A stretch of 64,000 bases of DNA. Origin: Eubacteriales bacterium. Lineage in GTDB: Bacteria > Bacillota > Clostridia > Oscillospirales > CAG-272. The notes below the pieces were generated by a model. The model was not told where the DNA came from. It did no database searches and saw only the letters and a program-made list of their open reading frames with translations. Location: contig JAZRFK010000039.1 in the NCBI GenBank assembly GCA_045661325.1, forward strand, positions 4,563 through 68,562, read 5' to 3'. This document shows positions 1 to 64,000 of this stretch, piece by piece; positions within the stretch are counted from its first letter, which is position 1; every line of letters starts with the position of its first letter. The translations under genes and the position numbers were made by a program.

Positions 1-507
1 ACCGGCGCTGCTGACATCTTCGGTGCTACCGGCGGTGTTATGGAGGCTGCTCTGCGTACCGTTTACGCAAAGGTTACCGGCAAGGAGCTGGATGATGTGA
101 ACCTGACTGCCGTTCGCGGTATGGAAGGCATCAAGGAAGCTACCATCAACCTCGGTGGAACTGAGGTAAAGGTTGCCGTTGCTTCCGGTTCCGGAAACGC
201 AAAGGCACTTTTGGAAGCTATCAAGCGCGGCGAAAAGGATTACACCTTTATCGAAATCATGGGTTGCCCCGGTGGTTGTATCAACGGTGGCGGTCAGCCT
301 ATCGTTCCTGCAAAGGATCGTATGTACGTAGACTTCAAGGCACTTCGTGCCAAGGCGCTCTACAACGAGGATGCAGGCAAGGCTCTGCGTCGCTCCCACG
401 AGAATCCTTCCATCCAGAAGCTGTACGCTGAGTATCTTGGTGAGCCCAACGGCCACAAGGCACACGAGCTTCTGCACACCCACTACACCAAGCGCGCCAA
501 GTTCTAA
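1..507 (+). CDS. [FeFe]-hydrogenase catalytic subunit, C-terminal fragment (N-terminus upstream of window)
   Basis: Frame open from base 1; tail contains H-cluster motif FIEIMGCPGGCINGGGQP; TAA stop 505-507 followed by a hairpin terminator. Confidence 0.85.
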   Translation, partial: TGAADIFGATGGVMEAALRTVYAKVTGKELDDVNLTAVRGMEGIKEATINLGGTEVKVAVASGSGNAKALLEAIKRGEKDYTFIEIMGCPGGCINGGGQPIVPAKDRMYVDFKALRAKALYNEDAGKALRRSHENPSIQKLYAEYLGEPNGHKAHELLHTHYTKRAKF

Positions 508-527
508 GAAACGCGCCTAACGGCGAA

Positions 528-563
528 AGCCGCCCAAGAGAAATCTTGGGCGGCTTTTTATTT
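528..563 (+). terminator. Intrinsic terminator after hydrogenase gene
   Basis: Hairpin AGCCGCCCAAGA / TCTTGGGCGGCT with GAAA loop followed by a T-run. Confidence 0.8.
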
Positions 564-657
564 GTTTCAAAAAATGCATCACTTTTTACATTTATATAAC
601 TGCATAAAAAGTTTTAGGCAAGGTCGGAACGACCTTGCCTTTTTGGTATTAGAGCTA

Positions 658-1719
658 TTACACGGAAATAACGATATCGCATTTTTCTTGGATGGCAAAG
701 GCTTGGCGATATGCCTCCTCCATAGGAATCCACTCCGCAAAGAAGCGCTCGGCCAGCTGGGGCGAATTGCGCTTTTGTATCCGCTTCTTTTGCAATGCGG
801 GAGAGATATGCATTAGCACGGAAAAATCATAATAGGACTGCAAGAGGGGGTGCATAGAATAAGCGCCCTCTATGACGGTCAGACGAGAGGGCTTGACCGT
901 TACGGGCGGCAAAAGCCTTTGCTCTTGACACGAGAAGGGCGAATAGGTGATGCTACTCTCTCCCCGATAGAGCGGCAACAGAATCTCCGAAAGGACACGC
1001 TCTCTATCCACGTTACCACCAGCCTCAGCCAAGCGCTCCTTTGTGCGCTGCTCGGGGCGCAGGAAGTAGTCATCCATATGAAAGACGGTAGCACCGTAAA
1101 GCGTTTCCAAGAGGGCGGCAAGGGTGGTTTTCCCGGCAGCACTACCACCCTCTATTGCCAGCACCACTCTGCCCTTGGCAAGCATCTCGTCAAGCCTTAC
1201 CAAAAGAGGCAGATAAAGAAGATATTGCCGTTTGACAACACGGTAGGCGGGATGATAGGCCATTCTATACTGCTCGGAATGGCGGCAAGGGGGATACCCT
1301 TCCCTTTTCCATATCTCCCATTCGCGCAAGAACGCCTCTTCGGAGAAGGGGAGGTTGCCTTCCTTGGCCAAGGACAAGGCAACGGAGAGACCTTCTTCGA
1401 GAGAAGAAAGCCCGTCCTCCTTTTTGGCCGAGGCGAAGAACAGTCCTGCAACAGTTTGAGAACGCAAGCCCTGCTTCATATATCCGAGATAAAGACGCGC
1501 ATAGCGCTCGCCAAGAGACTCGGTTTTTTCCTCCAAATAGGGATAGGCGGCGCTATATTCCTCTTCAATGCGCGCTTGGGCCGCTTCCAAAGAGGTAAGC
1601 AAATGCTCGCACCCGAAGGCGCCCTGATAGAGAAGCTTAAAAACGTCCCTCGGCGTTAAAAGCGGATAGCGGCTTGCCTGTTCCAAAAGGAGAGAGCGAA
1701 GCAGAATGGGATTTGTCAT
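658..1719 (-). CDS. P-loop kinase of the uridine kinase/phosphoribulokinase type with an extra ~170-aa N-terminal domain of unknown function
   Basis: Walker A LAIEGGSAAGKTTLA then HMDDYF in the C-terminal half; ATG at 1719 lies 20 nt after the stop of the upstream ECF S-component gene. Confidence 0.6.
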   Translation of the reverse strand: MTNPILLRSLLLEQASRYPLLTPRDVFKLLYQGAFGCEHLLTSLEAAQARIEEEYSAAYPYLEEKTESLGERYARLYLGYMKQGLRSQTVAGLFFASAKKEDGLSSLEEGLSVALSLAKEGNLPFSEEAFLREWEIWKREGYPPCRHSEQYRMAYHPAYRVVKRQYLLYLPLLVRLDEMLAKGRVVLAIEGGSAAGKTTLAALLETLYGATVFHMDDYFLRPEQRTKERLAEAGGNVDRERVLSEILLPLYRGESSITYSPFSCQEQRLLPPVTVKPSRLTVIEGAYSMHPLLQSYYDFSVLMHISPALQKKRIQKRNSPQLAERFFAEWIPMEEAYRQAFAIQEKCDIVISV

Positions 1720-1739
1720 ATCGGTTTTTCCGTTTCTTT

Positions 1740-2267
1740 TTAAAATCTTTTTGGATTATCGAGCAGCATAACCAAAACAGGAACCAGCACGATTTGAAGA
1801 ATGATGCCCGGAATGGCGTTGGTAAAAGCCCCTGCCAAGAAGGCCGCAAGGGTGAAGGCGCCACCCGAAATACCGAGAAAAAGGAACATTGCCCCGCCCC
1901 AAACGAATCTTCCCAAGAGCATCGCCGCTATCAAGGAAAGGTACACGTACGGCTTTTTAGGCGGCAAAAGGCGGTGCAAGAGGCCCGAAACGGCGCCGTA
2001 GGCGGCAAGCTCCAAGGCCATACAGACGGCGGTAGGAAAAAGCGCGGGCATTCCCAGCGTTAAGGCGCGGAAAAGGGGCGCTACAAGCCCAACAACGAGC
2101 CCCCAAGGCCAGCCGCACAAAAAGCCGCAAAGCAGGACGGGCAGGTGCATCGGGCAAAGCATCGCACCGATTTCCGCAATCTGCCCCGTAAAAAAGGGCA
2201 AGACGTACGCAAGCGCCAGAAAGAACGCCGACAAAACGAGCTTAAAGAGGTTGTTACGCAGCTTCAT
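1740..2267 (-). CDS. ECF transporter S (substrate-capture) component, substrate unknown
   Basis: ~175 aa, multiple hydrophobic helices, PMHLPVLLCGFLCGWPWG segment typical of ECF S components; start set to ATG 2267 (MKLRNN) with GAAGGGAAG RBS, because the longer track ORF runs into a leader hairpin. Confidence 0.7.
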   Translation of the reverse strand: MKLRNNLFKLVLSAFFLALAYVLPFFTGQIAEIGAMLCPMHLPVLLCGFLCGWPWGLVVGLVAPLFRALTLGMPALFPTAVCMALELAAYGAVSGLLHRLLPPKKPYVYLSLIAAMLLGRFVWGGAMFLFLGISGGAFTLAAFLAGAFTNAIPGIILQIVLVPVLVMLLDNPKRF

Positions 2268-2426
2268 CAAAAACTTCCCTTCACAAAGAAAAGGCATCCC
2301 TATCTCTTCTGAGACGGCAATGCCTTATGGTATCATTCAAATTAAGATATAGCATGAAAAGGAAAGCTTCTGCTTTCTCATCACTTTACAAAGTGACGCC
2401 GACGATAAGACGCCGATTACGGTAAC

Positions 2427-2455
2427 AGTATAGCATAAGGAGGCGCATTTGTCAA
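2427..2455 (-). promoter_or_regulatory. Sigma-70-type promoter of the ECF-S/kinase unit
   Basis: Minus strand TTGACA (2455-2450), 17-nt spacer, TATACT (2432-2427). Confidence 0.7.
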
Positions 2456-2479
2456 GCGCCTATACGCTTTTTAGAGAGG

Positions 2480-2887
2480 TCAGGCCAAAAGGCTTTTGAG
2501 CTTTTCAACGGCATCGGCTATCAGGGCGCCTGTGTTATAATCGGAAACACCCGCAACATAATTGCCGCATTTGTTCATCGGAATGAGAATACGCACAGCA
2601 TCTGCCTGCCCGACAGCCTCGGCCATTCTCGGCGTTATTTCCCCAAGCAAAGAGTCTGCAATGACAATGCCAATGGGGCCAACGATGACATCGGCCTTGC
2701 GCGAGGCTACCACCAAGGGATTTTCTCCCGTGGCCGCATTTTTTGCGCCCGCCTTTAACATAGCGGCCGTTGCTATGGCATTGGTGCCAACGGCGGTTAT
2801 TTGTACGCCTTGCACCTTCAAAAGAATGTCCTTTATCAGCTGAGCGCCCAAAAGGCCGCCCTGCCCGTCTACCACGACTACGTTCAT
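2480..2887 (-). CDS. Small Gly-rich protein resembling the DUF3842 family, function unknown
   Basis: MNVVVVDGQGGLLGAQL N-terminus and size recalled as DUF3842-like; ATG at 2887 with weak GAGG RBS. Confidence 0.5.
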   Translation of the reverse strand: MNVVVVDGQGGLLGAQLIKDILLKVQGVQITAVGTNAIATAAMLKAGAKNAATGENPLVVASRKADVIVGPIGIVIADSLLGEITPRMAEAVGQADAVRILIPMNKCGNYVAGVSDYNTGALIADAVEKLKSLLA

Positions 2888-2969
2888 ATAAAGCCTCACA
2901 AGATGTTATTTAAGAGGGGGGCGCCTTTGGGGCGCCCCTTTGCTTCGTATTAAATTCGTATTAAATGGG

Positions 2970-5069
2970 TTAAGCCTTCGAGTCGGGGTCGGAGTTATCC
3001 GTTTCCTCTGTCTCGGTTTGCTCCGTGTCCTGCGCCTCGTTCGCATCAAGGTAGCTATCGGTGAAATCTGACGCATCGGCGACAGTCTCTTCCTCGCTTG
3101 CCTTTTCCTCAGCAGCGGCGCGGTTTTCCTCCTCGCTCTGCTTGGCACGCTTTTTCAGCATCAGAAGCAGCTCTTCCTCGGTGGGCGTTTCGTCCTCCAT
3201 GACGTAGAGGAACTGCTCACCGTCCATTACCTCGTATTTCACCAGGTATTCGGCAATAAAGTCGAGCTTGACTCTGTTTTCGGTCAAAACCTTCTTTGCC
3301 AGGGCATATGCCTCGTCAATGATGCGCTTGACCTCCATATCAATCTTATGGGCAGTTGCCTCGGAATAGTTCTTGGTGCTATTGAAATCTCTGCCCAAGA
3401 ACACCTCGGCGTCACTATGCTCGCCACCCAGGAGAATGGTTCCGATTTCCTCGCTCATACCGTAGCGCGTTACCATATCGTGCGCCACGCGTGTTGCGCG
3501 TTGAATATCGTTGGAGGCACCTCCCGAAACATCGCCAAACACAATTTCCTCGGCAGCTCTACCTGCCAACAGCATCGCGATTTTCTCCTTGAGCTGCGAT
3601 TTATACACGCTGACGCGGTCGCGCTCAGGCACGGAGAGGGTGTATCCCAGGGCTCTTCCGCTGGGAACGATAGAGATGCGGCGCACAGGATCCTGCGTGG
3701 GCAACAAATGCGACAAAATGGCGTGACCGCCCTCGTGATACGCGGTGTTTCTCTTTTCGGTCTCGGTCATACGGGAGGTCTTTTTCTCGGTTCCCACCAA
3801 GACCTTCAAGGTTGCCTGTTCAATTTCATTCATACCGATAAGGTTCTTTCCCTTACGGGCCGCCAAAAGCGCCGCCTCGTTGAGAAGGTTTGCCAAATCG
3901 GCACCTGTGAAGCCTGCGGTTGTCTGGGCAATTTTAGCCAAATCCACATCGCCCTCCAAGGGCTTGTTACGCACGTGAACGCGCAGGATGGCTTCTCTGC
4001 CCCTCAAATCAGGATAGTTGACGGTAACCTGTCTATCAAAGCGACCCGGACGCAAAAGCGCAGGGTCCAAAATATCGGGGCGGTTGGTTGCGGCCATCAC
4101 AATGACGCCCTCGTGGGTGCCAAAGCCGTCCATTTCCACCAAGAGCTGATTCAAGGTCTGCTCTCTTTCATCGTGACCGGCGCCAACGCCCGTTCCACGC
4201 TGTCTGCCGACGGCATCAATTTCGTCAATAAAGATAATGCTTGCAGGGCTTCTGCGCGCCGTTTCAAACAAATCACGCACGCGGGAAGCACCGACACCGA
4301 CATACATTTCCACGAAATCGGATCCCGAAATGGAATAGAAGGGAACGCCCGCTTCGCCCGCAACTGCCTTGGCAAGCAGGGTTTTACCCGTTCCGGGAGG
4401 GCCCACAAGCAACACGCCTCTGGGAATTTTAGCGCCCAGACGAACGAATTTTTCGGGATTTTTCAAAAACTCAACAACCTCTTGCAGCTCTTCCTTTTCC
4501 TCGTCTGCACCTGCAACGTCAGCAAACTTGACGGCGTTTTTGGTATCGGCGTTGGTTTTTACCTTGGCGTGTGAGAAGGATCCCATTTTGCCGCCCTTGC
4601 CCGTTGCCTGACGCATCATCACAATCCAGAAGACAACCAAAACGACAGCGATGATAATATAGGGCAAATAGAGCTGATACCAAGGGGCATCCACAGGCTC
4701 CTCATAGTTATAAAAGTGCAAGGTTCCGCCGGGGTTGCTTTCGGTAATCAGGCTTGCCTTGGCAAGCTCGTTGATTTCCTGATACTGCATAGAATTGGAA
4801 AGGCGATAGGTAACGGTTTTGGTTATTTCCTTACCGTCACTGTCCAGCTTAACGCTTCCGTTTTCGTCATACTCGCGCACCTTCATTTTCAACACGTTTG
4901 ACGTGTCCACCTCGAAGGAGTAAACCTCTCCGTTCTCAAAATGCTGAATCACGTCGCTATACGAAAGCGGCGGTGCTTCCTCGCCGTAGCCGGAAAAGAG
5001 GCTTGCTACCAAAACAAAGCCCACCACCAGCACGAGCAGAAAAATAATATTCTTCAAACTAAATTTCAT
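2970..5069 (-). CDS. ftsH: ATP-dependent zinc metalloprotease FtsH
   Basis: N-terminal TM helices, AAA+ Walker [28 protein letters not shown], zinc site HEGGHA, acidic C-terminal tail. Confidence 0.97.
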
Positions 5070-5107
5070 GGGTAGAAAAAACCTTTCTTATCTATGTTAA
5101 CTTGCGA

Positions 5108-5665
5108 TTAGTTTTCATATGCTTCCGGCTTCAAGACGCCGACGAAGGGCAAGGCACGGTATTTTTCATCAAAATCCAAGCCGTAGCCGATAACAAATTC
5201 GTCCGGCACCTTTTGGCCTACATAGTCTGCCTCAAACTCGACAACGCGGCGCGAGGGCTTATCCAACAGCGTGCAGGTGCGAACGCTTTTAGCTCCCTTT
5301 AACTTCAAGTATTCAACGAGATGGGAGAGCGTTTTGCCGCTATCCACAATGTCCTCAACCAAAATGATTTCGCATTCCGCAATATCGGCGCGCTGCAAAT
5401 CCAAATGAATATTGACGTTGCCCGTGGTCTTGGTTCCGCCACCGTAGGAGGAAACCTTCATAAAGTCGATTTCAATGGGCGTTTTGATTTTCCGCATCAA
5501 ATCACCCAAGAAAACAACAGATCCCTTCAGAATAGCAACAAGCAAAACGCGGAAATCGCTTTCGCCGTAATCTCTGTCAATCTCTGCGGCGATTCGCGTG
5601 GTCATTTTGTCAAGCTCCTCTTCGGAAATCAAAACCTTTAACACGTCATTCATCTCATTTTTCAT
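5108..5665 (-). CDS. hpt: Hypoxanthine phosphoribosyltransferase
   Basis: PRPP-binding loop ILVEDIVDSGKTL, GYGLDF motif; start set to ATG 5665 (MKNEMND) just after the tilS stop; classical tilS-hpt-ftsH order. Confidence 0.9.
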   Translation of the reverse strand: MKNEMNDVLKVLISEEELDKMTTRIAAEIDRDYGESDFRVLLVAILKGSVVFLGDLMRKIKTPIEIDFMKVSSYGGGTKTTGNVNIHLDLQRADIAECEIILVEDIVDSGKTLSHLVEYLKLKGAKSVRTCTLLDKPSRRVVEFEADYVGQKVPDEFVIGYGLDFDEKYRALPFVGVLKPEAYEN

Positions 5666-5681
5666 TTGAACTGTCCTTCTC

Positions 5682-7085
5682 TCATTTTTCAACGTAATAA
5701 ATATGGTATGAATTATACTGCTTTTCTTTATCCTCTTCATTATCCTCGCGCACGCCGAAGCCCGCAACCCAAACGATGCCGCAGTCATCACACAAAACGG
5801 GGACGCGGGAGCGCAGGTGCGGCGGCACGGAAGCATCGGAAAAAAGCTTTTTCAGCTTACGGGTCTTTCCGCCGTACCGATAAGCGTCTCCGTCCTGCTT
5901 CGAGCGCACAAACATCTCTCCCTGTATTTTAGCAGAAAAGAGTGTTCGATATATAAAGGGTTTGTGAAGGTTTATAAAAGGGCTGTCATTCTTTTCGGTG
6001 AATACATACAGTATTCCCCCGTTTGACAGACAATTCTCACCTGTGTGAATTTTTTCCTTGCCAAAATCAAAGACAGGCGCCCCTTCCACCTCAAAAAACA
6101 CGCATTCCTTTTCCGCCACCAAGCGAAAGGATGAGGGAAAGGAAAGGTAGAAGCATTCGCCTTTTTGCATTTTCAAAACGGCAAGCTCTATTTGCTCGGC
6201 CGAGGGCTTCTCTGCCCCCTCGCACTGCACCTCATGCAAAAGAAGAAGCACACGGTAGGCCAAGGAATAGGGCAAGCCAGAAAGCGATGGGCGACAAAGC
6301 CCCTCGCCGCTATACGCCTTGTCAAAGGCCTCCTTCGCCAGCGTGTCAAGATAGGAAGCATCCTCGCCTACCTCCTCGGTCATTCTTAAAATGGCCGCAG
6401 AGACGGCGGGGTTAAGCCTTTCAAGACGCGGCAAAAGCTCGTGTCTGATATAGTTGCGCGCGTATGCCGTGTCCTTGTTCGTGCTATCCTCGACATAGGG
6501 GATAGCCGCCTCGCGCACCGCCTCATACACCTCTTTTTTAGAGACGGAAAGAAGGGGGCGAAGCAAACGGCCGCGCAAAGCGGAAATGCCGCAAAGACCG
6601 CGAAGGCCCGTTCCTCTTACAAGGTGCATTAAAACGGTTTCTACGTTATCGTCAGCATTGTGCGCGGTGGCAATAGAGGCAAGGCCTCTTTCCTCACGCT
6701 TTTTCTCTAAAAGTGCATAACGGTATTTACGCGCCGTTTCCTCGATTCCGCGGCCCTCCTGCTTGGCGAGCGCGGGAACGGAGATACGGGCAACGTGAAA
6801 AGGGATGCCGCGCTCTTCGCAAAGCGAGCGGCAGAACGCCTCGTCACGCTCGGCCTCGTCCTGACGGATACCGTGATTGACGTGCATCGCTTCAAGGGTG
6901 ATGCCCTCTTTTTGACAAAGCTCCGCTAACAGATATAGGAGCAAGGAGGAATCCGCACCGCCCGAAAGAGCCAGAAGCACACCGCCTGACATTGCAGGAA
7001 GAAGGTTCTTTTCCCTGACGGTTTTTTCAAGCTGCGCCCTTGCAAAAGCCAGGGGCGAGTTGTTGTTTTTTTCGCGCATACTCAC
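5682..7085 (-). CDS. tilS: tRNA(Ile)-lysidine synthetase
   Basis: PP-loop LALSGGADSSLLL; synteny with hpt-ftsH; first codon of the track ORF is GTG 7085 (overlaps dnaB stop), alternative ATG at 7079. Confidence 0.9.
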   Translation of the reverse strand: MSMREKNNNSPLAFARAQLEKTVREKNLLPAMSGGVLLALSGGADSSLLLYLLAELCQKEGITLEAMHVNHGIRQDEAERDEAFCRSLCEERGIPFHVARISVPALAKQEGRGIEETARKYRYALLEKKREERGLASIATAHNADDNVETVLMHLVRGTGLRGLCGISALRGRLLRPLLSVSKKEVYEAVREAAIPYVEDSTNKDTAYARNYIRHELLPRLERLNPAVSAAILRMTEEVGEDASYLDTLAKEAFDKAYSGEGLCRPSLSGLPYSLAYRVLLLLHEVQCEGAEKPSAEQIELAVLKMQKGECFYLSFPSSFRLVAEKECVFFEVEGAPVFDFGKEKIHTGENCLSNGGILYVFTEKNDSPFINLHKPFIYRTLFSAKIQGEMFVRSKQDGDAYRYGGKTRKLKKLFSDASVPPHLRSRVPVLCDDCGIVWVAGFGVREDNEEDKEKQYNSYHIYYVEK

Positions 7086-8455
7086 GCCTGACCGTAGGGA
7101 GCGGGCGGCTCGGGCAACGAGCTGTCCTCCAAGGAGCGAAACTTGGTAAACTGCGCGTTCCAGCCCATCAACACGCTACCAACGGCACCGTGTCTGTTTT
7201 TGGCGATAATAATCTCCGCAGTATTGGCGGCGGCCGCCTGCGCCTTGGGATCTACGTCCTTATAATATTCATCGCGATACAAGAACAGAACGATATCCGC
7301 GTCCTGCTCGATAGAGCCCGAGTCACGAAGGTCGGAAAGCATCGGCTTTTTCACCGTTCTGCTTTCAGGTCCACGGGAAAGCTGGGCGCAGCAAAGAATC
7401 GGCACGCCGAAATCCTTTGCCATAATTTTGAGGCTTCGGGAAATATCACCGACCTCTTGCACACGATTTTCAATGGATTTTCCGCTTTGCATCAGCTGCA
7501 AATAGTCAATGACCACCATACCGAGATTTTTCACACGGCGCAGCTTTGCCTTCATATCGGTGGGGGTAATGTCTGCCGTATCGTCAATCCAAATGTCGCA
7601 GCCTGCCAAGGAAACGGTGGCGTCGGCAATGTTTTCCCAATCGGTATCGCTGAACTGACCGCTTCGGATAGCGCGGCTATCCACCATCGCCTCACCCGAA
7701 AGCATACGCATTGCCAGCTGCTCGGCGGGCATTTCCAAGGAGAAGCAGGCAACGGCCTTGCCCGTTTTTTTGGCGACCTCAACGGCGATGTTCATCACAA
7801 AGCTCGTTTTACCCATACCGGGACGGGCGCCGACCAAAACCAAGTCACCCTTACCAAGCTGCACCAGAGTGTTATCCAACTCAGAGAAGCCCGTTTTGAC
7901 ACCCGAAACCTCGCCCGGATGCTCGGATTTATACTGCAAGTCCTTATACACGACCTGCATAACCTCGCTGATATGACGGAAATCCTTGGAATCCTGCTTT
8001 TGCGCCACGTCAAAAATCTTTTGAGCGGAGGCGTCAAGAATCGAATCTATCTCTCCGTTTTCCGCATAGGCGGTGGCGCTGATTTCGTCACAAGCGGCAA
8101 TCAGACGGCGCAAAAGCGCCTTTTCCTTGACGATTTTGGCGTAATCAACGATATTGGCCGCAGAGGGCACGCTTTCGGCCAGACTACGCAAATAGGCAAC
8201 GCCCGATTGCTCGTCATACGAGCCACTCTTTACCAAGGTATTCAAAAGCGTAACGGTATCAACGCGACGGCTTTGCAAAAACATCGTCTGCATAGCCGTA
8301 AAAATCTGTCTATGCTCCTCGATATAAAAATCGTCTGCCACAACCTTGCCCGCGATGCTTTCAAAGGACTCGGGTTTAATCAAAACCGAGCCGAGAACGG
8401 CCTGCTCCGCCTCCAACGAGACGGGCAGCTTTTGGGCTCCAAGCTCAAGTGCCAT
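7082..8455 (-). CDS. dnaB: Replicative DNA helicase (DnaB/DnaC type)
   Basis: Walker A GARPGMGKTSFVMNIA, DnaB N- and C-terminal domain layout, directly downstream of rplI. Confidence 0.95.
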   Translation of the reverse strand: MALELGAQKLPVSLEAEQAVLGSVLIKPESFESIAGKVVADDFYIEEHRQIFTAMQTMFLQSRRVDTVTLLNTLVKSGSYDEQSGVAYLRSLAESVPSAANIVDYAKIVKEKALLRRLIAACDEISATAYAENGEIDSILDASAQKIFDVAQKQDSKDFRHISEVMQVVYKDLQYKSEHPGEVSGVKTGFSELDNTLVQLGKGDLVLVGARPGMGKTSFVMNIAVEVAKKTGKAVACFSLEMPAEQLAMRMLSGEAMVDSRAIRSGQFSDTDWENIADATVSLAGCDIWIDDTADITPTDMKAKLRRVKNLGMVVIDYLQLMQSGKSIENRVQEVGDISRSLKIMAKDFGVPILCCAQLSRGPESRTVKKPMLSDLRDSGSIEQDADIVLFLYRDEYYKDVDPKAQAAAANTAEIIIAKNRHGAVGSVLMGWNAQFTKFRSLEDSSLPEPPAPYGQA

Positions 8456-8481
8456 AAAGGTTTCCCCTTTTCTTTCGTAGA

Positions 8482-8925
8482 TTAGTTATGCACAACCAGC
8501 GCGATTTTGCCAACCACACCCTCGTAAAGCTTCACGTTCAAGGAGTAGCTGCCGTAGGATTTGATATTGTCGGACATTTCGATTTTTCTCTTATCCACCG
8601 TTATGCCGAAATCCTTGGCCAAGGCCTCTGCAACGTCCTTGGAGGTTACAGCGCCGTACAGTCTGCCGTCAGCACCCGAGGCAGAGCGAATTTTAACGGT
8701 GATGGTTTCCAAGCGCTCGGCAACGGCCTTTGCGGCCTTGCGCTCCTCCTCAATCTTGAAGCGCTTGGACTCTTCCTTGCCCTTCAAATCGTTGATAGCC
8801 TGATTATCAGCCCGAATGGCAAGCTTGCGCGGCAAAAGGAAGTTGGCGGCATAGCCTTCTGCAACCTCTACCACATCGTCCTTCTTACCCAGGGCCTTTA
8901 CGTTTTGTAACAAAATAACCTTCAT
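8482..8925 (-). CDS. rplI: 50S ribosomal protein L9
   Basis: MKVILLQNVKALGKKDDVVEVAEGYAANFLLPRKLA; start set to ATG 8925. Confidence 0.95.
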   Translation of the reverse strand: MKVILLQNVKALGKKDDVVEVAEGYAANFLLPRKLAIRADNQAINDLKGKEESKRFKIEEERKAAKAVAERLETITVKIRSASGADGRLYGAVTSKDVAEALAKDFGITVDKRKIEMSDNIKSYGSYSLNVKLYEGVVGKIALVVHN

Positions 8926-8951
8926 TGGTTTTTCCACTCTTTCTTCGTAGT

Positions 8952-10931
8952 TTAATTCATATACTTATCAATGGCCTTTTTCAGCCTTTCAACCGTTGCC
9001 AAGCCCGTGCTTTCGTCTACCTGCGCGCCCGCCGAGTCAAAGTGACCGCCGCCGTGCAGCTCCTCCAAAATCTTCGCCACGTTAACAGAACCGTCCGAAC
9101 GCGCAGAAACGTGCACCCTTCCGTTTATGGGAACGAGGGCGAAGGAGGCGTTAATACCCTTGCCCGCCAAAAGCGCATCGGCCGCCTTAGCGGCGATAAC
9201 GCGATAGCTGGCATCCGTGTCACCGTCGCAAACGGCGATGGCCAGGTTATCCTTATAGACAAGCACATGGGAAAGAAATCTTCCCTGCTTAATCATATCG
9301 GAAACGTCCGTCTTAAACAGCTCGTTGGTTTCGCTGGGGTTGGCACCCTCACCGCGCAAGAACTGGGCTGCTCCGTAGGTTCTCGTTCCCGTGTTCTTGG
9401 TTAACTGCTTGGTGTCAAGCAGAATGCCCGAGAGCATCAGCTCCGCTTCCTCCTTCAAGAGCCGCTTGGTTGTCATATGCTGCTCCAAAATCTCTGCCAC
9501 CATTTCGGAGGCCGAGGAGGCCGAGGGCTCAATATACGAAATCTTGGTTTGCGCGCTTGTGTTTCCCGACTTGGTATGATGGTCAACGATAACCGTATCC
9601 TCTACCATATCGAAAAGCTTGGGACAAACGCTATTGGAAATGTTGTTTACGTCCACCACTATCAGAAGGGTTCTCGGACGCACCATTTCCATAGCCTCGC
9701 TCTCGGTGATAAAGACGTCATCATACTCCTCGCAAGCGGCAATCTTATCAAAGCAGGAGCGCAGGTTTTCATCCGACCGATTGACGATGATATGCGGCTT
9801 TGCGCCCGAAAACATAGCCAAGCGCGCCATACCGATGGAGGCACCGAAGGAATCGTAATCGCCGTAATTGTGGCCCATTATCAAGACGTTATCGGCACGC
9901 ACCATCAAGCCAACGATGGCGTTACCCATCACGCGCGCACGAACGTTTGCGCGCTTATGGACAGCCTTGGTTTTACCGCCGTAAAAATCGGTTCCCATAT
10001 CATTTTTATACACTACCTGGTCACCGCCGCGCTGCAAGGCCATATCCAAGGCCGCCTGTGCCATTTGCTCACGGTAAGACAGGGTTCCCGACACGCAGGA
10101 GACACCGATAGAAACCGTAACAGGCATACCGTCACCTACGCGGATGCTTCGCACCTCGTCCAAGATGCTGAATCGGCTTTCAACGCACTCCGAAAGATGC
10201 GCGTAATCAAAGAGCATAATGTACTTATCGCGCTCATAGGAGCGGATAACGCCGTTCATAGAGGCCGCCCAGTTACGCAAAATCTCCTCAACCTCAGTAG
10301 CGGCAGAGCGGAACTTTTCCTGAATGTACTGCAAAAGCTCCTCAATGTTGTCAATAACGATATAGGCAACCGCCGTTCTGTCCTCAATATAGCGGCGGAA
10401 ATACTCGAAGAGCGCCGTTACGTCCTCCAAGAAAATCATATGCAGGCTCTGCTCCTCCAAGAAGGAACGCCCGACACGGTAAAGCTTATCGTTGATTAAA
10501 ACGATTTCCTCGTTTTCGTGCGCTTCGCTTTCGGGAAGGTCAAGATATTCCTTGGGCACAACCCGACAGTACGAGGAGAAGGAACGGTTTTCCTCCACTC
10601 TTTCCAAGCCCAAGGCAGACAGGAACGCGGCGTTTGCCACAACGATACTGTCCTCCTCGCCGCAAAGGGCGGCGGGGATTTGCAGGTTGGAGATCCAGTT
10701 CTCCGTATTATCCTGTCTCAAAAAAACTTCGGTTTCTTCTTTATGCTGACGCGGCTTCATACGGACTGTCCAATAAACCGCGAGAAACGCAAGATAAACG
10801 AAAACAGCAATCATACCGAGGAAAAGCGGCATGACGGAAACGCGTTCAAGCAGAATGATAAAGGTTACCCAAATGAAGCAGGCAACACCAATCAGAACGG
10901 CAATGTCGTTCCGCGTTGCTATTTTTTTCAT
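8952..10931 (-). CDS. gdpP: GdpP/YybT-type DHH-DHHA1 phosphodiesterase (probable c-di-AMP phosphodiesterase)
   Basis: Two N-terminal TM helices, PAS/degenerate-GGDEF-like middle, DHH-like GHNYGDYDSFG and DHHA1 GGGH motifs; conserved gdpP-rplI-dnaB order; AAGGAG RBS. Confidence 0.8.
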   Translation of the reverse strand: MKKIATRNDIAVLIGVACFIWVTFIILLERVSVMPLFLGMIAVFVYLAFLAVYWTVRMKPRQHKEETEVFLRQDNTENWISNLQIPAALCGEEDSIVVANAAFLSALGLERVEENRSFSSYCRVVPKEYLDLPESEAHENEEIVLINDKLYRVGRSFLEEQSLHMIFLEDVTALFEYFRRYIEDRTAVAYIVIDNIEELLQYIQEKFRSAATEVEEILRNWAASMNGVIRSYERDKYIMLFDYAHLSECVESRFSILDEVRSIRVGDGMPVTVSIGVSCVSGTLSYREQMAQAALDMALQRGGDQVVYKNDMGTDFYGGKTKAVHKRANVRARVMGNAIVGLMVRADNVLIMGHNYGDYDSFGASIGMARLAMFSGAKPHIIVNRSDENLRSCFDKIAACEEYDDVFITESEAMEMVRPRTLLIVVDVNNISNSVCPKLFDMVEDTVIVDHHTKSGNTSAQTKISYIEPSASSASEMVAEILEQHMTTKRLLKEEAELMLSGILLDTKQLTKNTGTRTYGAAQFLRGEGANPSETNELFKTDVSDMIKQGRFLSHVLVYKDNLAIAVCDGDTDASYRVIAAKAADALLAGKGINASFALVPINGRVHVSARSDGSVNVAKILEELHGGGHFDSAGAQVDESTGLATVERLKKAIDKYMN

Positions 10932-11176
10932 TCGTCTTTCTCCTTTCTTTTCGTTCTTACGGCGCGTTTTTTCTTTTTTCGATACGACGCCATAATATCA
11001 TTCCTATTGTATCATATATTTTCCGCTTTGTAAAGCAAAAGAACGCACTTTTTGTCTTTTTTCGAAAAAAGTTTTCTTTTTTTCCCTTTTGCAAGCCTCC
11101 TTTTAAAAAACCTCTTGCAAAAGCGAGGGATTTAGTATAAAATAAAGTAATAAGATGATAAGAGGGGGTGTGCCAA

Positions 11177-13321
11177 ATGAAAAAGCAAGAAGTCAAAATT
11201 TCCTTATCCTCGCCGATTTCCTGCCTTTCGGGCATTGGAGACGCGAAGGCCAAGGCTTTTGCGCGCTTGGGCGTTTTCACCCTCCGCGATTTGATTTTTC
11301 ACATTCCGCGCGCATATGAGGATCGCTCCGTTATTTCACTTTTGCAAAACGTTCCCCACGGCGAAAAGGCCACCCTGCTTTTAACGGTTGCAACCGCGCC
11401 AACCTCCGTTCGACTTAAACGAAGCCTTACAGTTACCAAGCTGCGCGCGTTTGACGACTCGGCAAGCGTTGAGCTTACCTACTTTAATCAGGAATTTTTA
11501 AAGAACGTGTTTTGCGTTGGCGATACCTATCGCTTTTCCGGGCGCATAGAGCGCAAGGGGCGGCGCATTCTGATGACGAATCCGCAATACGAGCCCTATG
11601 ACCCTACTCTTTCCTTACCCGACTACATTCCCGTTTACAAGCTGAGCGACGGGCTTTCAACCGCGGCGATACAAAAGTCCTGCCACCAGGCACTTGCCTT
11701 GGCGCTTCCTCTGCTTGAAGACTATCTACCCGAGGAGATTCGGCGCAGAAACACGCTCCCGACGCTGCAAAGTGCGTTAGCAGAGCTGCATTCTCCCACA
11801 TCCCTGAGCAATATTCGCGCCGCGGCCAAAAGGCTTGCCTTTGACGAGCTTTTCCTGTTCTCTTTGCGTATGCAGCTTTCCAAGCGAAAGGTAGAGACGA
11901 AGCGGGCGCTATCCATTCTTCCCGTCAAAAGAGAGCGCTTTCTTTCCCGCCTTCCCTACGCGCTGACCGGCGCGCAAACACGCTCCATTGATGAGATTGA
12001 GGCCGATATGCAGAGCGGCAGACCGATGGGGCGCATTCTGATAGGCGACGTGGGAAGCGGTAAGACGGTTTGCGCGATGTACGCCGTATTTTTAGCCCTT
12101 TCCTCTGCCCATCAAGCCGCCGTGATGGCACCAACGGAGATTTTGGCCACCCAGCACTATGCAGAGATGAAGCCGTTTTTTGAACAGATGGGCTTTAAGG
12201 TTGCCCTGCTTTTAGGCTCTACCTCCCAAAAGGAGAAAAGAGAAATTTACGAGGGCCTGCAAGCAACAAGCGAGGGGCGCATTGATTTGGTTATCGGTAC
12301 GCACGCGCTTCTTTCTGACAAGACTGTTTTTTCGGATTTGGCGCTGGCGGTGACGGACGAGCAGCATCGCTTTGGCGTTTTACAGCGCGCCGCCTTACGA
12401 AGCAAGGCAGAAAGCGCGCACCTGCTTGTGATGAGCGCGACCCCCATTCCGCGCACCTTGGCCTTGGCCCTATACGGTGACCTTTCCACCTCGATTATTG
12501 ACGAGCTTCCGCTTGGGCGCCAACGGGTTGACACCTTCGTTGTGGACAGCACCTTTGACGCACGGCTCGTTGCCTTTATAGACAAGCTGACGGCAGAGGG
12601 CGGCCAGGCATACGTTGTTTGCCCCGCCATTGCCGAGGAGACGGAAGAGACAGAAATTCCGCTTTCGGATTTGATAACGGAAGGCTCCGCGCTTCCCTCT
12701 CTCCCTCTCGTTTCGGCCGAGAAAAAGGCAGAGGATCTATCCTCTGCTCTGCCGCATTTGCAGGTTGGCCTTTTACACGGAAAAATGAAATCCGCCGAAA
12801 AAGAGGCGGTGATGAGCGCCTTTGCCAAGGGCGAGATACAGGTTTTGGTTTCTACCACCGTTGTTGAGGTTGGCATCAACGTGCCCAATGCCTCTCTGAT
12901 GCTGGTGGAAAATGCCGAGCGCTTCGGGCTTGCCCAGCTGCATCAGCTTCGCGGCCGCGTGGGACGCGGCAAGCGCAAATCCTACTGTGTTTTGCGCTCG
13001 GACGCCAAGGGGGCTACCGCCAAGCAACGCTTGGAGACCATGCGAACCACCTATGACGGCTTCCGCGTTGCCGAGGAGGATTTGAAGCTGCGCGGCCCCG
13101 GCGACTTCTTTTCACAGGCAGGCAGCGACGAGTTTCGCCAAAGCGGCGGTCTCGCCTTCCGCTTTGCCTCGCTTTGTCAGGACGAGTCCTTGATTTACGA
13201 TGCCGCCAAGGAGGCCAAGGCGCTCTTGTCGGGCGACACGGCCGTTTTCACCGAGAAGCACGATGCCTTAATGGCAGAGCTTGAACGCTATGGCAGCGAA
13301 AGCAGCGGCTTCATTTCTTAA
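11177..13321 (+). CDS. recG: ATP-dependent DNA helicase RecG
   Basis: GDVGSGKT Walker A, DEQHRFG box, N-terminal wedge region; ATG 11177 preceded by AGAGGGGG. Confidence 0.93.
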   Translation: MKKQEVKISLSSPISCLSGIGDAKAKAFARLGVFTLRDLIFHIPRAYEDRSVISLLQNVPHGEKATLLLTVATAPTSVRLKRSLTVTKLRAFDDSASVELTYFNQEFLKNVFCVGDTYRFSGRIERKGRRILMTNPQYEPYDPTLSLPDYIPVYKLSDGLSTAAIQKSCHQALALALPLLEDYLPEEIRRRNTLPTLQSALAELHSPTSLSNIRAAAKRLAFDELFLFSLRMQLSKRKVETKRALSILPVKRERFLSRLPYALTGAQTRSIDEIEADMQSGRPMGRILIGDVGSGKTVCAMYAVFLALSSAHQAAVMAPTEILATQHYAEMKPFFEQMGFKVALLLGSTSQKEKREIYEGLQATSEGRIDLVIGTHALLSDKTVFSDLALAVTDEQHRFGVLQRAALRSKAESAHLLVMSATPIPRTLALALYGDLSTSIIDELPLGRQRVDTFVVDSTFDARLVAFIDKLTAEGGQAYVVCPAIAEETEETEIPLSDLITEGSALPSLPLVSAEKKAEDLSSALPHLQVGLLHGKMKSAEKEAVMSAFAKGEIQVLVSTTVVEVGINVPNASLMLVENAERFGLAQLHQLRGRVGRGKRKSYCVLRSDAKGATAKQRLETMRTTYDGFRVAEEDLKLRGPGDFFSQAGSDEFRQSGGLAFRFASLCQDESLIYDAAKEAKALLSGDTAVFTEKHDALMAELERYGSESSGFIS

Positions 13322-13341
13322 TTACAGAAAGGCAGAAGATT

Positions 13342-14571
13342 ATGCTACAACCTCTGGCAGACAGAATGCGCCCCCAAAGCTTTGATGAAATGGTGGGCCA
13401 GCGCCACCTTTTTGGAGAAAAGGGGGTTATCCGCGCGCTTCTTTCCAAGGGAAAGCTGACGAACATGATATTCAGCGGCCCTCCCGGAACGGGCAAGACC
13501 ACCGCCGCCAACATCATTGCTAAAAACGCAGACAGACAGATTTACCGCCTGAACGCCACCACCGCCTCCCTTGCCGACGTGAAACGGATTGCGGAGGAAA
13601 CCAAGACGATTTTCGGCTCCGAGGGCGTTTTGCTCTACCTTGACGAGATACAGTATTTTAACAAGAAGCAGCAGCAATCTCTCCTTGAATATTTGGAGGA
13701 CGGGCGCATCATTCTGATAGCCTCGACCACAGACAACCCCTATTTCTGCATTTATAACGCTCTGCTTTCCCGTTCCTCCGTGTTTGAATTCAAGCCCGTT
13801 CCGCCCGAGGAATGTCTGCCGGCTCTCTGCCGCGCTTGGACGGCCTTGAATCAAGAGGAAAAGACGGAAAAGGAGGCCTCTGACGAGGCACTTCTCTACT
13901 TGGCACAACGCGGCGGCGGCGACGTTCGCCGTTGTCTTGGCATTTTGGAGAACGCCTTTTCCATCTGCGAGGGCCGCTTGGAGAAGGATTGCATCGCCTC
14001 ACTTTTGCCCTCCTTTACGGGCAACTTTGACCTGTCGGGCGACGTACACTATGATCTGCTCTCCTGCTTACAAAAGTCCATTCGCGGCTCCGACGTTGAC
14101 GCTTCCCTCTTTTATTTGGCGAAGCTTTTGGCAGGGGGCGACCTGCTTTCCGTTTGCCGCCGCTTGCAAGTGATTGCCTCCGAGGACGTGGGACAGGCCT
14201 ACCCTCTGGCACCTGCTATCGTATACGCCTGCACCCAGAGTGCCCGTGAGCTTGGGCTTCCCGAGGCGGCCATTCCGCTTTCGCACGCGGTGGCCCTTCT
14301 TGCCACCTATCCCAAATCCAACGCGGCACACGTTGCCTACGAAAAGGCCTTGGCCGACGTGGAGGCGGGGCTTGGCGTTGAGCCGCCCGCGCATTTACAG
14401 AGCCCACTTTTCCGCGGCTACAAGTATCCCCACGATTTTCCGAACCATTACGTCAAGCAGGACTATCTCCCAACCGATTTGAAGGGAAAGAAATATTACG
14501 TCTTTGGCTCCAGCAAGACGGAGCAGCTGGCAAAGACCTACTACGATATGATTCGGGAAGGCCAAAAGTAA
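13342..14571 (+). CDS. rarA: Replication-associated recombination protein A (MgsA/RarA AAA+ ATPase)
   Basis: LADRMRPQSFDEMVGQ N-terminus, GPPGTGKTT Walker A, MgsA-type C-terminal domain. Confidence 0.9.
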   Translation: MLQPLADRMRPQSFDEMVGQRHLFGEKGVIRALLSKGKLTNMIFSGPPGTGKTTAANIIAKNADRQIYRLNATTASLADVKRIAEETKTIFGSEGVLLYLDEIQYFNKKQQQSLLEYLEDGRIILIASTTDNPYFCIYNALLSRSSVFEFKPVPPEECLPALCRAWTALNQEEKTEKEASDEALLYLAQRGGGDVRRCLGILENAFSICEGRLEKDCIASLLPSFTGNFDLSGDVHYDLLSCLQKSIRGSDVDASLFYLAKLLAGGDLLSVCRRLQVIASEDVGQAYPLAPAIVYACTQSARELGLPEAAIPLSHAVALLATYPKSNAAHVAYEKALADVEAGLGVEPPAHLQSPLFRGYKYPHDFPNHYVKQDYLPTDLKGKKYYVFGSSKTEQLAKTYYDMIREGQK

Positions 14572-14572
14572 C

Positions 14573-16861
14573 ATGCTACGCCGTCTTCCCCGTTTATACC
14601 CTCTTTGTCTTTCCTTTTGCAAAAAGCACATTCATCTTTTGCTTTCTCTTTTTTGGATAACGGCGATTGCCCTTGCCTACGCGCTTCCCTTTCCTGCGCT
14701 TCGCATATCAGCCGCCGTTTTTCTTGCGCTCTTTGTCCTATGCGGTATAGGCCGCCTTTTCAAGCGCTTTTATACCGTTTTTATTCTCCTTCCGCTTTTG
14801 CTTGGTCTGGCGCTTTCTCTCGTCTGTGTTCATAGACTTCCAAGCGAGACCCTCTCTGCCTACAAGGGAAAGCAGGGCTTTGCGGTTGTGACCTTAACGG
14901 ACATTTTGGAGCAAACGGACTCTCTTCTCACCGCCGAGGCAACGCTTTCCTCCTTGGGAGAAAAAGAGCTTTCCGCAACGGTTTTACTGCGCTTACAAGC
15001 AAGCGAGGACTTCACAGAGGGAGACACGTTGCGCGTTTACGTTTCGGAGCTTTCTTCTGTATCTGACGCCTATGCGGCAGAGGGATATGACGGAAGCATT
15101 TGGGCCGTGCGCGGCACTAAAATCGGAGAAAGGCACACCCTGCGCTCCGTTCTTGCTCACTATAATTCCCTCCTTTCCTCTTCCTTGCAAAAGCGGATAG
15201 ACCAAGAGGAAGGCGCCTTTCTTTCTGCCCTGCTTTTAGGAGATAAAAGCGGGATTTCCGCCTCCCTTTCTCGCGATATGGCCCGAAACGGCACCTCGCA
15301 CATATTGGCGCTCAGCGGCCTGCACGTCAGCCTTTTTATGTCGGGCGTTACGTTTCTTCTGCGCCCTCTTCACAAGAAGGCGCGCACCGTTCTTTCGCTT
15401 TTGCTGATAGCAGCCTACGTGCTTTTAACGGGCGCCTCGCCCTCTGCCTTGCGAGCGGGCTTTATGTGCTTTTGTGCGCTTCTTTCCTTTCTTGTTGGCC
15501 GTCGGCATAACAGTCTTTTTTCTCTTTTTGCCTCGGTCTCTCTAATTTTCGCTTTTGAGCCCTATTGCGTTTACGGCCTATCGCTTTGGCTTTCGGCCTT
15601 GGCGACCCTTGGTATTCTTCTTTATTTTGAGCGCAAGAAGGAAAAGACGCATAAGGAAGTAACGGCACCAAAGCGCCTTTGGCGCAGAGCGCTTTCCTTT
15701 TTGAAGGAGTATATCATTCTTTCCGCCGTTATCACGGCGGCGGCCTCCCTGATGGTGCTCCCCCTTTCAGCGCGCATCTTCGGCACGCTTTCGCTGTTAT
15801 CCATTCCTGCCAATCTCTTGCTTGCGCCCTTGTCTAATTTGCTTTTATACGGCGCGTTTCTTGTGCTTCCCTTGGGCTTTTTCAAGCCGCTTTCCTTTTT
15901 ACTGGAAAAGGCGACCTCCCTCTTTCTGTTCCTTTCTGCGCGTCTTGCCGATATTCCGCATACGCAGATTTCCTTTTCCAATTTTATTTCGCTCCTTGCC
16001 GCCACTCTTATTCCCTTGGCGATTCTCCTTTACTGCGTTTTCGTGCCAAGGAAGCGCTTTCGCAGAAAGACGGTGCTTTCCCTTTGTCTTGCCCTTTGCG
16101 TCACGCTTTCGGCCGTTCACGTTGGCGATTTTCTATTGCACAAAAACGGTGTCAGGCTTGATTTTGCCGCGAACACCTCTGCCGCGTATGATGCCGTTTG
16201 TCTGCGCGAAAGCACCAAAACCTTTTTAATTGACGGCAGCACCTTTACCGCACAAAGCGCCAAACACGCGCTTTCGCTTGCCAAGGCGTGTGCCAGACAG
16301 GAAATTGACGCATACGTTATCACCTGCTATGACGACAGCACCGCCTCCCTCCTTCGTTCTTTATCGGAAGAAAACACGATTCGAGAGGTCTATTTGCCCG
16401 CACCGATAACGACCGAGGAGAAGCTTTCGGCACGCGCGCTTTTGGAGGACATCACGCTTGACGGCACCAAAGCCACCTTTTACCGCGAGGGAGAGGAAAT
16501 TGCGCTTGGCCGAACCACCTTTTCGCTGCTCTTCCGCATCCCCCAGGCAGAAGCCGCCACCGCTGCCGCTTACACCCTGGAAATAGGAAAAAGCAAGGTT
16601 TTGTGCGCCTCTGCCGCCTCCTTGGCATCGGGCGCGGCTTATCAGCGCCTGATTTACCATCTTGCCGACTGCGACACGCTGCTTTTGGGCAGTTACGGGA
16701 AAGAGGATGCCGTTTTGCCGCTTCCCTCCTCGGCCTTTGAAAAGGATGTTTTGTGCGCGGCAGACGCCGCTTTGGGCAAAAACACGGCGCTTTCTGTAAC
16801 CGAGCGAGGAAAAAGGCGATTCTTTGCGCCCATTATGCAAGGCCCACTCTTTTCTCCGTGA
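14573..16861 (+). CDS. comEC: ComEC/Rec2-family DNA internalisation channel protein
   Basis: Polytopic membrane core with HILALSGLHVS motif; C-terminal beta-lactamase-like region appears to lack the His-rich metal motif. Confidence 0.8.
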   Translation: MLRRLPRLYPLCLSFCKKHIHLLLSLFWITAIALAYALPFPALRISAAVFLALFVLCGIGRLFKRFYTVFILLPLLLGLALSLVCVHRLPSETLSAYKGKQGFAVVTLTDILEQTDSLLTAEATLSSLGEKELSATVLLRLQASEDFTEGDTLRVYVSELSSVSDAYAAEGYDGSIWAVRGTKIGERHTLRSVLAHYNSLLSSSLQKRIDQEEGAFLSALLLGDKSGISASLSRDMARNGTSHILALSGLHVSLFMSGVTFLLRPLHKKARTVLSLLLIAAYVLLTGASPSALRAGFMCFCALLSFLVGRRHNSLFSLFASVSLIFAFEPYCVYGLSLWLSALATLGILLYFERKKEKTHKEVTAPKRLWRRALSFLKEYIILSAVITAAASLMVLPLSARIFGTLSLLSIPANLLLAPLSNLLLYGAFLVLPLGFFKPLSFLLEKATSLFLFLSARLADIPHTQISFSNFISLLAATLIPLAILLYCVFVPRKRFRRKTVLSLCLALCVTLSAVHVGDFLLHKNGVRLDFAANTSAAYDAVCLRESTKTFLIDGSTFTAQSAKHALSLAKACARQEIDAYVITCYDDSTASLLRSLSEENTIREVYLPAPITTEEKLSARALLEDITLDGTKATFYREGEEIALGRTTFSLLFRIPQAEAATAAAYTLEIGKSKVLCASAASLASGAAYQRLIYHLADCDTLLLGSYGKEDAVLPLPSSAFEKDVLCAADAALGKNTALSVTERGKRRFFAPIMQGPLFSP

Positions 16862-16884
16862 CAATCCCGTGCGATGAAAAACAA

Positions 16885-16926
16885 AAATCCGTTTTGCACC
16901 TTTGGTACAAAACGGATTTTTTATTT
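16885..16926. terminator. Bidirectional terminator between comEC and ilvE
   Basis: AAATCCGTTTTG / CAAAACGGATTT hairpin flanked by an A-run and a T-run. Confidence 0.8.
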
Positions 16927-16954
16927 TGGCAAGCGGGCTTGCCGATTTTTTGTT

Positions 16955-18022
16955 TTAGTCCTCTAACTGATAGGTCCAGCCATAGCTGTCGGGAAGAGTT
17001 CCCCACTGGATACCCGTCAAGGAATTATAGAGATGGGCGGTTACCTCACCGATTTCGCCATTGTTGATGGAATACTTCTTGCCCATATAGCAAAGTTCGC
17101 CAATGGGAGAGATAACAGCGGCAGTACCGCAGCCCCAAGCCTCCTCAAGCTTGCCCTCCTCCAAAGCCTTTGCCAGCTCGTCAATGCTCAAGCGGCGCTC
17201 GCTGACGCGATAGCCCTCGGCGCGCAAAAGCTCCAAGCAGGATTTTCTGGTGATACCGGGAAGAATAGATCCGAGAAGCGAAGGGGTAACAACCTCGCCG
17301 TCAATCTTGAACATAACGTTCATAGCGCCGACCTCTTCGATGTACTTGCGCTCAACACCGTCAAGCCAAAGAACCTGCGACTAGCCTGCCTTTCCGGCCT
17401 TCTCACCTGCACGGTTGGAAGCGGCATAGTTACCGCCGCACTTGGCCTCACCGGTACCGCCACGAACGGCACGAACGTCATCTGCCTCGATCATAATCTT
17501 AACGGGGTTAATGCCCTCCTTGTAGTAGCTGCCTACGGGGGAGGTAATGATAACGAAGGTTGCGTGCTTTACCGCGTGCACACCCAAGGTTTCATCGTTT
17601 CCGCACATAAAGGGTCGGATATAAAGGGAGGTGCCGGGGGCAGGGGGCGTCCAATCCTGCTCAAAGGCAATAAACTTGGTTAAAACCTCCATTGCCAAAT
17701 CCTCGGGAATGGTGGGCAGGCAAAGTCTGTCTGCCGAGCGATTCATACGGCGAATGTTCTCGATGGGACGGAACATCTGCACCTTTCCGTCGGCACGGCG
17801 ATAGGCCTTTAAGCCCTCGAAGATTTCGCTTCCGTAATGAAGCGCGGTGCAAGCGGGATGGATAGCCAAGGGGCCAAAGGGAACGATTCTTGCGTCATGC
17901 CAGCCCTCCTCGACAGAATAGTCCATCATAAACATATGGTCGGTAAAATACTTGCCGAAGCCGAGAACAGAAGGCTCGGGCTTTACCGCGGGATTCGGGT
18001 TTCTCGTAATTTTGATTTCCAT
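16955..18022 (-). pseudogene. ilvE: Branched-chain amino acid aminotransferase interrupted by one in-frame TAG (17381-17383)
   Basis: Track ORFs 17381..18154 and 16955..17323 are in the same frame. Translation reads ...GNYAASNRAGEKAGKAG[TAG][28 protein letters not shown]..., colinear with IlvE. ATG 18022 with AAGGAG RBS. Confidence 0.75.
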
Positions 18023-18038
18023 AGCTTTCTTCTCCTTA

Positions 18039-18581
18039 TTAGCCCTGATAGTCCTTGCCAAGACGCATAGCGCCGAGGTTGACATCCAGCATATCCGCAC
18101 GCTTGGCGGAGATAACCTTTTTAAGTGCAGCCAGAACCTTCTCTTCATCCTCAAAGGCGCCGCTTTCTGCCAAAACCTTACCCATGATAATCATATTGGC
18201 GAGAGTGGGCGTTTTGTTGTCGGATGCCATCTGGGTGGCAGGGATATAATGCACCGTCACATCGGTACGGTTAACCTTGCGGGAAATGAGGGTGGAATCC
18301 ACGTAAATGGTGCCGCCGGGAGCAACGCTGGACTCATACTTGTCCAAGGAGGGCAGGTTCATCGCAATCAGAACGTCGGGATTCGATACGATGGGAGAGC
18401 CAACGGGAATATCGCTGATGATAACGCTACAGCTTGCCGTACCACCGCGCATTTCGGGACCGTAGGAGGGCAACCAGCTGACGTTTTTGCCGTCATTGAG
18501 GCCCTGGTAAGCTAAGAACTTGCCTGCGAACAGGATGCCCTGTCCACCGAAGCCTGCAAACAAATACTGGGTCGTTTTCAT
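18039..18581 (-). CDS. 2-oxoacid:ferredoxin oxidoreductase gamma subunit
   Basis: [14 protein letters not shown] and [11 protein letters not shown] motifs; ATG 18581 with AAGGAGG RBS. Confidence 0.85.
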
Positions 18582-18594
18582 TTCTGCTTCCTCC

Positions 18595-19338
18595 TTACTT
18601 TCCTGCGCTTCTATCCTTATACACCCCAAGAGGATAATAAGGAATCATTTTTTCATCAATACAAGCCAAAGCCTTTGCAGGCGTCATACCCCAGTTGGTC
18701 GGGCAAGAGGAAACAACCTCTACCAAGGAGAAGCCTTTTCCGTTGACCTGGTTTTCAAAGGCCTTTTTGATAGCCTTCTTGGCATTCTTGACGTTCTTGA
18801 CGTTGTTAACGGCAACACGCTCCAAATACTCGGGGCCGTCCAGCTGAGAAAGCATTTCGCAAACCTTGATGGGATAGCCGCAATGAGAAACGTCACGTCC
18901 GTAGGGAGAGGTCTGGGTGACCTGACCGGGCAAGGAGGTGGGAGCCATCTGACCGCCCGTCATACCGTAAATGGCGTTGTTGATGAAGATAACGGTGATG
19001 TTTTCGTTTCTGGCGGCGCTATGTACCGTTTCTGCCATACCGATGGAGGCAAGGTCGCCGTCACCCTGATAGGTGAATACGATGTTATTGGGGTCGGAGC
19101 GCTTAACGCCCGTTGCAACGGCAGGTGCTCTACCGTGAGCGGCCTCAATCATATCACAGTTAAAGTAGTCGTATGCCATAACCGAGCATCCAACGGGGGC
19201 AATACCAATGGTTCTTCCCTCAATACCAAGCTCGTCCATTACCTCGGCAACCAGACGATGCACGATGCCGTGGGTACAACCGGGGCAATAGTGTAAGGGT
19301 GCATCGGAAAGCGCATGGGGTTTATCAAATACTACCAT
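18595..19338 (-). CDS. 2-oxoacid:ferredoxin oxidoreductase beta (TPP-binding) subunit
   Basis: HYCPGCTHG Cys motif, GDGD TPP-binding region; ATG 19338 with AAGGAGG RBS, 1 nt after the alpha stop. Confidence 0.88.
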
Positions 19339-19339
19339 T

Positions 19340-20401
19340 TCAGTTACCTCCTTTATCGGCGGCCTCAATAGCGGCCAGCACCTCTTCGGGCGAAGGAATC
19401 ATACCGCCCGCTCTGTTGCAAAGAGTGACGGGGGCCTTGCCGTTGACGGCCAGGCGAACGTCCTCAATCATCTGACCCATAGAAAGCTCAACGGACACGA
19501 AGGCTTTAACCTTTTCGGCCGCTGCGGCAAACTGCTTCTTGGGGAAGGGCCAAAGCGTGATGGGACGAATCATACCCACCTTAATGCCCTTGGCTCTTGC
19601 CTCGTTGATGGCGTTCTTGGAAACACGGGCGGCGATACCAAAGGCGGCCACGCAGATTTCCGCATCCTCCATCATATATTCCTCGTAGAGAACCTCGTTC
19701 TCCTCGATGTACGCATACTTCTCGTAGCGCTCAAAGTTGGTTTTTTCCAGCTCTTCGGGCTTCAAGAACAGAGAGTTGACGATGTTATGGGGTCTTTCAA
19801 GCTTGGTACCCGTCACAGCCCAAGGCTTTGCGGGAGCCTCCTCAATATCAAAGGAGAGAGAAACGGGCTCCATCATCTGACCCATCGTGCCGTCTGCCAG
19901 AATCATAGAGGTCATACGGTACTTGTCTGCCAGGGCAAAGCCCTTCACCGTCAGCTCTGCCATTTCCTGCACGGAGGCAGGCGCCAGAACCAACATATGA
20001 AAGTCGCCGTGTGCGCCACCCTTGGTTGCCTGGAAATAGTCGCTCTGAGAGGGCTGAATACCGCCAAGTCCGGGGCCGCCGCGCTGAACGTTTACGATGA
20101 GAGCGGGAAGATCCGCGCCTGCCAGATAGGAGATGCCCTCGCCCTTCAAGGAAATTCCGGGGCTGGAGGAGGAGGTCATCACGCGCTTGCCCGTTGCGGA
20201 AACGCCGTACACCATATTGATGGCGGCGATTTCACTTTCGGCCTGCAAGAAGGTGCCGCCGATTTTGGGCATTCTTTTTGCCATATAAGCAGCAATTTCG
20301 GTTTGGGGGGTAATGGGATAGCCAAAGTAATGACGGCAGCCTGCGATGATGGCCGCCTCGGCAATGGCTTCGTTGCCTTTCATTAATACCTTATCAGACA
20401 T
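19340..20401 (-). CDS. 2-oxoacid:ferredoxin oxidoreductase alpha subunit (KorA/VorB type)
   Basis: [31 protein letters not shown]-terminus typical of OFOR alpha subunits. Confidence 0.88.
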
Positions 20402-20408
20402 TGCTTTT

Positions 20409-20615
20409 TCACCTTTCTACCTTAATGATACAGTCGGGACACATCGTGGCGCAGAAGGCGCAGCCGATGCACGCTTCCTCGTTCACAGCCTTAACGGGAT
20501 GGTGACCCTTTTGGTTAATGGTTTCGGCATCAAGCGCCAGAACCTGCTTGGGACAAGCATCAACACAAAGGCCACAGCCCTTGCATTTTTCAAATTTAAA
20601 GGTTAATTTTGCCAT
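20409..20615 (-). CDS. OFOR delta subunit, 2x[4Fe-4S] ferredoxin
   Basis: CKGCGLCVDACP and CIGCAFCATMCP motifs in 68 aa; AAGGAG RBS. Confidence 0.85.
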   Translation of the reverse strand: MAKLTFKFEKCKGCGLCVDACPKQVLALDAETINQKGHHPVKAVNEEACIGCAFCATMCPDCIIKVER

Positions 20616-20626
20616 GGTATTCTCCT

Positions 20627-21286
20627 TTACATTCGTTTTTGTAATAATATAGGACGGTAGCTATCGCTCTCGGCCGAAAAATACTGCCAAAGCGACTCGT
20701 GCACCGTGGTATACAAAAATGGAATTTGGGCGGCGGCGGCAACCTCCTTGGCGAAGGCAACCGATCCGCGCACATCCTCTTCGGTGGTTTCCGCACCGAG
20801 ATTGGAATTGTTAATCAGGGCGGTAAAGCGAAGGCCGGAGGCCGCCTCAATCTCGTTCATAACGGTCAAAGCACCGTCAAGATCACGCGTCAAGGGACGA
20901 TAGCCGTTCAAGACGAATATCATCTGGTAATCGTTCTCCTCCTTGATGGCAGGAACGAGTCTACCAAGTGCCAAAGCCCCTCTTTCGTCACCTCCCACAT
21001 CCAGCACGGCGCGAAACGATTTATCGTCTGTCACGGCGTAAATTTCAGCGGGAAGCGCGGGAATGTCAACGTTACTGTTGGCATACGCCGAGCAGATAAG
21101 GCGAACGTCTCGCTCCTTCAAGAGCGCTTCACTGTCCTTCGTGCGAAAATAGGGATTGACAATATCGATATCGGCGATAATCACCTTTTCGTGCGTCTTT
21201 CGCAGAGAGAGCGCGTAATTCACTGCGATGTTGGTTTTTCCGCTACCGTAGTGACCCGAAAAAATCGTTATTCGTTTTTCCTGCAT
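20627..21286 (-). CDS. P-loop NTPase (MinD/ParA/CooC-like), function unknown
   Basis: Walker A FSGHYGSGKTNIAVN close to the N-terminus; GGAAGGAG RBS; sits between acyl-CoA synthetase and OFOR genes. Confidence 0.55.
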   Translation of the reverse strand: MQEKRITIFSGHYGSGKTNIAVNYALSLRKTHEKVIIADIDIVNPYFRTKDSEALLKERDVRLICSAYANSNVDIPALPAEIYAVTDDKSFRAVLDVGGDERGALALGRLVPAIKEENDYQMIFVLNGYRPLTRDLDGALTVMNEIEAASGLRFTALINNSNLGAETTEEDVRGSVAFAKEVAAAAQIPFLYTTVHESLWQYFSAESDSYRPILLQKRM

Positions 21287-21325
21287 AGCTCTCTCCTTCC
21301 CTGCGTTTTTCGCATGATGCTCGCA

Positions 21326-23611
21326 TTATAAAAGATTTCTTTGGATTTTTCCCGTGGCCGTCTTGGGAAGCGCATCACGGAAAACAATAATTCTGGGGTA
21401 TTTATAGGGCGCAGTATGCGTCTTGACGTAATCCTGAATTTCCTTGACAAGCTCGGGCGAGGGCTCTGTTCCCTTCACCAGAACGATGCTGGCCTTGACA
21501 ACCTGGCCTCTGACCTCGTCAGGTGCGGCAGAGACGCCGCATTCCAGAACGTACGGCAGCTCCATAATGACGCTTTCAATCTCGAAGGGCCCGATGCGGT
21601 AACCGGAGGACTTGATAACGTCATCCACGCGGCCAACGTACCAATAGAAGCCGTCCTCATCGCGCCAAGCCACGTCACCCGTATGGTAATAGCCGTCGTG
21701 CTTAACCTCGCGCGTCTTTTCCTCATCGTGATAATACTCGTCAAAGAGACCGCAGGGAGAACCGTTTTCAATCTTGATAACGATTTCGCCCGATTCACCG
21801 ACAGGAACACGACTGCCGTCTGCGGCAAGCAAATCCACGTCATAAATGGGAGCAGGCTTACCCATCGAACCGATTTTATGAGGCGCACCGCGCATATTTC
21901 CGATTATCATCGTGCTTTCGGACTGGCCGAAGCCCTCCAAAATCTGAATGCCCGTTGCCTCCTCGAATTGACGGTAGACCTCGGGGTTTAAGGCCTCGCC
22001 CGCCGTTGTCATATGCTTGACGGAGGAGAGATCGTACTTGGAGATATCCTCCTTGACCATCATACGAAGCATGGTCGGAGGCGCGCAGAAGGTGGTGATT
22101 TGATATTTGGCAAACATAGGCAGAATATCGTCTGCGTGGAAGCGCTCGAAATCGTAAACGAAGGTTGCCGCCTCGCAGAGCCATTGGCCGTAAAGCTTGC
22201 CCCAGAGTGCCTTGGCCCAACCTGTATCCGAAATGGTAAAGTGCAAGCCGTCCGAATCGACGTTATGCCAATACTTTGCGGTATGGAAATGGCCCAAGGG
22301 ATATTTGTGATTATGTACGGCGATTTTGGGATAGCCCGTGGTACCCGAGGTAAAGAACATCAAAAGCGTGTCATTACCGCAGGGGGTATCGGCGGTGCGC
22401 TCAAAATGGGTACTGTAAAGGACGCATTCCTCGTCAAAGCTGCGCCAGCCGTCCTTTTCGCCGCCAACCATAATTTTAATGAGCTTTTTGTCTAACTGCG
22501 CCTCGGCCTTGTCGACCTCCGTGCTGACGCCGCCTCTTCCCGTACAGAGAATGGCCGAAACGCCTGCCGCCTTGAAGCGATATTCAAAATCGTGGTCAAG
22601 CAGCTGATTCATAGCGGGAATGGCGATAGCGCCCAAGCGGTGCAGACCCAGCATTGCGTACCAGAACTGATAGTGTCTGCCCAGAACCAGCATTACGCGG
22701 TCGCCCTTTTTGATACCGAGCGACTTGAAATAGTTGGCCGCACGGCAGGAATTTTTCTTGATGTCGGAAAAAGAGAGTCTGGTTTCCGTTTTATCGTTCG
22801 CCACGTGCAAAAGCGCAAGCTTGCCCGGCTCCTTTTCCGCGATTTTATCCACCACGTCGTAGGCGAAGTTAAAGGTATTCTCGTTTTTGAAGGTGATGGA
22901 GGTGGGGGTGCCGTTTTCGTCCTCCTCGGTATCCACAAATGCGGAGTATACTCTTTCCTTTTCGTCACGCTTGGCCGGACGGCTTTGCACCGCACGAGAG
23001 GGCTGAAGCTCGGGAATGGGCTCGCCCGTGGGATTCAATACAATAGCGTAGAAGCGACAGTCCTCTCCCTCAACGGCTATCATACCGTGGGGCGTGGAGC
23101 TATCGTAATAAATGCTGTCACCGGGGCCAAGAATCTCCACGTGAGAGCCGATTTGCACCTTCAAGTGACCGCTCAACACAATGTCGCACTCCTGACCGTC
23201 GTGCGTGGTTAATTCTATGTCTCTTACCTGCGCCTTTTCGCTATAACGGCTGCACACGTAAAGAGGCTCGGCAATACGGTTTCGGAAAGCAGAGGCCAGG
23301 TTGAAATAGGTCATTCCGTGCGCCTCTTCAATGCGCTGTCCCTGTCCGCTTCTCGTTAAGGTATAAGATTTCAGAGTCGGGCTTTTACCCTCGATAATAT
23401 CCGTTACATCCACGTTGAAGGCGGAGGCACAACGGTAGATAAAGGCAAAGTTCAAGTCCGATTCGCCGTTCTCACAGGCAAGATATTCTGCCTCGGCTAC
23501 GCCCGTTTTGGCGGCCATTTCCGCCACCGTCAAGCCCTCGATTTCGCGAAGCTCACGGATACGGCTTGCCATTTCCTTTATTTTCAAATCAAGTCCCGTA
23601 ATTCCTTGCAT
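21326..23611 (-). CDS. HTH(XRE)-cupin domain fused to an AMP-forming acyl-CoA synthetase (paralog 1)
   Basis: N-terminal HTH (LTVAEMAAKTGVAEAEY), cupin (GDSIYYDSSTPHGM), then adenylation core FFTSGTTGYPK, YHTGD, SSGYRIGPFEIES, PKTATGKIQR. Start set to ATG 23611 (GGAGG RBS), because the longer ORF overlaps the leader terminator. Confidence 0.85.
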   Translation of the reverse strand: MQGITGLDLKIKEMASRIRELREIEGLTVAEMAAKTGVAEAEYLACENGESDLNFAFIYRCASAFNVDVTDIIEGKSPTLKSYTLTRSGQGQRIEEAHGMTYFNLASAFRNRIAEPLYVCSRYSEKAQVRDIELTTHDGQECDIVLSGHLKVQIGSHVEILGPGDSIYYDSSTPHGMIAVEGEDCRFYAIVLNPTGEPIPELQPSRAVQSRPAKRDEKERVYSAFVDTEEDENGTPTSITFKNENTFNFAYDVVDKIAEKEPGKLALLHVANDKTETRLSFSDIKKNSCRAANYFKSLGIKKGDRVMLVLGRHYQFWYAMLGLHRLGAIAIPAMNQLLDHDFEYRFKAAGVSAILCTGRGGVSTEVDKAEAQLDKKLIKIMVGGEKDGWRSFDEECVLYSTHFERTADTPCGNDTLLMFFTSGTTGYPKIAVHNHKYPLGHFHTAKYWHNVDSDGLHFTISDTGWAKALWGKLYGQWLCEAATFVYDFERFHADDILPMFAKYQITTFCAPPTMLRMMVKEDISKYDLSSVKHMTTAGEALNPEVYRQFEEATGIQILEGFGQSESTMIIGNMRGAPHKIGSMGKPAPIYDVDLLAADGSRVPVGESGEIVIKIENGSPCGLFDEYYHDEEKTREVKHDGYYHTGDVAWRDEDGFYWYVGRVDDVIKSSGYRIGPFEIESVIMELPYVLECGVSAAPDEVRGQVVKASIVLVKGTEPSPELVKEIQDYVKTHTAPYKYPRIIVFRDALPKTATGKIQRNLL

Positions 23612-23635
23612 ACTTCCTCCAAGATTGTTATGGCG

Positions 23636-23901
23636 ACAAAAAAAGCCCGCCACAAAGATAAATACTTTGAGACGAGCTTGCTAATCAAAACCCGCGGTAC
23701 CACTCAAATTGCGGCAGATGCCGCCCCTCAGGGTCAATCAACCCGTATGCACTAACGCAGCAAACGCGGAGAGGTTCTACTCGATTCTCTTTCTTCCTCT
23801 CGGCTCGGAAGCTACAAACAGGAGGCAGCATTTAGCGACTCACACCAACCGTCGCTTCTCTGAAAAAGCCGCGTTCCTACACTCTTCGTCAACGCCTTTA
23901 T
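23636..23901 (-). promoter_or_regulatory. T-box leader, specifier read as GUA (Val)
   Basis: Minus strand: stem I base GGC-GTTGA-C-GAAG ... CTTC-C-GA-GCC (GA/K-turn), AGAGA bulge, distal loop GGTTGGTG. T-box AATTTGAGTGGTACCGCGGG (23710-23691). Terminator AGCTCGTCTCAAAG / CTTTGTGGCGGGCT + T7. Specifier GTA (23815-23813) followed by purine G directly before the CTTC helix. Confidence 0.8.
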
Positions 23902-23907
23902 AGAGTC

Positions 23908-23936
23908 ATATTACCACACTTTAAAGTATTTGTCAA
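23908..23936 (-). promoter_or_regulatory. Promoter of T-box(Val) leader
   Basis: TTGACA (23936-23931), 17 nt, TAATAT (23913-23908); spacer contains palindrome ACTTTAAAGT (23918-23927). Confidence 0.7.
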
Positions 23937-23981
23937 CTGTTTTTTTAAAATATTATTTAATTATAGAAGCATCAAGGAAGC

Positions 23982-26249
23982 TTAGAGCTTGTTTCTCTGA
24001 ATCTTGCCGCTGATGGTTTTGGGAAGCTCCGTGCGGAATTCCACAATACGCGGATACTTATAGGGCGCGGTATGCTCCTTGACGTAATTCTGGATTTCCT
24101 TTTTCAATGCCTCTGTTGGCTCGGTTCCCTTCACCAAGACGATGCTGGCCTTGACAACCTGGCCTCTGACCTCGTCGGGTGCGGCAGAGACGCCGCATTC
24201 CAGAACGTACGGCAGCTCCATAATGACGCTTTCAATTTCAAAGGGCCCGATGCGGTAGCCGGAGGATTTGATAACGTCATCCACGCGGCCAACGTACCAA
24301 TAATATCCGTCCTCGTCACGCCAAGCGGTGTCACCCGTATGGTACAAGCCATCGTGCCAGGCATCCGCCGTTTTTGCGTCATCACGGTAATATTCTCTGA
24401 AAAGACCGCAGGGAATGCCCTTATCCGTATGGATAACGATTTCACCGATTTCACCCGCAGGAAGCGATTTTCCATCGGCATCGACAACATCTACGTCATA
24501 TTGGGGATTTGCCTTACCCATAGCGCCGATTTTGGGAGTTGTGCCGTAAAGATTTGCAATAGCAAGGGTGGTTTCCGTTTGACCGAAGCCCTCCATAATT
24601 TCAAGACCCGTTGCCGTTTTGAACTGGTTGAACACCTCGGGGTTCAACGCCTCGCCTGCGGTGGTCATATGATGAATGGAGGACAAATCAAATTTGGAAA
24701 GATCGCCGCGAATAAGCATTCTGAGCATCGTGGGCGGTGCACAGAAGGTGGTGATATTGTACTCTGCAAACATAGGAAGCAGATCGTTTTCATCAAACCT
24801 ATCGAAGTCATAGACGAAAACGGCGCCCTCGCAGAGCCACTGACCGTACAGCTTACCCCACAGGGATTTGCCCCAGCCCGTATCGGAAATGGTTAAATGC
24901 AAGCCGTCACGCTCGCAGCAATGCCAATATTTAGCCGTTACGTAATGACCCAAGGCGTAGGTATGCTTATGCGCCGCCATTTTGGGATTGCCCGTGGTAC
25001 CCGAGGTGAAGAACATCAGCGCAAGGTCATCTCCTGCGGAGCAGTCCTCGGGGCGCTCGTACTTGCTGGAAAACAGCTTATACTCCTTATCAAAGTCAAG
25101 CCAGCCGTCCTTGACGCCGCCAACCATCAAAAGCTTTTCCACCTGAGGACATTTCTTGGCGGCACTTTGTGCATAGGTATAGGTATCTCCGTCAGCGGTG
25201 CATACGATGGCCTTGACCCCTGCGGAATTGTATCTGTACTCAAAATCGTGTTCCTTTAACTGATTCGTTGCGGGAATGGCAATCGCGCCCAGCTTATGAA
25301 GAGCCACCATACAGAACCAGAACTGATAATGACGCTTTAAGACCAACATAACCTTATCGCCCCGCTTGATGCCCAAGGAGGTGAAATAGTTTGCCACCTG
25401 GTTAGATGCCTTCTTGATGTCCTTAAAGGTAAAGCGTCGCTCGTTCTTGTTTCTGTCAAGGTGAAGCATGGCGAGCTTCTCGGGATAGCTATCGGCAATG
25501 CCGTCAACGATGTCGAAGCCGAAGTTAAAGCTTTCGGTGTTTTTGAAGCGAATGCTTTGCAGCTGTCCGTTTGCATTTTCCTTAACGTCAAGGAATTTTT
25601 CGCAAACCAGTGCCTCGCTCTTTTTAGCGGCAATAACGCTTTTTCTGACAACCGTTTCATTGGAATTGTCGCCCGACATAACCACCGCAACGAAGGTACA
25701 GTCCTTGCCGTCAACGGCAATCATTCCGTGCGGAATAGAGGAATTGTAGTAGATGCTATCGCCCTCCTCCAAGACCTCGGTATGCTCGCCGACTTGAATT
25801 TTCAGCTTGCCGTTTAAAACAAGGTCAAACTCCTGACCGCTGTGCGTGGTCAGATGAATGGGCTTATTTTGCTGCGATTGAGAATATTCGTAGGTTACGT
25901 AGTAGGGCTCTGCGAGCTTATCCTTGAACTTGGGCGCCAGGTTGGCAATATCAATGCCGTCCTCCTTGGCAGTTCCCTGTCCCTTGCCCTTTCTCGTCAC
26001 CGTATAGGTAGAAAGCTTTGCCGTGCTACCCTCCAGAAGCTCCGTCATTTCAACGCCGAAGGCCAGCGCACATTTATGGATAAAGGAGAACGGAATATCC
26101 ACCGTACCGCTTTCATAAGAAAGATAGGTAGACTCGTCCACATCGGTTTTTTGCATCATATCGTTTACGGAGAAGCCCATAATTTCGCGCAGCTCTTTGA
26201 TTCGAGTTGCGATTTCCGATAACTGACTTAAAGTGTTGTTTGTATTCAT
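23982..26249 (-). CDS. HTH(XRE)-cupin domain fused to an AMP-forming acyl-CoA synthetase (paralog 2)
   Basis: Same architecture as paralog 1: HTH, cupin (GDSIYYNSSIPHGM), FFTSGTTGNPK, YHTGD, PKTISGKIQR; ATG 26249 nine nt after AAGGAGG. Confidence 0.85.
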   Translation of the reverse strand: MNTNNTLSQLSEIATRIKELREIMGFSVNDMMQKTDVDESTYLSYESGTVDIPFSFIHKCALAFGVEMTELLEGSTAKLSTYTVTRKGKGQGTAKEDGIDIANLAPKFKDKLAEPYYVTYEYSQSQQNKPIHLTTHSGQEFDLVLNGKLKIQVGEHTEVLEEGDSIYYNSSIPHGMIAVDGKDCTFVAVVMSGDNSNETVVRKSVIAAKKSEALVCEKFLDVKENANGQLQSIRFKNTESFNFGFDIVDGIADSYPEKLAMLHLDRNKNERRFTFKDIKKASNQVANYFTSLGIKRGDKVMLVLKRHYQFWFCMVALHKLGAIAIPATNQLKEHDFEYRYNSAGVKAIVCTADGDTYTYAQSAAKKCPQVEKLLMVGGVKDGWLDFDKEYKLFSSKYERPEDCSAGDDLALMFFTSGTTGNPKMAAHKHTYALGHYVTAKYWHCCERDGLHLTISDTGWGKSLWGKLYGQWLCEGAVFVYDFDRFDENDLLPMFAEYNITTFCAPPTMLRMLIRGDLSKFDLSSIHHMTTAGEALNPEVFNQFKTATGLEIMEGFGQTETTLAIANLYGTTPKIGAMGKANPQYDVDVVDADGKSLPAGEIGEIVIHTDKGIPCGLFREYYRDDAKTADAWHDGLYHTGDTAWRDEDGYYWYVGRVDDVIKSSGYRIGPFEIESVIMELPYVLECGVSAAPDEVRGQVVKASIVLVKGTEPTEALKKEIQNYVKEHTAPYKYPRIVEFRTELPKTISGKIQRNKL

Positions 26250-26274
26250 AACGAACACCCTCCTTAAAAATTTT

Positions 26275-26537
26275 AAAAAAACAAAACCCGCCCCAAAGAA
26301 AAATCTTTGAGGCGGGTGAAAACACTCGCGGTACCACTCAAATTGCGCCGAAACGCCACTTTACGAAGTCCAACAACTTCTGCACACTAACGCTGTGCTC
26401 CTCGTGAAGCCCTACTGCTTTCAGGCTCCAGGCTCGGAAGTGATAGGGTTTTCTCTCTGCGCTACGGCTCGCACCAACCGCCGTTTCTCTTGGCCGCTAT
26501 CCGAGAAGCCCGTCTTCGTCATTGCCTTTTTCAATTT
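26275..26537 (-). promoter_or_regulatory. T-box leader, specifier read as AUC (Ile)
   Basis: Minus strand: GGC-AATGA-C-GAAG ... CTTC-C-GA-GCC, AGAGA bulge, GGTTGGTG distal loop. T-box AATTTGAGTGGTACCGCGAG (26344-26325). Terminator ACCCGCCTCAAAGA / TCTTTGGGGCGGGT + T-run. Specifier ATC (26444-26442) followed by A before the CTTC helix. Confidence 0.8.
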
Positions 26538-26543
26538 GGTAAG

Positions 26544-26572
26544 ATTGTATCACACTTAAACGGGTTTGTCAA
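26544..26572 (-). promoter_or_regulatory. Promoter of T-box(Ile) leader
   Basis: TTGACA (26572-26567), 17 nt, TACAAT (26549-26544). Confidence 0.7.
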
Positions 26573-26858
26573 GTGTTTTTTTGATATTTTTTGACCAAAA
26601 AAGGCAAGAAGGCCAAGGGAACAAATTATCGTTGTGAAAAAGAGAAAAAGTGACGGCCGTGCCAAACACTTTTTTAATTCTAAAAGGAAAGCATCAGCCC
26701 TGTTTCCGAAAAGAAACGCCATCACTATCGAAAGCATAACCTCTAAAACATCTGTTCTGTCGAAATGCGTTTAAACTCCCCGTAACCTTGACAAAAGTTT
26801 CATTGACAAATGGCGGGGAGAGCGCGAAAAAATAAAACATCTTTTTTCCTTGATTTGC

Positions 26859-26886
26859 TTGACAAAACGCACGCAGATGGTATAAT
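26859..26886 (+). promoter_or_regulatory. Promoter of the 701-aa gene
   Basis: TTGACA (26859-26864), 16 nt, TGgTATAAT extended -10 (TATAAT 26881-26886). Confidence 0.7.
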
Positions 26887-26943
26887 GAGGGTGTAAGAAA
26901 ACCCCAAAAATTCAGGACATTCCTGGTAAAAAAGGAGTATGGT

Positions 26944-29049
26944 ATGAGAACCGAGCAGAATTACGATTTTCAGCGTGAGCTTTTGACGGTGCATGAGCCT
27001 CACTTGCAAGACGAAAGCCGCACAAAGAGGGCAGACGAGCTTTGGCTCTCTGACGGTGCGCGCATTCGCATTGATGCAAATGCCTCTGAGGTAATAGCTG
27101 TTGCCGCCGCCGATTTTTGTGATTATCTCTCCGTTTCGATGGGTGTCAAGGCATCCGTTGTGACCGAGGGTGAGGGCGACGTGACCGTTCGTCTCGCCGC
27201 CGACGTGGGCGTGGATCTCGGCGAGTTTGCCGCTTACAAGGGCTTCCGTATCGAGACCGACAAGGACGGCATCGTCATCACCGCGCACGATGACAGAGGT
27301 GCGGGACAGGCACTCTTCTATATTGAAGACCTTATGACCTTTGAGGGCGCGCCCTGTCTTGCCTACGGCAAGATCGAAAAGCGTGCCATGTACACTCCGC
27401 AGATGGTACATTCAGCGTACGATATTGACGAATTTCCCGATGAGTACATCGCGCGCATTGCTCACGAGGGACGAGATGCACTTCTCATCTTTACCAAGGG
27501 CGTTGGCATCTCCGCGCGCGGTGAGGAGGACTTTAACGATCTCATCCGCCGCGCCGCACGTTACGGTGTTGATGTGTATGCATACAGCAAGATCAAGAGT
27601 GAAAAGCACCCCGACGATCCCGATGCGGAAGAATACTACGACAGCACCTACGGTGAGCTGTTCCGCCGCTTCCCTGGACTTCGCGGCGTGACGCTGGTTG
27701 GCGAGTCCATTGGATTTCCCTCCAAGGACACTCGTTCCGGTCCGTGGCACAACCCCGACGGTATCCCTTCCGGAAAGACGCATCCCGGATTTTTCCCCTG
27801 CTACGATTATCCCGAATGGATGAATATGCTCAAAAACGCCATCCGCCGTGTTAAGCCGGACGCTGACATTGTTCTTTGGACATATAACTTTGGCTGGTGC
27901 TCGAAAGAAGAGCGTGTCAAGCTTATTGAGTCACTCCCCACCGACATCTCCCTCAACGTCACCTTTGAGATGTACGAGTTTAAGCCGTGCGGTAATTCGC
28001 TCATCAAGTGCTGTGACTATACCCTTGCCTTTGAGGGCCCCGGTTCTTATTTTGCGAGCGAGGCAGAGGTGGCAAAGCGCCGTGGCATCCGCCTCTATTC
28101 TATGACCAACACGGGCGGCAGAACCTGGGACTTTGGCGTTGCTACCTATGAGCCGATGCCTTATCAGTGGATGCGCCGTTACGCCGCCATGAGCCGTGCA
28201 CAGAAGGATTGGGGACTTTCCGGTATTATGGAAAGCCACCACTTCGGCTTCTATCCCTCCATCATTACCAAGCTTTCCAAGCACGCCTTTATGCTCCCCG
28301 AGGAGAATTATGAGGAGCTTCTTGATAAGATCTTAAAGGCTGAATACGGAAAAGAGAACCTTGAAAGCGCCAAGGCAGCGCTTGCCGATTTCAGCGAGGC
28401 TATCCGCTACTATACCCCCACCGAGTCGGATCAGTACGGTGCGCTCCGTGTCGGTCCTGCACATCCCTTCAATCTGGCGCAGACCATCAAGATCCCCTCT
28501 GATCCCAACTCGATGTTTGCTGACCGCATCTGGAAGCCCAAGTACCTGACCACCATTGTCGGACACTGGCTCACATCCGTCTCTCCTCAGGCGATCCGTG
28601 TTCGTGAGGAGGCAAAGTCGATGCAGACCATGCTTTCCCTGATGGAGTCGGGTATTGCCAAGCTGGCCGCCGCTCCTGTGCAAAATGCAAAGCTCGTCCG
28701 CCTTGCAGGGCTTGGACAGTTTATCGCCAACTCCGTCAAGACGGGTATCGCCGCAAAATATTTCCACCTGCTCGATGCAGAGTTGAAGGTTGCTACTGAT
28801 ATTGACAGACAGAAAGCTATCTGCGACGAGATGGAGGCCATCCTTCTTGCAGAGCGTCAAAATGCTCTCGATACCATTCCGCTCGTTGAAGCGGACTCTT
28901 CGCTCGGCTACGAGCCCTCCATGCACTATATGTGCGACAAGGAACACCTTGAATGGAAAATTCGCCATACCGACTACGTTCTCGGCATCGAGATTCCCGA
29001 GCTTCGCGCTTCCATCAAGACCCATGAGGAATTTTTGAAAAAGCAATAA
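26944..29049 (+). CDS. Hypothetical 701-aa protein, putative glycoside-hydrolase-like (GH20b-like N-terminal domain)
   Basis: Long clean ORF with AAGGAG RBS; N-terminal segment VRLAADVGVDLGEFAAYKGFRIETDKDGIVITAHDDRGAGQALFYIEDL resembles the accessory domain of hexosaminidase-type enzymes; catalytic family not recognised. Confidence 0.45.
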   Translation: MRTEQNYDFQRELLTVHEPHLQDESRTKRADELWLSDGARIRIDANASEVIAVAAADFCDYLSVSMGVKASVVTEGEGDVTVRLAADVGVDLGEFAAYKGFRIETDKDGIVITAHDDRGAGQALFYIEDLMTFEGAPCLAYGKIEKRAMYTPQMVHSAYDIDEFPDEYIARIAHEGRDALLIFTKGVGISARGEEDFNDLIRRAARYGVDVYAYSKIKSEKHPDDPDAEEYYDSTYGELFRRFPGLRGVTLVGESIGFPSKDTRSGPWHNPDGIPSGKTHPGFFPCYDYPEWMNMLKNAIRRVKPDADIVLWTYNFGWCSKEERVKLIESLPTDISLNVTFEMYEFKPCGNSLIKCCDYTLAFEGPGSYFASEAEVAKRRGIRLYSMTNTGGRTWDFGVATYEPMPYQWMRRYAAMSRAQKDWGLSGIMESHHFGFYPSIITKLSKHAFMLPEENYEELLDKILKAEYGKENLESAKAALADFSEAIRYYTPTESDQYGALRVGPAHPFNLAQTIKIPSDPNSMFADRIWKPKYLTTIVGHWLTSVSPQAIRVREEAKSMQTMLSLMESGIAKLAAAPVQNAKLVRLAGLGQFIANSVKTGIAAKYFHLLDAELKVATDIDRQKAICDEMEAILLAERQNALDTIPLVEADSSLGYEPSMHYMCDKEHLEWKIRHTDYVLGIEIPELRASIKTHEEFLKKQ

Positions 29050-29060
29050 AAGAAAAACAG

Positions 29061-29088
29061 AAAAAACCACCCGACGGGTGGTTTTTTC
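29061..29088. terminator. Bidirectional terminator between convergent genes
   Basis: A-run, ACCACCC / GGGTGGT hairpin, T-run. Confidence 0.8.
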
Positions 29089-29092
29089 TATA

Positions 29093-29914
29093 TTAATCGG
29101 GAATTTCGGTGTATTTTACACGCTCGATCCATTTTCGTAGGAAGTATTCACTCGATAGCCCAACGCCCATCTCAGCGTTGCATTCGAAGATCATGCCATC
29201 AAGGCGACCTTCCTTCATCAGCTTAAGTCCGTACTCGCACTGGAATTCCATCTGCTCATTGGAAAGCGGCTCTCCTGCTTCAAAGTCGTACATATAAATG
29301 CCAAGCAGCTTTTTCTTATCCGGAAAGCTTTTTTCGATCTTTTCAAAACGCTCGGGAAGCTCGGGCAGCTCCTTCGAGTTCCAGGTCCAAAGGGTGAGTC
29401 CATCGATGTATTGCATAAGGCGCGGCTCAACCATTTCAAATTCCAGCGTGTACCATACCACGTAAAGCTCCATAGGGCGACACGCCTTGTCAAGCCCCGC
29501 GCGAACCTCCTTGAGAAGCGCCTCGGCGCGCTCGGTCATATCGGGCAGACCGCGGAACTTGAGCAGAAAGTCATCCATAAATGCACCGGCAATATTGGGG
29601 TATTTCTCCGCAAGATCGCAAACAAATGCCTCCTCATTTCCAACGCGGAAGCCGTGAGAGCCGGTGACGCCCCACAAGACTTTATCCATGCGGCAAAAGC
29701 TCTCGGCATAGCCGTAGGCATCGTTTGAGAAGGGGACGGGAATGCCGTCACAGTTGATCATCAGCATATTGGGAATATCCAACATAAACGCGCCCTCTGC
29801 GGGCGTGATGCGCGAGGTGGTGCATCTGCGGTTGTTGAAGCTTCTTCCCAGCCAAGGGTCGTCCTGATGCGCTCGAACACCAAACATCCAAAATTTGTCT
29901 TTTGCAATCGCCAT
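29093..29914 (-). CDS. Hypothetical 273-aa protein
   Basis: ATG 29914 (MAIAKDKFW) preceded by AAGGAGG; no family recognised. Confidence 0.5.
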   Translation of the reverse strand: MAIAKDKFWMFGVRAHQDDPWLGRSFNNRRCTTSRITPAEGAFMLDIPNMLMINCDGIPVPFSNDAYGYAESFCRMDKVLWGVTGSHGFRVGNEEAFVCDLAEKYPNIAGAFMDDFLLKFRGLPDMTERAEALLKEVRAGLDKACRPMELYVVWYTLEFEMVEPRLMQYIDGLTLWTWNSKELPELPERFEKIEKSFPDKKKLLGIYMYDFEAGEPLSNEQMEFQCEYGLKLMKEGRLDGMIFECNAEMGVGLSSEYFLRKWIERVKYTEIPD

Positions 29915-30032
29915 AGGTTGATATCCTCCTTGTTTTAGCGGTTCACATCGCCGTCCGCGCGAAGCACCGCACTGTTGAGAATATGGGCATCGTCTGAGCA
30001 AAGGAAGCTTGCCAAAAGGCCATCATAAAAGT

Positions 30033-30063
30033 AAAACCTCATCCTGTTCGGATGAGGTTTTAC
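30033..30063. terminator. Terminator downstream of tRNA-Ala
   Basis: AAAACCTCATCC / GGATGAGGTTTT hairpin. Confidence 0.75.
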
Positions 30064-30064
30064 T

Positions 30065-30140
30065 TGGTGGAGCATAGGGGATTCGAACCCCTGACCCCAA
30101 CACTGCCAGTGTTGTGCGCTCCCAACTGCGCTAATGCCCC
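30065..30140 (-). tRNA. tRNA-Ala (anticodon GGC), CCA encoded
   Basis: Hand-folded cloverleaf, 76 nt: acceptor GGGGCAT/ATGCTCC with the G3:U70 Ala identity pair, anticodon loop CTGGCAG, T-loop TTCGAAT. Confidence 0.9.
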
Positions 30141-30170
30141 GTTTCATTGGTTTTACAATGGAACAGGCGT

Positions 30171-30199
30171 ATTATAGCAAAGATGGCGCCAATTGTCAA
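30171..30199 (-). promoter_or_regulatory. tRNA-Ala promoter
   Basis: TTGACA (30199-30194), 17 nt, TATAAT (30176-30171). Confidence 0.75.
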
Positions 30200-30301
30200 G
30201 AGGTTTTAAGAAAAAACATTGCCGTTGACGAAAAAAGTTTTCCACCGAAGGAAACAAAATAAAAAAGAAAAAACTTTTCTCATCTTTTTTTCAAAAACCT
30301 T

Positions 30302-30330
30302 TTGACTTTTTGATTTTTGTTTGATATAAT
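30302..30330 (+). promoter_or_regulatory. tRNA-Glu promoter
   Basis: TTGACT (30302-30307), 17 nt, TATAAT (30325-30330). Confidence 0.75.
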
Positions 30331-30349
30331 ACGCCTGTTCCAATTCAAT

Positions 30350-30424
30350 GGCCCGTTGGTCAAGCGGTTAAGACGTTAGCCTCTCACGCTGAAAACATGG
30401 GTTCGATTCCCGTACGGGTCACCA
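30350..30424 (+). tRNA. tRNA-Glu (anticodon CTC), CCA encoded
   Basis: Hand-folded, 75 nt: acceptor GGCCCGT/ACGGGTC, anticodon stem TTAGC/GCTGA, loop CTCTCAC, T-arm ATGGG-TTCGATT-CCCGT. Confidence 0.88.
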
Positions 30425-30425
30425 G

Positions 30426-30462
30426 AACGAAGCACACCGAAAGGTGTGCTTTTTTCGTTCTG
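30426..30462 (+). terminator. Terminator after tRNA-Glu
   Basis: GCACACC-GAAA-GGTGTGC hairpin followed by TTTTTT; flanks extend the pairing (see findings). Confidence 0.8.
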
Positions 30463-30667
30463 GTGGCCCGTACGCCTTCGAGCCCACCGCGCACACAACT
30501 TTATGCCGCCCCTTGCGCTCTCTTCAAATTTCTTCCGTTCTCCCCTTCTGCGCCTTTCTTTCCGCGCGGTTGGGTTCGAGCGTTCGCTATAAGCCGAAGG
30601 GAGCTTGCTCACAAAAGGCGCGGCGAACGCCGCCGATGCCGCCAAGGGCGGCAGGCGGATTCCCGTA

Positions 30668-30700
30668 TAAAAAAAGCACTCTTTTCAGAGTGCTTTTTTC
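30668..30700 (-). terminator. Terminator downstream of lipoprotein gene
   Basis: A-run, GCACTCT / AGAGTGC hairpin, T-run; bidirectional in form. Confidence 0.7.
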
Positions 30701-30781
30701 GTTCCGCTGACCCGTTGGATGTTCTTTCCCGGGAACAAAGAAATAGTCGTAATTGTAATTTATATTCTCTCCACAGCGGGT

Positions 30782-31453
30782 TTAATTTTTGTATTTAAAG
30801 TAGGTAAACAGTGTGCAAATAAAGTACAGCACCGCGCCGCCTATCATTATACCGCCCGGTCCACTTCCCCAGTTGAGGCTGATGACAAGGGTAACGATAC
30901 CGAATATGATCAAGCCCCCAAGCCACATAAACGACGGCAGCGCGGTATTGGAATCACACGCATCGCACATCGCCATATATACCGACCATAGACCCCCAAG
31001 CAAAACAACGGCGATAATAACGGTAAGGACGTATCTCCAGGCACTTGAACTATTTTCTGTCTTCTGATTGGCAAGGACAGAAAAATAAACTACCGATTCC
31101 TCCGTCAAAACGTCGTTTATTTCAACGGTAAAGTAGGTCTTATCCTCAAATTTAATGTCATCGGGCACCTCAAGAAAAAAATTCTTTTTCTTCATTAAGC
31201 TGCTATAATCCACATAATACTCTAAACGAACTCTTATTATCCCGTAATCCTCTATGGGATGCTCATCGGAGTTATAATAAAAGCGAAAAACCGTAGAGTC
31301 CTTTTTCACCTCTATCTCGTCGGTTACATAGCCGCCTAAGTTTACCGCCTTGTCAGGATCAAAACCGCAGGAGGTGGCACACGCAGAGACAAGGAGGATT
31401 AGCAATAACGAAATCAAAATTTTAGATAATACGCGGATTTTCGAAGCCTTCAC
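30782..31453 (-). CDS. Membrane lipoprotein, function unknown
   Basis: GTG 31453 after GGAGAG RBS gives (M)KASKIRVLSKILISLLLILLVSAC with lipobox LVSAC; hydrophobic helices at the C-terminus; AT-rich codons unlike neighbouring genes. Confidence 0.6.
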   Translation of the reverse strand: MKASKIRVLSKILISLLLILLVSACATSCGFDPDKAVNLGGYVTDEIEVKKDSTVFRFYYNSDEHPIEDYGIIRVRLEYYVDYSSLMKKKNFFLEVPDDIKFEDKTYFTVEINDVLTEESVVYFSVLANQKTENSSSAWRYVLTVIIAVVLLGGLWSVYMAMCDACDSNTALPSFMWLGGLIIFGIVTLVISLNWGSGPGGIMIGGAVLYFICTLFTYFKYKN

Positions 31454-31705
31454 ATCAACACTCTCCGTAAAGTTATTTTTCAATTTGCCCGTCGCTGTTA
31501 TCTTTTGCAGCACCCGTTCACAACAGGTGTTTAAATTATTATACAACAATGTAATAAAAAATGCAAGTATTTATCGGTGTTACCTTTGGCAACAGCTTTT
31601 ATTAATGAGGTTACTTGTGCTTATGCTTCAGATAATTCCGTCGCACGACGAATGATTGAATATTTGATATACAATACCAATCATAATTCAAAATGGGTGA
31701 AAATG

Positions 31706-31790
31706 ACAAAGTTCGATTTAGCTTTATATTGGCTCACCAGAAAACGAAAACCACCTCGCATGAGGTGGTTTTTTCGTTATGGCCGTCCTT
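31706..31790 (+). repeat. Degenerate second copy of the tRNA-Glu 3' end plus terminator module
   Basis: GTTCGATT (31711-31718) ... CTCACCAGAA(AA)CGAA, hairpin CCACCTC/GAGGTGG, then TTTTTTCGTTATGG. Compare GTTCGATT...GTCACCAGAACGAA, hairpin, TTTTTTCGTTCTGG at 30401-30463. Confidence 0.5.
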
Positions 31791-31826
31791 ACGGAGCGCA
31801 ATCGAAGCCAGCTTTTAGCGCGGCGC

Positions 31827-31868
31827 GCGATAGCGCAAGCGAGATGGCGCAAGCGCGATGGCGCAAGC
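31827..31868. repeat. 14-nt tandem repeat x3
   Basis: GCGATAGCGCAAGC / GAGATGGCGCAAGC / GCGATGGCGCAAGC, a GC-rich patch in an AT-rich intergenic region. Confidence 0.8.
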
Positions 31869-31932
31869 ATACACTTGGGTGCCAAGAGGCGAAATTTGTT
31901 TGTTTTTATATTCACATTCTTGTTCACAGAGA

Positions 31933-31961
31933 TTGAAAAATTGATAAATATGTGTTATAAT
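31933..31961 (+). promoter_or_regulatory. Promoter of small-protein/XRE unit
   Basis: TTGAAA (31933-31938), 17 nt, TATAAT (31956-31961). Confidence 0.7.
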
Positions 31962-31997
31962 ATTCTGCGCGATAAATAAGAGCTGGGAGGTAATGAA

Positions 31998-32345
31998 TTG
32001 AATCCCTCGATATACGTACCGATAATTGTTCTTTGGATTATCATATTTATTATGCTCCGCAATCGACGGAGAGCCGTCATTATGAGAAGAATAATTGAAA
32101 AAAGAAAATCAGGAGGAAACATAGAAATGAAAGAGCTTGCAACGAAATTCATTGATAAAGAATGTATTATTTATTCTTTTGACGGAAGCCATCAGTATGA
32201 GGGCGTAATAAAAGAAGTTACAGATGGAGCAATCCTGATAGAAAAGGACGGCAAGATTGAGGTGTTAAACCTCGACTTCGTTATCCGTATCAGAGAGTAT
32301 CCGAGAAACAAAAACGGAAAGAAAAAGTCCGTTATATTGGATTAA
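31998..32345 (+). CDS. Small hypothetical protein (115 aa from TTG 31998 with one TM helix, or 72 aa from ATG 32127)
   Basis: TTG 31998 follows GGGAGG; internal ATG 32127 follows a strong AGGAGG; C-terminal part MKELATKFIDKECIIYSFDG...LNLDFVIRIREYP; no family recognised. Confidence 0.5.
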   Translation: MNPSIYVPIIVLWIIIFIMLRNRRRAVIMRRIIEKRKSGGNIEMKELATKFIDKECIIYSFDGSHQYEGVIKEVTDGAILIEKDGKIEVLNLDFVIRIREYPRNKNGKKKSVILD

Positions 32346-32465
32346 CAGATTCCAATTTCACGGTCAATTTTGACTCTACCAACGGTTTATTTCTCCTCAC
32401 TAAACCAATGGTGGCTGTACTTTATACAAAATAACCGTTATACTGTATGCGAAGGGAGGGATTCT

Positions 32466-33071
32466 GTGAATCAATTAGCGATAGGAAAATTTATTGCCGC
32501 GTGCAGAAAAGAGAAAAAATTAACGCAAATGCAGTTGGCAGAAAAGCTCGGTATCACCGACAAGGCAATATCCAAATGGGAACGCGGCATCGCAATGCCG
32601 GATTCCTCGATTATGCTTGAACTCTGTGATATTCTCGGCATCAGTGTAAACGAATTATTAAGTGGGGAGAAAAACGGTATGGAAAACAACAATCGAAAAA
32701 ACGAACAGCTTTTACTTGAAATGGCAAAAGAATTAGAGGAGAAGAACAAAACGATTTGGTCTTCTATGTGGGCAATTATGATAGTAAGTATTACAGTACT
32801 GATTGCAGGTATCTTTGTTGCCGCATTCTTGATACCCGAAGGGGTTTGGCAGCTTGTCACCATTCTCGGTTGTTGCGTTGTATTTTTAATACCGTGCCTC
32901 TATGCGTTAAAGCTTGAAGTCAGTGTAGGTGCTTACAAGTGCCAAAACTGTGGGCACGAAATTGTACCCACCTATAAGCAGGCACTTAATGCGATGCACA
33001 GAGGAACGACTCGGTACTTGGCGTGTCCGAAATGCAACAAACGCACTTGGTGTAAAAAAGTATTAAAGTGA
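32466..33071 (+). CDS. XRE-family HTH protein with two TM helices and a C-terminal zinc ribbon
   Basis: GTG 32466 after GGGAGGG; HTH KKLTQMQLAEKLGITDKAISKWERG; two hydrophobic helices; CQNCGH...CPKCNK. Confidence 0.7.
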   Translation: MNQLAIGKFIAACRKEKKLTQMQLAEKLGITDKAISKWERGIAMPDSSIMLELCDILGISVNELLSGEKNGMENNNRKNEQLLLEMAKELEEKNKTIWSSMWAIMIVSITVLIAGIFVAAFLIPEGVWQLVTILGCCVVFLIPCLYALKLEVSVGAYKCQNCGHEIVPTYKQALNAMHRGTTRYLACPKCNKRTWCKKVLK

Positions 33072-33117
33072 TAAAAAAATATAGAAATAGAAAGCAAAAA
33101 GTTAAAAGGAGCTAACT

Positions 33118-33855
33118 ATGATTTACCGTTCCCACAGAGGCGGCGTGTTTTACACGCCCGAAAACACTATGCCCGCATTTGAAAGAGCCTTAAAGAGCGG
33201 CTTTGCCTTCGTTGAGACCGACCCGTGCTTAACCAAGGACGGAGTTATCGTGCTTTCTCACGATAAAACTGTTAACCGTGCCTGCCGCCACGCTGACGGC
33301 TCACGGATTGAGGAACAGGTGTTTATTGCCGATTTAACCTACGAGGAGCTTTTGGCCTTTGACGCGGGAATTGCCAAGGGCGAGGCGTTCCGCGGAACGA
33401 AAATCCCAAAGCTTGAAGAGCTGCTTGCCGCCGCAGAGGGAACGGGCGTTGCCATTACTATTGACAAATTTGTCAAGCTGCACGACGGTGAGGAGCTTGA
33501 CGCGCTTTTTGCGCTGGTGGCAAAATACAACACGCCCGTAGCCTACCTTTGCGAAACCTTAGAGCAGATTGAGAAGGTGCAAAGGCGCAATCCCGACGCG
33601 CACATTGATTGGGATGGGCTTTCCGACGAGGACACGCTCAAGGCAGTTCTTTCCCGTGTCAAGTACGAAAACCTCTTTGTCTGGCTCTATCTCGACAAGC
33701 CCAATTTTGCTTGGTTGAAGGAGTCCCTTCGCAAGACGTCGACAGAAAACTGCGAAAGGGTCAAGCGATATGCACGGCTTGGCATTGCCAACGTCAACAA
33801 TGCCGAGGACGTAAAGGAAGCGCTTGACTTCGAGCCTTATATCGTTGAGGTATAA
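33118..33855 (+). CDS. Glycerophosphodiester phosphodiesterase family protein
   Basis: YRSHRGGVFYTPENTMPAFERA, VETD and LSHD motifs of the GDPD fold. Confidence 0.8.
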   Translation: MIYRSHRGGVFYTPENTMPAFERALKSGFAFVETDPCLTKDGVIVLSHDKTVNRACRHADGSRIEEQVFIADLTYEELLAFDAGIAKGEAFRGTKIPKLEELLAAAEGTGVAITIDKFVKLHDGEELDALFALVAKYNTPVAYLCETLEQIEKVQRRNPDAHIDWDGLSDEDTLKAVLSRVKYENLFVWLYLDKPNFAWLKESLRKTSTENCERVKRYARLGIANVNNAEDVKEALDFEPYIVEV

Positions 33856-33870
33856 AACCGAAAGCCCCCA

Positions 33871-33917
33871 AAAAAGAGACTGCTTCGCTGATAGCGAAGC
33901 AGTCTCTTTTTATTTTT
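33871..33917. terminator. Bidirectional terminator
   Basis: AGAGACTGCTTCGC / GCGAAGCAGTCTCT hairpin flanked by A- and T-runs. Confidence 0.85.
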
Positions 33918-33921
33918 TCGG

Positions 33922-34497
33922 TTAGCGGACGCCCTCTGGGATTTCGACCTCGGTTGTGCCGTACTTTTCAAACGCGAAGAAATGCGACACATCGCCCATA
34001 TCCTCACGTCCCTCAATTTTGGTTATCACACCGTTTTCAAAGTACACGTTAAACTGATAAAAGCCGCTTTCCCCTTCGCCCTTCACATACAGGTACGATT
34101 TCGTTTGCTCATCGTAGGTAAAGCTTTCGTAGCTTGGCAGGCGGAAGCTTCGCATAAGAAAACTGACAGAAGCGGAAACACCGTTCATAGGGGAGCTGAG
34201 CACCCCATCGCGAACGCTATGCCACGTTTCACCTTTCTTTACCACCAGGCTCGTATAGCCATCGTTTTCGGTAAAAATCGCATCGCTTGTGATTTGCATC
34301 AGGAGAGTTTCCTGTCTGTCACGCTCGGTCACGTAGCCATTGACGGTGACGTTGCTTTGTGCAAACGCCGCGTTCCATTCCGCCTCGCTTACGGTTGTTT
34401 TCAAAGCGCCCGCTCCCGTTCCCGTGCAGGACACAACGCCAAGAAGAACGGAGCAGAAAAGGAGAGAGGCAAGCAAAAGAGAGAAAAGCTTTCTCAT
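33922..34497 (-). CDS. Lipoprotein, function unknown
   Basis: ATG 34497: MRKLFSLLLASLLFCSVLLGVVSCTG signal/lipobox; directly downstream of the alpha-galactosidase gene. Confidence 0.6.
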   Translation of the reverse strand: MRKLFSLLLASLLFCSVLLGVVSCTGTGAGALKTTVSEAEWNAAFAQSNVTVNGYVTERDRQETLLMQITSDAIFTENDGYTSLVVKKGETWHSVRDGVLSSPMNGVSASVSFLMRSFRLPSYESFTYDEQTKSYLYVKGEGESGFYQFNVYFENGVITKIEGREDMGDVSHFFAFEKYGTTEVEIPEGVR

Positions 34498-34550
34498 TAT
34501 TTTTATCCTTTCAAAATTGTTTTGAGGAACTTTCAAGCAGACGGCCCTTT

Positions 34551-36401
34551 TCAAGCGCGAAGGTGAAGGCAAAGACAGGCAGCCGCTCCTTCGCCATCCA
34601 AGGAAACAGGTATTCCCTCTTCCTTGATTTGCTCAGCGAAATACACCTCGCCGTTTTCATTTCCGTAGGTGGCGCCATCTGCCAGAACAGGAAGGAGGGT
34701 GACTGTTTTTTGATGCTTACAGCGACCGAAGACGAGAATTTTGACGGTATTAAAAGCCTCGTCACTGAATTGCAGGGCGAGAACGCGCTCATCGTCCGCC
34801 AAAATACGACATTCAGAGGCGCGCCAGAAATCCCTTTCCTTGTGGAAGGTGGCAACGGCATCCGCGAGCTTCCCGAAGGCTCTCTCGGGAATAGCGCTCA
34901 AATCACAGCTGAAGCCGATGGGGCCGCCGAGCATTGCGGCAAGAAGGAATTCCTCTCGGATGCTTTCAGCGACACTCCAGGTGGCGTTTCCGCAGGAATA
35001 GAGAAGCGGCGCCTCCTCGCCTGCGAAATTCTCGCGAAAATGCGCCACACCCTCTACGGTAATCCAATGCTCAAGGGCGCGCGAGGGCATACGGACGACG
35101 GTATTTTTGAAGATGTCAAGCTGGGTCCTGAGGCTATGGTTATCGCTCAACCAGAAGGAATCGAAATCGCCAACGTTGGTCATAGCCATACGCAAGCCGC
35201 CGCCCGCACAGCATTCGATATGCACCTCGGGGTGCGCCTCTCGCAGACGACGGATAAAGGCGCGATAGCCCTTGAAATAGGAAACAAAGGCGTCACCGTT
35301 CGGGCATACGTCGGGCACGAGGTTGTAATCAAATTTGATAAATTCAATGCCGTAGCGCGTGATGCGCTCGGAAAGGAGCGAGAGGATATGCTCGACCGCC
35401 GCGGGCGAGGAAAAGTCGATAAAGGCACGGCCCTTTTCGATGAAATAATGCTCCTTGTTTTCTTGGTAAACGGTGGAAAGGGGGGACGCCCCCTCAATCT
35501 CGAACCAAAGGCCAGGCTTCAAGCCACATTCACGCACACGGGCGAAGAGCTCGGTCATACGGCCGCAAAGGGCTCTCTCCGTTTCCTCCAACCAAGAGCC
35601 GAAGCCGGAGTGGGTATTCCAGCCTCTGCCAAACCAGCCCGCGTCCAAGACGAAATAGTCAGCACCAAGTGCCTTGGCCTTATCAAGCTGTATCAGAAGG
35701 TCGTCAAAATTCAGCTTGCCGAAGCGATACATCCAGGTATTATAGATAACGGGCATTTCCTTTTGCGGATAGAGCGCGTTACAGTAGCGGTGGAGCTTAT
35801 AGGCATCCATATCCAGCTTGCTTTTGAAGGTATAGAAGAGAACGGGGGCAAGGGCAAAGGCCTCACCGGGAGCAACAACGTAACGGAAGCCGCGCTCTGC
35901 GATGCCAAGCTCGACAACAACCTCTGCTGCGTGACTGTCAACAACGAAGTGGCGCGCGGCCTTTACCTGCCATAGCGAGTCGGCCAAGGTGTGATAGGCG
36001 ATTCCCTTGCCCATCTGTTTATTAAAAAGGGCGAGAAAAGGGGCAGCGCCGCAGTTGAAGCGAAGATCGTCATTGACCGCGCCAACGGCCGTATGCAAGG
36101 GCTGCCAGGCGCCAACGCTCTCCTCTGTCCATTCCGTTCTTTGCGTATAAACCTCGTAATCGGCGCCCGCATAGGTGAATTTAGAGAGGGCGGCATAGAG
36201 GGTTAAAGGACGGCTGCTTGTATTGATAAAGGTATCCTCGCGGCGAAGGACGCCCGAGGAATGCGGCAGAATAACCGTTTTTATTTCGTACTCGTCCGAG
36301 ACAAAGGAAAAGGCGTTTTCTTCTCCCTGTACCGTACCGATGGGCGAAGTAAAGTCTCCCATAATACCGTAAAGCTGGCTTGCATTTTCACGTAAAAGCA
36401 T
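34551..36401 (-). CDS. Alpha-galactosidase (GH36-like)
   Basis: FVLDAGWF, KFDYN, CAGGGLR and WLSDN motifs. Confidence 0.8.
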   Translation of the reverse strand: MLLRENASQLYGIMGDFTSPIGTVQGEENAFSFVSDEYEIKTVILPHSSGVLRREDTFINTSSRPLTLYAALSKFTYAGADYEVYTQRTEWTEESVGAWQPLHTAVGAVNDDLRFNCGAAPFLALFNKQMGKGIAYHTLADSLWQVKAARHFVVDSHAAEVVVELGIAERGFRYVVAPGEAFALAPVLFYTFKSKLDMDAYKLHRYCNALYPQKEMPVIYNTWMYRFGKLNFDDLLIQLDKAKALGADYFVLDAGWFGRGWNTHSGFGSWLEETERALCGRMTELFARVRECGLKPGLWFEIEGASPLSTVYQENKEHYFIEKGRAFIDFSSPAAVEHILSLLSERITRYGIEFIKFDYNLVPDVCPNGDAFVSYFKGYRAFIRRLREAHPEVHIECCAGGGLRMAMTNVGDFDSFWLSDNHSLRTQLDIFKNTVVRMPSRALEHWITVEGVAHFRENFAGEEAPLLYSCGNATWSVAESIREEFLLAAMLGGPIGFSCDLSAIPERAFGKLADAVATFHKERDFWRASECRILADDERVLALQFSDEAFNTVKILVFGRCKHQKTVTLLPVLADGATYGNENGEVYFAEQIKEEGIPVSLDGEGAAACLCLHLRA

Positions 36402-36550
36402 AAAAAACCTTTGCTCCTTTTATCGTATTAACACGGTTATTTTAACATACTTCTCTTCGCTTCGCAATATATTTTTCTGCCAAAAAAAATATTTTTTCTG
36501 CTACCGTGGCCTTTTTTGCGGCTTCTACCCCTTTTCAAGCAGAAAAGCCA

Positions 36551-36579
36551 TTGACTTTTTCAAGAAAAGAGACTATAAT
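36551..36579 (+). promoter_or_regulatory. aspS promoter
   Basis: TTGACT (36551-36556), 17 nt, TATAAT (36574-36579). Confidence 0.7.
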
Positions 36580-36639
36580 AACGGTGTATGCTTATAAAAT
36601 TTTATACACGCTATTTTAAAGAATTTGCAGGAGGCAGAT

Positions 36640-37923
36640 ATGAACCGTACGTACATTAAGGACGTGAAGCCCGGCAAGGTAAAAATTCAGGGCTTTATTG
36701 AAAATCTTCGCAACAAGAAATCTATGGCCTTTTTGGTCATTCGTGATTTGACGGGTAAAATTCAGGTAACCGTGGAGAAGGCTTCCCTTCCCGAAATCGC
36801 CGAGACGGTAGACAAGCTTACGCTTGACTCCGTTGTTACGGTTGAGGGCGAGGCCGTTGCCAGCGAATACGTGAAGCTTGGCGGCATTGAAATTCTCCCG
36901 ACCTCCATTCAGATTGAGTCCATCGCGGCGGCTCTTCCCATTCAGGAGGGCGCAGCTATTGACTCTCGCTTGGATTTCCGCTGGATTGACCTGCGCTCCG
37001 AAAAGAACGCTTTGATGCTCAAGGCGCAGACCTGCATGGTTGCCCGTATGCGTCAGTTTTTGCTTGACCACGATTTTCTGGAAATTCACACCCCGAAGAT
37101 CATCGGCGCCGCCTCCGAATCGGGCTCCGAGGTTTTCAAGCTGAACTATTTTGACAGAGATGCATATCTTGCACAAAGCCCCCAGTTCTACAAGCAGATG
37201 GCAATGGCATCGGGCCTTGAAAGAATTTTTGAGGTTGGCCCTGTGTTCCGCGCAGAAAAGTCCTACACCAGCAAGCACACCACCGAGTTTACGGGCTTTG
37301 ACCTTGAAATGAGCTACATTGAGTCCTTTGAGGACGTAATGGCATTCGAGGAGGAGCTTCTGACCGATATGCTGGCAGGCGTAAAGGAAAAGTACGGCGA
37401 GGAAATCGAGCGTCTCTTTGGCCTTGAGGTCATCGTTCCCAAGAAGCCCTTTCCCCGTATGTCCTTGGCCGAAATTTACCGCGAGCTTGAAGCGCGCTAC
37501 GGCTATACCTGCCCGCTTTCCGAGCAGGGCGATTTGACCACCGAGGCAGAAAAGCTGACCTATCGGCTTTCCAAGGATATGTTTGACCACGAGTTCCTCT
37601 TTGTCACCGATTTTGCCGCCGAAAAGCGCGCCTTCTACCATATGCGTAAGGACGGCAAGCCCCAAGGCTACGACCTTATCTGGCGCGGCGTTGAAATCAC
37701 CACGGGCGCACAGAGAGAGCATCGCTATGACGTTTTGCTTGCCCAGGCTGCTGAAAAGGGTCTCGGTAAGGACATCGAATTCTACACCGAGTTCTTCCGC
37801 TACGGCTGTCCTCCTCACGGCGGCTTCGGTCTTGGCGTTGACAGAATGACTATGCTTCTTCTGGGTCTTTCCATTAAGGAATCCATGTTCATTTTCCGCG
37901 GTCCTGACAGACTGAATCCCTAA
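36640..37923 (+). CDS. aspS: Aspartate--tRNA ligase, archaeal/type-2 form (possibly non-discriminating)
   Basis: ~427 aa class IIb enzyme: OB-fold N-terminus, FRAEKSYTSKHTTEF motif 2 region, C-terminus GGFGLGVDRMTMLLLGL...FRGPDRLNP; ATG 36640 after GGAGG. Confidence 0.7.
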   Translation: MNRTYIKDVKPGKVKIQGFIENLRNKKSMAFLVIRDLTGKIQVTVEKASLPEIAETVDKLTLDSVVTVEGEAVASEYVKLGGIEILPTSIQIESIAAALPIQEGAAIDSRLDFRWIDLRSEKNALMLKAQTCMVARMRQFLLDHDFLEIHTPKIIGAASESGSEVFKLNYFDRDAYLAQSPQFYKQMAMASGLERIFEVGPVFRAEKSYTSKHTTEFTGFDLEMSYIESFEDVMAFEEELLTDMLAGVKEKYGEEIERLFGLEVIVPKKPFPRMSLAEIYRELEARYGYTCPLSEQGDLTTEAEKLTYRLSKDMFDHEFLFVTDFAAEKRAFYHMRKDGKPQGYDLIWRGVEITTGAQREHRYDVLLAQAAEKGLGKDIEFYTEFFRYGCPPHGGFGLGVDRMTMLLLGLSIKESMFIFRGPDRLNP

Positions 37924-37970
37924 AAGCCTTTTTCGACAAATATTGATAAGGAGGCTCCGACAAGGAGCGA

Positions 37971-39419
37971 ATGACTGAAATGGAAGAAAAGCTTACAAAA
38001 AAATACGGTTTATTCACCGCCATCTGTATGGTGGTTGGAACGGTTATCGGCTCGGGCGTCTTTTTCAAGGCGCAGGTGGTTTTGACGAAAACCGAGGGCA
38101 ACGTTGCTCTTGGCATTCTCGCTTGGATCATCGGCGGTCTTGTGATGCTCTCCTGCATTCTCGCTTTCTCCGTCATGGCACAGAAGTACCAGAAGGTAAA
38201 CGGCGTTGTGGACTACGCTGAGGCTACCGTCGGCCCCAAGTACGCCTACTTTTTGGGCTGGTTCTTGGCCACCACCTATTACCCCACGCTGACCTCCGTG
38301 CTTGCCTGGCTTTCGGCGCGCTACACGCTGGTGTTCGTCACCTCCGTAGCACCGAACTTCCCCCTTTTGATTCCTGCCTCCGCAGGCGGCTGCGTGGTTG
38401 GCCCCGAATGTATGGCACTGATGATGTTCTATCTGTGCTGCTCCTACGGCTTAAACGCCCTTTCTCCCAAGCTGGCAGGCTATTTCCAGACCTCTACCAC
38501 GGTTATCAAGCTCATTCCCATTGGCTTGATGGCTATCGTTGGCGTTATCGTGGGTCTTGTGAACGGCACCCTGGCAAACAACTTTAACGCCGCTCCCATC
38601 GTTTCTGACGCCGCAAGCGGTGGTCTTTTGACTGCTCCCCTGTTTGCTGCCGTTTGTGCCACCTCCTTTGCTTATGAGGGCTGGATAGTTTCCACCTCCA
38701 TCAACGCAGAGCTGAAGGATTCCAAGAAGAATCTGCCCCGCGCTCTTATCATTGGCGGCTTGATTATCATCGCCGTTTACATTTCCTACTATCTGGGTGT
38801 TTCGGGCGGTGCTTCCGTTGACGTTCTTATCAAGGACGGCGCCACTGTGGCCTTCACCAACGTGTTCGGTAACGTGCTTGGCAACATCCTCAATCTCTTT
38901 ATCGCCATTTCCTGCCTCGGCACGATGAACGGTCTGATGGTTGGATGCACCCGCGGTATGTACGCGCTTTCCGCGCGCGGCGAGGGTTTTGCGCCCGCAC
39001 TTTTCTCCCGCGTGGACGAAAAAACCAATATGCCCAACAACTCCTCCGTTCTCGGACTTTTGTTCTGCGGCACTTGGGGGCTCTACTTCTACCTTTCCAA
39101 TCTGGCAGGAACCTGGTCCGGCCCCTTCGTATTCGATTCCTCCGAGATTCCGATTATCACCCTGTATGCGCTCTACATTCCGATTTTCATTCTCTGGATG
39201 ATTAAGAGCAAGGACGAGTCGCCGCTTCGCCGCTTTGTTCTGCCCGTGTTGGCTATCTGCGGCTCTCTCTTTATGATTTTGGCCTCCATTATCGGTCACG
39301 GTATGGCAAACGTCTGGTATCTCATCGTCTTTGCCTTTATTATGGCAATCGGTGCCATTCCCGTGCTTCGTCAAAAGCTTGCCTCCAAAAAGCAAAGCGA
39401 CGCCGAGAAGGCCGAATAA
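37971..39419 (+). CDS. APC-family amino acid permease
   Basis: About 12 hydrophobic helices, N-terminal GTVIGSGVFFK signature; AAGGAG RBS. Confidence 0.75.
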   Translation: MTEMEEKLTKKYGLFTAICMVVGTVIGSGVFFKAQVVLTKTEGNVALGILAWIIGGLVMLSCILAFSVMAQKYQKVNGVVDYAEATVGPKYAYFLGWFLATTYYPTLTSVLAWLSARYTLVFVTSVAPNFPLLIPASAGGCVVGPECMALMMFYLCCSYGLNALSPKLAGYFQTSTTVIKLIPIGLMAIVGVIVGLVNGTLANNFNAAPIVSDAASGGLLTAPLFAAVCATSFAYEGWIVSTSINAELKDSKKNLPRALIIGGLIIIAVYISYYLGVSGGASVDVLIKDGATVAFTNVFGNVLGNILNLFIAISCLGTMNGLMVGCTRGMYALSARGEGFAPALFSRVDEKTNMPNNSSVLGLLFCGTWGLYFYLSNLAGTWSGPFVFDSSEIPIITLYALYIPIFILWMIKSKDESPLRRFVLPVLAICGSLFMILASIIGHGMANVWYLIVFAFIMAIGAIPVLRQKLASKKQSDAEKAE

Positions 39420-39435
39420 CAACGCAAAAGCAACA

Positions 39436-39474
39436 TAAAAAACGCAACGGCTTTGGCCGTTGCGTTTTTCTTTA
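39436..39474. terminator. Terminator between permease and ispE
   Basis: AACGCAACGGC / GCCGTTGCGTT hairpin with flanking A/T runs. Confidence 0.8.
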
Positions 39475-39505
39475 TTCGTTTTCGTTGGTTTTGCGAGGTT
39501 AAAAA

Positions 39506-40378
39506 TCAAAGAGAGGTCAAGACGGGCGCAGAGGTACAAAGGAAGGCGCCGTCTATGCTCTTGGCGGCGGTTTCCGCCTTTTCCTTGTCGGTAAAGATGC
39601 CGAACACCGCCGTTCCGCTTCCCGACATTACGCTACCGACCGCACCGCCGGCAATCAGCTTTGTGCGAAGCTCCGAGGCCTCCATACAGGTGGGAAGCAC
39701 GGTGCTTTCAAAGACATTATAAAGGGAGGAAAGAGGCTCCTCGGTAAAGAACGAAAAGAGGGCGTTATGCCATTCCCAGTTATCGTCCTTAAAATCGTTA
39801 AAGGCCTCGTCAAGCGCCCGATATGCCAACGGGGTGGCAACGCTTTTTTTCTTGGGCTTGGCTATGACGAAGAAAAGCCCTGCCGTATCAAGCGCAAACT
39901 CCTGCATCTTTTCGCCCCGCCCCGTGCAAAGACGGGTGCCGCCCAGAATACAGAAGGGCACGTCAGCGCCAAGCTCGGCGCCGAGCGCACAAAGCTCCTC
40001 TGCCGAAAGCGGCTTCCCTGCCGCGAGATTCATCGCGCGCAAGACGGCCGCAGCATCGCTGCTTCCGCCGCCAAGGCCGGCACCGGCCGGGATACGCTTC
40101 TTTAAGGTTATCATTACGGCGGCGGTAAAATCGGTTTTTTCCATAAAACGCTCAGCCGCCAGATACGCAAGGTTTTGCATCGGGTCACCCAAATTCTCAC
40201 CACCCTCTACCTGCAAGGTCACGCAAGCATAATCGGCAGGAGAAAAGGAAAGAATCACCTCATCACAAAGGTCAACGGCGTGCATCACAGAGCGAATATC
40301 GTGATACCCATCCTTTCTTTTACCCAGAACATCTAAAAACAAATTGATTTTGGCATACGCCTTTTCTTCTATAACCAT
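39506..40378 (-). CDS. ispE: 4-diphosphocytidyl-2-C-methyl-D-erythritol kinase
   Basis: AYAKINLFLDVLGKRKDGYH N-terminus and GHMP loop PAGAGLGGGSSDAAA. Confidence 0.9.
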   Translation of the reverse strand: MVIEEKAYAKINLFLDVLGKRKDGYHDIRSVMHAVDLCDEVILSFSPADYACVTLQVEGGENLGDPMQNLAYLAAERFMEKTDFTAAVMITLKKRIPAGAGLGGGSSDAAAVLRAMNLAAGKPLSAEELCALGAELGADVPFCILGGTRLCTGRGEKMQEFALDTAGLFFVIAKPKKKSVATPLAYRALDEAFNDFKDDNWEWHNALFSFFTEEPLSSLYNVFESTVLPTCMEASELRTKLIAGGAVGSVMSGSGTAVFGIFTDKEKAETAAKSIDGAFLCTSAPVLTSL

Positions 40379-40474
40379 GGTCCGACCTTTCGTAACCGTT
40401 TTTTTCTATTGTACCCTACTTCAAAAAAAATTACAAGATTTTTTTCCTTTTTTTGTAAATTTTCTTTTTTCCTA

Positions 40475-40503
40475 TTGCATTCGACTTTTCTTTGGTGTAA
40501 AAT
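40475..40503 (+). promoter_or_regulatory. Candidate promoter of AI-2E transporter genes
   Basis: TTGCAT (40475-40480), 17 nt, TAAAAT (40498-40503). Confidence 0.55.
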
Positions 40504-40553
40504 AATAATGATACGAAAAATTTGACTTGCAACGCAAGCGGAAAGGGGTGGCT

Positions 40554-41792
40554 ATGAAATTTTTTCGTCCTTCCAAGCGATATACGACCTTAGCAATTTA
40601 CGCCTGCGCCGTTTTGGCGATTGCGATGCTCGTTGTGGCCGCCGCTATGAACCTTTCCACCGTTGTCTCTTGGATTGGCTCTCTCTGGCGCATTGTGACG
40701 CCCGTTTTCTTCGGCTTCGTCTTTGCCTACATTTTAAACCCTCTCGTCCGTGTTTTCGAGAAGCTTTTTCGCAAGATTCATTCCTTTGCCTTTAAGCGTC
40801 TTTTGTCGATTTTTCTGACCTACATCGTGGTTAGCGCGGTGATTCTCGTTTTCGTTTTCGTGATTATCCCCTTGCTGATGGGAGACACGCAAGCGTTGAG
40901 CGAGCGCCTGCGTGTTTTCATTGCAGATGGACTTAGCCGTCTGACCACCTTCATCAAGGGTCTCGGCTTTGAAATCACCTCTGAAACCATCCAAACCATT
41001 CTCGACCAGTACTGGAACAGAATCGTTGTATATCTGACCTCCCTCGGCGCGAGCATTGTGACCTTCTCGTATCAGCTTATCGTTGCCGCCGCCCTCTCCG
41101 GTGCCTTTATCTACCACAAGGAGCATATTCGCGCCTGTATCAGACAGGGCATGGCTGCCGTTTTTCCTGCCAAGGCTTGCGTCTATACCGAGCGAATTGC
41201 CTTCTACGCCAACGCCGCTTTTGGCAACTATCTGGTTGGAAAAATCTTTGAATCTATCATTGTCGGCGCGCTCAACACCCTTTTCTACTATATTTTCGGT
41301 GTTCCCTACCCCATTCTTATTTCTCTCATTATGACGATAACCGACCTGATTCCCGTTATCGGCCCTTGGATTGGCGGTATTCCCTGCGCCCTTCTGATTT
41401 GCACGAGCGATCCTTGGCGCGTTATCGTGTTCGTTATCGTTTCTCTTGCCATTCAGCAGCTGGATGCCAACATTATCGGCCCCAAGGTCATTGGAGACGC
41501 GGTTGGCTTAAACGGTATGTGGATTTTGATTTCCATTGCCGTTGGCGGCGGCCTTTTCGGCATTCCCGGAATGCTGTTGTCGGCGCCCGTATTCAGCACC
41601 TTCTATATGATTATCCGCGATTTTACCGACCACCGTTTGCGCGCCAAGGGTCACCCGACGGACACCGCCGTTTACAAGGACTTGTTTGCCTCGCGCGCGC
41701 CGCACAAGAGCCACAGAGTTCGCTTTCCCTTCCTGCATCACAAGAAAAAGCCCGAAGCTACCCATGAGGAAGAGGGAGAGGACGGCCGTTGA
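40554..41792 (+). CDS. AI-2E (PerM/UPF0118) family transporter, paralog 1
   Basis: Polytopic membrane protein with TDLIPVIGPWIGGIP motif; ATG 40554 preferred over TTG 40527. Confidence 0.75.
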   Translation: MKFFRPSKRYTTLAIYACAVLAIAMLVVAAAMNLSTVVSWIGSLWRIVTPVFFGFVFAYILNPLVRVFEKLFRKIHSFAFKRLLSIFLTYIVVSAVILVFVFVIIPLLMGDTQALSERLRVFIADGLSRLTTFIKGLGFEITSETIQTILDQYWNRIVVYLTSLGASIVTFSYQLIVAAALSGAFIYHKEHIRACIRQGMAAVFPAKACVYTERIAFYANAAFGNYLVGKIFESIIVGALNTLFYYIFGVPYPILISLIMTITDLIPVIGPWIGGIPCALLICTSDPWRVIVFVIVSLAIQQLDANIIGPKVIGDAVGLNGMWILISIAVGGGLFGIPGMLLSAPVFSTFYMIIRDFTDHRLRAKGHPTDTAVYKDLFASRAPHKSHRVRFPFLHHKKKPEATHEEEGEDGR

Positions 41793-41838
41793 ACACCTTG
41801 CATTTTCACACCAATATCCGTAAAGAAAGGAGTGCCGC

Positions 41839-43098
41839 ATGAAAAAACTGAATGAAAGGCTTTTTACCATTGCCGTTTACGTTTTGATAGTGATTTTGTT
41901 CACCGTTTTGTTCGGCATGATCTTCTTTAATCTCGGAACGATTTTCGGCTTCATAAAGGACGTAACGGTAAAGCTCAGCTCTGTTTTTTACGCCGTTATT
42001 ATCGCCTTAATTCTCTTGCCCGTGGTGCGAAAGCTGGAGCACTTTTTCAGCAAGATTTTTGACAAAAAGAAGCCGCACCCCCGCCTTTGCGCCGCCTTTG
42101 CCATTATCGTTTCTTATCTTTTTGCGCTCGTTCTTTTAGGCGTGTGCTTCGGCTCTATCATCCCTGCCTTGATTCAGGACATCAACTATCTGCGTGTGGC
42201 ATCAACGCCCCTTCTCCATTCCCTTCGGGAATTTTTGGAGAGCGGCAGTCAAAACGGCGGCATTTTGGGCTCCGTTCTGACGGCGCTCAGCGATTATATC
42301 AACGAAAATCTTTTGTCCATTCTGCAAAACTCCTCCGTCCTGCTTTCGCAGGCGGTAGACATTCTTTCGCGCGCGGCCTCTGAGGTTGCCAACCTGTTCC
42401 TCGGCGTGATGGCTTCTATTTACATTTTGGCCTGCCGCAGCATTATTTCGGGCATTTCCGCCAAGCTCGTTGTTGCCATCTTCTCGGAAAAAGCCGCGAT
42501 GCGTATCGTTATTTTCTTCAAGCGCTTGTATTCGGATTTCTGCTCCTTTGCGGGCGCAAGAATCCTCTCCTCCATTTGCTTTGCCACGGTGACCTTCCTT
42601 TTCTCCTGGCTTCTTGGCATTCCTATGCTTTCGGTTGTCACTCTGGTGCTTTTGCTATCCCACCTTATCCCTGTGGTCGGCTCTCTGGTAGGAGACGCCG
42701 TTACCGTGGTTCTGGTGTTGATTTTGCTTCCCCAGAAGGTATTTTTCTTCACGGCCGTTCTTCTGGGTCTTGAAATTCTCAACTCCTTCCTGCTTTTGCC
42801 CGGGCTTACCCCCAAGAAGCTGCGCCCCTCGTACGCTCTGGTGGCGGCGCTCGTGGTTGTTGCGGGCGGACTTTTCGGCGTTATCGGCGCTTTCCTGGCC
42901 GTTCCTGCTTACACCACGCTTCACGCCGAGCTGCACCCTCTCTTAACCCACCGTTTAGGCAAGAAGAATTTGCCCATTTCCACCGACGCCTATCGCGACT
43001 TCGACTTTGAAACGCTGGCACAGCGCGCCCAATCGGCCAAGTCGGAGGAGTTGCCCGACAAGGAGGACGGCGGTGACGAGGAGCGAGACGAGGCTTGA
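41839..43098 (+). CDS. AI-2E (PerM/UPF0118) family transporter, paralog 2
   Basis: Same topology, LSHLIPVVGSLVG motif, acidic C-terminal tail. Confidence 0.7.
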   Translation: MKKLNERLFTIAVYVLIVILFTVLFGMIFFNLGTIFGFIKDVTVKLSSVFYAVIIALILLPVVRKLEHFFSKIFDKKKPHPRLCAAFAIIVSYLFALVLLGVCFGSIIPALIQDINYLRVASTPLLHSLREFLESGSQNGGILGSVLTALSDYINENLLSILQNSSVLLSQAVDILSRAASEVANLFLGVMASIYILACRSIISGISAKLVVAIFSEKAAMRIVIFFKRLYSDFCSFAGARILSSICFATVTFLFSWLLGIPMLSVVTLVLLLSHLIPVVGSLVGDAVTVVLVLILLPQKVFFFTAVLLGLEILNSFLLLPGLTPKKLRPSYALVAALVVVAGGLFGVIGAFLAVPAYTTLHAELHPLLTHRLGKKNLPISTDAYRDFDFETLAQRAQSAKSEELPDKEDGGDEERDEA

Positions 43099-43123
43099 CG
43101 CGTCTTCTCCCAAGCATTTCTTT

Positions 43124-43167
43124 AAAATCCCCTTAACGCATTCGTGCGATAAGGGGATTTTCTTTTG
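43124..43167 (+). terminator. Terminator after AI-2E genes
   Basis: AATCCCCTTA / TAAGGGGATT hairpin with inner CGCA-TTCG-TGCG stem, followed by TTCTTTT. Confidence 0.8.
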
Positions 43168-43274
43168 CGCGCTTTGCAAAAAGCAGGCCAAGCACAGCGC
43201 TGAAAAGCGCCCGAATTACCCATAAACAAACCTAAAAAAACGTTTTTTTATTTTGCAATAAGCCGCTTCGCCCC

Positions 43275-43303
43275 TTGACTTTTCTTCTTTAATATGTTAA
43301 AAT
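43275..43303 (+). promoter_or_regulatory. Promoter of aryl-acid/IOR operon
   Basis: TTGACT (43275-43280), 17 nt, TAAAAT (43298-43303). Confidence 0.65.
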
Positions 43304-43386
43304 AACTGTATTATTTTTATCGCGCGCGTGCGTCTTGCGGCACATAAGGCGCGCACAGGCAAGGACATTTACCGAAAGGAGTCTTT

Positions 43387-45021
43387 ATGACTATCGTTGA
43401 TTTACTGACCCAAAACGCCATTCAATACCCGAGTGAAACGGCGCTTGTGGAGCTGAACCCGCAGTTTGAGCCCGGAAGCCGCATCACCTGGAAGGAATAT
43501 TCTTTGACGCAGCCGACGGTTGGCGAGCCCTTCCGCAGAGAAATCACTTGGCTTGATTTTGAGCAGCGCGCCAATCGCTTTGCCAATCTGCTTTTAACCC
43601 GAGGCTGCCGCCGCGGCGACAAGATTGCCATTCTCTTGATGAACTCGATTGAGTGGCTTCCCATTTATTTCGGTATTTTGAAGGCGGGCGCCATCGCCGT
43701 TCCGCTTAACTATCGCTATACCGCCGATGAAATTAAATTCTGCTTGACCAAGGCAGACTGCTCTATGCTGGTTTTCGGCCCTGAATTTATCGGGCGCTTG
43801 GAGGACATTTGCAGCGAGCTTCCCGCTGTCAAGCATATGTTTTACGTTGGCGAGGACTGCCCCTCCTTTGCAGACAGCTACGAGGATATGATTCCCTACT
43901 GCTCCTCCCGCGCACCGCACATTACTCTTTCGGAGGAGGATTACGCTGCCATTTACTTCTCCTCGGGCACCACGGGCTTTCCCAAGGCTATTTTGCACGC
44001 GCACCGCAGCCTGATTCACGCGGCACGCACCGAGCAGAACCATCACGCGCAAACGCACGAGGACGTTTTTCTTTGCATTCCGCCCCTGTATCACACGGGC
44101 GCCAAGATGCATTGGTTCGGCTCCTTGATGGTGGGCGGCAAGGCCGTTCTGCTCAAGGGCGCGCGCCCCGATTGGATTGTTCGCGCGGCCTCCGATGAGC
44201 ACTCCTCCATCGTCTGGCTTTTGGTGCCGTGGGCACAGGATATTCTGGACGCCATTGACAGAGGCGAGATTCGCCTTTCCGACTACGAGCTTGACGCCTG
44301 GCGCTTGATGCACATCGGCGCGCAACCCGTTCCTCCCTCCTTGATTAACCGCTGGTTAAAGATTTTCCCCCACCACAAGTACGACACCAACTACGGTCTT
44401 TCCGAGTCCATCGGCCCCGGATGCGTTCATCTGGGTATGGACAACGTGCATAAGGTTGGCGCCATCGGTAAGGCAGGCTACGGCTGGACGGTTTGTATTG
44501 CAGACGAAAACGGCCACCCCACCAAGCGCGGCGAGGTTGGCGAGCTTTGCGTCAAGGGCCCCGGTGTAATGCTTTGCTACTACAAGGACGAGAAGGCGAC
44601 CGACGAGGTTTTGAAGGGCGACTGGCTCTTTACGGGTGATATGGCAATGGAGGACGAGGACGGCTTTATCTACCTCGTTGACCGCAAAAAAGACGTTATC
44701 ATCACGGGCGGAGAAAACCTCTATCCCGTACAGATTGAGGACTTTATCCGCGCACACGACGCCGTCAAGGACGTTGCCGTTATCGGTCTTCCCGACGCGC
44801 GCTTGGGCGAGATTGCCGCCGCGATTATTGAGGTGAAGCCCGACAAGACGCTGACCGAGGAGGAGGTTAACGCCTTCTGCTCGCGCCTTCCCCGCTACAA
44901 GCGTCCGCGCGCTGTGATTTTCGCGGATATTCCGCGCAATCCCACGGGAAAAATCGAAAAGCCCAGGCTTCGCGAAATGTATTGCGCGGGCGGTCTGGTT
45001 GCCACGCAAATCAAGAACTGA
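43387..45021 (+). CDS. AMP-forming acyl-CoA ligase (class I adenylate-forming enzyme), substrate unknown
   Basis: YFSSGTTGFPK, TGDMAMEDEDGFIYLVDRKKD, ITGGENLYP, PRNPTGKIEK motifs. Confidence 0.8.
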   Translation: MTIVDLLTQNAIQYPSETALVELNPQFEPGSRITWKEYSLTQPTVGEPFRREITWLDFEQRANRFANLLLTRGCRRGDKIAILLMNSIEWLPIYFGILKAGAIAVPLNYRYTADEIKFCLTKADCSMLVFGPEFIGRLEDICSELPAVKHMFYVGEDCPSFADSYEDMIPYCSSRAPHITLSEEDYAAIYFSSGTTGFPKAILHAHRSLIHAARTEQNHHAQTHEDVFLCIPPLYHTGAKMHWFGSLMVGGKAVLLKGARPDWIVRAASDEHSSIVWLLVPWAQDILDAIDRGEIRLSDYELDAWRLMHIGAQPVPPSLINRWLKIFPHHKYDTNYGLSESIGPGCVHLGMDNVHKVGAIGKAGYGWTVCIADENGHPTKRGEVGELCVKGPGVMLCYYKDEKATDEVLKGDWLFTGDMAMEDEDGFIYLVDRKKDVIITGGENLYPVQIEDFIRAHDAVKDVAVIGLPDARLGEIAAAIIEVKPDKTLTEEEVNAFCSRLPRYKRPRAVIFADIPRNPTGKIEKPRLREMYCAGGLVATQIKN

Positions 45022-45103
45022 TTTGCCGTTTTTCCCTCTGTTTCACATCTGACTGCAAGCAATTTTCTGCTTCTGCATCCCTCTTTGAAAGGAATTCTTA
45101 CAT

Positions 45104-46849
45104 ATGAAAAAGCTTTTACTTGGAAACGCCGCCGTTGCGCGCGGCGCATACGAGGCGGGCGTCCGTTTCGTTTCCTCTTATCCCGGAACCCCCAGCACCG
45201 AAATCACCGAGGAAATGGCAAAATTTCCTGCTGAGGACGTTTTCGTTGAGTGGGCTCCCAACGAAAAGGTTGCCGCAGAGGCCGCTATCGGCGCCTCTAT
45301 TGGCGGTGGCCGCGCAATGAGCTGCTGCAAGCACGTTGGCCTCAACGTGATGGCTGACCCCGTTTTTACCGACAGCTATATCGGCGTTGGCGGCGGTCTT
45401 TGCTTCTGCGTGGCAGATGACCCCGGTATGCACTCCTCCCAGAACGAGCAGGACTCCGCCCATTACGCGAGACCTGCCAAGATTCCGATGCTTGAGCCTG
45501 CGGATTCGGCAGAATGCAAGGAGTTCACCAAGCTGGCATTCTCTCTTTCCGAGGAATTCGATACCCCTGTCTTTATCCGTTTGTCCACCCGCATTTCCCA
45601 CTCGCAGAGCATGGTTGAGCTTTGCGAGCGCGAGGAAGCGCCCTTGAAGGACTACGAAAAGAATATCCCCAAGCACGTGATGATGCCTGCTATGGCCATC
45701 AAGCGCCACGTGGTTGTGGAAGAAAGAACCGAGAAGCTGAAGGCCTTTGCCGAAGCCTCCCCTCTCAACACCGTTATCGACAACGGCAGTGAGATTGGCG
45801 TTATCACCGCAGGTATTTCTTATCAATACGCCGTAGAGGCCCTGGGTGAGCGCGTTAACTACTTGAAGCTCGGTATGGTTTATCCTCTGCCCGATGCACT
45901 TTTGAAGAGCTTTGCCGCCTCCTGCAAGAAGGTTTACGTGATTGAGGAGTTAGACCCCTTTATTGAGGAATATCTCCGTGCGCTTGGCGTTACGGTTATC
46001 GGCAAGGAAGCCTTTACCCTTCTGGGCGAGTACACCCCCTCTATGATTCGCGCCGCCGTTTTCGGCGAGGAAAAGTGCGCGCACGAGGTACCCGCAGAGG
46101 CACTTCCTGCCCGTCCTCCCGTTCTTTGCCCCGGCTGCCCGCACCGCGCGACCTTCTACGTTTTGAAGAAGCTCGGTCTGACGGTTTCCGGCGACATCGG
46201 CTGCTACACGCTTGGCGCCGTTGCTCCCTTGGCCTCGGTTGACACCACCATTTGTATGGGCGCCTCCATCAGCGCCGCGCACGGTATGGCAAAGGTCAGA
46301 GGCGCGGAATTTAACAAGAAGCTGGTTTCGGTTATCGGCGACTCGACCTTTATGCACTCGGGTATTACGGGTCTTTCGGACATCGTTTACAACAAGGGTG
46401 CGAACACCGTCATTATTCTCGACAACTCTATCACGGGTATGACCGGCCATCAGGACAACCCCACCACAGGCAAAACCATTCGCGGCGAGGCCACCAAGCA
46501 GGTTGATTTGATTCTGCTTTGCAAGGCACTCGGCATTGATAGCGTTTCCGTTGTTGACCCCTTTGACCTTGCCGCCTTTGAGAAGACGGTGAAGGAGGAG
46601 GTTGCCAAGGACGAGCCCTCCGTTATCATCGCACAGCGCCCCTGTGCGCTTCTGAAATCCGTGAAATACACGGGACATTGCGAAATCAACGACGATTGCC
46701 GCCGCTGCAAGCTCTGTATGAAGCTCGGCTGCCCTGCCATCAGCGTTGATGGGGACGGCAGAATGAAGATTGACACCTCGCTTTGCAACGGATGCGGTCT
46801 TTGCGTTTCCGTTTGCCCCTTCCACGCCATCGAAAAGAAAGAGGACTAA
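45104..46849 (+). CDS. iorA: Indolepyruvate:ferredoxin oxidoreductase alpha subunit
   Basis: CPGCPHRATFY, TPP region GDSTFMHSG, C-terminal CRRCKLCMKLGCP and CNGCGLCVSVCP clusters. Confidence 0.88.
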   Translation: MKKLLLGNAAVARGAYEAGVRFVSSYPGTPSTEITEEMAKFPAEDVFVEWAPNEKVAAEAAIGASIGGGRAMSCCKHVGLNVMADPVFTDSYIGVGGGLCFCVADDPGMHSSQNEQDSAHYARPAKIPMLEPADSAECKEFTKLAFSLSEEFDTPVFIRLSTRISHSQSMVELCEREEAPLKDYEKNIPKHVMMPAMAIKRHVVVEERTEKLKAFAEASPLNTVIDNGSEIGVITAGISYQYAVEALGERVNYLKLGMVYPLPDALLKSFAASCKKVYVIEELDPFIEEYLRALGVTVIGKEAFTLLGEYTPSMIRAAVFGEEKCAHEVPAEALPARPPVLCPGCPHRATFYVLKKLGLTVSGDIGCYTLGAVAPLASVDTTICMGASISAAHGMAKVRGAEFNKKLVSVIGDSTFMHSGITGLSDIVYNKGANTVIILDNSITGMTGHQDNPTTGKTIRGEATKQVDLILLCKALGIDSVSVVDPFDLAAFEKTVKEEVAKDEPSVIIAQRPCALLKSVKYTGHCEINDDCRRCKLCMKLGCPAISVDGDGRMKIDTSLCNGCGLCVSVCPFHAIEKKED

Positions 46850-46864
46850 GAAAGGATTTCTGCT

Positions 46865-47428
46865 ATGAACGTGATGATTGTTGGCGTTGGCGGTCAGGGA
46901 ACCCTGCTTGCCAGCCGCATTTTAGGAAATACCGTTATCGACCTTGGCTATGACGTGAAGGTCTCCGAGGTTCACGGAATGAGCCAAAGAGGCGGAAGCG
47001 TTTGTACCTACGTAAAATTTGGCGAAAAGGTCTATTCTCCCATCATTGACGCGGGAGAGGCAGACATCATTTTGGCCTTTGAGACGCTGGAGGCTTACCG
47101 CGCCCTTCCCTTCTTGAAAAAGGGCGGCAAAATGATTGTAAACAACCAGAGAATCAACCCTATGCCCGTCATTACGGGCGCTGCGACCTATCCCGAAAAC
47201 ATCTTGGAGAAGCTTTCCGCCGTTGCTGACGTTACCTCGCTTGACGCATTGACGCTGGCCGAAGAGGCAGGAAGCGGAAAGGCCGTTAACGTGGTGCTTC
47301 TCGGCGTTCTCGCCAAGAACACCGACATTCCCAAGGAGGCTTGGCTTCGCGCCGTAGAGGCAACCGTTCCTCCGAAGTTTTTAGACGTTAATCGCCGCGC
47401 ATTTACGCTCGGCTATGAGCTTGCATAA
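46865..47428 (+). CDS. iorB: Indolepyruvate:ferredoxin oxidoreductase beta subunit
   Basis: MIVGVGGQGTLLASRILG N-terminus, size, position after iorA. Confidence 0.85.
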   Translation: MNVMIVGVGGQGTLLASRILGNTVIDLGYDVKVSEVHGMSQRGGSVCTYVKFGEKVYSPIIDAGEADIILAFETLEAYRALPFLKKGGKMIVNNQRINPMPVITGAATYPENILEKLSAVADVTSLDALTLAEEAGSGKAVNVVLLGVLAKNTDIPKEAWLRAVEATVPPKFLDVNRRAFTLGYELA

Positions 47429-47467
47429 GGCGCGCCCGAAAGACACTCCTGTAAAAAGGTGATACAT

Positions 47468-48157
47468 ATGGAAAACGAAGCTATTAAAAACAACCGACAC
47501 GAGAAGCTGCTTATTCTGCTTTACATAGCCTTCTCCTTCTTCTTTCTCGGTGCCTTTATCGCACTCTCTATCTTGGTTAAGCCCTTCGCTGATTTTTCTG
47601 CCGCGCATCCGTATCTGATGGGCTTTTTCAAGTTTGCCTTTTTGGCAACAGCGGGCGAGCTGATTTCCTGCCGTATGGCAAGCGGAAAATGGCAAGCGCC
47701 CCCCTATATCATCGCGCGCTATATCATTTGGGGCGTTATCGGTGTTTGGATAACCTATATGATGAAGATGTTTGGCGCCGGCGTTGAGGGAATGATGCTT
47801 GGCGGCTTACTCCCCACGGTTTCGATTCCCTGGCTGCAAGCCTTGCTTCGCGCCTTCTTTATCAGCGCAACGATGAATATCTGCTTTGGCCCCACCTTTA
47901 TGGCCGTGCACAAATGCTCCGATACCTATCTTGCTCTTCGCGCCGATCGCAAGGGGCGCGTTACGCTTGCCGAGGTGATTAAGGCGGTTGATTTTCATCG
48001 CTTCGTTTCCTTTACCCTCTTTAAAACGATTCCTCTCTTTTGGATTCCCGCCCACACGATTACCTTCCTGCTTCCCGCACAATTCCAAGTGATGCTTGCG
48101 GCCTGCCTGTCGATAGCGCTGGGTATCATTTTGAATTTGCGTAGAAAGGATGCATAA
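47468..48157 (+). CDS. Polytopic membrane protein of unknown function inside the aryl-acid operon
   Basis: Several hydrophobic helices; ATG 47468 after AAAGGTG; C-terminal [18 protein letters not shown] segment weakly reminiscent of Mpv17/PMP22-type proteins (unverified). Confidence 0.5.
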
Positions 48158-48159
48158 AA

Positions 48160-49464
48160 ATGAGCGAAAAAAACATTGATTTTCTTCCCAGAGAAGAATT
48201 AGAGGCCTTGCAATTAAAGCGCCTTCAAGAAACCGTTGCCCGCTCCTACGAGAAAGTGGAGTGCTTCCGTCGCCGTATGGACGAGAAGGGTCTCACGCCC
48301 GCCGACGTAAAATCCTTGAAGGATCTTGCCAAGCTTCCCTTTTCCTACAAGCAGGATTTGCGCGACTATTACCCCTACGGCTTGTTTGCCGAGCCCATGG
48401 AAAACGTGATTCGCGTTCACGCCTCCTCCGGCACCACGGGCAAGCGCATCGTGGTTGGTTACACCCAGAATGACCTTGATATGTGGGCAGACACCATTGT
48501 CCGTATGCTGACAGGCCTTGGCGTTACCAAGGAGGACCGCATTCAAGTCAGCTTTGGCTACGGTCTTTTCACGGGCGGCTTCGGTCTGCACTACGGCGCA
48601 GAAAAGCTTGGCGCTTTGGTTATCCCGATGTCCTCGGGCAACACCCCCTTGCAGATTCAGACGATGATTGACTTCGGCGCTACCGTTCTTTGCTGCACCC
48701 CCTCTTACGCCATGTATTTGGCCGAGGAGGTACAGAAGATGGGCGTGAAGGATCAGCTGAAGCTTCGCATCGGTATTTTTGGCGCAGAGCCCTGGTCTGA
48801 AAATATGCGCGCAAAAATCGAAGAGTCCTTGGGCATCAAGGCTTACGATATTTACGGTCTTTCCGAGGTGCTTGGCCCCGGTGTTTCGGGAGAATGCACC
48901 GCACAGAAGGGCATGCACATTCGCGAGGACAACTTTATTGCCGAGATTATTGACCCTGACACCGAGGAGGTTTTGCCTTGGGGCAGCACGGGTGAGCTTG
49001 TTTTCACCTCCATCACCAAGGAAGCCTTCCCTGTTATCCGCTATCGCACCCGAGACATATGCCGCCTGATTCCCGAGCCCTGCCCCTGCGGAAGAACGCA
49101 CGTTCGTATGGACAAGCCCCAGGGCCGTACCGACGATATGATGATCATTCGCGGTGTTAACGTCTTCCCCTCCCAGATTGAAGAGGTGCTTTTGCGCGTT
49201 TGCGGTGACAAGATTACCCCCAACTATCAAATCGTGCTTGACCGCGTTAATCACAATGACACCTTCGACGTGAACGTGGAAATGAGCCCCTCCTTCTTCA
49301 CGGACGATATCAAGTCTATTGAAAAGCTTGAGCGCACCATCGTGGAGAGCCTGCGCTCTGCGCTTGGCATCGGGGCAAAGGTGCATCTGGTTAATCCGCA
49401 ATCCATCGTTCGCAGCGAGGGCAAGGCAAAGCGCGTTCTCGATTTGCGTAAGGGTAAAATTTAA
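48160..49464 (+). CDS. paaK: Phenylacetate--CoA ligase
   Basis: [41 protein letters not shown] and overall PaaK layout, 434 aa. Confidence 0.88.
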
Positions 49465-49491
49465 TTTGGCTTTTACGAAGGGAGATACAGT

Positions 49492-49923
49492 ATGCTTATC
49501 AAACAGCTTTCGGTATTTTTGGAAAACAAAACGGGATGTCTGCACGCGGCACTCAACACGCTTGCCGCACATAACGTGAACATCAGTGCTCTCTCCTTGG
49601 CAGACACCACCGATTTCGGTATTTTGCGCCTCATCGTTGACGAGCCCGAAACGGCCAAGACCGTGTTGGCCGAGATGGGCGTTGTCGTTCTTCTGAGCGA
49701 CGTTCTCGCCGTTGCGATGGACGACGTTCCCGGCGGCATGGCCGAGCTTCTGCACCAGATTGCCGCGGAGGGACTCAACATCGAATATATGTACGCCTGT
49801 GTTGGCCGCACCAGCGGAAAGGCGCTGACGGTGATGCGTCTTGATGACAACGAAAAGGGCGAGGCCTTGATTCAGCGCGGCAAGCACGGACAGGTCAATC
49901 CCGCCGATATTTATCGTATTTAA
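49492..49923 (+). CDS. ACT-domain protein
   Basis: MLIKQLSVFLENKTGCLHAALNTLAAHNVNISALSLADTTDFGILRLIV, tandem ACT-like halves. Confidence 0.75.
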   Translation: MLIKQLSVFLENKTGCLHAALNTLAAHNVNISALSLADTTDFGILRLIVDEPETAKTVLAEMGVVVLLSDVLAVAMDDVPGGMAELLHQIAAEGLNIEYMYACVGRTSGKALTVMRLDDNEKGEALIQRGKHGQVNPADIYRI

Positions 49924-49965
49924 TTGAGAAAAAGGGGATTTTCCCTTTCAGAAAAGGAACAGCAT

Positions 49966-51156
49966 ATGGAATTTTCAATTTCGAACAGAATGAAATCGAT
50001 GCGCGGCTCTGCCATTCGTGAAATCTTTAAATATGCCGCAGACCCCTCGGTTATTTCTTTGGCAGGCGGAAATCCTGCCCCTGAGCTTTTCCCCAACGAA
50101 GCCTTGGCAAAGATTGCCGAGCGCTTCTTGCGCGAGGAGCCCGTTCTTTCCCTGCAATACGGCATTACGGAGGGCTATATGCCCCTGCGCCAGTACGTCA
50201 AGGAACGCTTGGCAAGGGTTGAGGGCATTCACCGCGAGGGTGACGAGACCATCATCGTTTCGGGCGCCCAGCAGGGCATTGAGCTTTTGGCTAAAACCCT
50301 GCTCAACGAGGGCGATGTTGTTATCGTGGAGGAGCCGAGCTTTATCGGCGCCACCAACGCCTTCCGCTCCTACGGTGCCAAGCTGGTTGGCGTTCCTGTG
50401 GAAGAGGACGGCATGAACGTTGACGCCTTGGAGAAGGTTTTGGCGACCTATCCCGAAGCGAAGCTGATTTACACCATTCCCACCTTCCAGAACCCCACGG
50501 GTACCACGATGTCTCTTGAAAAGCGCAAACAGGTTTACGCGCTTGCCAAGAAGCACGGTGTGCCGATTTTGGAGGACAATCCCTACGGCGACCTTTGCTT
50601 TGATGGGCGCCGCTTCCCCACCATCAAGTCGATGGACACGGAGGGGCTGGTCATTTACAGCGGCTCCTTCTCTAAGATTTTGGCCCCCGGCATCCGCGTT
50701 GGCTTTTTGACGGGTGACGCCGCTTTGATTCAAAAAATCGTCGTTGCCAAGCAGATTTCCGACGTGCATACCCCGATGCTGACCCAGCTGATGTGTCACA
50801 CCTATCTGACCGAGAACGATTTGGAGGCAGACATTGCCAAGACTCGTTTGAATTACGCCCACAAATCCAAGACCATGATGGATGCTATGGAGACCTATTT
50901 CCCCAAGGATTTGCGCTTCATTCGTCCTTTGGGCGGTCTTTTCATCTGGTGCGATTTGGGTCACGGAGTTGACACCCTGGCGCTTTCCAAGGCCGCTATC
51001 GCAGAAAAGGTGGTTTACGTGCCCGGCAACACCTTTATGGTGGATATGGACACCGTTTGCTCCACCTTGCGCCTGAACTACTCTACCTCCTCTGACGAAA
51101 AAATCGAAGAGGGCATTCGCCGCTTGGGCAAGGTTTTTGCCGAGGCTTTGCGATAA
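49966..51156 (+). CDS. PLP-dependent class I/II aminotransferase (aromatic/2-aminoadipate type)
   Basis: MRGSAIREIF N-terminus, LAGGNPAPELFP, PLP-lysine motif SGSFSKILAPGIRVGF; ATG 49966 preferred over TTG 49924. Confidence 0.8.
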   Translation: MEFSISNRMKSMRGSAIREIFKYAADPSVISLAGGNPAPELFPNEALAKIAERFLREEPVLSLQYGITEGYMPLRQYVKERLARVEGIHREGDETIIVSGAQQGIELLAKTLLNEGDVVIVEEPSFIGATNAFRSYGAKLVGVPVEEDGMNVDALEKVLATYPEAKLIYTIPTFQNPTGTTMSLEKRKQVYALAKKHGVPILEDNPYGDLCFDGRRFPTIKSMDTEGLVIYSGSFSKILAPGIRVGFLTGDAALIQKIVVAKQISDVHTPMLTQLMCHTYLTENDLEADIAKTRLNYAHKSKTMMDAMETYFPKDLRFIRPLGGLFIWCDLGHGVDTLALSKAAIAEKVVYVPGNTFMVDMDTVCSTLRLNYSTSSDEKIEEGIRRLGKVFAEALR

Positions 51157-51176
51157 GCACCCATAAATGACACGAT

Positions 51177-51227
51177 AAAAGAGCAAGAGATAGAAGGATT
51201 TTTTCCTTTTACTCTTGCTCTTTTTTT
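51177..51227. terminator. Bidirectional terminator
   Basis: AGAGCAAGAG / CTCTTGCTCT outer stem with inner AAGGA/TCCTT stem, followed by T7. Confidence 0.75.
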
Positions 51228-53061
51228 ATGAATAGCGCGCAAAGGGGCGCTTTTTCCTATCGGCCCTTTGTCTTTTTCTCTTCTTTTTACTTTCACCGTC
51301 AAAGAGTGCCTCGGTGATTTCCTCGGTCAAGCGAAGGAGGCCCTCTTCCCCGCTTTCTCCGTCAACAAAGGCACATTCCCGCTTTTTGACAATGCGGTGA
51401 TTTTCCTCGTCATAATCCAACACACAAAAGGAGAGGTGCTTTCCCGTTTTTTTACAGTACATTTTATCCAAAAGCAAAAAGCCGTTATAAATTTTTTGAT
51501 TGCTTTTATCGGTTAAGGCATAATCGACATCGGCAAAGACCGTGACGCTTTCGCCCTTTTCCAAGCAAGAAAGGGCCTTTCTTAAACAGGAGATGCTTCG
51601 CATATCCTTGCCACGATATACGGCAATCATTTTCATGGATCGCAATAGGGGCGGCACAACGAGGGCGGCGAAAAAGGCGGCTACCGTACCGAAAATGCGG
51701 CGTAGGCGGCTTTCAGAATAGCGCGCGGTGAAGGTGTAATCCTTATACTGCTTAAAGCAGGTGGAAAAGCGGAAGAAGCAATCAAGCCCGAAAAAGTGGG
51801 TGTCAAAGGGCATAAAGGCCGCAAGGGTAACGGGGCCGTGCATATTGAGGTGACGCGAGACGTAAACGGTTGGCGCCTCGGGCGGAAAAAGGTTGGCCTT
51901 GTACTGCTTTAAAAAGGGGCGAACGAGAAAGCGCGCAACGCAAAAGAACGGCCCGTAGAACGCATATTTTTTGCTTTGCTTTGGCGCGAAAACCCATCTT
52001 TTCTGAATATGGTAGGAAAAAAAGGCGAGGGCAAGGTCGACAAGACCCTTGGCAAGCGACAGCCATAGCCCCGTTGGAATAAAGCGGCCAAGAAGAAGCG
52101 TAAGTCCGTAGGAAACGGAAAGCTGCACAGTCCAAAGAATATAATACCGCAAGAGCGATTTTTTCCCTTCGCCGCGAAAAGCCAAGCGGTTGCCGAGAAA
52201 ATTGACAACGGAGGAGGAAATTCTCGCCAATAGCGCGGCCCAAAGCAAGCAAAGCGCCTCCGGTATGCCCACAAAGACGAAGCGAGAGAAAAGATAAAAG
52301 AGGAAAACGTCCAAAAGGGCAGAAACAACGGAGGAAAGAAAATAGATTCCGAAGCTTGAAAAAAAGACGCCCAACACGTCCAAGGAATCCCGAAGCGGTC
52401 TGAAATGAGAGACCCTTCCCTCTCCTTCTCTTCTTTCGCGATAAACCGTTTCTATCTCCACCTGATGCAATAGGAAGCCCTTTTCGTGCAAATGCAGAAG
52501 CACGCGCGTTTCATAGGCAAACCGATTTCCCTCCACCTCTAAAAGATACGGCAAAAGAGCGTGCGAAAAGCCGCGCAGCCCCGTTTGCGTATCGGCAAGA
52601 GAGATGCCGCAGAAGCGTTCCAGTATTTTTATCATAGCGGTGTTGCCAAGGCGACTTCTTCGGGGAACGGACGCCCCCTTAAAATCGCGCACACCCAACA
52701 CCAAGGCGAAGGGGTGGGCCTTGACGGCGTTGAGCACGCGAAAGACATCCTTCACCCTATGCTGCCCATCACAGTCGGCAACGGCATAGAGCGTATTCTC
52801 GCCATTTTCCGCCAAGGAGAAGCGAAAGGCGCTTTTCAGCGCTGCGCCCTTTCCCTTGTTTTCGTTATGCGTCAAAACCGTTGTTCTCGGCAACGAGGAG
52901 ACGGCGGAAAAGACGGCGACGTATTCTTCACCACTTCCATCATCCACCACCAAAAGCGAGACCTCCTTTTTGGCAAGCAGCTCGCGCGCGTACGAAACGA
53001 AGGCCTTGGGCGGCTGATACGCAGGAATGATAATGACAACCTTTTGTTTTTCGCAATCCAT
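51226..53061 (-). CDS. Three-part fusion: family-2 glycosyltransferase + GtrA-like membrane domain + divergent PlsC-like acyltransferase domain
   Basis: N-terminus IIIPAYQPPKAF...VVDDGSGEEY (GT2); middle four helices with SSVVNFLGNRLAFRG (GtrA-like); C-terminal third YVSRHLNMHGPVT... resembles lysophospholipid acyltransferases only loosely. Confidence 0.65.
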   Translation of the reverse strand: MDCEKQKVVIIIPAYQPPKAFVSYARELLAKKEVSLLVVDDGSGEEYVAVFSAVSSLPRTTVLTHNENKGKGAALKSAFRFSLAENGENTLYAVADCDGQHRVKDVFRVLNAVKAHPFALVLGVRDFKGASVPRRSRLGNTAMIKILERFCGISLADTQTGLRGFSHALLPYLLEVEGNRFAYETRVLLHLHEKGFLLHQVEIETVYRERREGEGRVSHFRPLRDSLDVLGVFFSSFGIYFLSSVVSALLDVFLFYLFSRFVFVGIPEALCLLWAALLARISSSVVNFLGNRLAFRGEGKKSLLRYYILWTVQLSVSYGLTLLLGRFIPTGLWLSLAKGLVDLALAFFSYHIQKRWVFAPKQSKKYAFYGPFFCVARFLVRPFLKQYKANLFPPEAPTVYVSRHLNMHGPVTLAAFMPFDTHFFGLDCFFRFSTCFKQYKDYTFTARYSESRLRRIFGTVAAFFAALVVPPLLRSMKMIAVYRGKDMRSISCLRKALSCLEKGESVTVFADVDYALTDKSNQKIYNGFLLLDKMYCKKTGKHLSFCVLDYDEENHRIVKKRECAFVDGESGEEGLLRLTEEITEALFDGESKKKRKRQRADRKKRPFARYS

Positions 53062-53327
53062 AAAAAAAGAATCCTTTCAAAAAGCGTTTCAAATTATCAA
53101 AAAAAGCCCTTTTCGACACCATTCGACAAAGGACTCTCTCAAAGGATACCGCAAGGGAGTCTAAGCAAAGGTGAACAAAAAGGGCTTTAAGCTACTGTAT
53201 TTCTTATTGTAGACCTTAAAGTTCATTATTCCCTCAACAAAGCCTAAACGATTTGTAAACTCGTTCCCCTATTTTTTTCCTTTTTCTTTGTTTTTCGCTT
53301 TTTTTCCTTCTTTTTGGTTCTATTCGA

Positions 53328-53362
53328 CAAAAAAGCAGAGACGGCAAGCGTCTCTGCTTTTC
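53328..53362 (-). terminator. Terminator after EEP gene
   Basis: Minus strand AAGCAGAGACG-CTTGC-CGTCTCTGCTT followed by TTTTGT. Confidence 0.8.
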
Positions 53363-53380
53363 AAGCATATAAGGATAGCA

Positions 53381-54241
53381 TTACAGCACAAGGTCGACAA
53401 ACACGGGGGAATGATCGGATATGGGAAGGTAATATTCGGGAGAATAACGCTCAAAGCGCTTAACGGCCTTATCGGCAAGACCTCTTACCAGAATATGATC
53501 AATGGCCGTTTCAAAGGGGGCGTCCGAATACCTTTCCACATATCCCCAGGGGAAGCAATCGTGATAGCCCACCGTTTCATCCACGTACTCACAGGCAACA
53601 TCGTGCGCGTGCAAAAAGCCGCAAGCAAACAAGGTCTCTACCGCCGCAGAGTTATACCCCGTATTCAAGTCACCAAGCAGGACACACGGCGCGTTATACT
53701 TCTCGCAAAGGGCAGTAACGGTCTCTGCCAAAAGCCCTGCTTGATATGCTCTTGCCTCGTCCGAGCCTGCCAGATACCAGGCCTTATTGGCAATATTGGG
53801 GTCTGCGGATTTCCACCACAAATGCGTGTTAGCAAACACGAGCTTCTTTCCCGTCGGCTTATCCAGAAGGATAGCGGCGTGAGCGGCCTTACTGCCAAGG
53901 TCATTAAAGCTTCCTTCAAGCCCCTCTATGTACTCGGGGTAAGGGAAAAAGACGGATTCCAACAGTTTAAATCTCGCAGTTTTGTAAAAAATCGGGGTAT
54001 AGCAGCCGGGAATAGCGGCATACCCCATCGCGTCACCCAAGGCATCTGCACGCAGCAAATCAAAAATATAATTGGAGACCTCCTGGCAACCGATAACATC
54101 GGGAGAAAGCTCGCGCCAGGTACGCAAAATTCCCTTCATACGCACATCGGCCGAGCAATCCTTGCCTATTTTTTCCCATTCGGGTGCATTACCGTCGCGA
54201 TTCCAAACGTTGTGCGACATCAATCGTATTCGTTGTTCCAT
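53381..54241 (-). CDS. Endonuclease/exonuclease/phosphatase (EEP) family protein
   Basis: LMSHNVWNRD near the N-terminus and SDHSPVFVDL at the C-terminus; ATG 54241 after GGAG preferred over TTG 54280. Confidence 0.8.
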   Translation of the reverse strand: MEQRIRLMSHNVWNRDGNAPEWEKIGKDCSADVRMKGILRTWRELSPDVIGCQEVSNYIFDLLRADALGDAMGYAAIPGCYTPIFYKTARFKLLESVFFPYPEYIEGLEGSFNDLGSKAAHAAILLDKPTGKKLVFANTHLWWKSADPNIANKAWYLAGSDEARAYQAGLLAETVTALCEKYNAPCVLLGDLNTGYNSAAVETLFACGFLHAHDVACEYVDETVGYHDCFPWGYVERYSDAPFETAIDHILVRGLADKAVKRFERYSPEYYLPISDHSPVFVDLVL

Positions 54242-54289
54242 TTTTTCGCTCCACTTTTGTTTTTGTTGTTTTTCACCCAAGCGCCCGTA

Positions 54290-55051
54290 TCAATCAAAGG
54301 CAAAAGCAAAATAAGAGGGGGGCAAGATGCTTTCCTTACCCAGAGGATACCACATCGTAAAGGGGCGCTCTTTTCCCTGCGTGCGAAAAAGCCCCTCCTT
54401 GCATCCCAATGCCGCCACAACGGCAGGGGTCTTTTCATAATCGCCCAAAAGCTCCGCGCAAAAAAGGCGCTCGCCCTCCTTTCGCGCCGCCAAAAGAACG
54501 CCCTCGCCCTCGTAGAATGCGGCTTGGGTCTCTAAAAAGCGCAAGCCTGCCCCTTCCTCCCAAACGCTTCCCTCCGGCAAAAGCGCCCGTCTTTTCTCGG
54601 CGTACTCGCAAACGCTCAAGGGGCGAAGGGCGAGAGGCGCTTGGGCGGCTTGACAACGCTGCTCACGAATATAGGTTGCCGTTTGATAGCCGAGCTTCTC
54701 GTAAAAGCCAAAGAGGTTGGCCTCACTCGGTACCAGAAGAGCCCCTTTATAGCCAAGCATTTCCAAATGCCGATGGGTATTCTCCATCAAGGCGCGGCAA
54801 AGGCCCTGCCCCCTGTACGCCTTTGCCGTGGCAATGGCATAAAGATAGGCAATTTTTTGACCGCGACAGGAGGCATCAAACCAATAAAGCGCTGCGGCAA
54901 TTCTGCCATCCACCGTAACGCAACGGCAACGCGAGGGGGAGAAGGCCACACGCCAAAAAAGGTCTAAAAACGCATCTTTATCTCCAAAGGCCTCCTTCCA
55001 CAAAGCGCGAAGGCCAAGGGTGTTCTCTTTTTTCGGCGCATCAATATTCAT
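54290..55051 (-). CDS. GNAT-family N-acetyltransferase
   Basis: YRGQGLCRALMENTHRHLEMLGYKGALL acetyl-CoA binding segment; ATG 55051 overlaps the upstream gene by 11 nt. Confidence 0.75.
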   Translation of the reverse strand: MNIDAPKKENTLGLRALWKEAFGDKDAFLDLFWRVAFSPSRCRCVTVDGRIAAALYWFDASCRGQKIAYLYAIATAKAYRGQGLCRALMENTHRHLEMLGYKGALLVPSEANLFGFYEKLGYQTATYIREQRCQAAQAPLALRPLSVCEYAEKRRALLPEGSVWEEGAGLRFLETQAAFYEGEGVLLAARKEGERLFCAELLGDYEKTPAVVAALGCKEGLFRTQGKERPFTMWYPLGKESILPPSYFAFAFD

Positions 55052-55976
55052 ATCCGTCCTCCAAAAGACACGCCCAATATTTTTTCACCATATGGTGCGG
55101 ATAATAGCTTTGCTTGGCGCGGCGCAAGCCCTCCAAGCCCATATCCTCTTCCCTGTCCAAATAGAGAATTTCGGGGTATTTTTGCCGAATATGCCGCGCG
55201 AGCGCGGAATTGATGGCGGCATACGCCCCCTGCACATCGGCACGCGCCTTTTCAAAATGCACATCAAAGGTATCGGCAGAGAGACGGCTGGCAAGGGTTA
55301 TACCCAAAACCTCTCCCTCACTCTTTAAAAGCAGGCCCTCCAGCGCCAAGGCGCGAAAATCGCGCAGCGCCTTCTCGATTGCCACCGCTTCCATCTGATA
55401 GTCCGCATCGGGATTTTCCGCAAGCCGACGCTTATACCAATCCGCTACAAAGCATCGGGCTTCATCGACGTTTGCCTCGGTTATTTCCTCGACTGTATGA
55501 TGCGGCTGCGCCTCTACGAAGCGATTAAGGTGATTGCGCTTACCGTGGTATTTTTTGCCCTTTAAATCCGCCAGATCATCAATGGCATAAACGTAATCGT
55601 AAGATCCCTCATCGGTATGAAAGCGGAAGCGATGCGGGTACAGCGCCTCAAGCGTTGCTTTGGCCTCCTCGGAAAGCCCTGTGAGGCGGCAGGGAATGCC
55701 TCTTTCCTCGGCATCGGCGATGACCTTATCAAGCACCGCCCTTTTATCTCCCTTACCAAGCGGATAGGGATAAACGCTGCGGCGGTTGAACTGAGAAAAC
55801 ATCACGATATGCCCCTCGGTAACGGCGAAGCATTGTCTTCCCCAAAGATAGAGATTGGCAAAGGAAAACTCGCATCCGCGCCCGCTTTCCTCCGCTAAAT
55901 AGCGCTCGTAAAGCACCTTATCCTCCAAGGAGAAGTGGGCAAATTCTATTTTTGCCTTGCTTTTGGTTTCTACCAT
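55041..55976 (-). CDS. DUF2156-like protein (fold related to the C-terminal domain of MprF/LysX aminoacyl-lipid synthases)
   Basis: CEFSFANLYLWG, KGKKYHGKRNHLNRF and LDREEDMGLEGLRRAKQSYYP segments recalled as DUF2156-like. Confidence 0.6.
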   Translation of the reverse strand: MVETKSKAKIEFAHFSLEDKVLYERYLAEESGRGCEFSFANLYLWGRQCFAVTEGHIVMFSQFNRRSVYPYPLGKGDKRAVLDKVIADAEERGIPCRLTGLSEEAKATLEALYPHRFRFHTDEGSYDYVYAIDDLADLKGKKYHGKRNHLNRFVEAQPHHTVEEITEANVDEARCFVADWYKRRLAENPDADYQMEAVAIEKALRDFRALALEGLLLKSEGEVLGITLASRLSADTFDVHFEKARADVQGAYAAINSALARHIRQKYPEILYLDREEDMGLEGLRRAKQSYYPHHMVKKYWACLLEDGYEY

Positions 55977-56069
55977 TCCTTTTTACCCTTTCAAGCAATA
56001 TCGTCTTTTTTATATTCTATCACAAAAAAATCCCGTTATCAAGAGCATAATCAAATATTCAAAACACAA

Positions 56070-56098
56070 AAAAGGCTTTCGCATTGAAAGCCTTTTTG
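56070..56098. terminator. Bidirectional terminator
   Basis: AAAAAAGGCTTTC-GCATT-GAAAGCCTTTTTG. Confidence 0.8.
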
Positions 56099-56107
56099 TC
56101 AATACCC

Positions 56108-56770
56108 TTACTGAAAAGAGGGCGCGTGGGTTTTGGGTTCAGCAAACGCATTGGGGCCGGGGTTCGACATGGAGAAATACATTTTTGCGGCCTTGGTCGT
56201 ACCGAAATCGCGGTTAGATCCCGTTTCCTGTACCTTATTAAAGGCATCACGGAACATTTGGTTGTGCGCTTCCTCGCGGTTAAGAAGGAAGTCGATGGTC
56301 GCTCTGACCTTTTTATCCTCTATCTGACGGTAAAGGTATTCGTACACCACCTTGGCTCTTTGCTCGGAAGCAATATTGGAGAGTAAGTCGGCGCACAAAT
56401 CTCCCGTGACGGTAACGTAGTCTGCCGTCCAGGAATAGCCCGAGGCGTTAATGAGGCCGGGATTAAGACCCAAGACTACGTGCGTCTGCACCTCGCCCGC
56501 AGACACCTTGAAGGCGTCTACGTCATGGCCGTTTAACAGATTGATGGTCTGGGCCACCATCTCCATATGGCCAAGCTCCTCGGCGGCGATATCCAAGAAC
56601 AAATCCTTGATTTCAGGGTCCTTGATGCGAAAGCTCTGAGACATATACTGCATCGCTGCCTTTAATTCTCCGTTTCCGCCGCCGAGCTGCTCGTGGAGAA
56701 GAACGGCGTACTGGGGATTGGGCCTTTCCACCTCTACGGGATGGAACAGTTGCTTTTCGTGCTTAAACAT
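56108..56770 (-). CDS. Manganese catalase family protein (CotJC-like)
   Basis: MFKHEKQLFHPVEVERPNPQYAVLLHEQLGGGNGELKAAMQY and AAEELGHMEM di-metal motifs; ATG 56770. Confidence 0.8.
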   Translation of the reverse strand: MFKHEKQLFHPVEVERPNPQYAVLLHEQLGGGNGELKAAMQYMSQSFRIKDPEIKDLFLDIAAEELGHMEMVAQTINLLNGHDVDAFKVSAGEVQTHVVLGLNPGLINASGYSWTADYVTVTGDLCADLLSNIASEQRAKVVYEYLYRQIEDKKVRATIDFLLNREEAHNQMFRDAFNKVQETGSNRDFGTTKAAKMYFSMSNPGPNAFAEPKTHAPSFQ

Positions 56771-56896
56771 AGTGCAAATCACTCCTTTTTTCGTTCTTGG
56801 TTCTATTCTTTCCATTCCCTCCCATTTTTATGCACGAAAAATGAAAGCCCCTCGGCAATATTTTGCCGAGGGGCCACTTGGCTGACGGAGATACGT

Positions 56897-57901
56897 TTAC
56901 CAGCCGTTATACTGGCCGTTACCGTTGCTTCCGCTTCCGTCGTTATAGGTGCGACCGCTACCGTCATCGTAGCCGCCGTTTCCGCCGTTTCCACCGTTGC
57001 CGCCGTTTCCGCCGTTGCCGCCGCGTTTGCGAATAGCGCGAACGATAGCAACAATGGCAAAGATAGCCAGAATAACCAAGAAAATCAGGAACATAATGCT
57101 TCCGATGGGCATGGTTTTTCCAAACACGCTTTCCATCGTATCCACCGCAATAACGGCAGGAATATCCGTTGCCGCGGTAAAGCTTGCCAAGGCGAGATTA
57201 ACCGTTTCCTCATTGATGGCAATATTCGAATAATTCACAACGTGCGAGGGGATGCTCGTGTCACTCCCCACGCCATCAATAAAGGAGGAGCTCAGCCCTT
57301 CCCTCTCGATGCTTCGCGCCATTGAATTCATCACGGAGGCAAGGTTGGAGCTCAGAGAATAGGCGTAATACTCCGGCACCACATTCACCACAGCTCTGCC
57401 AAACTCGGTATATTCGTTGCCAAACTTGTTCTTGATGGTATCGTTTACAAAATCACCTATCCAAGCGATGCAGTAATACTCATCTGCCTCCTCGTTCGTC
57501 AGAAAGACTACCAGAAGATTGCTTTCGTATTCCTCGCTTGCGCCAAAGGCTTCCGCGTACTGCTCATTGGCATAGCGTTGGAAGGCAGCCTCGTCATACT
57601 GCACAACACCGCCGTTTGAAACGTCAGACACAACAGTGCCGATGGTTGCAGTAAAGCTGATAACCACCACCAAGAGCATTATAATGGGGAAAAGCAGAAG
57701 CCCCATCAGGCCGCCAAGGCAACCGCCTCCATAATAGCGCCTACCGAAAAACATCGGTCCGAAATGCGGGCGAAAGCCATAGCCAAAGCCGCCTCTGTGA
57801 TGATGGCCACCGCCAAATCCGCCGCCGAAGCCGCGACCTCCACCGAAGCCGCCGCCACCGCCAAAGCCTCCTCCTCTGCTTCCTCCTCCGGGTCCGGGCA
57901 T
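56897..57901 (-). CDS. Membrane protein with Gly-rich N-terminus, central TPM-like domain and C-terminal (GGN)5 repeat
   Basis: N-terminus GGGFGGGGGFGGGRGFGGGFGGGHHH, TM helix, ~170-aa domain, second TM helix, RKRGGNGGNGGNGGNGGNGGYDDGSG tail; GAGAGGA RBS. Confidence 0.6.
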   Translation of the reverse strand: MPGPGGGSRGGGFGGGGGFGGGRGFGGGFGGGHHHRGGFGYGFRPHFGPMFFGRRYYGGGCLGGLMGLLLFPIIMLLVVVISFTATIGTVVSDVSNGGVVQYDEAAFQRYANEQYAEAFGASEEYESNLLVVFLTNEEADEYYCIAWIGDFVNDTIKNKFGNEYTEFGRAVVNVVPEYYAYSLSSNLASVMNSMARSIEREGLSSSFIDGVGSDTSIPSHVVNYSNIAINEETVNLALASFTAATDIPAVIAVDTMESVFGKTMPIGSIMFLIFLVILAIFAIVAIVRAIRKRGGNGGNGGNGGNGGNGGYDDGSGRTYNDGSGSNGNGQYNGW

Positions 57902-57954
57902 AATACTGTCCTCTCTTTCATTTTTCTTTTATTCCGAATAAAGCAAATCCTTCT

Positions 57955-58992
57955 TTACGAAAAGCATTTGCCGCTTTTGCAGTCCTTGGCTTCTCCCCCT
58001 CGGTAACAAAGCTCGTTGGGGCACTCTCCCGTTTGGGCAAGGGTGACGATATTCTTTACCGTGGTTTCGGCAATGCTATCGAGCGCCTCCTCGGTCAAGA
58101 AGGCCTGATGGGAGGTAACCAAGACGTTTGGCATCGAAATAAGGCGCGCCAAGGTATCGTCCTCCATAATATGCCCCGAATTGTCCTCAAAGAAGAGGTC
58201 TCCCTCCTCCTCGTACACATCAAGGCAGGCCGCTCCCACGTGCCGCGATTTGATGCCCGACAAGAGCGCCTCGGAATCAACCAAGGCACCGCGCGAGGTA
58301 TTGATGAGGACAACGCCCTTTTTCATACGGGAAATGGCGTTCTCATCTATCATATGATCCGTTTCCTCGGTTAAGGGGCAATGGAGCGAGATAACGTCAC
58401 TCTTTTCAAAAAGCTCGGCAAGCGTAACGTACGAGACGCCCTCGCGCTTGACAAGCTCCGCATCGGGATATTTATCGAACGCCAAAACCCTCATACCGAA
58501 GCCAAGGCATATATTGATAAAGACCTTGCCGATTTTTCCCGTACCCACAACGCCGACGGTTTTGCCAAAGAGATCAAAGCCCGTTAAGCCCGCGAGACTG
58601 AAATTAAAATCCTTGGAGCGAATATAGGCCTTGTGAATGCGGCGCACGGAGGTTAAAAGCAGGGCCATCGCGTGCTCAGCCACAGCGTACGGCGAATAGG
58701 CGGGAACGCGCAATACGTGCAATCTTCCATAGGCGTGCTTCATATCGACGTTGTTGAAGCCGGCACAGCGCAAGGCCAAAATGCCAACGCCCATTGCCTC
58801 CAATCTGTCAATTACCTCAGCCCCCACTCTGTCATTAACGAAGGCGCAGACGCCATCATACCCTGCGGCCAGCTCCACAGTATCCTCGGTAAGCTTGGTT
58901 TCAAAAAATTTAAAGCTGACACCGTGCTCCTTGCCGTATTTTTCAAAGCACGGCTTGTCATACGGCTTGGTATCAAAAAAAGCGATTTTCAT
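57955..58992 (-). CDS. ldhA: D-lactate / D-2-hydroxyacid dehydrogenase
   Basis: MKIAFFDTKPYDK N-terminus, NAD loop VGVVGTGKIGKV, catalytic Arg/Glu/His layout; extra Cys-rich C-terminal ~20 aa. Confidence 0.85.
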   Translation of the reverse strand: MKIAFFDTKPYDKPCFEKYGKEHGVSFKFFETKLTEDTVELAAGYDGVCAFVNDRVGAEVIDRLEAMGVGILALRCAGFNNVDMKHAYGRLHVLRVPAYSPYAVAEHAMALLLTSVRRIHKAYIRSKDFNFSLAGLTGFDLFGKTVGVVGTGKIGKVFINICLGFGMRVLAFDKYPDAELVKREGVSYVTLAELFEKSDVISLHCPLTEETDHMIDENAISRMKKGVVLINTSRGALVDSEALLSGIKSRHVGAACLDVYEEEGDLFFEDNSGHIMEDDTLARLISMPNVLVTSHQAFLTEEALDSIAETTVKNIVTLAQTGECPNELCYRGGEAKDCKSGKCFS

Positions 58993-59154
58993 TTCGTTTT
59001 TGCCTTTCTCGGCTTGATTTTGTTCGAATCACCGTTACGTAACTTATTATACACTATTTTCTCCCACTTCGCAAGTAAAAATAACAAAGAAACAAAAAAG
59101 AAAAAACATTCCTTCATAACTTTAATAAAAAGAAGGAAAATTGACGTTTTGCTA

Positions 59155-59183
59155 TTGACAAAAAAGGAAATATATGATATGAT
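59155..59183 (+). promoter_or_regulatory. Promoter upstream of rpmG-secE-nusG
   Basis: TTGACA (59155-59160), 17 nt, TATGAT (59178-59183). Confidence 0.65.
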
Positions 59184-59315
59184 AGGTATACCTCTGTCGG
59201 AGAGGTCTTTTTTTGTGCGCTTTTTTTCTGGGACAAGGCGCCAAAAAGCCCCGATTTTGAGGGAGGTACTCGGCCTTCGGCCGAAATAATATTAAGAAAG
59301 AAAGAGGTGCCGCAC

Positions 59316-59465
59316 ATGAGAGTCAAAATTACCCTTGCCTGCACGGAATGTAAGCAAAGAAATTATGACACGATGAAAAACAAGAAGAATGACCCTGACA
59401 GAATCGAGCTGAACAAGTTCTGCCGCTTCTGCCGCAAGCACACCCTGCACAAAGAAACGAAGTAA
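59316..59465 (+). CDS. rpmG: 50S ribosomal protein L33
   Basis: Not in ORF track (49 aa). Hand translation [49 protein letters not shown]; AGAGG RBS. Confidence 0.92.
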
Positions 59466-59483
59466 GGAACAGGGAGGAAAAAA

Positions 59484-59783
59484 ATGGCTGATTTGAATGA
59501 AAAGCTGCCCGAGGAAGCTGCTTCCTCTGCCGCTGAAAAGAAAGCAAAAGAAGAAAAGAAGCCTAACTTTTTCGTCCGCACCTGGGGAAAAATCAAAAAG
59601 TTTTTCCGTGATTACGTTAGCGAGATGAAGAAGGTTGTCTGGCTGTCTCGCAAGGAGACAATCAGAAGTTCTATCGTCGTCGTTGTGATGGTCGTCATTC
59701 TCAGCATTGCGATTGCCTTGGTTGACACCGGCTTGGAATACGGTGTTATCGGTCTTCGCAATCTCGGATATTATCTCAGATAA
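59484..59783 (+). CDS. secE: Preprotein translocase subunit SecE (long N-terminal extension)
   Basis: C-terminal EMKKVVWLSRKETIRSSIVVVVMVVILSIAIALVD TM segment; position between rpmG and nusG. Confidence 0.88.
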   Translation: MADLNEKLPEEAASSAAEKKAKEEKKPNFFVRTWGKIKKFFRDYVSEMKKVVWLSRKETIRSSIVVVVMVVILSIAIALVDTGLEYGVIGLRNLGYYLR

Positions 59784-59795
59784 GGATAGAAGACG

Positions 59796-60341
59796 ATGAG
59801 CGATTTTGACGAGATGAACCTTGGTCCCAGATGGTACGTTGTTCACACTTATTCCGGCTATGAAAACAAAGTAAAGCTCAGCATCGAGAAGATTGTTGAG
59901 AACCGCGGTCTTGGACATTTGATTTACGATGTTCAGATTCCGATTGAAAAATCTCTCGTTTCCAACGAAAAAGGACAGGTCAAGGAAGTGGAGACCAAGA
60001 TCTTCCCTACCTACGTGCTTGTGAAAATGACGATGACAGACGAAAGCTGGCACGTTGTTCGTAACATCACGGGTGTGACCGGCTTCGTGGGCCCCGGCTC
60101 CAAGCCCGTTCCGTTGACCGAGGAAGAGGTTGAGTTCTTCCGCGTAGAATCCAAGCGCGAAGAGGAATTTGCTTTGAAGGTCGGCAAGAGCGTTAAGCTC
60201 GTTTCCGGTGCTTTTGCAGGATACGAGGGCGTTCTTCAAGAAATTTCCGAGGACAAGAAGCAGGTTACTGTTCTTGTTTCTACGGGTCGGCGTGACATCC
60301 CCGTTATCGTTGATGCGAAGGACGTTTGCGCCAACGAATGA
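59796..60341 (+). CDS. nusG: Transcription termination/antitermination factor NusG
   Basis: WYVVHTYSGYENKVK NGN domain and C-terminal KOW (VKLVSGAFAGYEGVLQEI). Confidence 0.95.
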   Translation: MSDFDEMNLGPRWYVVHTYSGYENKVKLSIEKIVENRGLGHLIYDVQIPIEKSLVSNEKGQVKEVETKIFPTYVLVKMTMTDESWHVVRNITGVTGFVGPGSKPVPLTEEEVEFFRVESKREEEFALKVGKSVKLVSGAFAGYEGVLQEISEDKKQVTVLVSTGRRDIPVIVDAKDVCANE

Positions 60342-60446
60342 TATAACACATTCGTTTTTTGCCTATGCCCGTAAGGGCACTCGTGGGAGGAAGAAAAAAC
60401 TTTATCATTCTTCCGAATCAATCACCACATTAGGAGGTATAGAAAA

Positions 60447-60872
60447 ATGGCAAAGAAAATTTCCGGATATATTAAGCTTCAGCTTCCTGCCGGTAAGGCT
60501 ACTCCCCAGCCCCCTGTAGGTCCCGCACTTGGTCAGTACGGTGTTTCTATCCCGAACTTCACCAAGGAATTTAACGAAAGAACCAAGAATGACGCAGGTC
60601 TTATCATCCCTGTTGTTATTACGGTATATGCTGACCGTTCTTTCACCTTTATTACCAAGACTCCTCCCGCAGCCGTTCTGATTAAGAAGGCTTGCGGCAT
60701 CGAGACCGCTTCTGCTGCTCCTAACAAGACCAAGGTTGCCGTTCTCTCCAAGGAACAGCTCACCAAGATTGCAGAAACCAAGATGAAGGACCTGAACGCC
60801 GCTTCTCTGGAAGCCGCTATGAGCATGGTTGCGGGCACCGCACGCAGCATGGGCGTTACGGTTGAAGAGTAA
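60447..60872 (+). CDS. rplK: 50S ribosomal protein L11
   Basis: [30 protein letters not shown]. Confidence 0.97.
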
Positions 60873-60887
60873 TAGGAGGAACAGAAA

Positions 60888-61580
60888 ATGTTGAACGGAA
60901 AGAAATACGTTGAAAGCGCAAAATTGATTGATAAATCCAAGCTTTACGAGTCCGTTGAGGCTATGGATCTGGTTTGCCAGACCGCAAAGGCAAAGTTCGA
61001 CGAGACCGTTGAAGCACACATCCGCTTGGGCGTTGACTCCCGTCACGCTGACCAGCAGGTTCGTGGTGCTATCGTTCTTCCCCACGGTACCGGTAAGACG
61101 GTAAGAACCCTCGTGTTCGCCCGTGGCGACAAGGCAGCTGCTGCTCAGGCCGCAGGTGCTGACTACGTTGGTGCTGAGGAATTTGTAACCAAGATCCAGG
61201 CTGAAAACTGGTTTGAGTTTGACGTTGTTATCGCAACCCCCGACATGATGGGCGTTATCGGCCGTTTGGGTAAGGTTCTCGGTCCTAAGGGCTTGATGCC
61301 TAACCCCAAGGCAGGCACCGTTACCATGGACGTTGCAAAGGCCGTTTCCGAGGCTAAGGCAGGTAAGATTGAATATCGTTTGGACAAGACCAACATTATT
61401 CACTGCCCTGTTGGTAAGGCTTCCTTCGGCGCTGAAAAGCTTGCTGAAAACTTCAACACTCTCTTGGCTGCTATCATCAAGGCAAAGCCTGCCGCTGCTA
61501 AGGGTCAGTACATCAAGAGCTGCGTTGTAGCTTCCACGATGGGCCCCGGCGTTAAGGTTAACACCGCAAAGATCAACTAA
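60888..61580 (+). CDS. rplA: 50S ribosomal protein L1
   Basis: [30 protein letters not shown]. Confidence 0.97.
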
Positions 61581-61593
61581 TAGAGCGAATAGC

Positions 61594-61631
61594 AAAAGGC
61601 AAACGCAAACGCGTTTGCCTTTTCTTTTTTT
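61594..61631 (+). terminator. Terminator after rplA
   Basis: GGCAAACGC-AAAC-GCGTTTGCC followed by TTTTCTTTTTTTT. Confidence 0.85.
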
Positions 61632-61654
61632 AATTTCGATAGCCAAAAAAGCAT

Positions 61655-61746
61655 CCCCCCCTTAAGCCGACCATTAAGCAAAAAAGCAAGCGGCAAGCAA
61701 AGCAAGCAGAGGGGAGGACAAAAAAGAACAATCGAGCAATCAAAAA
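61655..61746. repeat. Direct repeat copy A (purine-rich, ~90 nt)
   Basis: CCCCCCCTTAAGCCGACCATTAAGC...AAAGCAAGCAGAGGGGAGGACAAAAAAGAACAATCGAGCAATCAAA, matched by copy B at 62498-62586. Confidence 0.8.
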
Positions 61747-61751
61747 GATAA

Positions 61752-61790
61752 AAAGCAAGAAAAAGCGCAGGCACGGTCGTGCTTGCGCTT
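61752..61790 (-). terminator. Terminator downstream of RHH gene
   Basis: GCGCAGGCAC / GTGCTTGCGC hairpin; the minus strand reads a T-rich run after it. Confidence 0.7.
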
Positions 61791-61800
61791 TTCTATATTG

Positions 61801-62001
61801 TCAATCGCCTTCTTCACATTCAGATTTAGCAGGAATCTTAATCTCGCCCTCTGTGTTTTCAAAAGCCTTTATCTCCTGCCGTATCAAATATAAAATTTCT
61901 CCATTGGCAGAACGACCGTAGTATTTCGAAATATAATGCAGTTTATAATGAAGCGTTGGGTCAATTTCAATACCGAGGTGCTTGTTATTTTTATTTCTCA
62001 T
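61801..62001 (-). CDS. Ribbon-helix-helix (Arc/CopG-like) DNA-binding protein
   Basis: 66 aa; IEIDPTLHYKLHYISKYYGRSANGEILYLIRQEI fits a beta-strand then two helices; GGAG RBS; AT-rich. Confidence 0.6.
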   Translation of the reverse strand: MRNKNNKHLGIEIDPTLHYKLHYISKYYGRSANGEILYLIRQEIKAFENTEGEIKIPAKSECEEGD

Positions 62002-62012
62002 AAAATTTCTCC

Positions 62013-62087
62013 AAAAATCTTAATTTAAGTATATTTTAAGATTTTTTTATGTTATAATGTTGTTAGTATACTTGTTTTAAGTATACT
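62013..62087. promoter_or_regulatory. Divergent control region with two inverted repeats and a TATAAT box
   Basis: AAAAATCTTAA ... TTAAGATTTTT (62013-62046); TATAAT 62053-62058; AGTATACTT-GTTTT-AAGTATACT (62065-62087). Confidence 0.55.
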
Positions 62088-62119
62088 AAATTATAGTAAA
62101 GGTGAAAAAAGAGAAAAAC

Positions 62120-62482
62120 ATGAGAATTGCTATTGTTGGGTCAAGAAACATTACATCTTTAAATCTTGAAGAGTTCGTCTCGCAAGGGGATGAAATCGTT
62201 TCAGGGGGTGCTGTGGGTGTTGATAGCTGTGCCGCTGAATACGCAAGAAAAACGGGGTTGAAGCTGACCGAATTTTTACCGCAATATACGCTTTACGGGC
62301 GGGCAGCACCGATTGTGCGAAACAAAAAAATTGTCGATTATGCAGACAAAATTATTATTTTTTGGAACGGCGTCTCCAAAGGCACGTTATCGGTTATCAA
62401 ATACGCGCAAAAAACAGGCAAGCCATATGAGGTTATTCTTTGTTCAACCAATTCACAAGAAAATCATGAAGCAAAAGAATAA
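62120..62482 (+). CDS. SLOG-superfamily protein (DUF2493-like, Smf/DprA-LOG fold)
   Basis: MRIAIVGSRN, IVSGGAVGVDSCAAEYARK, YGRAAPIVRNKKIV, FWNGVSKGT motifs; alternative GTG start 62102; AT-rich. Confidence 0.65.
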   Translation: MRIAIVGSRNITSLNLEEFVSQGDEIVSGGAVGVDSCAAEYARKTGLKLTEFLPQYTLYGRAAPIVRNKKIVDYADKIIIFWNGVSKGTLSVIKYAQKTGKPYEVILCSTNSQENHEAKE

Positions 62483-62497
62483 CGCCCCCTTTTTCTT

Positions 62498-62586
62498 CCC
62501 CCTTTAAGCCAAGCCATTAAGCGCAAAAACCGTCAGGCAAAGCAAGCAGAGGCGAGGGCAAAAAAGAACAATTGAGCCATCAAAGG
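62498..62586. repeat. Direct repeat copy B
   Basis: CCCCCTTTAAGCCAAGCCATTAAGC...AAAGCAAGCAGAGGCGAGGGCAAAAAAGAACAATTGAGCCATCAAA. Confidence 0.8.
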
Positions 62587-62629
62587 CAACCGGAGAAAAT
62601 CAAACGGACATCAGAAAATCGTAAGGCAC

Positions 62630-62672
62630 GAGAAATAGAGAAAGGCGTAAGCACGAGCTGTGCTTACGCCTT
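62630..62672 (-). terminator. Terminator downstream of isocitrate dehydrogenase gene
   Basis: GGCGTAAGCAC-GAGCT-GTGCTTACGCC; the minus strand continues with a T-rich tract. Confidence 0.7.
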
Positions 62673-62678
62673 GGTTTA

Positions 62679-63836
62679 TTATGCAAGAGATGCGAGCGTT
62701 TCCATCACGTAATCGGCGAAGGCGGCGGTGGTTGCACCGTCTCTGTTGCCCGTAACGACAACGCGCTTCTCCTCGTCAACACAAATCTGCATTGCTCTTG
62801 CCAAAACGTCGGCCTCCTTGGCCTTGGCGATATGGCGCAAAAGCATTTCGACTGCCTTGATAATGGAGGAGGGATTGGCGTACTCACCGATGCCCTCTTC
62901 TATCATACGGGGGGCAGATCCGTGAACCGCCTCAAACATCGCGTAGGCATCGCCTACGTTGGCGCTTCCTGCCGTGCCAACGCCGCCTTGAATCTGGGCG
63001 GCCTCGTCGGTGATGATGTCACCGTAGAGATTGGGCAGAACGAAGACCTCAAAGCGAGAGCGAATCGCGGGGTTTACGAGGTTTGCGGCCATAATGTCGA
63101 TGTACCAATCCTCAGCGGTGATGTCAGGATATTCTGCGGCAATTTCGTGACAAATGGCGGTAAAATTGCCGTCCGTCTTTTTCATAATGTTGGCCTTGGT
63201 GACGATAGCCACGTTCTTTTTGCCGTTGTTCTTGGCGTACTCAAAGGCGGCGCGCGCGATACGGCGCGTGCCGAGGTCGGTGGTTACCTTAAAGTCCATT
63301 GCCAGCTTTTCGGGAATTTCGATGCCGCGGCTACCGAGAACGTACTCACCCTCGGTATTCTCGCGGTAGAAAATCCAGTCAATGCCCTCCTCTGCCACAA
63401 CGACAGGGCGCACGTTGGCGTACAGGTCAAGCGCGCGGCGCAAAGCGACGTTGGCGCTTTCCATCGTGCCACCCTTGGGGGTGGTGGTGGGACCCTTCAA
63501 CAGAACGTCACAGGTTTTGATGGCCGCCAACACATCCGAGGGAACGGGCTCACCCTTCTCCAAGCGGTTCTCGATGGTGAGTCCCTCAATTTCCACAAGC
63601 TCGATGCGACCCTTTTCGATTTCGTCCTTTAACAAGAAGGCGAGAATTCTTTTTGCTTCCTTCACGATAATGGGGCCGATACCGTCGCCACCGCAGATAC
63701 CGATACGGATATGCTCCATATCCGCAAAGCTCTTGGCGGGGGCGGCCTTTTTCATTTGCTCCGTTCTATCTAATTGCTCGGTCAGCAGGGCGCGAAAGGA
63801 GGCCACTGCCGCTTCTATTTGCTCTTGTAATGCCAC
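62679..63836 (-). CDS. icd: Isocitrate/isopropylmalate dehydrogenase family protein (probable NAD-dependent isocitrate dehydrogenase)
   Basis: ICGGDGIGP, NLYGDIITDEAAQ, VHGSAP motifs; start uncertain (GTG 63836 after GAAGGA, or ATG 63755). Confidence 0.75.
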   Translation of the reverse strand: MALQEQIEAAVASFRALLTEQLDRTEQMKKAAPAKSFADMEHIRIGICGGDGIGPIIVKEAKRILAFLLKDEIEKGRIELVEIEGLTIENRLEKGEPVPSDVLAAIKTCDVLLKGPTTTPKGGTMESANVALRRALDLYANVRPVVVAEEGIDWIFYRENTEGEYVLGSRGIEIPEKLAMDFKVTTDLGTRRIARAAFEYAKNNGKKNVAIVTKANIMKKTDGNFTAICHEIAAEYPDITAEDWYIDIMAANLVNPAIRSRFEVFVLPNLYGDIITDEAAQIQGGVGTAGSANVGDAYAMFEAVHGSAPRMIEEGIGEYANPSSIIKAVEMLLRHIAKAKEADVLARAMQICVDEEKRVVVTGNRDGATTAAFADYVMETLASLA

Positions 63837-63894
63837 TTTTTTATCCTTCTTTCTTATATACGGTGCGTTTTCTTTTAAAAGAAATGCGCGTTCT

Positions 63895-64000
63895 TTATCC
63901 TTCCTTGCCCGTGTAGGCCAAGAGGCCGCCTGCCTTGAGCATTGCCTTCTGGCGCTCGGTAAAGGCACAGGTCAAGGGGATTTGCTTGCCGCTCGTTTCA
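63895..64000 (-). CDS. C-terminal tail of an aconitase-family protein (rest outside window)
   Basis: Hand translation ...ETSGKQIPLTCAFTERQKAMLKAGGLLAYTGKEG then TAA at 63897-63895; the tail resembles aconitate hydratase swivel-domain ends; adjacent to icd. Confidence 0.45.
   Translation of the reverse strand, partial: ETSGKQIPLTCAFTERQKAMLKAGGLLAYTGKEG

Follow-up and report, generated by a model that had tools for sequence, protein, structure and literature searches.

The window analysed here is the whole stretch of 64,000 nt taken from contig JAZRFK010000039.1 of a Eubacteriales bacterium (GTDB CAG-272; assembly GCA_045661325.1). On its minus strand it carries an operon with the following features, given in the direction of transcription.

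26544..26572, minus strand: promoter of the Ile unit, TTGACA, 17 nt, TG-n-TACAAT; 11 of 12 matches, with TG extension
26305..26531, minus strand: Ile-type T-box leader, with specifier AUC and then A; RF00230 match
26286..26317, minus strand: terminator of the Ile T-box leader, 14-bp stem and U-run
23982..26249, minus strand: ligase 2, 755 aa, HTH_XRE, Cupin_2 and AMP-forming acyl-CoA synthetase (Pfam)
23908..23936, minus strand: promoter of the Val unit, TTGACA, 17 nt, TG-n-TAATAT; 10 of 12 matches, with TG extension
23665..23901, minus strand: Val-type T-box leader, with specifier GUA and then G; RF00230 match
23643..23679, minus strand: terminator of the Val T-box leader, hairpin AGCUCGUCUCAAAG...CUUUGUGGCGGGCU, then U-run
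21326..23611, minus strand: ligase 1, 761 aa, HTH_XRE, Cupin_2 and AMP-forming acyl-CoA synthetase (Pfam)
20627..21286, minus strand: P-loop NTPase, 219 aa, Walker A GHYGSGKT, SIMIBI class; conserved operon member
20409..20615, minus strand: OFOR delta, 68 aa, two CxxCxxCxxxCP motifs (ORF, Pfam, NCBIfam)
19340..20401, minus strand: OFOR alpha, 353 aa, VorB subfamily (NCBIfam NF005507)
18595..19338, minus strand: OFOR beta, 247 aa, TPP-binding (Pfam, NCBIfam)
18039..18581, minus strand: OFOR gamma, 180 aa (Pfam, NCBIfam)
16955..18022, minus strand: ilvE, class IV branched-chain aminotransferase, 355 codons with in-frame TAG at 17381-17383 (PRK13357)
16883..16921, minus strand: operon terminator, 18-bp stem (18 pairs) and U-run

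The gaps between genes are 39 nt (ligase 1 to P-loop NTPase), 11 nt (to delta), 7 nt (delta to alpha), 1 nt (alpha to beta), 13 nt (beta to gamma) and 16 nt (gamma to ilvE). The gene order and the gaps given in the initial annotation agree exactly with the ORFs; the terminator it reported at 16885-16926 is the only strong one downstream of the operon, and we place it at 16921-16883.

An Ile-type T-box before ligase 2 and a Val-type T-box before ligase 1 had been noticed in the initial annotation, and both are full-length matches to RF00230. The Val leader (23901-23665) scored 98.5 bits with the covariance model, compared with the Rfam gathering score of 93; the Ile leader (26531-26305) scored 80.6 bits (E = 1.8e-16), below the gathering score, with the full model covered (positions 1-219). 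Scores against the Stem I model R1 were 84.2 bits for the Val leader and 80.9 bits for the Ile leader. In the model alignments both leaders have a Stem I with K-turn, specifier loop and distal AGAGA/GGUGNRA motifs, the specifier loops presenting a codon followed by a purine, GUA-G in the Val leader and AUC-A in the Ile leader. Compensatory changes were seen in 13 of the 14 Stem I pairs across 150 leaders, in an alignment that is model-fitted and so leans towards structure.

The T-box sequence AAUUUGAGUGGUACCGCG, with the UGGN bulge, is present in both leaders. In each of them CUCAAAG is common to the terminator (26317-26286; 23679-23643) and the antiterminator, which makes the two structures mutually exclusive; in the Val leader the 5′ arm of the terminator overlaps the 3′ arm of the antiterminator (RF00230 alignment). 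An 83-nt stretch with the Ile leader terminator has a minimum free energy of −31.9 kcal/mol (z = −3.8). Each leader has its own sigma-70-type promoter, TTGACA-17-TACAAT (26572-26544) and TTGACA-17-TAATAT (23936-23908), and an equivalent promoter lies immediately 5′ of Stem I in the relatives’ leaders that were compared, for the Ile units as well as for the Val units. The assignment of the Ile leader is, despite its score below the gathering threshold, backed by 50 orthologous leaders; as judged by these models, both leaders are complete T-boxes with a predicted response to the cognate tRNA. No tRNA-Val or tRNA-Ile gene was found in the 64-kb window.

Conservation of gene order and of the T-boxes, proposed earlier as a check, was observed in species-level Acutalibacteraceae genomes from gut and rumen. 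The order ligase 1, P-loop NTPase, delta, alpha, beta, gamma, ilvE is kept in 46 of the 52 loci long enough to show it, and ligase 2 lies immediately upstream of ligase 1 in 59 of 66 loci. The specifier was the Val codon GUA in all 75 leaders preceding ligase 1 orthologues and the Ile codon AUC in all 50 leaders preceding ligase 2 orthologues. A third leader of the relatives, with CUC (Leu), precedes a separate ligase-containing unit; thus, the registers GUA, AUC and CUC correspond to exactly the three branched-chain amino acids. As the arrangement recurs with matched specifiers in ∼80 other species-level genomes (metagenomes of cattle, goat, sheep, deer, buffalo and human gut), it is far beyond chance. 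The RNA elements, specifiers, domain content and conservation are direct observations.

We characterized the locus as what is probably a two-promoter, two-T-box salvage operon, in which exogenous isobutyrate and 2-methylbutyrate are reductively carboxylated on the way to Val and Ile. The substrates, the direction of flux and the pairing of each ligase with its acid are what we infer. Such a route had been suggested in the initial annotation, and those of its sequence-level predictions that were examined all held: coupling of specifiers, gene order, kinship of the ligases with Macs and MbcS, and the VorB match.

The genes following the leaders had been called AMP-forming ligases; the domain assignment stands, but both proteins are fusions of ∼760 aa with an N-terminal HTH and cupin module. 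The Pfam domain order is the same in the two, HTH_XRE (HTH_3/HTH_19), Cupin_2, AMP-binding, AMP-binding_C; the catalytic part has a YHTGD motif and the A10 lysine motif, PKTATGKIQR in ligase 1 and PKTISGKIQR in ligase 2. Methanosarcina acetivorans Macs (PDB 3ETC) matched ligase 1 with 599 bits and 52.5% identity, and ligase 2 with 643 bits and 53.9% identity. The top NCBIfam match of both ligases was MbcS (NF047394), with 432 bits for ligase 1 and 454 bits for ligase 2; since the equivalog cut-off is 850, the ligases are, on these scores, related to MbcS rather than its equivalogs, and closer to MacsMa.

GFGQ (Gly before Q) and GW[A/G]K..W are kept in ligase 1, ligase 2 and 3ETC. Both ligases resemble Macs in having Gly where Acs has its pocket Trp, and in keeping the alternate pocket Trp (MacsMa Trp259); the role of these two residues in the pocket has been described (PMC10455477). 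The pocket motif of ligase 2, GWGKSLW, is the same as in Macs; four residues before the pocket Trp there is a paralogue-specific position, Ala in ligase 1 (GW[A]K) and Gly in ligase 2 and Macs. The preferred substrate of MacsMa is 2-methylbutyrate (PMC10455477); MbcS of S. aureus acts selectively on 2-methylbutyrate and isobutyrate and supplies primers for branched-chain fatty acids (PMC10026030). We take ligase 1 to be a putative isobutyrate-CoA ligase and ligase 2 a putative 2-methylbutyrate-CoA ligase.

One could suppose from the MbcS match that the ligases, with the OFOR acting oxidatively on Val and Ile via IlvE, supply isobutyryl- and 2-methylbutyryl-CoA as FabH primers for iso and anteiso fatty acids, the T-boxes only sparing scarce amino acids. 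In ruminococci branched acids do enter lipids as well as amino acids. However, oxidation by IlvE and OFOR under uncharged tRNA-Val would use up the limiting amino acid, no fab or pls genes were found in the operon or its conserved flanks, and separate Val and Ile gating of two ligase paralogues fits amino acid demand, not membrane demand. We give primer supply only a small chance of being the function of the operon.

The OFOR has a complete set of subunits: TPP-binding beta, gamma, alpha, and delta with two [4Fe-4S] motifs. Reversibility is a known property of OFORs that have a delta ferredoxin subunit. The alpha subunit, for which relatives at 95–96% identity were found, scored 541 bits with the NF005507 VorB model (NCBIfam cut-off 399); with the Thermococcales VOR model PRK08366 it scored 71 bits, missing the cut-off of 646. 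By these model scores the enzyme is placed outside the biochemically characterized Thermococcales VOR clade, its ‘VorB’ label coming from a subfamily-level model.

By sequence, KorA-like models (PRK08659, 318 bits; PRK09627, 244 bits) come closer to the alpha subunit than does the archaeal VOR alpha. This would suit an operon for different acids, with propionate or some other short acid as substrate of the ligases and an OFOR that would form 2-oxobutyrate (or pyruvate, or 2-oxoglutarate), so that the classical ilv pathway would be fed and not bypassed. Anaerobes are known to convert propionate via 2-oxobutyrate to Ile by reductive carboxylation. MacsMa can adenylate C3–C8 acids; the full reaction of Macs and MbcS, the nearest characterized ligases, nevertheless goes best with 2-methylbutyrate or isobutyrate (PMC10455477, PMC10026030). 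Furthermore, a Val-specific T-box would have no rationale for propionate or 2-oxobutyrate, and IlvE is the sole further enzyme of the operon, with ilvBNCD absent from the window and from the 10-kb flanks of four related loci (L001 and L081–L083). Use of other acids therefore seems quite unlikely to us, and we keep to the branched acids.

The protein encoded between ligase 1 and the OFOR had been called a P-loop ATPase. Its Walker A motif, GHYGSGKT, bears out the P-loop, but the ParA/CbiA matches were weak, below both Pfam cut-offs, and the family is left unassigned; no NCBIfam family matched, and among the 120 homologues listed the name is ‘hypothetical protein’ wherever the source gives one. 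The predicted structure (pLDDT 86.7) was closest to the SRP54/FtsY, HypB and Mrp-like folds, with TM-score of at most 0.58. A NifH-like electron-pumping role was rejected, as the protein has one Cys only and the likeness to SRP, HypB and Mrp is generic; possibly, the protein takes part in OFOR maturation.

The HTH–cupin module had a weak PDB match to an HTH_3-family regulator, 1y9q. Out of 17 residues separating the Val-linked from the Ile-linked ligase paralogue, 12 are located in this module, which possibly senses supply or product. Several promoters, among them the Ile promoter of the window (ACACTT...AAGTGT), have short inverted repeats on either side of the −35 box. The inverted repeats that span the promoters gave no evidence of an HTH operator: their mean arm length was 4.34 compared with 4.23 ± 0.07 for permuted partners, i.e. 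they were no commoner than with permuted partners.

One could speculate, with considerable doubt, that the ligases are bifunctional enzyme-regulators, in which the cupin would sense the acid, acyl-adenylate, CoA ester or end-product amino acid and the module would act by DNA binding, in an autoregulation like that of BirA, or by allosteric gating of the committed step, with the P-loop protein being a dedicated maturation or activation factor of the OFOR in its reductive operation. If true, tRNA demand (via T-box) and supply or product (via cupin) would be integrated at each entry point of the pathway.

The naming of the last gene as ilvE is borne out by its identity as a branched-chain aminotransferase (PRK13357), but its frame is broken: TAG at 17381-17383 splits it into 213 and 141 codons. 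The site is Tyr in 52 of 53 relatives, with codon TAT in the three closest ones, and ilvE is intact, with 355 aa, in L081–L083. With TAG read as Tyr, the scores were 468 bits versus 307 for PRK13357 and 394 bits versus 250 for TIGR01123 (equivalog level); differences 3′ of the stop are still mostly synonymous. Recoding of TAG, with read-through of ilvE, was considered because none of the 42 other gene-like ORFs of the window ends in TAG, but it was rejected: across related loci TAG makes only 8% of stops, the nearest relative (L083) does use it as a stop, and no further split gene was seen. With recoding rejected, a point mutation or a base-calling error is favoured, the stop in this ilvE copy being either recent in origin or an artefact of base calling. 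As it stands, the final step is interrupted by a stop codon in the window’s genome.

In the salvage operon that we propose, uncharged tRNA-Ile(GAU) would pair with the AUC specifier and the UGGU bulge, the antiterminator would be stabilized and ligase 2 transcribed; uncharged tRNA-Val(UAC) at the GUA leader would have the same effect on the genes from ligase 1 through the P-loop NTPase and the OFOR (delta-alpha-beta-gamma) to ilvE. Ligase 1 would convert isobutyrate, and ligase 2 2-methylbutyrate, to the CoA thioester, with ATP going to AMP and PPi. The VorB-type OFOR would then form 2-oxoisovalerate or 2-oxo-3-methylvalerate from the acyl-CoA, CO2 and reduced ferredoxin, and IlvE would transaminate the former to Val and the latter to Ile. 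Branched-chain lipid synthesis is another possible draw on the acyl-CoAs and could compete for them.

The Ile-tRNA gates ligase 2 alone, the shared OFOR and ilvE being located behind the Val leader and its terminator. Since Ile starvation alone would open only ligase 2, an Ile-only response would depend on basal read-through or on the enzymes being supplied from elsewhere.

T-boxes switch their genes on in response to uncharged cognate tRNA, and AMP-forming ligases are effectively irreversible; taken together, the two make sense only in the biosynthetic direction. The IlvE and OFOR reactions are reversible, and many amino acid fermenters use IlvE with VOR or POR oxidatively, so that the operon might instead degrade Val and Ile, via 2-oxoacid and acyl-CoA, to branched acids for energy. 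Against this, AMP-forming ligases conserve no energy and run towards the thioester, neither phosphotransacylase/kinase nor ADP-forming synthetase genes are present in the operon, and T-box induction upon amino acid scarcity is the opposite of a catabolic signal. We find a catabolic operon barely plausible.

Since the 1960s it has been recognized that anaerobes of the rumen and gut use branched-chain volatile fatty acids as growth factors and as precursors of amino acids, and dairy cattle receive these acids in their feed; to our knowledge, the bacterial genes for their use and the control of these genes are largely unassigned. The operon is a complete candidate gene set for conversion of branched acids to Val and Ile in at least ∼80 species of a poorly cultured gut family, and would provide the genes of a rumen pathway that since the 1960s has been known from labelling only. 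It links this gene set to a biochemically characterized archaeal ligase and its neighbouring VOR, and makes the old physiology directly testable via expression, labelling and enzyme assays. It could also serve as a marker predicting gut organisms that cross-feed on products of protein fermentation.

The T-box regulon would thereby be extended to a ferredoxin-dependent, CO2-fixing salvage route. Within the searchable literature (a body that does not include the Vitreschak 2008 survey) we found no T-box described as controlling an OFOR or an operon for branched acids. Nor did we find there a description of the regulatory logic in which each substrate-specific entry enzyme has a tRNA sensor of its own, one for tRNA-Val and one for tRNA-Ile.

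Among the closest known systems is the Macs–Vor module of methanogens. Among methanogen loci, 52 have a Macs orthologue followed by a delta-alpha-beta/gamma OFOR of the VorB family, ∼50% identical to the OFOR of the window. The module shares with the operon the ligase-then-OFOR adjacency, a catalytic ligase part 52–54% identical and the same pocket Trp and Gly; its OFOR subunits are ∼40–55% identical to ours and fall, like them, into the VorB subfamily of NCBIfam. The window’s alpha subunit is 48–55% identical to the alphas encoded beside Macs, and the Methanosarcina alpha next to Macs scored 586 bits with the VorB model. However, the methanogens have one unfused ligase of ∼560 aa, whereas the bacterial operon has two HTH–cupin-fused ligases, each behind a tRNA sensor. 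No P-loop or IlvE homologues were found within the 8-kb flanks of methanogen Macs (tblastn with the window proteins), and no T-box core motif near the methanogen ligase; in the Methanosarcina locus L084 OFOR beta and gamma are fused, while in the window they are separate. An anabolic VOR is known in Methanothermobacter.

In rumen anaerobes and methanogens, labelling has traced isobutyrate into Val and 2-methylbutyrate into Ile. Rumen anaerobes were reportedly shown in this way, by Allison, Bryant, Robinson and Peel in the 1960s–70s, to carboxylate branched-chain volatile fatty acids reductively. The chemistry is the one proposed for the operon and the habitat is shared, but that work described physiology without genes or regulation, in Ruminococcus, Prevotella/Bacteroides and Megasphaera, while the operon belongs to Acutalibacteraceae. 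S. aureus MbcS, the best-scoring family for both ligases yet far below its equivalog cut-off, feeds FabH for membrane lipids; the MbcS paper (PMC10026030) has no OFOR or IlvE partner, T-box or N-terminal regulator module.

BirA, too, is an adenylate-forming ligase with an N-terminal HTH, a resemblance only: it has a class II synthetase-like fold, whereas the operon’s ligases have the ANL fold with a cupin between HTH and catalytic part, and for BirA-like DNA binding they offer a predicted HTH, with no operator found among promoter-spanning inverted repeats. Finally, classic T-box operons of Firmicutes (RF00230; B. subtilis ilv-leu) share with our operon the leader architecture, the specifier followed by a purine, the UGGN bulge, the terminator/antiterminator pair and the sensing of demand. 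What differs is the content, a salvage route of ligase, OFOR and aminotransferase in place of a de novo pathway, synthetase or transporter, as well as the presence of two leaders of different specificity in series in one cluster.

The elements from which the initial annotation had assembled a tRNA-regulated operon are all present on the minus strand, from 26572 to 16883, and its reading frames and gaps coincide exactly with our recomputed coordinates:

26572-26544, minus: sigma-70 promoter of the Ile unit, TTGACA-17-TACAAT, near-consensus with extended -10
26531-26305, minus: Ile T-box leader (Rfam, 80.6 bits, E = 1.8e-16, match spanning the whole model)
26317-26286, minus: Ile leader terminator, strong hairpin and U-run
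26249-23982, minus: ligase 2, followed by the Val promoter and leader
23936-23908, minus: sigma-70 promoter of the Val unit, TTGACA-17-TAATAT, near-consensus with extended -10
23901-23665, minus: Val T-box leader (Rfam, 98.5 bits; gathering score 93)
23679-23643, minus: Val leader terminator, strong hairpin and U-run
23611-21326, minus: ligase 1, 39 nt to the P-loop gene
21286-20627, minus: P-loop protein, 11 nt to OFOR delta
20615-20409, minus: OFOR delta, 7 nt to OFOR alpha
20401-19340, minus: OFOR alpha, 1 nt to OFOR beta
19338-18595, minus: OFOR beta, 13 nt to OFOR gamma
18581-18039, minus: OFOR gamma, 16 nt to ilvE
18022-16955, minus: ilvE, with a terminator next

The strong downstream terminator, also claimed initially, is the only one after the operon (16921-16883). 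We consider that these genes most likely encode a whole tRNA-sensed route from branched acids to Val and Ile, leading from ligase through the 2-oxoacid:ferredoxin oxidoreductase (OFOR) to IlvE. Uncharged tRNA-Val or tRNA-Ile would stabilise the antiterminator of its own leader; the ligases would commit isobutyrate and 2-methylbutyrate to CoA thioesters, cleaving ATP to AMP; the OFOR would carboxylate the thioesters using reduced ferredoxin and CO2, and IlvE would aminate the resulting 2-oxoacids.

Aligned to the model, the specifier loop reads on its 3′ side GUUUGUAG-CUUC in the Val leader (23901-23665) and ...CCCUAUCA-CUUC in the Ile leader (26531-26305); the specifiers are thus GUA (Val) and AUC (Ile), each with the conserved purine on its 3′ side. 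In both leaders CUCAAAG makes up the 5′ arm of the terminator hairpin as well as the 3′ arm of the antiterminator, and the two leaders are predicted to be autonomous transcription-attenuation units. Their arrangement is asymmetric: the Ile-tRNA leader governs ligase 2 alone. As no terminator was found between ligase 2 and the Val promoter and leader, polymerase coming from the Ile unit would meet the Val terminator; with this terminator in its path, a response to Ile only would need basal or Val-independent expression of OFOR and IlvE.

Conservation of the gene order and T-boxes in relatives, put forward initially as a check, was borne out. A search with ligase 1 of one genome per species returned >592 relatives, the best 80 of which (74–81% identity) all came from gut or rumen MAGs under the labels Acutalibacteraceae, Oscillospiraceae, Eubacteriales or Clostridia. 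In 46 of 52 sufficiently long loci the genes run ligase 1, P-loop, delta, alpha, beta, gamma, ilvE, and in one further locus ilvE stands ahead of the P-loop gene; ligase 2 lay directly upstream of ligase 1 in 59 of 66. With a Stem I covariance model built from 19 leaders, 174 T-boxes were found in related loci and 150 aligned. Specifiers matched the paralogue: GUA in all 75 aligned leaders before ligase-1 orthologues, AUC in all 50 before ligase-2 orthologues. A third class, CUC (Leu), preceded a separate unit adjoining the operon in many relatives. Since one register yields Val, Ile and Leu and no others, we argue that it is correct; Stem I covaried at 13 of 14 pairs in an alignment that had been fitted to the model.

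The CUC unit, absent from the window (examples are the related loci L001, 16778-21798, and L081 and L082, about 16700-21771, among many others), has its T-box either past the end of ilvE or, in divergent orientation, upstream of ligase 2. The unit encodes a divergent LeuA-like protein (278 bits; cut-off 532), an Amidohydro_2 protein and an 839-aa protein in which a xylose-isomerase-like TIM barrel is fused to an acyl-CoA ligase; the unit may extend the same theme to leucine.

A biosynthetic direction for the proposed route is suggested by two features that agree, the predicted induction of the genes by amino-acid starvation and the AMP-forming ligases. Ligases of this kind do not conserve the energy spent and are not readily reversed; reading the operon as catabolic is at odds with the ligase type and with the T-box logic alike. 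A route from propionate to 2-oxobutyrate would require the ilv pathway and would leave the Val sensor unexplained.

The initial annotation was right to call the ligases AMP-forming but overlooked their fusion to N-terminal HTH and cupin domains. Ligase 2 (755 aa) and ligase 1 (761 aa) carry, in order, an XRE-type HTH, Cupin_2, AMP-binding and AMP-binding_C. Among the 150 best matches listed from 1.84 billion cluster representatives, only ∼3 clusters showed this full-length architecture; unfused relatives number in the hundreds. The catalytic parts are 52.5% (ligase 1, 599 bits) and 53.9% (ligase 2, 643 bits) identical to Methanosarcina acetivorans Macs (PDB 3ETC), a biochemically characterised ligase preferring 2-methylbutyrate (PMC10455477). 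Both share with Macs a Gly (GFGQ) in place of the acetate-pocket Trp of Acs, and both keep the alternate pocket Trp (GW.K..W) (PMC10455477). The best NCBIfam family for both is Staphylococcus aureus MbcS, which is selective for 2-methylbutyrate and isobutyrate (PMC10026030), with scores (432 bits for ligase 1, 454 for ligase 2) well under the equivalog cut-off of 850. MbcS supplies primers for branched-chain lipids, and such a use may well tap this acyl-CoA pool too; taken as the explanation of the operon, primer supply leaves the predicted co-induction of OFOR and IlvE by uncharged tRNA-Val unexplained.

Of the 17 positions fixed differently between the paralogue groups, five belong to the catalytic part, clustering round the pocket Trp and on the strand that follows GFGQ[ST]E[ST]; near the pocket Trp, a Gly shared by the Ile-linked ligase 2 and Macs is Ala in the Val-linked ligase 1, which would fit a smaller pocket for isobutyrate. 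The other 12 are in the HTH-cupin module, which suggests that the module specialised together with the catalytic pocket. At the promoters, inverted repeats resembling an operator did not rise above chance.

The P-loop protein is a SIMIBI-class NTPase. Its GHYGSGKT Walker A and DVGGDERG motifs are invariant in 27 homologues; Pfam matches fell under the cut-offs, NCBIfam gave no assignment, and wherever a source names one of the 120 homologues listed, the name is ‘hypothetical’. The structural model, a confident one (pLDDT 86.7), has a generic likeness to SRP GTPases, HypB and Mrp/NBP35-like proteins (TM-score at most 0.58). One could guess at a part in OFOR maturation.

OFOR alpha passed the NCBI VorB model (541 bits; cut-off 399) and fell far short of the Thermococcales VOR model (71 bits versus 646); by sequence it is nearer to KorA-like models than to the latter. 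The beta subunit has a TPP domain, and delta has two 4Fe-4S motifs. In L083, the locus of the nearest relative, delta is called as 51 aa (8479-8634) versus 68 aa in the window; the shorter call may reflect a truncated gene or a difference in assembly or gene calling.

The ilvE gene was found where initially placed, with the gap claimed, but its frame is broken by an overlooked in-frame TAG at 17381-17383 (minus strand). Of 53 related IlvE sequences, 52 have Tyr here, and the codon is TAT in the three closest relatives, whose genes are intact at 355 codons; one of the three, L083, has the same ComEC/RarA/RecG flank as the window. Beyond the stop, the window and L083 differ by 37 synonymous and 8 non-synonymous changes, still mostly synonymous, which together with the Tyr codon in relatives argues for either a base error or a nonsense mutation, T to G, of recent date. 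With TAG taken as Tyr, IlvE scores above its equivalog cut-off. Recoding was considered because this would be the sole TAG-terminated ORF among 43 gene-like ORFs of the window; it is unsupported, TAG being rare in the lineage (8% of stops in relatives) and used as a stop by the nearest relative. Four relatives (L012, L014, L022 and L070) carry ilvE between ligase 1 and the P-loop gene, not after gamma; its product is more divergent (46–57% identity).

A second ligase/OFOR/aminotransferase cluster lies at 43387-51156 (plus strand). It encodes a 544-aa AMP-binding ligase, IorA (TIGR03336, 706 bits; cut-off 651), IorB, a 232-aa protein without assigned function, a class I/II aminotransferase and a PaaK-like phenylacetate-CoA ligase (540 bits, under cut-off); no T-box or other Rfam leader was found there. 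This cluster may serve reductive carboxylation of arylacetates to aromatic amino acids, or the oxidative reverse. Divergent from the operon is a 701-aa ORF (26944-29049, plus strand) with no Pfam or NCBIfam match; its promoter-like site, 26859-26886, is a perfect consensus (12/12 matches).

The chemistry, T-boxes, Macs/MbcS-type ligases and VOR-type enzymes are already known. In the literature, incompletely covered, we found no description of the gene set in bacteria, its T-box control or the HTH-cupin-ligase fusion; nothing relevant linked T-boxes with isobutyrate, 2-methylbutyrate, ferredoxin oxidoreductase or acyl-CoA, and such genes go unmentioned in the T-box regulon surveys and T-box database paper examined. 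The operon makes an old question directly testable, and specialists would probably find it satisfying rather than shocking.

Assimilation of 2-methylbutyrate and isobutyrate into Ile and Val by methanogens has long been known from labelling. Searching species genomes with the 3ETC sequence returned 80 loci; in 52, all from methanogens, an OFOR directly follows the Macs orthologue, so that ligase plus VorB-type OFOR forms a conserved module in methanogens (methanogen loci: L084-L136, L138, L140 and L146). We found no discussion of this adjacency in the accessible literature. The pair occurs in Methanosarcina, Methanothrix, Methanobacterium, Methanolobus and Methanosalsum, with OFOR subunits about 40–55% identical to those of the window; in Methanosarcina sp. 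T3 (L084) delta is 82 aa long and alpha 351 aa (586 bits on the VorB model), while beta and gamma are fused. Loci of Methanobacteriaceae have, in tandem, another OFOR that is more distant. Unfused bacterial Macs homologues (Caldicoprobacter, Acetivibrio and others) had no adjacent OFOR. By sequence, the window operon looks like the methanogen ligase-OFOR module plus additions: unlike there, the ligase is duplicated, each copy carries an HTH-cupin fusion and follows a tRNA sensor of its own, and the P-loop protein and IlvE are added.

Follow-up and report, generated by a model that had tools for sequence, protein, structure and literature searches.

The locus described here raises the question of what a module resembling a transcriptional regulator does at the N-terminus of an acyl-CoA synthetase. 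Two neighbouring paralogous minus-strand genes, ACS2 and ACS1, lie in the window, the stretch of 64,000 nucleotides that we analysed, and their products were originally predicted to join an XRE-type helix-turn-helix (HTH), a cupin barrel and a full acyl-CoA synthetase (ACS), and to bind DNA in the manner of BirA. Domain assignment with Pfam bears out this architecture in both proteins, which exceed the curated cut-offs for HTH_19 (33.3 and 31.5 bits, cut-off 30.2), HTH_3 (31.4 and 23.1 bits, cut-off 23), Cupin_2 (47.2 and 43.3 bits, cut-off 27.2), AMP-binding (205 and 220 bits) and AMP-binding_C (73 bits). The two proteins are 61% identical over 752 residues, and the positions of all features are collected in Table 1. 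The catalytic part matches the Methanosarcina MACS structure 3etc (E 2.6e-192), and the ANL motifs SGTTGxPK, GYRIGPFE and GK749, the last with the C-terminal catalytic lysine, are invariant among 25 sequences. MbcS is the best NCBIfam model for the ACS domain, although scores of 453.9 and 431.6 bits on the MbcS equivalog NF047394 are far below its cut-off of 850, and neither protein is thus an MbcS ortholog. We infer that ACS1 and ACS2 are paralogous short branched-chain acid:CoA ligases, their acid substrates being likewise predicted.

The two ligase genes head an operon that continues with a gene for a P-loop NTPase-like protein, the four genes of a 2-oxoisovalerate:ferredoxin oxidoreductase (VOR, VorDABC) and ilvE. 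On NF005507, which has a cut-off of 399 bits, the VorB alpha subunit reaches 541. An NCBIfam search with the P-loop protein gave no match, and an ortholog that is 55% identical lies in front of vorD elsewhere (L059). A single in-frame TAG at 17381-17383 interrupts ilvE; a frameshift reading of this gene was dropped, as the reading frame is kept. The presence of VorDABC and IlvE fits a reductive-carboxylation route from branched acids to branched-chain amino acids, and the acid-to-amino-acid logic first proposed for the operon is supported. Gut and rumen are rich in branched-chain fatty acids, and their reductive carboxylation to valine and isoleucine is an old physiological observation whose genes and control are poorly defined.

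Table 1. Features of the ligase operon and its leaders, in window coordinates.
Feature	Position	Strand	Details
Promoter P2 (ACS2)	26544..26572	-	TTGACA-17-TACAAT, TG extended -10
P2 spacer, 17 nt	26566-26550	-	contains CGTTTAAGTGTGA; motif 26550-26562
T-box leader 2 (ACS2)	26305-26531; with terminator 26286..26531	-	specifier AUC (Ile)
Terminator hairpin of leader 2	26317-26286	-	
ACS2	23982..26249	-	755 aa; ATG at 26249 behind RBS
ACS2 HTH	26025-26216	-	residues 12-75
ACS2 cupin	25665-25904	-	residues 116-195
ACS2 variable linker		-	about residues 196-232
ACS2 acyl-CoA synthetase part		-	residues 233-755
Promoter P1 (ACS1)	23908..23936	-	TTGACA-17-TAATAT, TG extended -10
P1 spacer, 17 nt	23930-23914	-	contains ACTTTAAAGTGTGG; motif 23914-23927
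T-box leader 1 (ACS1)	23665-23901	-	specifier GUA (Val), then G; UGGU in antiterminator bulge
ACS1	21326..23611	-	761 aa; ATG at 23611 behind RBS
ACS1 HTH	23384-23566	-	followed by cupin, then acyl-CoA synthetase
ACS1 cupin	23042-23215	-	
P-loop NTPase-like protein	20627..21286	-	219 aa; weak ParA/CbiA matches; conserved in operon
2-Oxoisovalerate:ferredoxin oxidoreductase	18039..20615	-	four subunits: vorD, alpha, beta, gamma
vorD	20409-20615	-	ferredoxin
VOR alpha subunit (VorB)	19340-20401	-	
VOR beta subunit	18595-19338	-	
VOR gamma subunit	18039-18581	-	
ilvE	16955..18022	-	branched-chain aminotransferase
Operon terminator	16921-16883	-	

Each ligase gene is preceded by its own sigma-A promoter and T-box leader, as had been predicted. 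Leader 1 scores 98.5 bits on RF00230, above the gathering score of 93, and leader 2 falls short of it at 80.6 bits, with an E-value of 3.6e-17 and all elements present. The specifiers are conserved: ATC is found in all 21 type-2 orthologous leaders and GTA-G in 14 of the 16 type-1 leaders that could be parsed. It is known that T-box leaders can be duplicated and retuned to different codons. We propose that each T-box would set transcription of its ligase according to uncharged tRNA-Ile (AUC) or tRNA-Val (GUA), with ACS2 tuned to the isoleucine branch, probably for 2-methylbutyrate, and ACS1 to the valine branch, probably for isobutyrate. Both would feed acyl-CoA to the VOR-type 2-oxoacid:ferredoxin oxidoreductase and then to IlvE, rebuilding isoleucine and valine from branched-chain fatty acids in the order acid, acyl-CoA, 2-oxoacid, amino acid. 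The locus would represent a complete tRNA-gated gene set for this route in a large uncultured group of the Oscillospirales, and one whose entry enzymes always carry an unstudied regulator-like module. Our literature search returned nothing direct on an XRE-HTH-cupin-ACS fusion or on T-box control of acyl-CoA ligases.

Compared in pairs, 20 type-2 orthologs have an identity of 0.61 in the HTH, 0.73 in the bridge, 0.74 in the cupin and 0.70 in the N-terminal ACS segment (ACS-N), and 0.36 in the linker; the HTH-cupin module is as conserved as the enzyme, is under purifying selection and is functional. The architecture is widespread, with at least 599 module loci in species genomes of Oscillospirales, and the module is present in 93 of the 151 family genomes, usually in the form of two fusions in tandem. 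There are also ten split forms in which the module gene lies directly upstream of an unfused ACS gene, and the same arrangement was seen in all three distant representatives looked up, with gaps of 12-28 nt. Some distant split forms adjoin ACS genes without a VOR, for example in arginine-biosynthesis clusters. Four of five module-less family genomes lack an ACS ortholog as well. Judged by its genomic company, the module appears to be a dedicated partner of the ligase. XRE-cupin regulators are normally local repressors, are linked to metabolic genes and repress neighbouring enzyme genes (PMC7901475), so that a module encoded next to the ligase gene could be a local repressor just as it could be a subunit.

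A repressor fused to its enzyme would be a trigger enzyme like BirA, with the HTH bound to an operator in the P1 and P2 spacers and an acyl-adenylate or acid as co-repressor, and would add a transcriptional sensor of supply on top of the T-box. Enzyme-repressor fusions of this kind exist in BirA, NadR and PutA, and the HTH is not only above the Pfam cut-offs but is modelled with an XRE-like fold at high confidence (pLDDT 91 for the module, and above 90 for the five-helix HTH domain). A promoter-binding acyl-CoA ligase has also been reported, FadD1 of P. aeruginosa (PMC12754631). The two strings proposed as a shared operator are indeed present in the spacers, which agree at 12 of 17 positions and so fall in the top 1.2% of 322 different-genome spacer pairs, and the P1 spacer contains the perfect palindrome ACTTTAAAGT. 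About five of the twelve matches belong to the generic (T)GTGn of the -16/extended -10 element, which accounts for the GTGTG part of the motif, and two are the AA that follows the -35. Across 16 genomes, spacers from the same genome do not on average resemble each other more than those from different genomes (mean agreement 7.1 versus 6.6). The P1/P2 motif is present, yet not clearly above what promoter grammar and chance, or local paralogy, would give.

Comparison with about 97 orthologous promoters (37 + 60) does not support an operator either. The layout of P2 recurs in orthologs, but the rest of the shared motif is absent from these promoters, including those of relatives about 89% identical, between which the spacers already diverge. 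The only elements conserved besides the T-box are an UP-like A tract, the -35, the -16 TRTG and the -10, with GTG at positions -4 to -2 before the -10 in 47 of the 60. The orthologous promoters share no conserved element from the -10 to where the T-box begins, and a search for enriched 6-mers between the -10 and Stem I returned only AAAGGC, which is the T-box start. Separately, a CAATTGAAT-like string lies between the -10 and Stem I in one subclade and is not general. A conserved palindromic operator at the module's own or a neighbouring promoter was found in none of the roughly 97. Of the original prediction for the spacers, then, the two strings stand and their role as operator does not, although footprinting would miss an operator that co-varies quickly with the protein, and one may also exist at another place in the genome.

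The surface of the HTH also speaks against DNA binding. Its net charge is -6 and -7 in the two window proteins and lies between -3 and -9 in every fused protein, with means of -5.7 in 21 type-1 and -5.8 in 21 type-2 fusions, -6.1 in 10 split forms, -5.4 in 5 stand-alone forms and -5.2 in 66 representative relatives; a strongly acidic HTH is seen in 42/42 fused, 10/10 split and 66/66 representative proteins. The 12 other HTH_3 domains in the same genome, by comparison, have net charges of -2 to +3, and PuuR and SutR have +2 and +4. In both window proteins the octet of the recognition helix (helix 3) contains no K, R, Q, N or H and two D/E, as against two to five and zero to one in 11 controls, and glutamate occupies places where DNA-binding XRE domains have Arg, Gln or Asn. 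Neither fusion shows the basic or amide residues and the near-neutral or positive charge of a surface suited to DNA, bearing in mind that charge and residue composition predict DNA binding only indirectly and that acidic residues can contact bases. We infer that the HTH of the module no longer reads DNA. The acidic DNA-reading surface and the lack of a conserved operator make it more likely that the module controls the enzyme than the gene, and we regard the BirA-like role originally envisaged as unlikely.

We instead think it somewhat probable that the XRE-HTH/cupin module is a non-DNA-binding sensor or partner domain that acts on the ligase. Seven residues are invariant in 64 relatives at 32-69% identity (R16, H136, E140, G147, G163, D164 and H174), and H136, E140 and H174 correspond to a 2-His-1-carboxylate pattern in the cupin. 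The pocket that they line would most likely bind a small molecule or metal, and the module would most likely modulate the activity or assembly of the ligase after translation. Few type-specific positions distinguish the Ile from the Val paralogs, 18 in the module and without a clear pocket signature, and their scarcity in the cupin argues against sensing of a specific amino acid or acid. The second sensing layer of the original prediction may persist in altered form, with the cupin sensing a ligand and acting on the enzyme instead of on DNA. The full-length AF2 model, built from a 25-row alignment, is only moderate (pLDDT 76, pTM 0.64), such that the domain arrangement and the docking of the module on the enzyme are not firmly readable from it; a complex prediction of the module (1-205) with the ACS part (216-755), run without controls, scored 0.23 against a mark of 0.32 and is neutral on docking.

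As improbable to us as the BirA-like role is a module that senses no ligand and serves for docking or oligomerisation, linking ligase to ligase, to the VOR complex or to the P-loop protein, with acyl-CoA being channelled. XRE HTH domains can serve protein binding, as in RodZ with MreB, and the conserved HTH surface is both acidic and hydrophobic; the tight operon coupling of the split forms and the co-occurrence with VOR and the P-loop gene are consistent with such tethering. However, the cupin pocket, in which the His-Glu-His, Asp164 and Gly residues are invariant, suggests a bound ligand or metal more than a mere scaffold, and the distant split forms adjoin ACS genes without VOR. Still less probable is a catalytic cupin, built like HppE and HEPD as a mononuclear-metal enzyme, by which the acid or acyl-CoA would undergo an additional reaction, since, although HppE, Psf4, HEPD and MPnS directly follow 1y9q in the Foldseek ranking for the module model and the 2-His-1-carboxylate pattern is invariant, the route requires no further step, the regulator PuuR has the same HxGxE...PH pattern, and identity to HppE is only 17-18% with an rmsd of about 10 Å over both domains.

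Returning to the module as a sensor or partner of the ligase, we suggest more tentatively that an ancient acidic XRE-cupin fold may have been recruited as a non-DNA-binding allosteric partner through which a small molecule or metal gates short/branched-chain ACS; in several phyla its gene is separate and translationally coupled, and in the Oscillospirales of gut and rumen it is part of the ligase. Such gating would differ from lysine acetylation, a known way of controlling ACS, and would operate here under tRNA-sensing T-boxes. If the module is an allosteric sensor, a transcription-factor fold has been reused as an enzyme-control domain, and database records now called "XRE family transcriptional regulator" or "cupin domain-containing protein", several hundred of them and perhaps thousands, would have to be re-annotated. 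If it binds DNA after all, the fusions are a new trigger enzyme.

These proteins share features with several known systems. An XRE HTH followed by an HxGxE...PH cupin is also the plan of the repressors PuuR and SutR, of P. aeruginosa ErfA, PsdR and PauR, and of 1y9q, which is the best PDB match of the module both by sequence and by structure. Those repressors are stand-alone proteins of about 180-190 residues that act as dimers on palindromic operators, whereas the present module is joined to an ACS in one polypeptide or encoded translationally adjacent to one and, unlike in PuuR and SutR, its HTH has a net charge of about -6 and no conserved operator. As in the trigger enzymes BirA, NadR and PutA, an adenylate-forming or metabolic enzyme is covalently joined to an HTH-type domain, which makes them the conceptual model for linking regulation to catalysis; BirA, however, has a winged HTH, a defined operator and adenylate-driven dimerisation, and the fusions have an HTH without DNA-contact residues, for which no operator was found. 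The phosphonate enzymes HppE, Psf4, HEPD and MPnS, in which a cupin likewise follows an XRE-like alpha-helical domain, carry a 2-His-1-Glu metal site and do not bind DNA, and they are a precedent for an XRE-cupin fold without DNA binding. Besides their low identity, they differ in domain orientation, in being free-standing oxygenases or epoxidases and in belonging to an unrelated pathway.

The catalytic ANL part, with all its motifs, resembles M. acetivorans MACS (3etc) and S. aureus MbcS, the latter of which activates short branched acids (PMC10026030, PMC11167679). Unlike the fusions, MACS and MbcS have neither an N-terminal regulator-like module nor a T-box, and MbcS feeds fatty-acid synthesis whereas the route proposed here leads to amino acids. 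FadD1, another acyl-CoA ligase, was reported as a noncanonical transcription factor and is proposed to link regulation with the binding of fatty acids, but it lacks an HTH-cupin module and its DNA binding, for which EMSA and ChIP-seq gave the evidence, was attributed to a leucine-zipper motif (PMC12754631). The leaders have the Stem I with specifier loop, the UGGU T-box bulge and the terminator of class I T-box riboswitches. T-boxes usually control aminoacyl-tRNA synthetase, transporter or ilv genes, whereas here they precede the acyl-CoA ligases of a salvage route, and the Val leader has a G after the codon where the usual T-box has an A.

ACS2 and, downstream of it, ACS1 are paralogous acyl-CoA synthetases with an N-terminal XRE-type helix-turn-helix (HTH) and a cupin (together, the module), and HMM assignment confirms this architecture as originally read for both: HTH_19/HTH_3, Cupin_2, AMP-binding and AMP-binding_C all exceed their Pfam cut-offs in each. 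The two proteins, 61% identical, belong to the ANL acyl-CoA synthetase superfamily, with MACS and MbcS closest. Their catalytic parts match 3etc, the structure of a medium/branched-chain acyl-CoA synthetase from Methanosarcina acetivorans (E 2.6e-192), and among NCBIfam models the S. aureus ligase for short branched-chain acids, MbcS (PMC10026030), ranks first, at scores well under its equivalog cut-off.

Both ligases lie in a single operon-like minus-strand array with a P-loop protein, an oxidoreductase (VOR) and an aminotransferase, and the intergenic gaps 3' of ACS1 are 1-39 nt, the vorC-ilvE gap being computed from the corrected ilvE start. Ligase, VOR and IlvE are the genes required to convert 2-methylbutyrate to Ile and isobutyrate to Val via reductive carboxylation, from which we infer the acid substrates. 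No terminator separates the ACS2 stop from P1 (23937-23981), and therefore ACS2 read-through runs into T-box 1 and the common VOR and IlvE genes are found only behind the Val leader.

Features of the operon-like array (window positions)
Feature	Position	Strand	Remarks
Promoter P2	26572-26544	minus	TTGACA, 17 nt, TACAAT; TG extended -10
T-box leader 2	26305-26531	minus	terminator 26317-26286
ACS2	23982-26249	minus	
Promoter P1	23936-23908	minus	TTGACA, 17 nt, TAATAT
T-box leader 1	23665-23901	minus	
ACS1	21326-23611	minus	
P-loop NTPase-like protein, 219 aa	20627-21286	minus	between ACS1 and vorD
2-oxoacid:ferredoxin oxidoreductase, four subunits			alpha subunit 541 bits vs VorB model (cut-off 399)
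Branched-chain aminotransferase ilvE	16955-18022	minus	terminator 16921-16883 after gene

Three other features of the region deserve mention. The ilvE frame is intact except for a lone in-frame TAG (17381-17383, minus) where relatives predict an aromatic residue, which could be a true nonsense mutation, strain variation or a MAG assembly error. The P-loop protein has weak ParA/NUBPL and CbiA matches, matches no NCBIfam family, and has a 55%-identical counterpart in another genome (L059, 780-1367), also in front of vorD; it may serve in the maturation or assembly of the oxidoreductase. Directed away from P2 is a perfect 12/12 consensus promoter with a TG extension (26859-26886, plus), facing a 701-aa ORF (26944-29049, plus) with no Pfam match at E <= 0.001.

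In the Rfam alignment leader 2 has the specifier AUC, then A (Ile), and leader 1 has GUA, then G (Val); both have UGGU in the T-box bulge, which fits A73 tRNAs. When the window's pair is counted together with 20 orthologous tandem loci of the same family, the specifier is ATC in 21/21 upstream (type-2, ACS2-like) leaders and GTA-G in 14 of 16 parsed downstream (type-1, ACS1-like) leaders. We also note that in the Val T-box and its orthologs (L032-L051) G replaces the usual A 3' of GUA in all 14 parsed GTA orthologs.

The chemistry of the HTH is peculiar for a DNA-binding domain. Its net charge is strongly negative in fused, split and stand-alone forms (see table). The first eight residues of the recognition helix contain two to five Lys/Arg/Gln/Asn/His and at most one acidic residue in 11 same-genome controls, whereas ACS1 and ACS2 each have two acidic residues and no Lys/Arg/Gln/Asn/His, and the type-1 consensus at the helix start is xEEYLxCE. 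The conserved surface is acidic and hydrophobic, unlike the polar and basic surface with which DNA is read. Pairwise identities across 20 type-2 orthologs are 0.61 for the HTH, 0.73 for the HTH-cupin segment, 0.74 for the cupin, 0.70 for the ACS N-domain and 0.36 for the linker; HTH and cupin identities are near that of the ACS N-domain, so the module is maintained by selection and is not decaying.

Net charge of HTH domains, computed on the 62-residue HTH segment; same-genome controls are 53-55 aa Pfam matches
HTH group	n	Net charge
Window ACS2 / ACS1	2	-6 / -7
Fused type-1 orthologs	21	mean -5.7
Fused type-2 orthologs	21	mean -5.8
Split forms	10	mean -6.1
Related stand-alone proteins	5	mean -5.4
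Representatives at 33-65% identity	66	mean -5.2 (range -10 to 0)
E. coli PuuR	1	+2
E. coli SutR	1	+4
Other HTH_3 domains, same genome	12	-2 to +3

The original prediction placed a possible operator in a motif common to both promoters, and the strings are indeed present at 23914-23927 and within 26550-26566, both inside 17-nt -35/-10 spacers. We aligned 20 orthologous tandem pairs, then 64 further orthologs from species genomes, anchored on the -10 hexamer; every aligned orthologous promoter has TTGACA-17-TAnnnT, and information is confined to an A tract upstream, the -35, one or two A residues at the start of the spacer, (T)GTG right before the -10, and the -10 itself. The mid-spacer has zero information content across these promoters, and spacers differ wholly even between relatives about 89% identical in protein. 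GTG lies immediately 5' of the -10 in 47 of 60 promoters, and because (T)GTG is a conserved column there, the motif's GTGTG half is a -16/extended -10 element, which is frequent in Gram-positive promoters; the TTTAA(A)G half is confined to the source genome in the promoter alignments. As an operator the motif is not supported. The window's two spacers are identical at 12/17 positions, a value reached by only the top 1.2% when 322 different-genome pairs are compared, but it is the most extreme case out of 16 genomes tested, and mean matches are 7.1 for same-genome and 6.6 for different-genome pairs. A regulator acting at both promoters would predict that same-genome spacers resemble each other in general, and they do not. 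Between the -10 and Stem I, the orthologous promoters show no conservation except the T-box start AAAGGC. A CAATTGAAT-like string does recur in an ortholog subclade at about +5 to +15 of type-2 leaders, downstream of the -10 and ahead of the T-box start (L094, L098, L100-L104, L109, L112-L122 and others); it is missing from window P1 and matched loosely in P2.

The module occurs only twice in the source genome (1.9 Mb, 98% complete), in ACS1 and ACS2, and is present in 93 of 151 family genomes, almost always as a tandem pair of fusions whose open frames span about 750-860 aa. In species genomes, at least 599 stretches with the module were confirmed, among 600 matches listed; their titles point to Acutalibacteraceae, Oscillospiraceae, Ruminococcaceae and unclassified Clostridia MAGs of gut and rumen origin. 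The protein database holds at least 8000 relatives; the best 120 are all 754-784 aa, with the cupin and both AMP-binding domains in all and an HTH match in most. In databases the fusion is annotated simply as "cupin domain-containing protein" or "AMP-binding protein", and we found no paper on it. In ten family genomes a third copy is split, with a 182-189-aa module gene immediately 5' of an ACS gene that is unfused and shares about 50% identity with ACS2. An exhaustive profile search with a threshold of E <= 1e-3 gave 2540 representatives, of which many are about 185 aa, and in all three looked up (33-39% identity, unrelated contigs) the module gene lies 12-28 nt 5' of a 549-553-aa AMP-binding gene. 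Among five family genomes lacking the module, the ACS ortholog is likewise absent from four, and in the fifth there is just an unfused paralog at 47% identity. The fused and split pairs and the joint absence therefore indicate that module and ligase clade travel together, fused or tightly coupled.

Two further settings were observed. One of the three representatives lies in an arginine-biosynthesis cluster. In L075-L077, contigs that are possibly Bacteroidota (a guess from a Por_Secre_tail gene), the split module and ACS are housed in such a cluster, with matches for Arg_repressor, semialdehyde dehydrogenase, P5C-reductase-like, module, ACS, DUF2007 and OTCase, and the ligase clade therefore extends beyond branched-chain amino-acid salvage. 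A third class in family genomes (L052-L056) comprises stand-alone acidic HTH-cupin proteins, 191-198 aa as called and 44-47% identical, without an ACS neighbour but within a conserved array (RsmE-like, CdaR-like and FtsE/FtsX neighbours, judged from N-terminal sequences only), with a THF riboswitch farther upstream at two loci.

Known XRE-cupin repressors likewise adjoin their target enzyme genes (PMC7901475), so synteny by itself cannot separate a regulator from a subunit. A BirA-like repressor, as originally proposed, would accord with the XRE-cupin fold and the habits of that family, but the acidic HTH, the recognition helix devoid of DNA-contact-type residues and the lack of a conserved operator weigh more heavily, and we consider this role unsupported and unlikely. 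That the module is a docking or oligomerisation device that senses nothing is similarly improbable.

The module model (64-row alignment, pLDDT 91) has five helices and a cupin barrel. Its top Foldseek match is 1y9q, a Vibrio HTH_3/cupin regulator (TM 0.60/0.67), followed by HppE, Psf4, HEPD, MPnS and PhpD, which we take to be non-DNA-binding enzymes combining an XRE-like alpha domain with a metal cupin. R16, H136, E140, G147, G163, D164 and H174 are invariant over 64 relatives. His-x3-Glu...His is the customary 2-His-1-carboxylate cupin pattern; PuuR shares it with the module, so it cannot tell sensor from enzyme. A catalytic, HppE-like cupin seems very unlikely.

The reading we favour, with slightly better than even confidence, is that the T-boxes set the level of transcription through tRNA-Ile and tRNA-Val charging, and that the module would be a sensor or partner domain without DNA binding, its cupin binding a ligand or metal and the module acting on the ligase. 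Of the two sensing layers first envisaged, the T-box layer stands and acid sensing at the promoter is not supported; the second layer would persist only in an altered, post-translational form. The module shares its fold with XRE-cupin transcription factors, but differs from them in two defining features open to sequence analysis, the DNA-reading helix and the conserved operator, and we therefore do not class it among them.

Follow-up and report, generated by a model that had tools for sequence, protein, structure and literature searches.

The window, i.e., the whole 64,000-nt stretch of DNA analysed here, carries on its minus strand a gene array in the order promoter P1, an Ile T-box, gene A, promoter P2, a Val T-box, gene B, a gene of a P-loop protein, the genes of the delta, alpha, beta and gamma subunits of an OFOR (VorDABC, called VOR below) and ilvE, with the coordinates collected in Table 1. 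Genes A and B are about 60% identical, and in Pfam searches both show the domain order HTH_3/HTH_19, Cupin_2, AMP-binding and AMP-binding_C. The initial annotation had described the gene behind the second leader as an acyl-CoA synthetase fusion, which is borne out by these domains in the open reading frame of gene B; that annotation did not include gene A, the paralogous fusion next to it on the upstream side, or the Ile (AUC) T-box of gene A. The leaders before gene B and its orthologues are called Val leaders below and those before gene A and its orthologues Ile leaders, and each of the two classes has its own strong promoter. P2 is of the sigma-70 type, with TAATAT and an upstream TG, and matches the consensus at 10 of 12 positions.

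Table 1. Features of the gene array and of its two leaders (coordinates are those of the window).
Feature	Position	Strand	Remarks
Promoter P1	26572-26544	-	TTGACA 26572-26567; TGaTACAAT 26552-26544
Ile T-box leader	26531-26305	-	specifier AUC 26444-26442, then A; precedes gene A
Gene A	23982-26249	-	HTH-cupin::acyl-CoA synthetase, paralogue of gene B
Promoter P2	23936-23908	-	-35 box TTGACA 23936-23931; 17-nt spacer; extended -10 box TGgTAATAT 23916-23908
T-box leader before gene B	23665-23901	-	full-length RF00230 match
Stem I	23803-23893	-	K-turn (GUUGA.../...CGAGC), base helix GAAG/CUUC, specifier loop, AG bulge, distal loop
K-turn and base helix, 5' half	23893-23884	-	GUUGACGAAG; pairs with CUUCCGAGC at 23811-23803
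AG bulge	23861-23855	-	AGAGAAG
Stem I distal loop	23850-23840	-	GGUUGGUGUGA / GGUUGGUG
Specifier	23815-23813	-	GUA (Val), then purine G at 23812; directly 5' of the CUUC helix (CM register)
3' helix and K-turn half	23811-23803	-	CUUCCGAGC; partner of GUUGACGAAG
Stem II	23801-23769	-	GAA...AGUA S-turn motif; from the CM alignment
Stem IIA/B element	23768-23752	-	from the CM alignment
Stem III	23725-23711	-	between GAGGG and AA (RRRxG-stem-AA motif)
T-box sequence	23710-23691	-	AAUUUGAGUGGUACCGCGGG; UGGU bulge 23702-23699
Discriminator/antiterminator	23665-23710	-	3' strand CUCGUCUCAAAG at 23676-23665, common to the terminator
Intrinsic terminator	23677-23638	-	hairpin and U7; mutually exclusive with the antiterminator
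Gene B ribosome-binding site	23620-23615	-	GGAGGA; ATG at 23611
Gene B	21326-23611	-	761 aa, HTH(XRE)-cupin::AMP-forming acyl-CoA synthetase
P-loop protein	20627-21286	-	219 aa; only the Walker-A region resembles MinD/ParA/Mrp ATPases
OFOR (VorDABC)	18039-20615	-	Pfam POR_N, PFOR_II, TPP_enzyme_C, POR
OFOR delta (ferredoxin)	20615-20409	-	68 aa
OFOR alpha (VorB-type)	20401-19340	-
OFOR beta	19368-18595	-
OFOR gamma	18629-18039	-
IlvE	16955-18022	-	matches branched-chain aminotransferase models

The leader before gene B is a genuine T-box, ordinary and feature-complete as an RNA. In an Rfam cmscan of the whole window it matches RF00230 with 98.5 bits against the gathering score of 93 and with an E value of 1.8e-20, which is far beyond chance; the alignment (23901-23665, minus strand) covers the full length of the model (positions 1-219 of 219), and it is the sole T-box over the gathering score in that scan. 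With the T-box elements defined as in a 2020 review (PMC7583486), the promoter, the Stem I with its K-turn, the AG bulge, the distal loop, the T-box sequence with its UGGU bulge and the terminator with its U7 tract, all of which had been read from the sequence in the initial annotation, are found on the minus strand where they had been placed. The predicted folds have −10.7 kcal/mol for the antiterminator and −17.7 kcal/mol for the terminator. The terminator fold being the more stable, termination would be the default, as expected of a transcriptional T-box. Note that the terminator was missed by a simple terminator scanner and was revealed by direct folding.

The initial annotation had also predicted that the specifier is GUA, and the CM alignment indeed places GUA followed by G, and not UGU, at that position. 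To see how far this holds among relatives, we used 80 loci that encode relatives of gene B and that come from named genomes, all of them being MAGs of gut or rumen Clostridia (Acutalibacteraceae, Oscillospiraceae, Christensenellaceae and others). Of the 78 loci with sufficient sequence 5' of the B-orthologue, 71 have a T-box core immediately before that gene. When 72 orthologous leaders are aligned with MAFFT, 70 have GTA in the codon column and two (L034 and L075) have GTC, i.e., a Val codon in every one of them. The base helix that sets the codon register covaries among the 72 orthologues, GAAG/CUUC being replaced by GAAA/UUUC, GGAG/CUCC or GGGG/CCCU, and double (compensatory) changes are present in 11 of the 13 predicted pairs of Stem I; these compensatory changes support the helix. 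Moreover, the helix above the specifier loop has 6.06 bp with its own partner compared with 4.07 ± 0.15 bp with non-cognate partners taken from other leaders. An equivalent promoter is present upstream of the orthologous Val leaders, 69 of which could be anchored on the −35 box, and of 73 Val leaders at least 61 have a hairpin followed by a U-run according to a crude detector. From all this we regard it as nearly certain that the leader is a Val-specific T-box.

It is noted that in the specifier loop of the window leader the 3' strand reads GUU where the conserved GAA is expected, and that its internal loop is small. Most of the orthologous Val leaders that were checked (L004, L012, L027, L034, L075 and L079) score under the Rfam gathering score, at 73-85 bits; the three that were explicitly scored have 73-84 bits against the cutoff of 93, with E values of 1e-14 to 1e-17 (for example, L034 8700-8943). 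The class is thus probably under-annotated by routine annotation.

The Ile T-box before gene A is full-length in a permissive Rfam scan, with 80.6 bits and an E value of about 1e-16 to 1e-17, and since 80.6 bits is below the gathering score of 93 it is not reported by a default Rfam scan. Its specifier loop is of the textbook form, GAAA...AUC-A-CUUC, and ATC is present in 49 of 49 orthologous leaders that precede A-type genes. About half of the Ile leaders have C after AUC rather than the usual purine (for example, in L005 6047-6150 and L010 6093-6196). By eye, no terminator hairpin is seen between the stop codon of gene A and P2, so that an RNA polymerase coming from P1 can reach the VOR and IlvE genes only by reading through the Val T-box as well. 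In the permissive scan of the whole window no third T-box was found, including before the AMP-binding/IorAB genes at 43.4 kb.

Now we consider the enzymes. The best NCBIfam model for both A and B is MbcS, with 454 bits for A and 432 bits for B against the equivalog cutoff of 850, and we therefore treat the two as related enzymes that are probably alike in function and not as MbcS orthologues. The best PDB match of gene B is 3ETC (E value of 1.3e-178, residues 244-758). This entry is MacsMa of M. acetivorans, the preferred substrate of which is 2-methylbutyrate (PMC10455477), and MbcS of S. aureus is selective for 2-methylbutyrate and isobutyrate (PMC10026030). We propose that gene B would encode an isobutyrate-CoA ligase and gene A a 2-methylbutyrate-CoA ligase. 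A 300-nt stretch with 86% DNA identity between A and B was considered as a trace of gene conversion and rejected as such, because it encodes a segment that is invariant throughout the family, for which purifying selection suffices.

The assignment of the two substrates can be looked at by comparing the 72 enzymes behind Val T-boxes with the 48 behind Ile T-boxes, where a column is taken as discriminating if it is at least 90% conserved within each class with at most 5% crossover. There are 14 such alignment columns, of which only three lie in the catalytic region, and the only perfect one among these three is the residue after the DTGW motif, which is Ala in all of the 72 Val-class enzymes (Ala466 in gene B) and Gly in all of the 48 Ile-class enzymes (Gly460 in gene A). 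The 2-methylbutyrate enzyme 3ETC has Gly at this position (SGWGK). In acetyl-CoA synthetase the corresponding residue, which follows GW in GWVTGH, is taken to line the acyl pocket, and by analogy the bulkier Ala would suit isobutyrate, which is one carbon smaller than 2-methylbutyrate. The other 11 columns lie in the HTH/linker region (residues 11-117), which suggests that the N-terminal domains of the two classes have also diverged in function.

Downstream of gene B, the alpha subunit of the OFOR passes NF005507, the VorB model for 3-methyl-2-oxobutanoate (keto-valine), with 541 bits against a cutoff of 399, and the beta (with TPP), gamma and delta subunits match generic OFOR models below their cutoffs. 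Where the sequence 3' of the B-orthologue is long enough, VOR comes after it in 41 of 53 loci, and VOR together with IlvE in 35 of 46; the gene of the P-loop protein lies between B and the VOR genes in 41 of 53, and the protein could be a VOR maturation factor. An A-type paralogue is directly upstream of the B-orthologue in 47 of 65 loci. In about a quarter of the loci the Val T-box and B stand alone with no VOR downstream. Variant arrangements are also present (L042, L050, L052 and L076; L044, L047 and L066), with A abutting B without a Val T-box in some and tandem B-like copies in others. The ilvE gene of the window has an in-frame TAG at 17381-17383 (minus strand), where 45 of 45 orthologues, all intact, have a Tyr codon (TAT or TAC); the TAG is due either to a true nonsense mutation or to an error of assembly.

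Two other kinds of unit with AMP-binding ligases were observed. At 43387-47428 on the plus strand of the window there is an unfused AMP-binding acyl-CoA ligase of 544 aa, with no T-box upstream, and after it come an IorA-like protein (581 aa) and a 187-aa protein that is probably IorB-like, the two being putative subunits of an indolepyruvate:ferredoxin oxidoreductase; this unit may serve an analogous route from arylacetates to aromatic amino acids. At L027 15755-19930, adjoining the Ile/Val operon, a canonical Leu (CUC) T-box of 117 bits is followed by a LeuA-like gene (HMGL-like and LeuA allosteric domains) and then by a gene in which a xylose-isomerase-like TIM barrel is fused to an AMP-binding ligase. 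Similar units are present in L032, L043, L048, L054, L057 and L058, and divergently upstream in L012, L014, L017, L018 and L021, and they may represent a third branch, from isovalerate to Leu.

With regard to the tRNAs, no tRNA-Val or tRNA-Ile gene was found in the 64-kb window or in 60 related loci. The window has genes of tRNA-Ala(GGC) at 30065-30140 (minus strand) and tRNA-Glu(CUC) at 30350-30424 (plus strand), which are unrelated to the T-boxes. With regard to expression, the share of the words sampled from the region is at most 8% in any sequencing run. A related strain contributes one metatranscriptome contig that runs from the leader into gene B, where carry-over of DNA is possible.

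Based on the above, we think it likely that the Val T-box controls a conserved operon that makes valine from isobutyrate, and the pathway would be as follows. RNA polymerase would start at P2 and, by default, stop at the terminator. When uncharged tRNA-Val accumulates, its anticodon UAC would pair with the GUA specifier in Stem I and its free NCCA end with the UGGU bulge, which implies discriminator A73, so that the weaker antiterminator would be stabilised and the polymerase would read through into gene B, VOR and IlvE. The product of gene B would then convert isobutyrate to isobutyryl-CoA, VOR would carboxylate isobutyryl-CoA reductively, in a ferredoxin-dependent reaction, to 2-oxoisovalerate, and IlvE would transaminate 2-oxoisovalerate to valine. 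Gene A behind the Ile T-box would feed 2-methylbutyrate into the same VOR and IlvE steps, giving isoleucine. The anatomy of the RNA, the register and conservation of the specifier, the gene content and the synteny are direct observations, and the response to tRNA, the substrates of the enzymes and the direction of the flux are what we infer from them, the anabolic direction from the starvation logic of T-boxes and from the AMP-forming type of the ligase.

T-boxes normally control genes of aminoacyl-tRNA synthetases, of biosynthesis or of transporters, and the initial annotation had therefore called an acid-activating enzyme an unusual target. This stands as long as gene B is taken singly and falls when the operon with VorDABC and IlvE is considered as an amino-acid biosynthesis (salvage) pathway: as the first step of a pathway of amino-acid supply, gene B fits the normal logic of T-boxes.

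Isoacids, i.e., branched short-chain acids, are growth factors for fibre-degrading anaerobes of the rumen and gut, and it has been known since the 1960s from biochemical work that they are converted to Val, Ile and Leu. According to the references listed in PMC7356843, which include Allison & Peel 1971 and Robinson & Allison 1969, isoacids are carboxylated in the rumen, with isobutyrate giving Val, 2-methylbutyrate giving Ile and isovalerate giving Leu. For Prevotella bryantii, a 2020 paper described the reverse reaction as 'not proven yet' (PMC7709123).

Besides this route from isobutyrate to valine, other explanations have to be considered. It could be argued that the ligases make branched acyl-CoA primers for the branched-chain fatty acids of the membrane, because MbcS, their best NCBIfam match, has its documented role in such priming in S. 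aureus (PMC10026030). By contrast, judging from the gene order, in most loci the ligases share a transcript with VOR and IlvE, and the Val and Ile T-boxes tie the expression to tRNA charging rather than to lipid status. We thus consider it unlikely that priming is the function, with a dual role in amino-acid and lipid supply still conceivable, especially where B stands alone.

Somewhat less likely still is that the T-box is real and Val-specific and the operon catabolic, with the branched-chain amino acids converted by IlvE to 2-oxoacids, by VOR to acyl-CoA and then to branched short-chain acids. IlvE and VOR are reversible and work oxidatively in amino-acid fermenters, and gene content alone does not set the direction. 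However, if this were the case, it would be expected that the operon is switched on when valine is in excess, which is opposite to induction by uncharged tRNA, i.e., by valine starvation. Moreover, AMP-forming synthetases drive the reaction from acid to acyl-CoA, and the closest characterised relatives of A and B are acid-activating salvage enzymes. Fermenters, by comparison, conserve ATP by ADP-forming synthetases or by a phosphotransacylase with a kinase.

That the specifier is mis-assigned (UGU, UUG or UUU in a shifted frame), or that the leader answers several tRNAs, would be in line with the atypical loop with GUU for GAA and the small internal loop, but it is very improbable, since only the GUA/GUC triplet is conserved among the 72 leaders, with the bases 5' of it varying freely (TTT, TCT, ATC, GCT, TAT and others) and the 3' base being G or A, since the helix that sets the register covaries, since the CM register is the same in the window and in the Val leaders of L004, L034 and L075 (GUC+A in L034 and L075 occupying the model positions that GUA+G has in the window), and since the paralogous leaders have AUC at the same position; the alternative frames were accordingly rejected. 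It is equally hard to believe that this T-box is degenerating or has lost its function, the real regulator being the fused HTH-cupin, as might be thought from the DNA-binding-type domain on each regulated enzyme and from the several orthologous leaders below the gathering score, because the promoter, the specifier, the T-box sequence and the terminator are kept across genomes in which B is only about 70-79% identical to that of the window, and because no conserved palindrome or operator was found at the 69 Val and 48 Ile promoters, whether they were anchored on Stem I or on the −35 box, the conservation there being limited to UP-element A-tracts, the −35 box and the extended −10 box.

A broader proposal can be put forward tentatively, namely, that isoacid salvage in these bacteria is modular and addressed by tRNAs, with the uncharged tRNA of each branched-chain amino acid calling for its own isoacid-CoA ligase, with VOR and IlvE shared, and with the HTH-cupin as a second input. 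An Ile/AUC T-box would then go with the Gly-type 2-methylbutyrate ligase and a Val/GUA T-box with the Ala-type isobutyrate ligase, and the Leu/CUC T-box branch with the LeuA-like protein and the TIM-barrel::ligase fusion would be the counterpart in many relatives. The HTH-cupin would sense the isoacid or the product, or would autoregulate, giving a combined control by need and availability. If this is true, T-box specifiers serve as natural labels from which the substrates of uncharacterised paralogues can be read, and one Gly/Ala gatekeeper residue sets the specificity for C5 versus C4.

In our literature search we found no T-box before an isoacid-CoA ligase/VOR/IlvE operon; as the main 2008 survey of the T-box regulon (Vitreschak) is outside the coverage of that search, an earlier mention is possible. 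Full-text searches found neither a description of the HTH-cupin::ligase fusion nor, for Firmicutes, a gene set for the route from isoacids to branched-chain amino acids or its regulation. An important point to note is that through the T-box specifiers a conserved operon, as well as either of its two paralogous ligases, can be assigned to a particular amino acid, and that an old physiological observation on isoacids is thereby made open to specific experiments.

Finally, we compare the locus with known systems. With the T-boxes of the B. subtilis tyrS type and the Leu T-box of the ilv-leu operon, the Val leader shares the K-turn, the specifier loop with codon and purine, the AG bulge and the distal loop, as well as Stem II with the S-turn, Stem IIA/B, Stem III, the UGGN bulge and the competing terminator and antiterminator, and it likewise precedes an operon of amino-acid supply. 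It differs in that the proposed target is the salvage of isoacids by reductive carboxylation, rather than an aminoacyl-tRNA synthetase, the de novo ilv/leu route or a transporter, in that two specificities, Ile and then Val, are nested in one gene array with their own promoters, in the specifier loop, the 3' strand of which has no GAA, and in the scores of most orthologous Val leaders checked, which are under the Rfam cutoff. The rumen isoacid route requires acid activation, ferredoxin-dependent carboxylation and transamination, and the operon has exactly these three predicted activities; the route was established by biochemical work, whereas the gene set and the regulation are read here from sequence. 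The AMP-binding catalytic region of A and B aligns end to end with 3ETC, and the KYW motif with the pocket residue Trp259 of MacsMa is also kept. Unlike MacsMa and MbcS, A and B carry about 235 extra N-terminal residues with the XRE-type HTH and the cupin, and their genes adjoin VOR and IlvE under T-box control, with no lipid context.

PuuR-type proteins are HTH-cupin regulators, and in BirA an adenylating enzyme carries a repressor domain. A and B resemble BirA in combining an adenylate-forming enzyme with a domain of DNA-binding type that has a putative regulatory role. The N-terminal region has the same domain order as the HTH_3 and cupin_2 regulators (for example, PDB 1Y9Q), an XRE-type HTH and then a cupin, with weak similarity to the solved HTH-cupin regulators (E value of 2e-4). 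What is unusual at this locus is the regulated pathway and the transcription-factor-like fusion, not the RNA switch.

Follow-up and report, generated by a model that had tools for sequence, protein, structure and literature searches.

A gene cluster on the minus strand of the window (the whole stretch of 64,000 nucleotides that was analysed) opens with two paralogous genes for fused ligases, each of which stands behind a promoter and a predicted T-box leader of its own. Ligase 1 (755 aa; 23982..26249, minus strand) combines HTH_3/HTH_19, Cupin_2, AMP-binding and AMP-binding_C domains (Pfam), and the same four-domain architecture is found in ligase 2 (761 aa; 21326..23611, minus strand). Between the two genes lie promoter P2 (TTGACA-17-TAATAT, with TG; 23908..23936, minus strand), which serves the second leader, and T-box leader no. 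1, assigned to valine (23665..23901, minus strand), with the specifier GUA at 23815-23813 followed by G. Ligase 2 is followed by a conserved member of the operon, a P-loop NTPase of the ParA/MinD/ApbC-like type (219 aa; 20627..21286, minus strand), and by the genes of a 2-oxoacid:ferredoxin oxidoreductase (VOR; 18039..20615, minus strand). These encode a ferredoxin-like delta subunit of 68 aa with 2x[4Fe-4S] (20615-20409), an alpha subunit of the VorB subfamily (20401-19340), a beta subunit (19338-18595) and a gamma subunit (18581-18039). The alpha subunit matches the VorB model NF005507 with 541.3 bits, above the curated cut-off of 399, this being a subfamily-level model that does not fix the 2-oxoacid range. 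The cluster ends with a branched-chain aminotransferase gene of ilvE type II (BCAT; 16955..18022, minus strand), which is interrupted by a premature in-frame TAG at 17383-17381; the halves on either side of this codon both match BCAT models.

Related loci were collected from GTDB species-representative genomes in two scans, with ligase 1 and ligase 2 as the respective queries, and these yielded 160 loci. Nearly all of them belong to metagenome-assembled genomes of gut or rumen Clostridia (Christensenellaceae, Acutalibacteraceae, Oscillospiraceae and similar families). The commonest architecture among them, T-lig1-T-lig2-Ploop-fer4-vorA-vorB-vorG-ilvE, is that of the window. Eight loci contain a single gene of the ligase-1 type, followed directly by the P-loop and VOR genes (in some cases with ilvE between them) and without ligase 2; five of these eight were confirmed to have an Ile T-box before the ligase. 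At locus L040, a Val (GUA) T-box lies directly before ilvE and the VOR genes, again without ligase 2.

Detection and anatomy of the leader upstream of ligase 1

The preliminary description had read the region upstream of ligase 1 as a second T-box and had named a search of its reverse strand with the Rfam model RF00230 as the way to check this. In a permissive Rfam scan, a full-length match covering all 219 model positions is found on the minus strand at 26531-26305, with 80.6 bits and E-values of 6.5e-18 in the local scan and 7.5e-16 in the whole window, far beyond what chance would give. This match defines the extent of T-box leader no. 2 (26305..26531, minus strand), and the T-box reading is borne out by the alignment to RF00230 as well as by covariation in 70 orthologous leaders, described below. 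The score is lower than the curated RF00230 gathering score of 93 bits, which is an operational cut-off and not a structural feature, and for this reason the leader is missing from the default Rfam scan of the window, where a single T-box is reported (23901-23665, 98.5 bits). No T-box beyond these two was found in the whole window by the permissive RF00230 scan. Orthologous Ile leaders pass the gathering score at five of ten scanned loci, with 99.8-103.7 bits, which indicates that the shortfall belongs to the window copy and its compact specifier loop; the S-turn consensus expected by the model is not recognisable in this loop, and these two features would explain the low score. Judged from its sequence, the window leader belongs to an orthologous group of T-boxes, within which its score is on the low side. 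A genuine T-box can thus score under the Rfam gathering value and be overlooked by default annotation.

The leader is preceded by promoter P1 (26544..26572, minus strand), a strong, TG-extended site of the sigma-70 type. Its -35 element TTGACA (26572-26567) and -10 element TACAAT (26549-26544) are separated by a 17-nt spacer (TTGACA-17-TACAAT), and the site scores 11/12 plus the TG. The interval 26275-26572 given in the preliminary description also covers this promoter. An equivalent promoter of the form TTGACA-17-TAnAAT lies upstream of nearly every orthologous leader, and in a comparison of 116 orthologous promoters conservation is confined to the -35, TG and -10 elements. A palindrome of the operator type (ACAcTT-N13-AAGTGT), which overlies both promoters of the window and was considered as a candidate site for the HTH domain, is not conserved in these 116 promoters and was rejected.

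When the region 26100-26750 is read on the minus strand, all of the motifs listed in the preliminary description are present in T-box order: GGC-AATGA-C-GAAG at 26526-26514, AGAGA at 26490-26486, GGTTGGTG at 26479-26472, CTTC-C-GA-GCC at 26440-26431, AATTTGAGTGGTACCGCGAG at 26344-26325 and the terminator ACCCGCCTCAAAGA/TCTTTGGGGCGGGT at 26317-26286, which is followed by a T-run. Stem I (26431..26526, minus strand) contains the basal helix GGC/GCC and the helix GAAG/CUUC. Its basal K-turn (GA motif) is formed by AAUGA (26523-26519) and, on the 3' side, by GA (26435-26434), within the arrangement GGC-AAUGA-C-GAAG ... CUUC-C-GA-GCC. The tRNA elbow would dock on the platform of the AG bulge AGAGA (26490-26486) and the distal loop GGUUGGUGCGA (26479-26469), and among 70 leaders hardly any variation is seen in either of them.

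In the register of the Rfam alignment, the specifier is the isoleucine codon AUC (26442..26444, minus strand), followed by A at 26441 and then by CUUC, so that the codon stands on the 3' side of its loop, with one base between it and the helix. The specifier loop is compact, with only AC on its 5' strand and N-AUC-N on its 3' strand. Directly next to the specifier, the Ile leaders have a covarying helix, GG(N)/(N)CC, and the AGUA/GAA S-turn consensus is not recognisable in the specifier loop, either in the aligned orthologs or in the Rfam alignment. The base after AUC is C, not the usual purine, in 45 of 121 orthologous leaders (~37%).

Stem I is followed by Stem II (26406..26429, minus strand), which is placed by the Rfam alignment and consists of GGAGCC...GGCUUC with a GAA/AGUA-type loop. 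The segment 26345..26398 (minus strand) holds Stem IIA with the F-box-like GCGUUA (26393-26388), an extra hairpin (26380-26365) and Stem III (26356-26345). The T-box sequence AAUUUGAGUGGUACCGCGAG (26344-26325, minus strand) lies for the most part within the antiterminator (26308..26340, minus strand), which carries the 7-nt bulge UGGUACC (26336-26330) and hence the UGGN motif; the core of this sequence, GAGUGGUACCGCG, is essentially invariant in the aligned leaders. The U of the UGGU in this bulge would presumably match the discriminator base A73 of tRNA-Ile. The intrinsic terminator (26271..26317, minus strand) comprises a 14-bp hairpin (26317-26286) and a U-run. When each structure is folded alone, the antiterminator reaches -9.9 kcal/mol, against -25.6 kcal/mol (z = -6.25) for the terminator, a balance customary in T-boxes, in which the antiterminator prevails only with the help of the tRNA acceptor end. 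One strand (26317-26308) serves both structures, as the 3' arm of the antiterminator and as the 5' arm of the terminator, and the two are mutually exclusive. The ribosome-binding site AAGGAGGG (26265-26258, minus strand) lies upstream of the ligase 1 start codon, ATG at 26249.

Specifiers across orthologous loci

According to the preliminary description, AUC followed by A occupies the same register in this leader as the specifier of the Val leader, and the tandem paralogs are therefore wired to different tRNAs. Both proposals are upheld by comparative analysis. In one Rfam register, the two leaders of the window read AUC-A and GUA-G, and the adverse outcome of a common specifier did not occur. 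After the removal of duplicates, AUC was found in all 121 resolvable distinct ligase-1 leaders, while of the 112 resolvable distinct ligase-2 leaders 109 have GUA and 3 have GUC. These counts leave out thirteen leaders that resisted parsing, and they include no contradictory case. The synonymous switch between GUA and GUC, as expected of a codon selected for valine, provides independent confirmation of valine for the ligase-2 leader. In 70 aligned ligase-1 leaders, the A-T-C columns are invariant, with U, C, A or G as the preceding base and A, C or G as the following one.

The match between ligase clade and specifier is one-to-one in 233 distinct leaders, with no exception. Average-linkage clustering of 123 full-length proteins on identity distances gives two clusters, which coincide exactly with the two specifier classes. 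These sequence comparisons give strong support to the assignment of the leader to isoleucine (AUC) and to the different wiring of the two paralogs. The specifiers serve as an internal annotation, which connects one ligase clade with isoleucine and the other with valine in more than 100 species-level genomes.

Covariation was assessed by projecting the structure of the window leader onto the alignment of 70 leaders, with slid partners and 500 shuffles as controls. The proportion of paired cells is 86.2%, compared with 33-51% in the slid controls, and double-sided changes occur in 32 of 47 pairs; none of the 500 shuffles reaches the observed values. Compensatory changes are clear in the helices flanking the specifier, the distal helix, the extra hairpin and Stem III. 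The basal helix is paired in 97.6% of cases, with compensatory GC/AU/UA changes, and pairing in the extra hairpin and in Stem III reaches 97-98% in the orthologs, where double changes are numerous. The lower helix of the antiterminator is 100% paired in the 70 leaders, and the covariation of Stem II is weaker, in a variable region where the alignment is poor. The interval is very probably a promoter followed by a functional Ile-responsive T-box attenuator of class I, the transcription-attenuating kind. Among public sequencing runs, the only matches hold about 5% of the sampled words and are contigs of DNA, with neither an RNA run nor a near-identical one among them.

The two ligases and their N-terminal module

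The ligase domain (residues 234-753) is closest to MacsMa (PDB 3ETC; E = 8e-192), an enzyme which prefers 2-methylbutyrate (PMC10455477). For both ligases, the top NCBIfam model is MbcS (NF047394), with 453.9 and 431.7 bits. These scores are far under the equivalog cut-off of 850 bits, which suggests that the ligases are short branched-chain acyl-CoA synthetases akin to MbcS and not its orthologs. MbcS is selective for 2-methylbutyrate and isobutyrate and makes poor use of isovalerate (PMC10026030). As a single enzyme of this family takes both acids, two enzymes are not strictly required.

Differences between the clades were sought in 132 distinct sequences of the ligase-1 type and 115 of the ligase-2 type. 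Twenty positions are conserved within each clade and differ between them, and four of these lie in the ligase domain: G460/A466, L463/M469, G475/A481 and L562/M568, the last of them after GQTET. The first two pairs are located in the motif SDTGW[G/A]K[S/A][L/M]WG, which forms a gapless alignment with ADVGWVTGHSY of Salmonella Acs. In this alignment, Gly460/Ala466 corresponds to Val310, next to Trp309, and Val310 is one of the four residues lining the acetate pocket of Acs. Glycine at this position is common to the ligase-1 (Ile) clade and MacsMa, and alanine (Ala466) marks the ligase-2 (Val) clade. The extra methyl group that alanine would place in the pocket fits a substrate one carbon shorter, which supports specialisation without proving it. 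Together with the presence of VOR and BCAT genes in the operon and the kinship to MacsMa and MbcS, this Gly/Ala difference at an acyl-pocket position favours a specialisation of the ligases. It is rather likely, as far as protein sequences can indicate, that ligase 1 acts on 2-methylbutyrate and ligase 2 on isobutyrate.

The remaining 16 of the 20 discriminating positions fall in the N-terminal HTH-cupin module, which suggests that the paralogs diverged mainly there. The model of this module has a pLDDT of 77, and a fold search returned only generic two-domain HTH+cupin proteins (such as the 1Y9Q regulator and HppE/HEPD) at TM ~0.36-0.39; no ligand can be inferred for the module from fold matches at this level. 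Most hits of a protein search for stand-alone HTH-cupin homologs were pieces of the same fusion cut off at contig ends. Mainly on account of the 16 clade-separating residues, the module may tentatively be considered a paralog-specific second sensor, which might, for example, recognise the amino acid produced or the acid consumed and would gate the enzyme allosterically or bind DNA, a suggestion that is more doubtful than probable. If it were true, each branch would be doubly controlled, by tRNA charging through the T-box and by a small molecule through the fusion domain.

Predicted pathway and relation to known systems

T-box control switches genes on in response to the uncharged cognate tRNA. 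On the basis of the leader anatomy and established T-box knowledge, RNA polymerase would start at P1 and transcribe the leader, in which the platform of AG bulge and distal loop in Stem I would dock the tRNA elbow while the specifier AUC reads the anticodon of tRNA-Ile(GAU). With uncharged tRNA, the free 3' ACCA end would pair with UGGU in the bulge, thereby stabilising the weak antiterminator and allowing the transcription of ligase 1. With charged tRNA, the 14-bp terminator would form instead and transcription would stop at the U-run.

In the proposed pathway, ligase 1, an HTH-cupin module fused to an AMP-forming synthetase, would convert 2-methylbutyrate to 2-methylbutyryl-CoA. The ferredoxin-dependent VOR would then carboxylate this product reductively to 2-keto-3-methylvalerate, from which the aminotransferase would form isoleucine. 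Ligase 2, with its own promoter and its Val (GUA) T-box, would open the same route from isobutyrate to valine. T-box induction logic, combined with a set of ligase, VOR and BCAT that would be sufficient to turn an acid into an amino acid, makes the biosynthetic reading the most economical one, and we infer the biosynthetic direction of the VOR solely from this regulatory logic. The operon probably makes branched-chain amino acids from branched acids. As a whole, the combination of an Ile T-box attenuator with a branched-acid ligase pathway appears a highly probable best explanation of the locus.

The position of the VOR and ilvE genes fits awkwardly with independent control by isoleucine. These genes and the P-loop gene would be required for both amino acids and sit behind the Val T-box only, and neither a terminator after ligase 1 nor a promoter-like site before the P-loop gene was found. 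Because the Val terminator lies downstream, transcripts that pass the Ile T-box under isoleucine limitation alone would still meet it. Possible accounts are basal read-through from the strong P2 that supplies enough VOR, further copies elsewhere in the genome, or limitations of the two amino acids that normally coincide. The premature TAG in the ilvE gene of the window also counts against the proposed pathway.

Three other explanations have to be weighed against the proposed pathway. A decayed leader, or a register shift of the specifier to UAU, CAU or UCA, would abolish the response to tRNA-Ile, and the sub-threshold Rfam score, several non-canonical pairs in Stem I and the atypical specifier loop could be taken as signs of this. 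It is nevertheless very improbable: A-U-C alone is invariant among bases that vary on either side, the helices flanking the loop covary, no defect is seen in the promoter, the terminator or the T-box sequence, and orthologs score above the threshold. It would be a more serious, though still rather unlikely, alternative if both T-boxes were real and specific and the ligases redundant, so that two amino-acid inputs were combined in an OR logic or the paralogs differed in their N-terminal regulatory module. Such redundancy would agree with the concentration of discriminating positions in the HTH-cupin module (16, against four in the ligase domain), with the use of both acids by MbcS (PMC10026030) and with single-ligase operons in which only an Ile T-box precedes ligase and VOR. 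The strict correspondence of clade and specifier, which holds in 233 distinct leaders from many species, argues for specialised ligases instead. So does the clustering of the ligase-domain differences in the A4 motif lining the acyl pocket, where the direction of the change is the expected one, glycine (also present in MacsMa) going with the larger C5 acid and alanine with the C4 acid.

The purpose of the operon may also be questioned. VOR enzymes also run oxidatively in amino-acid fermenters, and the ligases could accordingly serve amino-acid fermentation, or they could prime membrane fatty-acid synthesis with branched acyl-CoA as MbcS does in S. aureus, their best curated family being one that serves lipid synthesis (PMC10026030). 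Induction by uncharged tRNA, however, is a form of control that suits supply, as opposed to catabolism or lipid priming. Moreover, the operon is closed by a branched-chain aminotransferase, and AMP-forming ligases run towards acyl-CoA, the substrate of reductive carboxylation. Fermentation or lipid synthesis is for these reasons an improbable function, and the synthesis of amino acids from branched acids is preferred.

The proposed pathway corresponds to the classical reductive carboxylation of branched acids in its gene set (ligase, VOR delta/alpha/beta/gamma and BCAT) and in its hosts, gut and rumen Clostridia. It is long established that anaerobes of the rumen and gut require or use isobutyrate, 2-methylbutyrate and isovalerate for the formation of valine, isoleucine and leucine. 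For the many uncultured Clostridia, assignments of the activation genes and of their regulation are, to our knowledge, still poor. No link of T-boxes to acyl-CoA synthetases or VOR was found in full-text literature and two T-box regulon surveys, whose coverage is incomplete, and no T-box control of the branched-acid carboxylation pathway or of fusion ligases was found in the full-text literature searched. Directly testable predictions follow from the proposed pathway, namely tRNA-specific antitermination, reciprocal kinetics of the two ligases and a Gly/Ala switch in the pocket.

Among characterised enzymes, MacsMa of Methanosarcina acetivorans (3ETC) resembles the ligase domain over its full length in the alignment; it shares the glycine at the position of Acs Trp414, the tryptophan of AKYW and the glycine at the position of Gly460 of ligase 1. 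It differs in having no N-terminal HTH-cupin module and, being archaeal, no T-box. MbcS of Staphylococcus aureus, the best-scoring curated family for both ligases, is different in that it feeds fatty-acid synthesis, is encoded by a single gene and has no HTH-cupin module.

The leader itself is similar to transcription-attenuating T-boxes (RF00230) in the parts of Stem I, in Stems II, IIA/B and III, in the UGGN bulge and in the mutually exclusive antiterminator and terminator; apart from the S-turn consensus, all structural hallmarks of a T-box that can be tested on the sequence are present. AUC and GUA are also the specifiers of the ileS and valS leaders of Bacillus subtilis. The leader differs in its target, which is an operon of acyl-CoA ligase and VOR genes instead of a gene for an aminoacyl-tRNA synthetase, for ilv/leu biosynthesis or for a transporter. 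Further differences are the compact specifier loop, in which no S-turn consensus is recognisable, and the pyrimidine that often follows the codon in the orthologs. In addition, two T-boxes with distinct specifiers and their own promoters stand in series within one gene cluster. The leader belongs to a known riboswitch class, and its target pathway is one apparently undescribed for that class. If the proposed reading is true, the specifier codon would act as a built-in label that assigns substrates in a widespread route of gut bacteria from branched acids to amino acids.

Wiring of the operon and its interrupted aminotransferase gene

On the minus strand of the window (18039-23936, with ilvE adjoining), the genes for the branched-chain aminotransferase (ilvE), the 2-oxoacid:ferredoxin oxidoreductase (VOR) and a P-loop NTPase are located downstream of the Val T-box only, and, therefore, their induction by starvation for isoleucine alone is not obvious. 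In the same interval, neither a promoter specific to these genes nor a terminator 3' of ligase 1 was found. The ilvE-like gene itself (16955-18022, minus strand) is interrupted by an in-frame TAG codon at 17381-17383, leaving two pieces of 213 and 141 amino acids. The equivalent codon in related loci encodes tyrosine (n = 12) or phenylalanine (n = 2), and the TAG represents either a single nonsense change from TAC or TAT, or else an assembly error.

The specifier loop of the Ile leaders, as seen at positions 26431-26526 and in the alignment of orthologous leaders, is compact, with AC alone forming its 5' strand. Moreover, in this alignment, a helix with covariation directly adjoins the specifier codon. 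In about 37% of the Ile-leader orthologs, AUC is followed by C instead of a purine.

T-boxes in related loci

A Leu (CUC) T-box is placed closely 5' of the Ile T-box in three related loci, namely L029 (region ~50-4165), L055 (1430-5622) and L057 (1470-5600), with scores of 107-126 bits in the latter two. An additional T-box match of 106 bits occupies the same relative position in locus L031 (1551-1789). In L055, the Leu T-box is followed by a LeuA-like protein of 462 amino acids (HMGL-like and LeuA_dimer domains), whose N-terminal motif is atypical, and it also precedes an 824-amino-acid protein in which a xylose-isomerase-like TIM barrel is fused to an AMP-binding ligase; together, these genes may constitute the leucine/isovalerate branch.

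In locus L040, which is devoid of ligase 2, a weak T-box match (8360-8676, 30.6 bits), whose specifier register reads GUA, lies directly 5' of ilvE-Ploop-VOR, and no T-box was detected 5' of ligase 1. The operon composed of the Ile T-box, ligase 1, ilvE and VOR is also present on a contig binned as Sphaerochaetaceae (L073, JAEDOD010000052.1); because this T-box occurs in a spirochaete bin, a binning error or horizontal transfer is suggested.

Divergent neighbouring genes

A promoter divergent from P1, the promoter of the Ile T-box, is present on the plus strand (within 26859-29049). It reads TTGACA-16-TATAAT with a TG element, a perfect 12/12 match, and lies upstream of a 701-amino-acid open reading frame (26944-29049, plus strand). 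Neither this frame nor one of 302 amino acids (29093-30001, minus strand) has a Pfam match. Further on, genes for tRNA-Ala(GGC) (30065-30140, minus strand) and tRNA-Glu(CUC) (30350-30424, plus strand) are divergently oriented, and no tRNA-Ile or tRNA-Val gene occurs within the 64-kb window.

The P-loop NTPase and the HTH+cupin module

The P-loop NTPase (219 amino acids; 20627-21286, minus strand) is a conserved operon member, placed between the ligase and ferredoxin-VOR genes in more than 100 loci. It matches ParA/MinD and Fe-S carriers of the ApbC/Mrp type, all weakly, and may play a role in VOR cluster maturation.

The HTH+cupin module comprises the N-terminal ~230 codons of ligase 1 (25560-26249) and ligase 2 (22900-23611), and 16 of the 20 residues that distinguish the Ile-wired from the Val-wired clade fall inside it. 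The search for stand-alone homologs of the module returned none, its matches being fragments of the ligase fusion. In its predicted model, the module resembles 1Y9Q and two-domain proteins of the HppE type.
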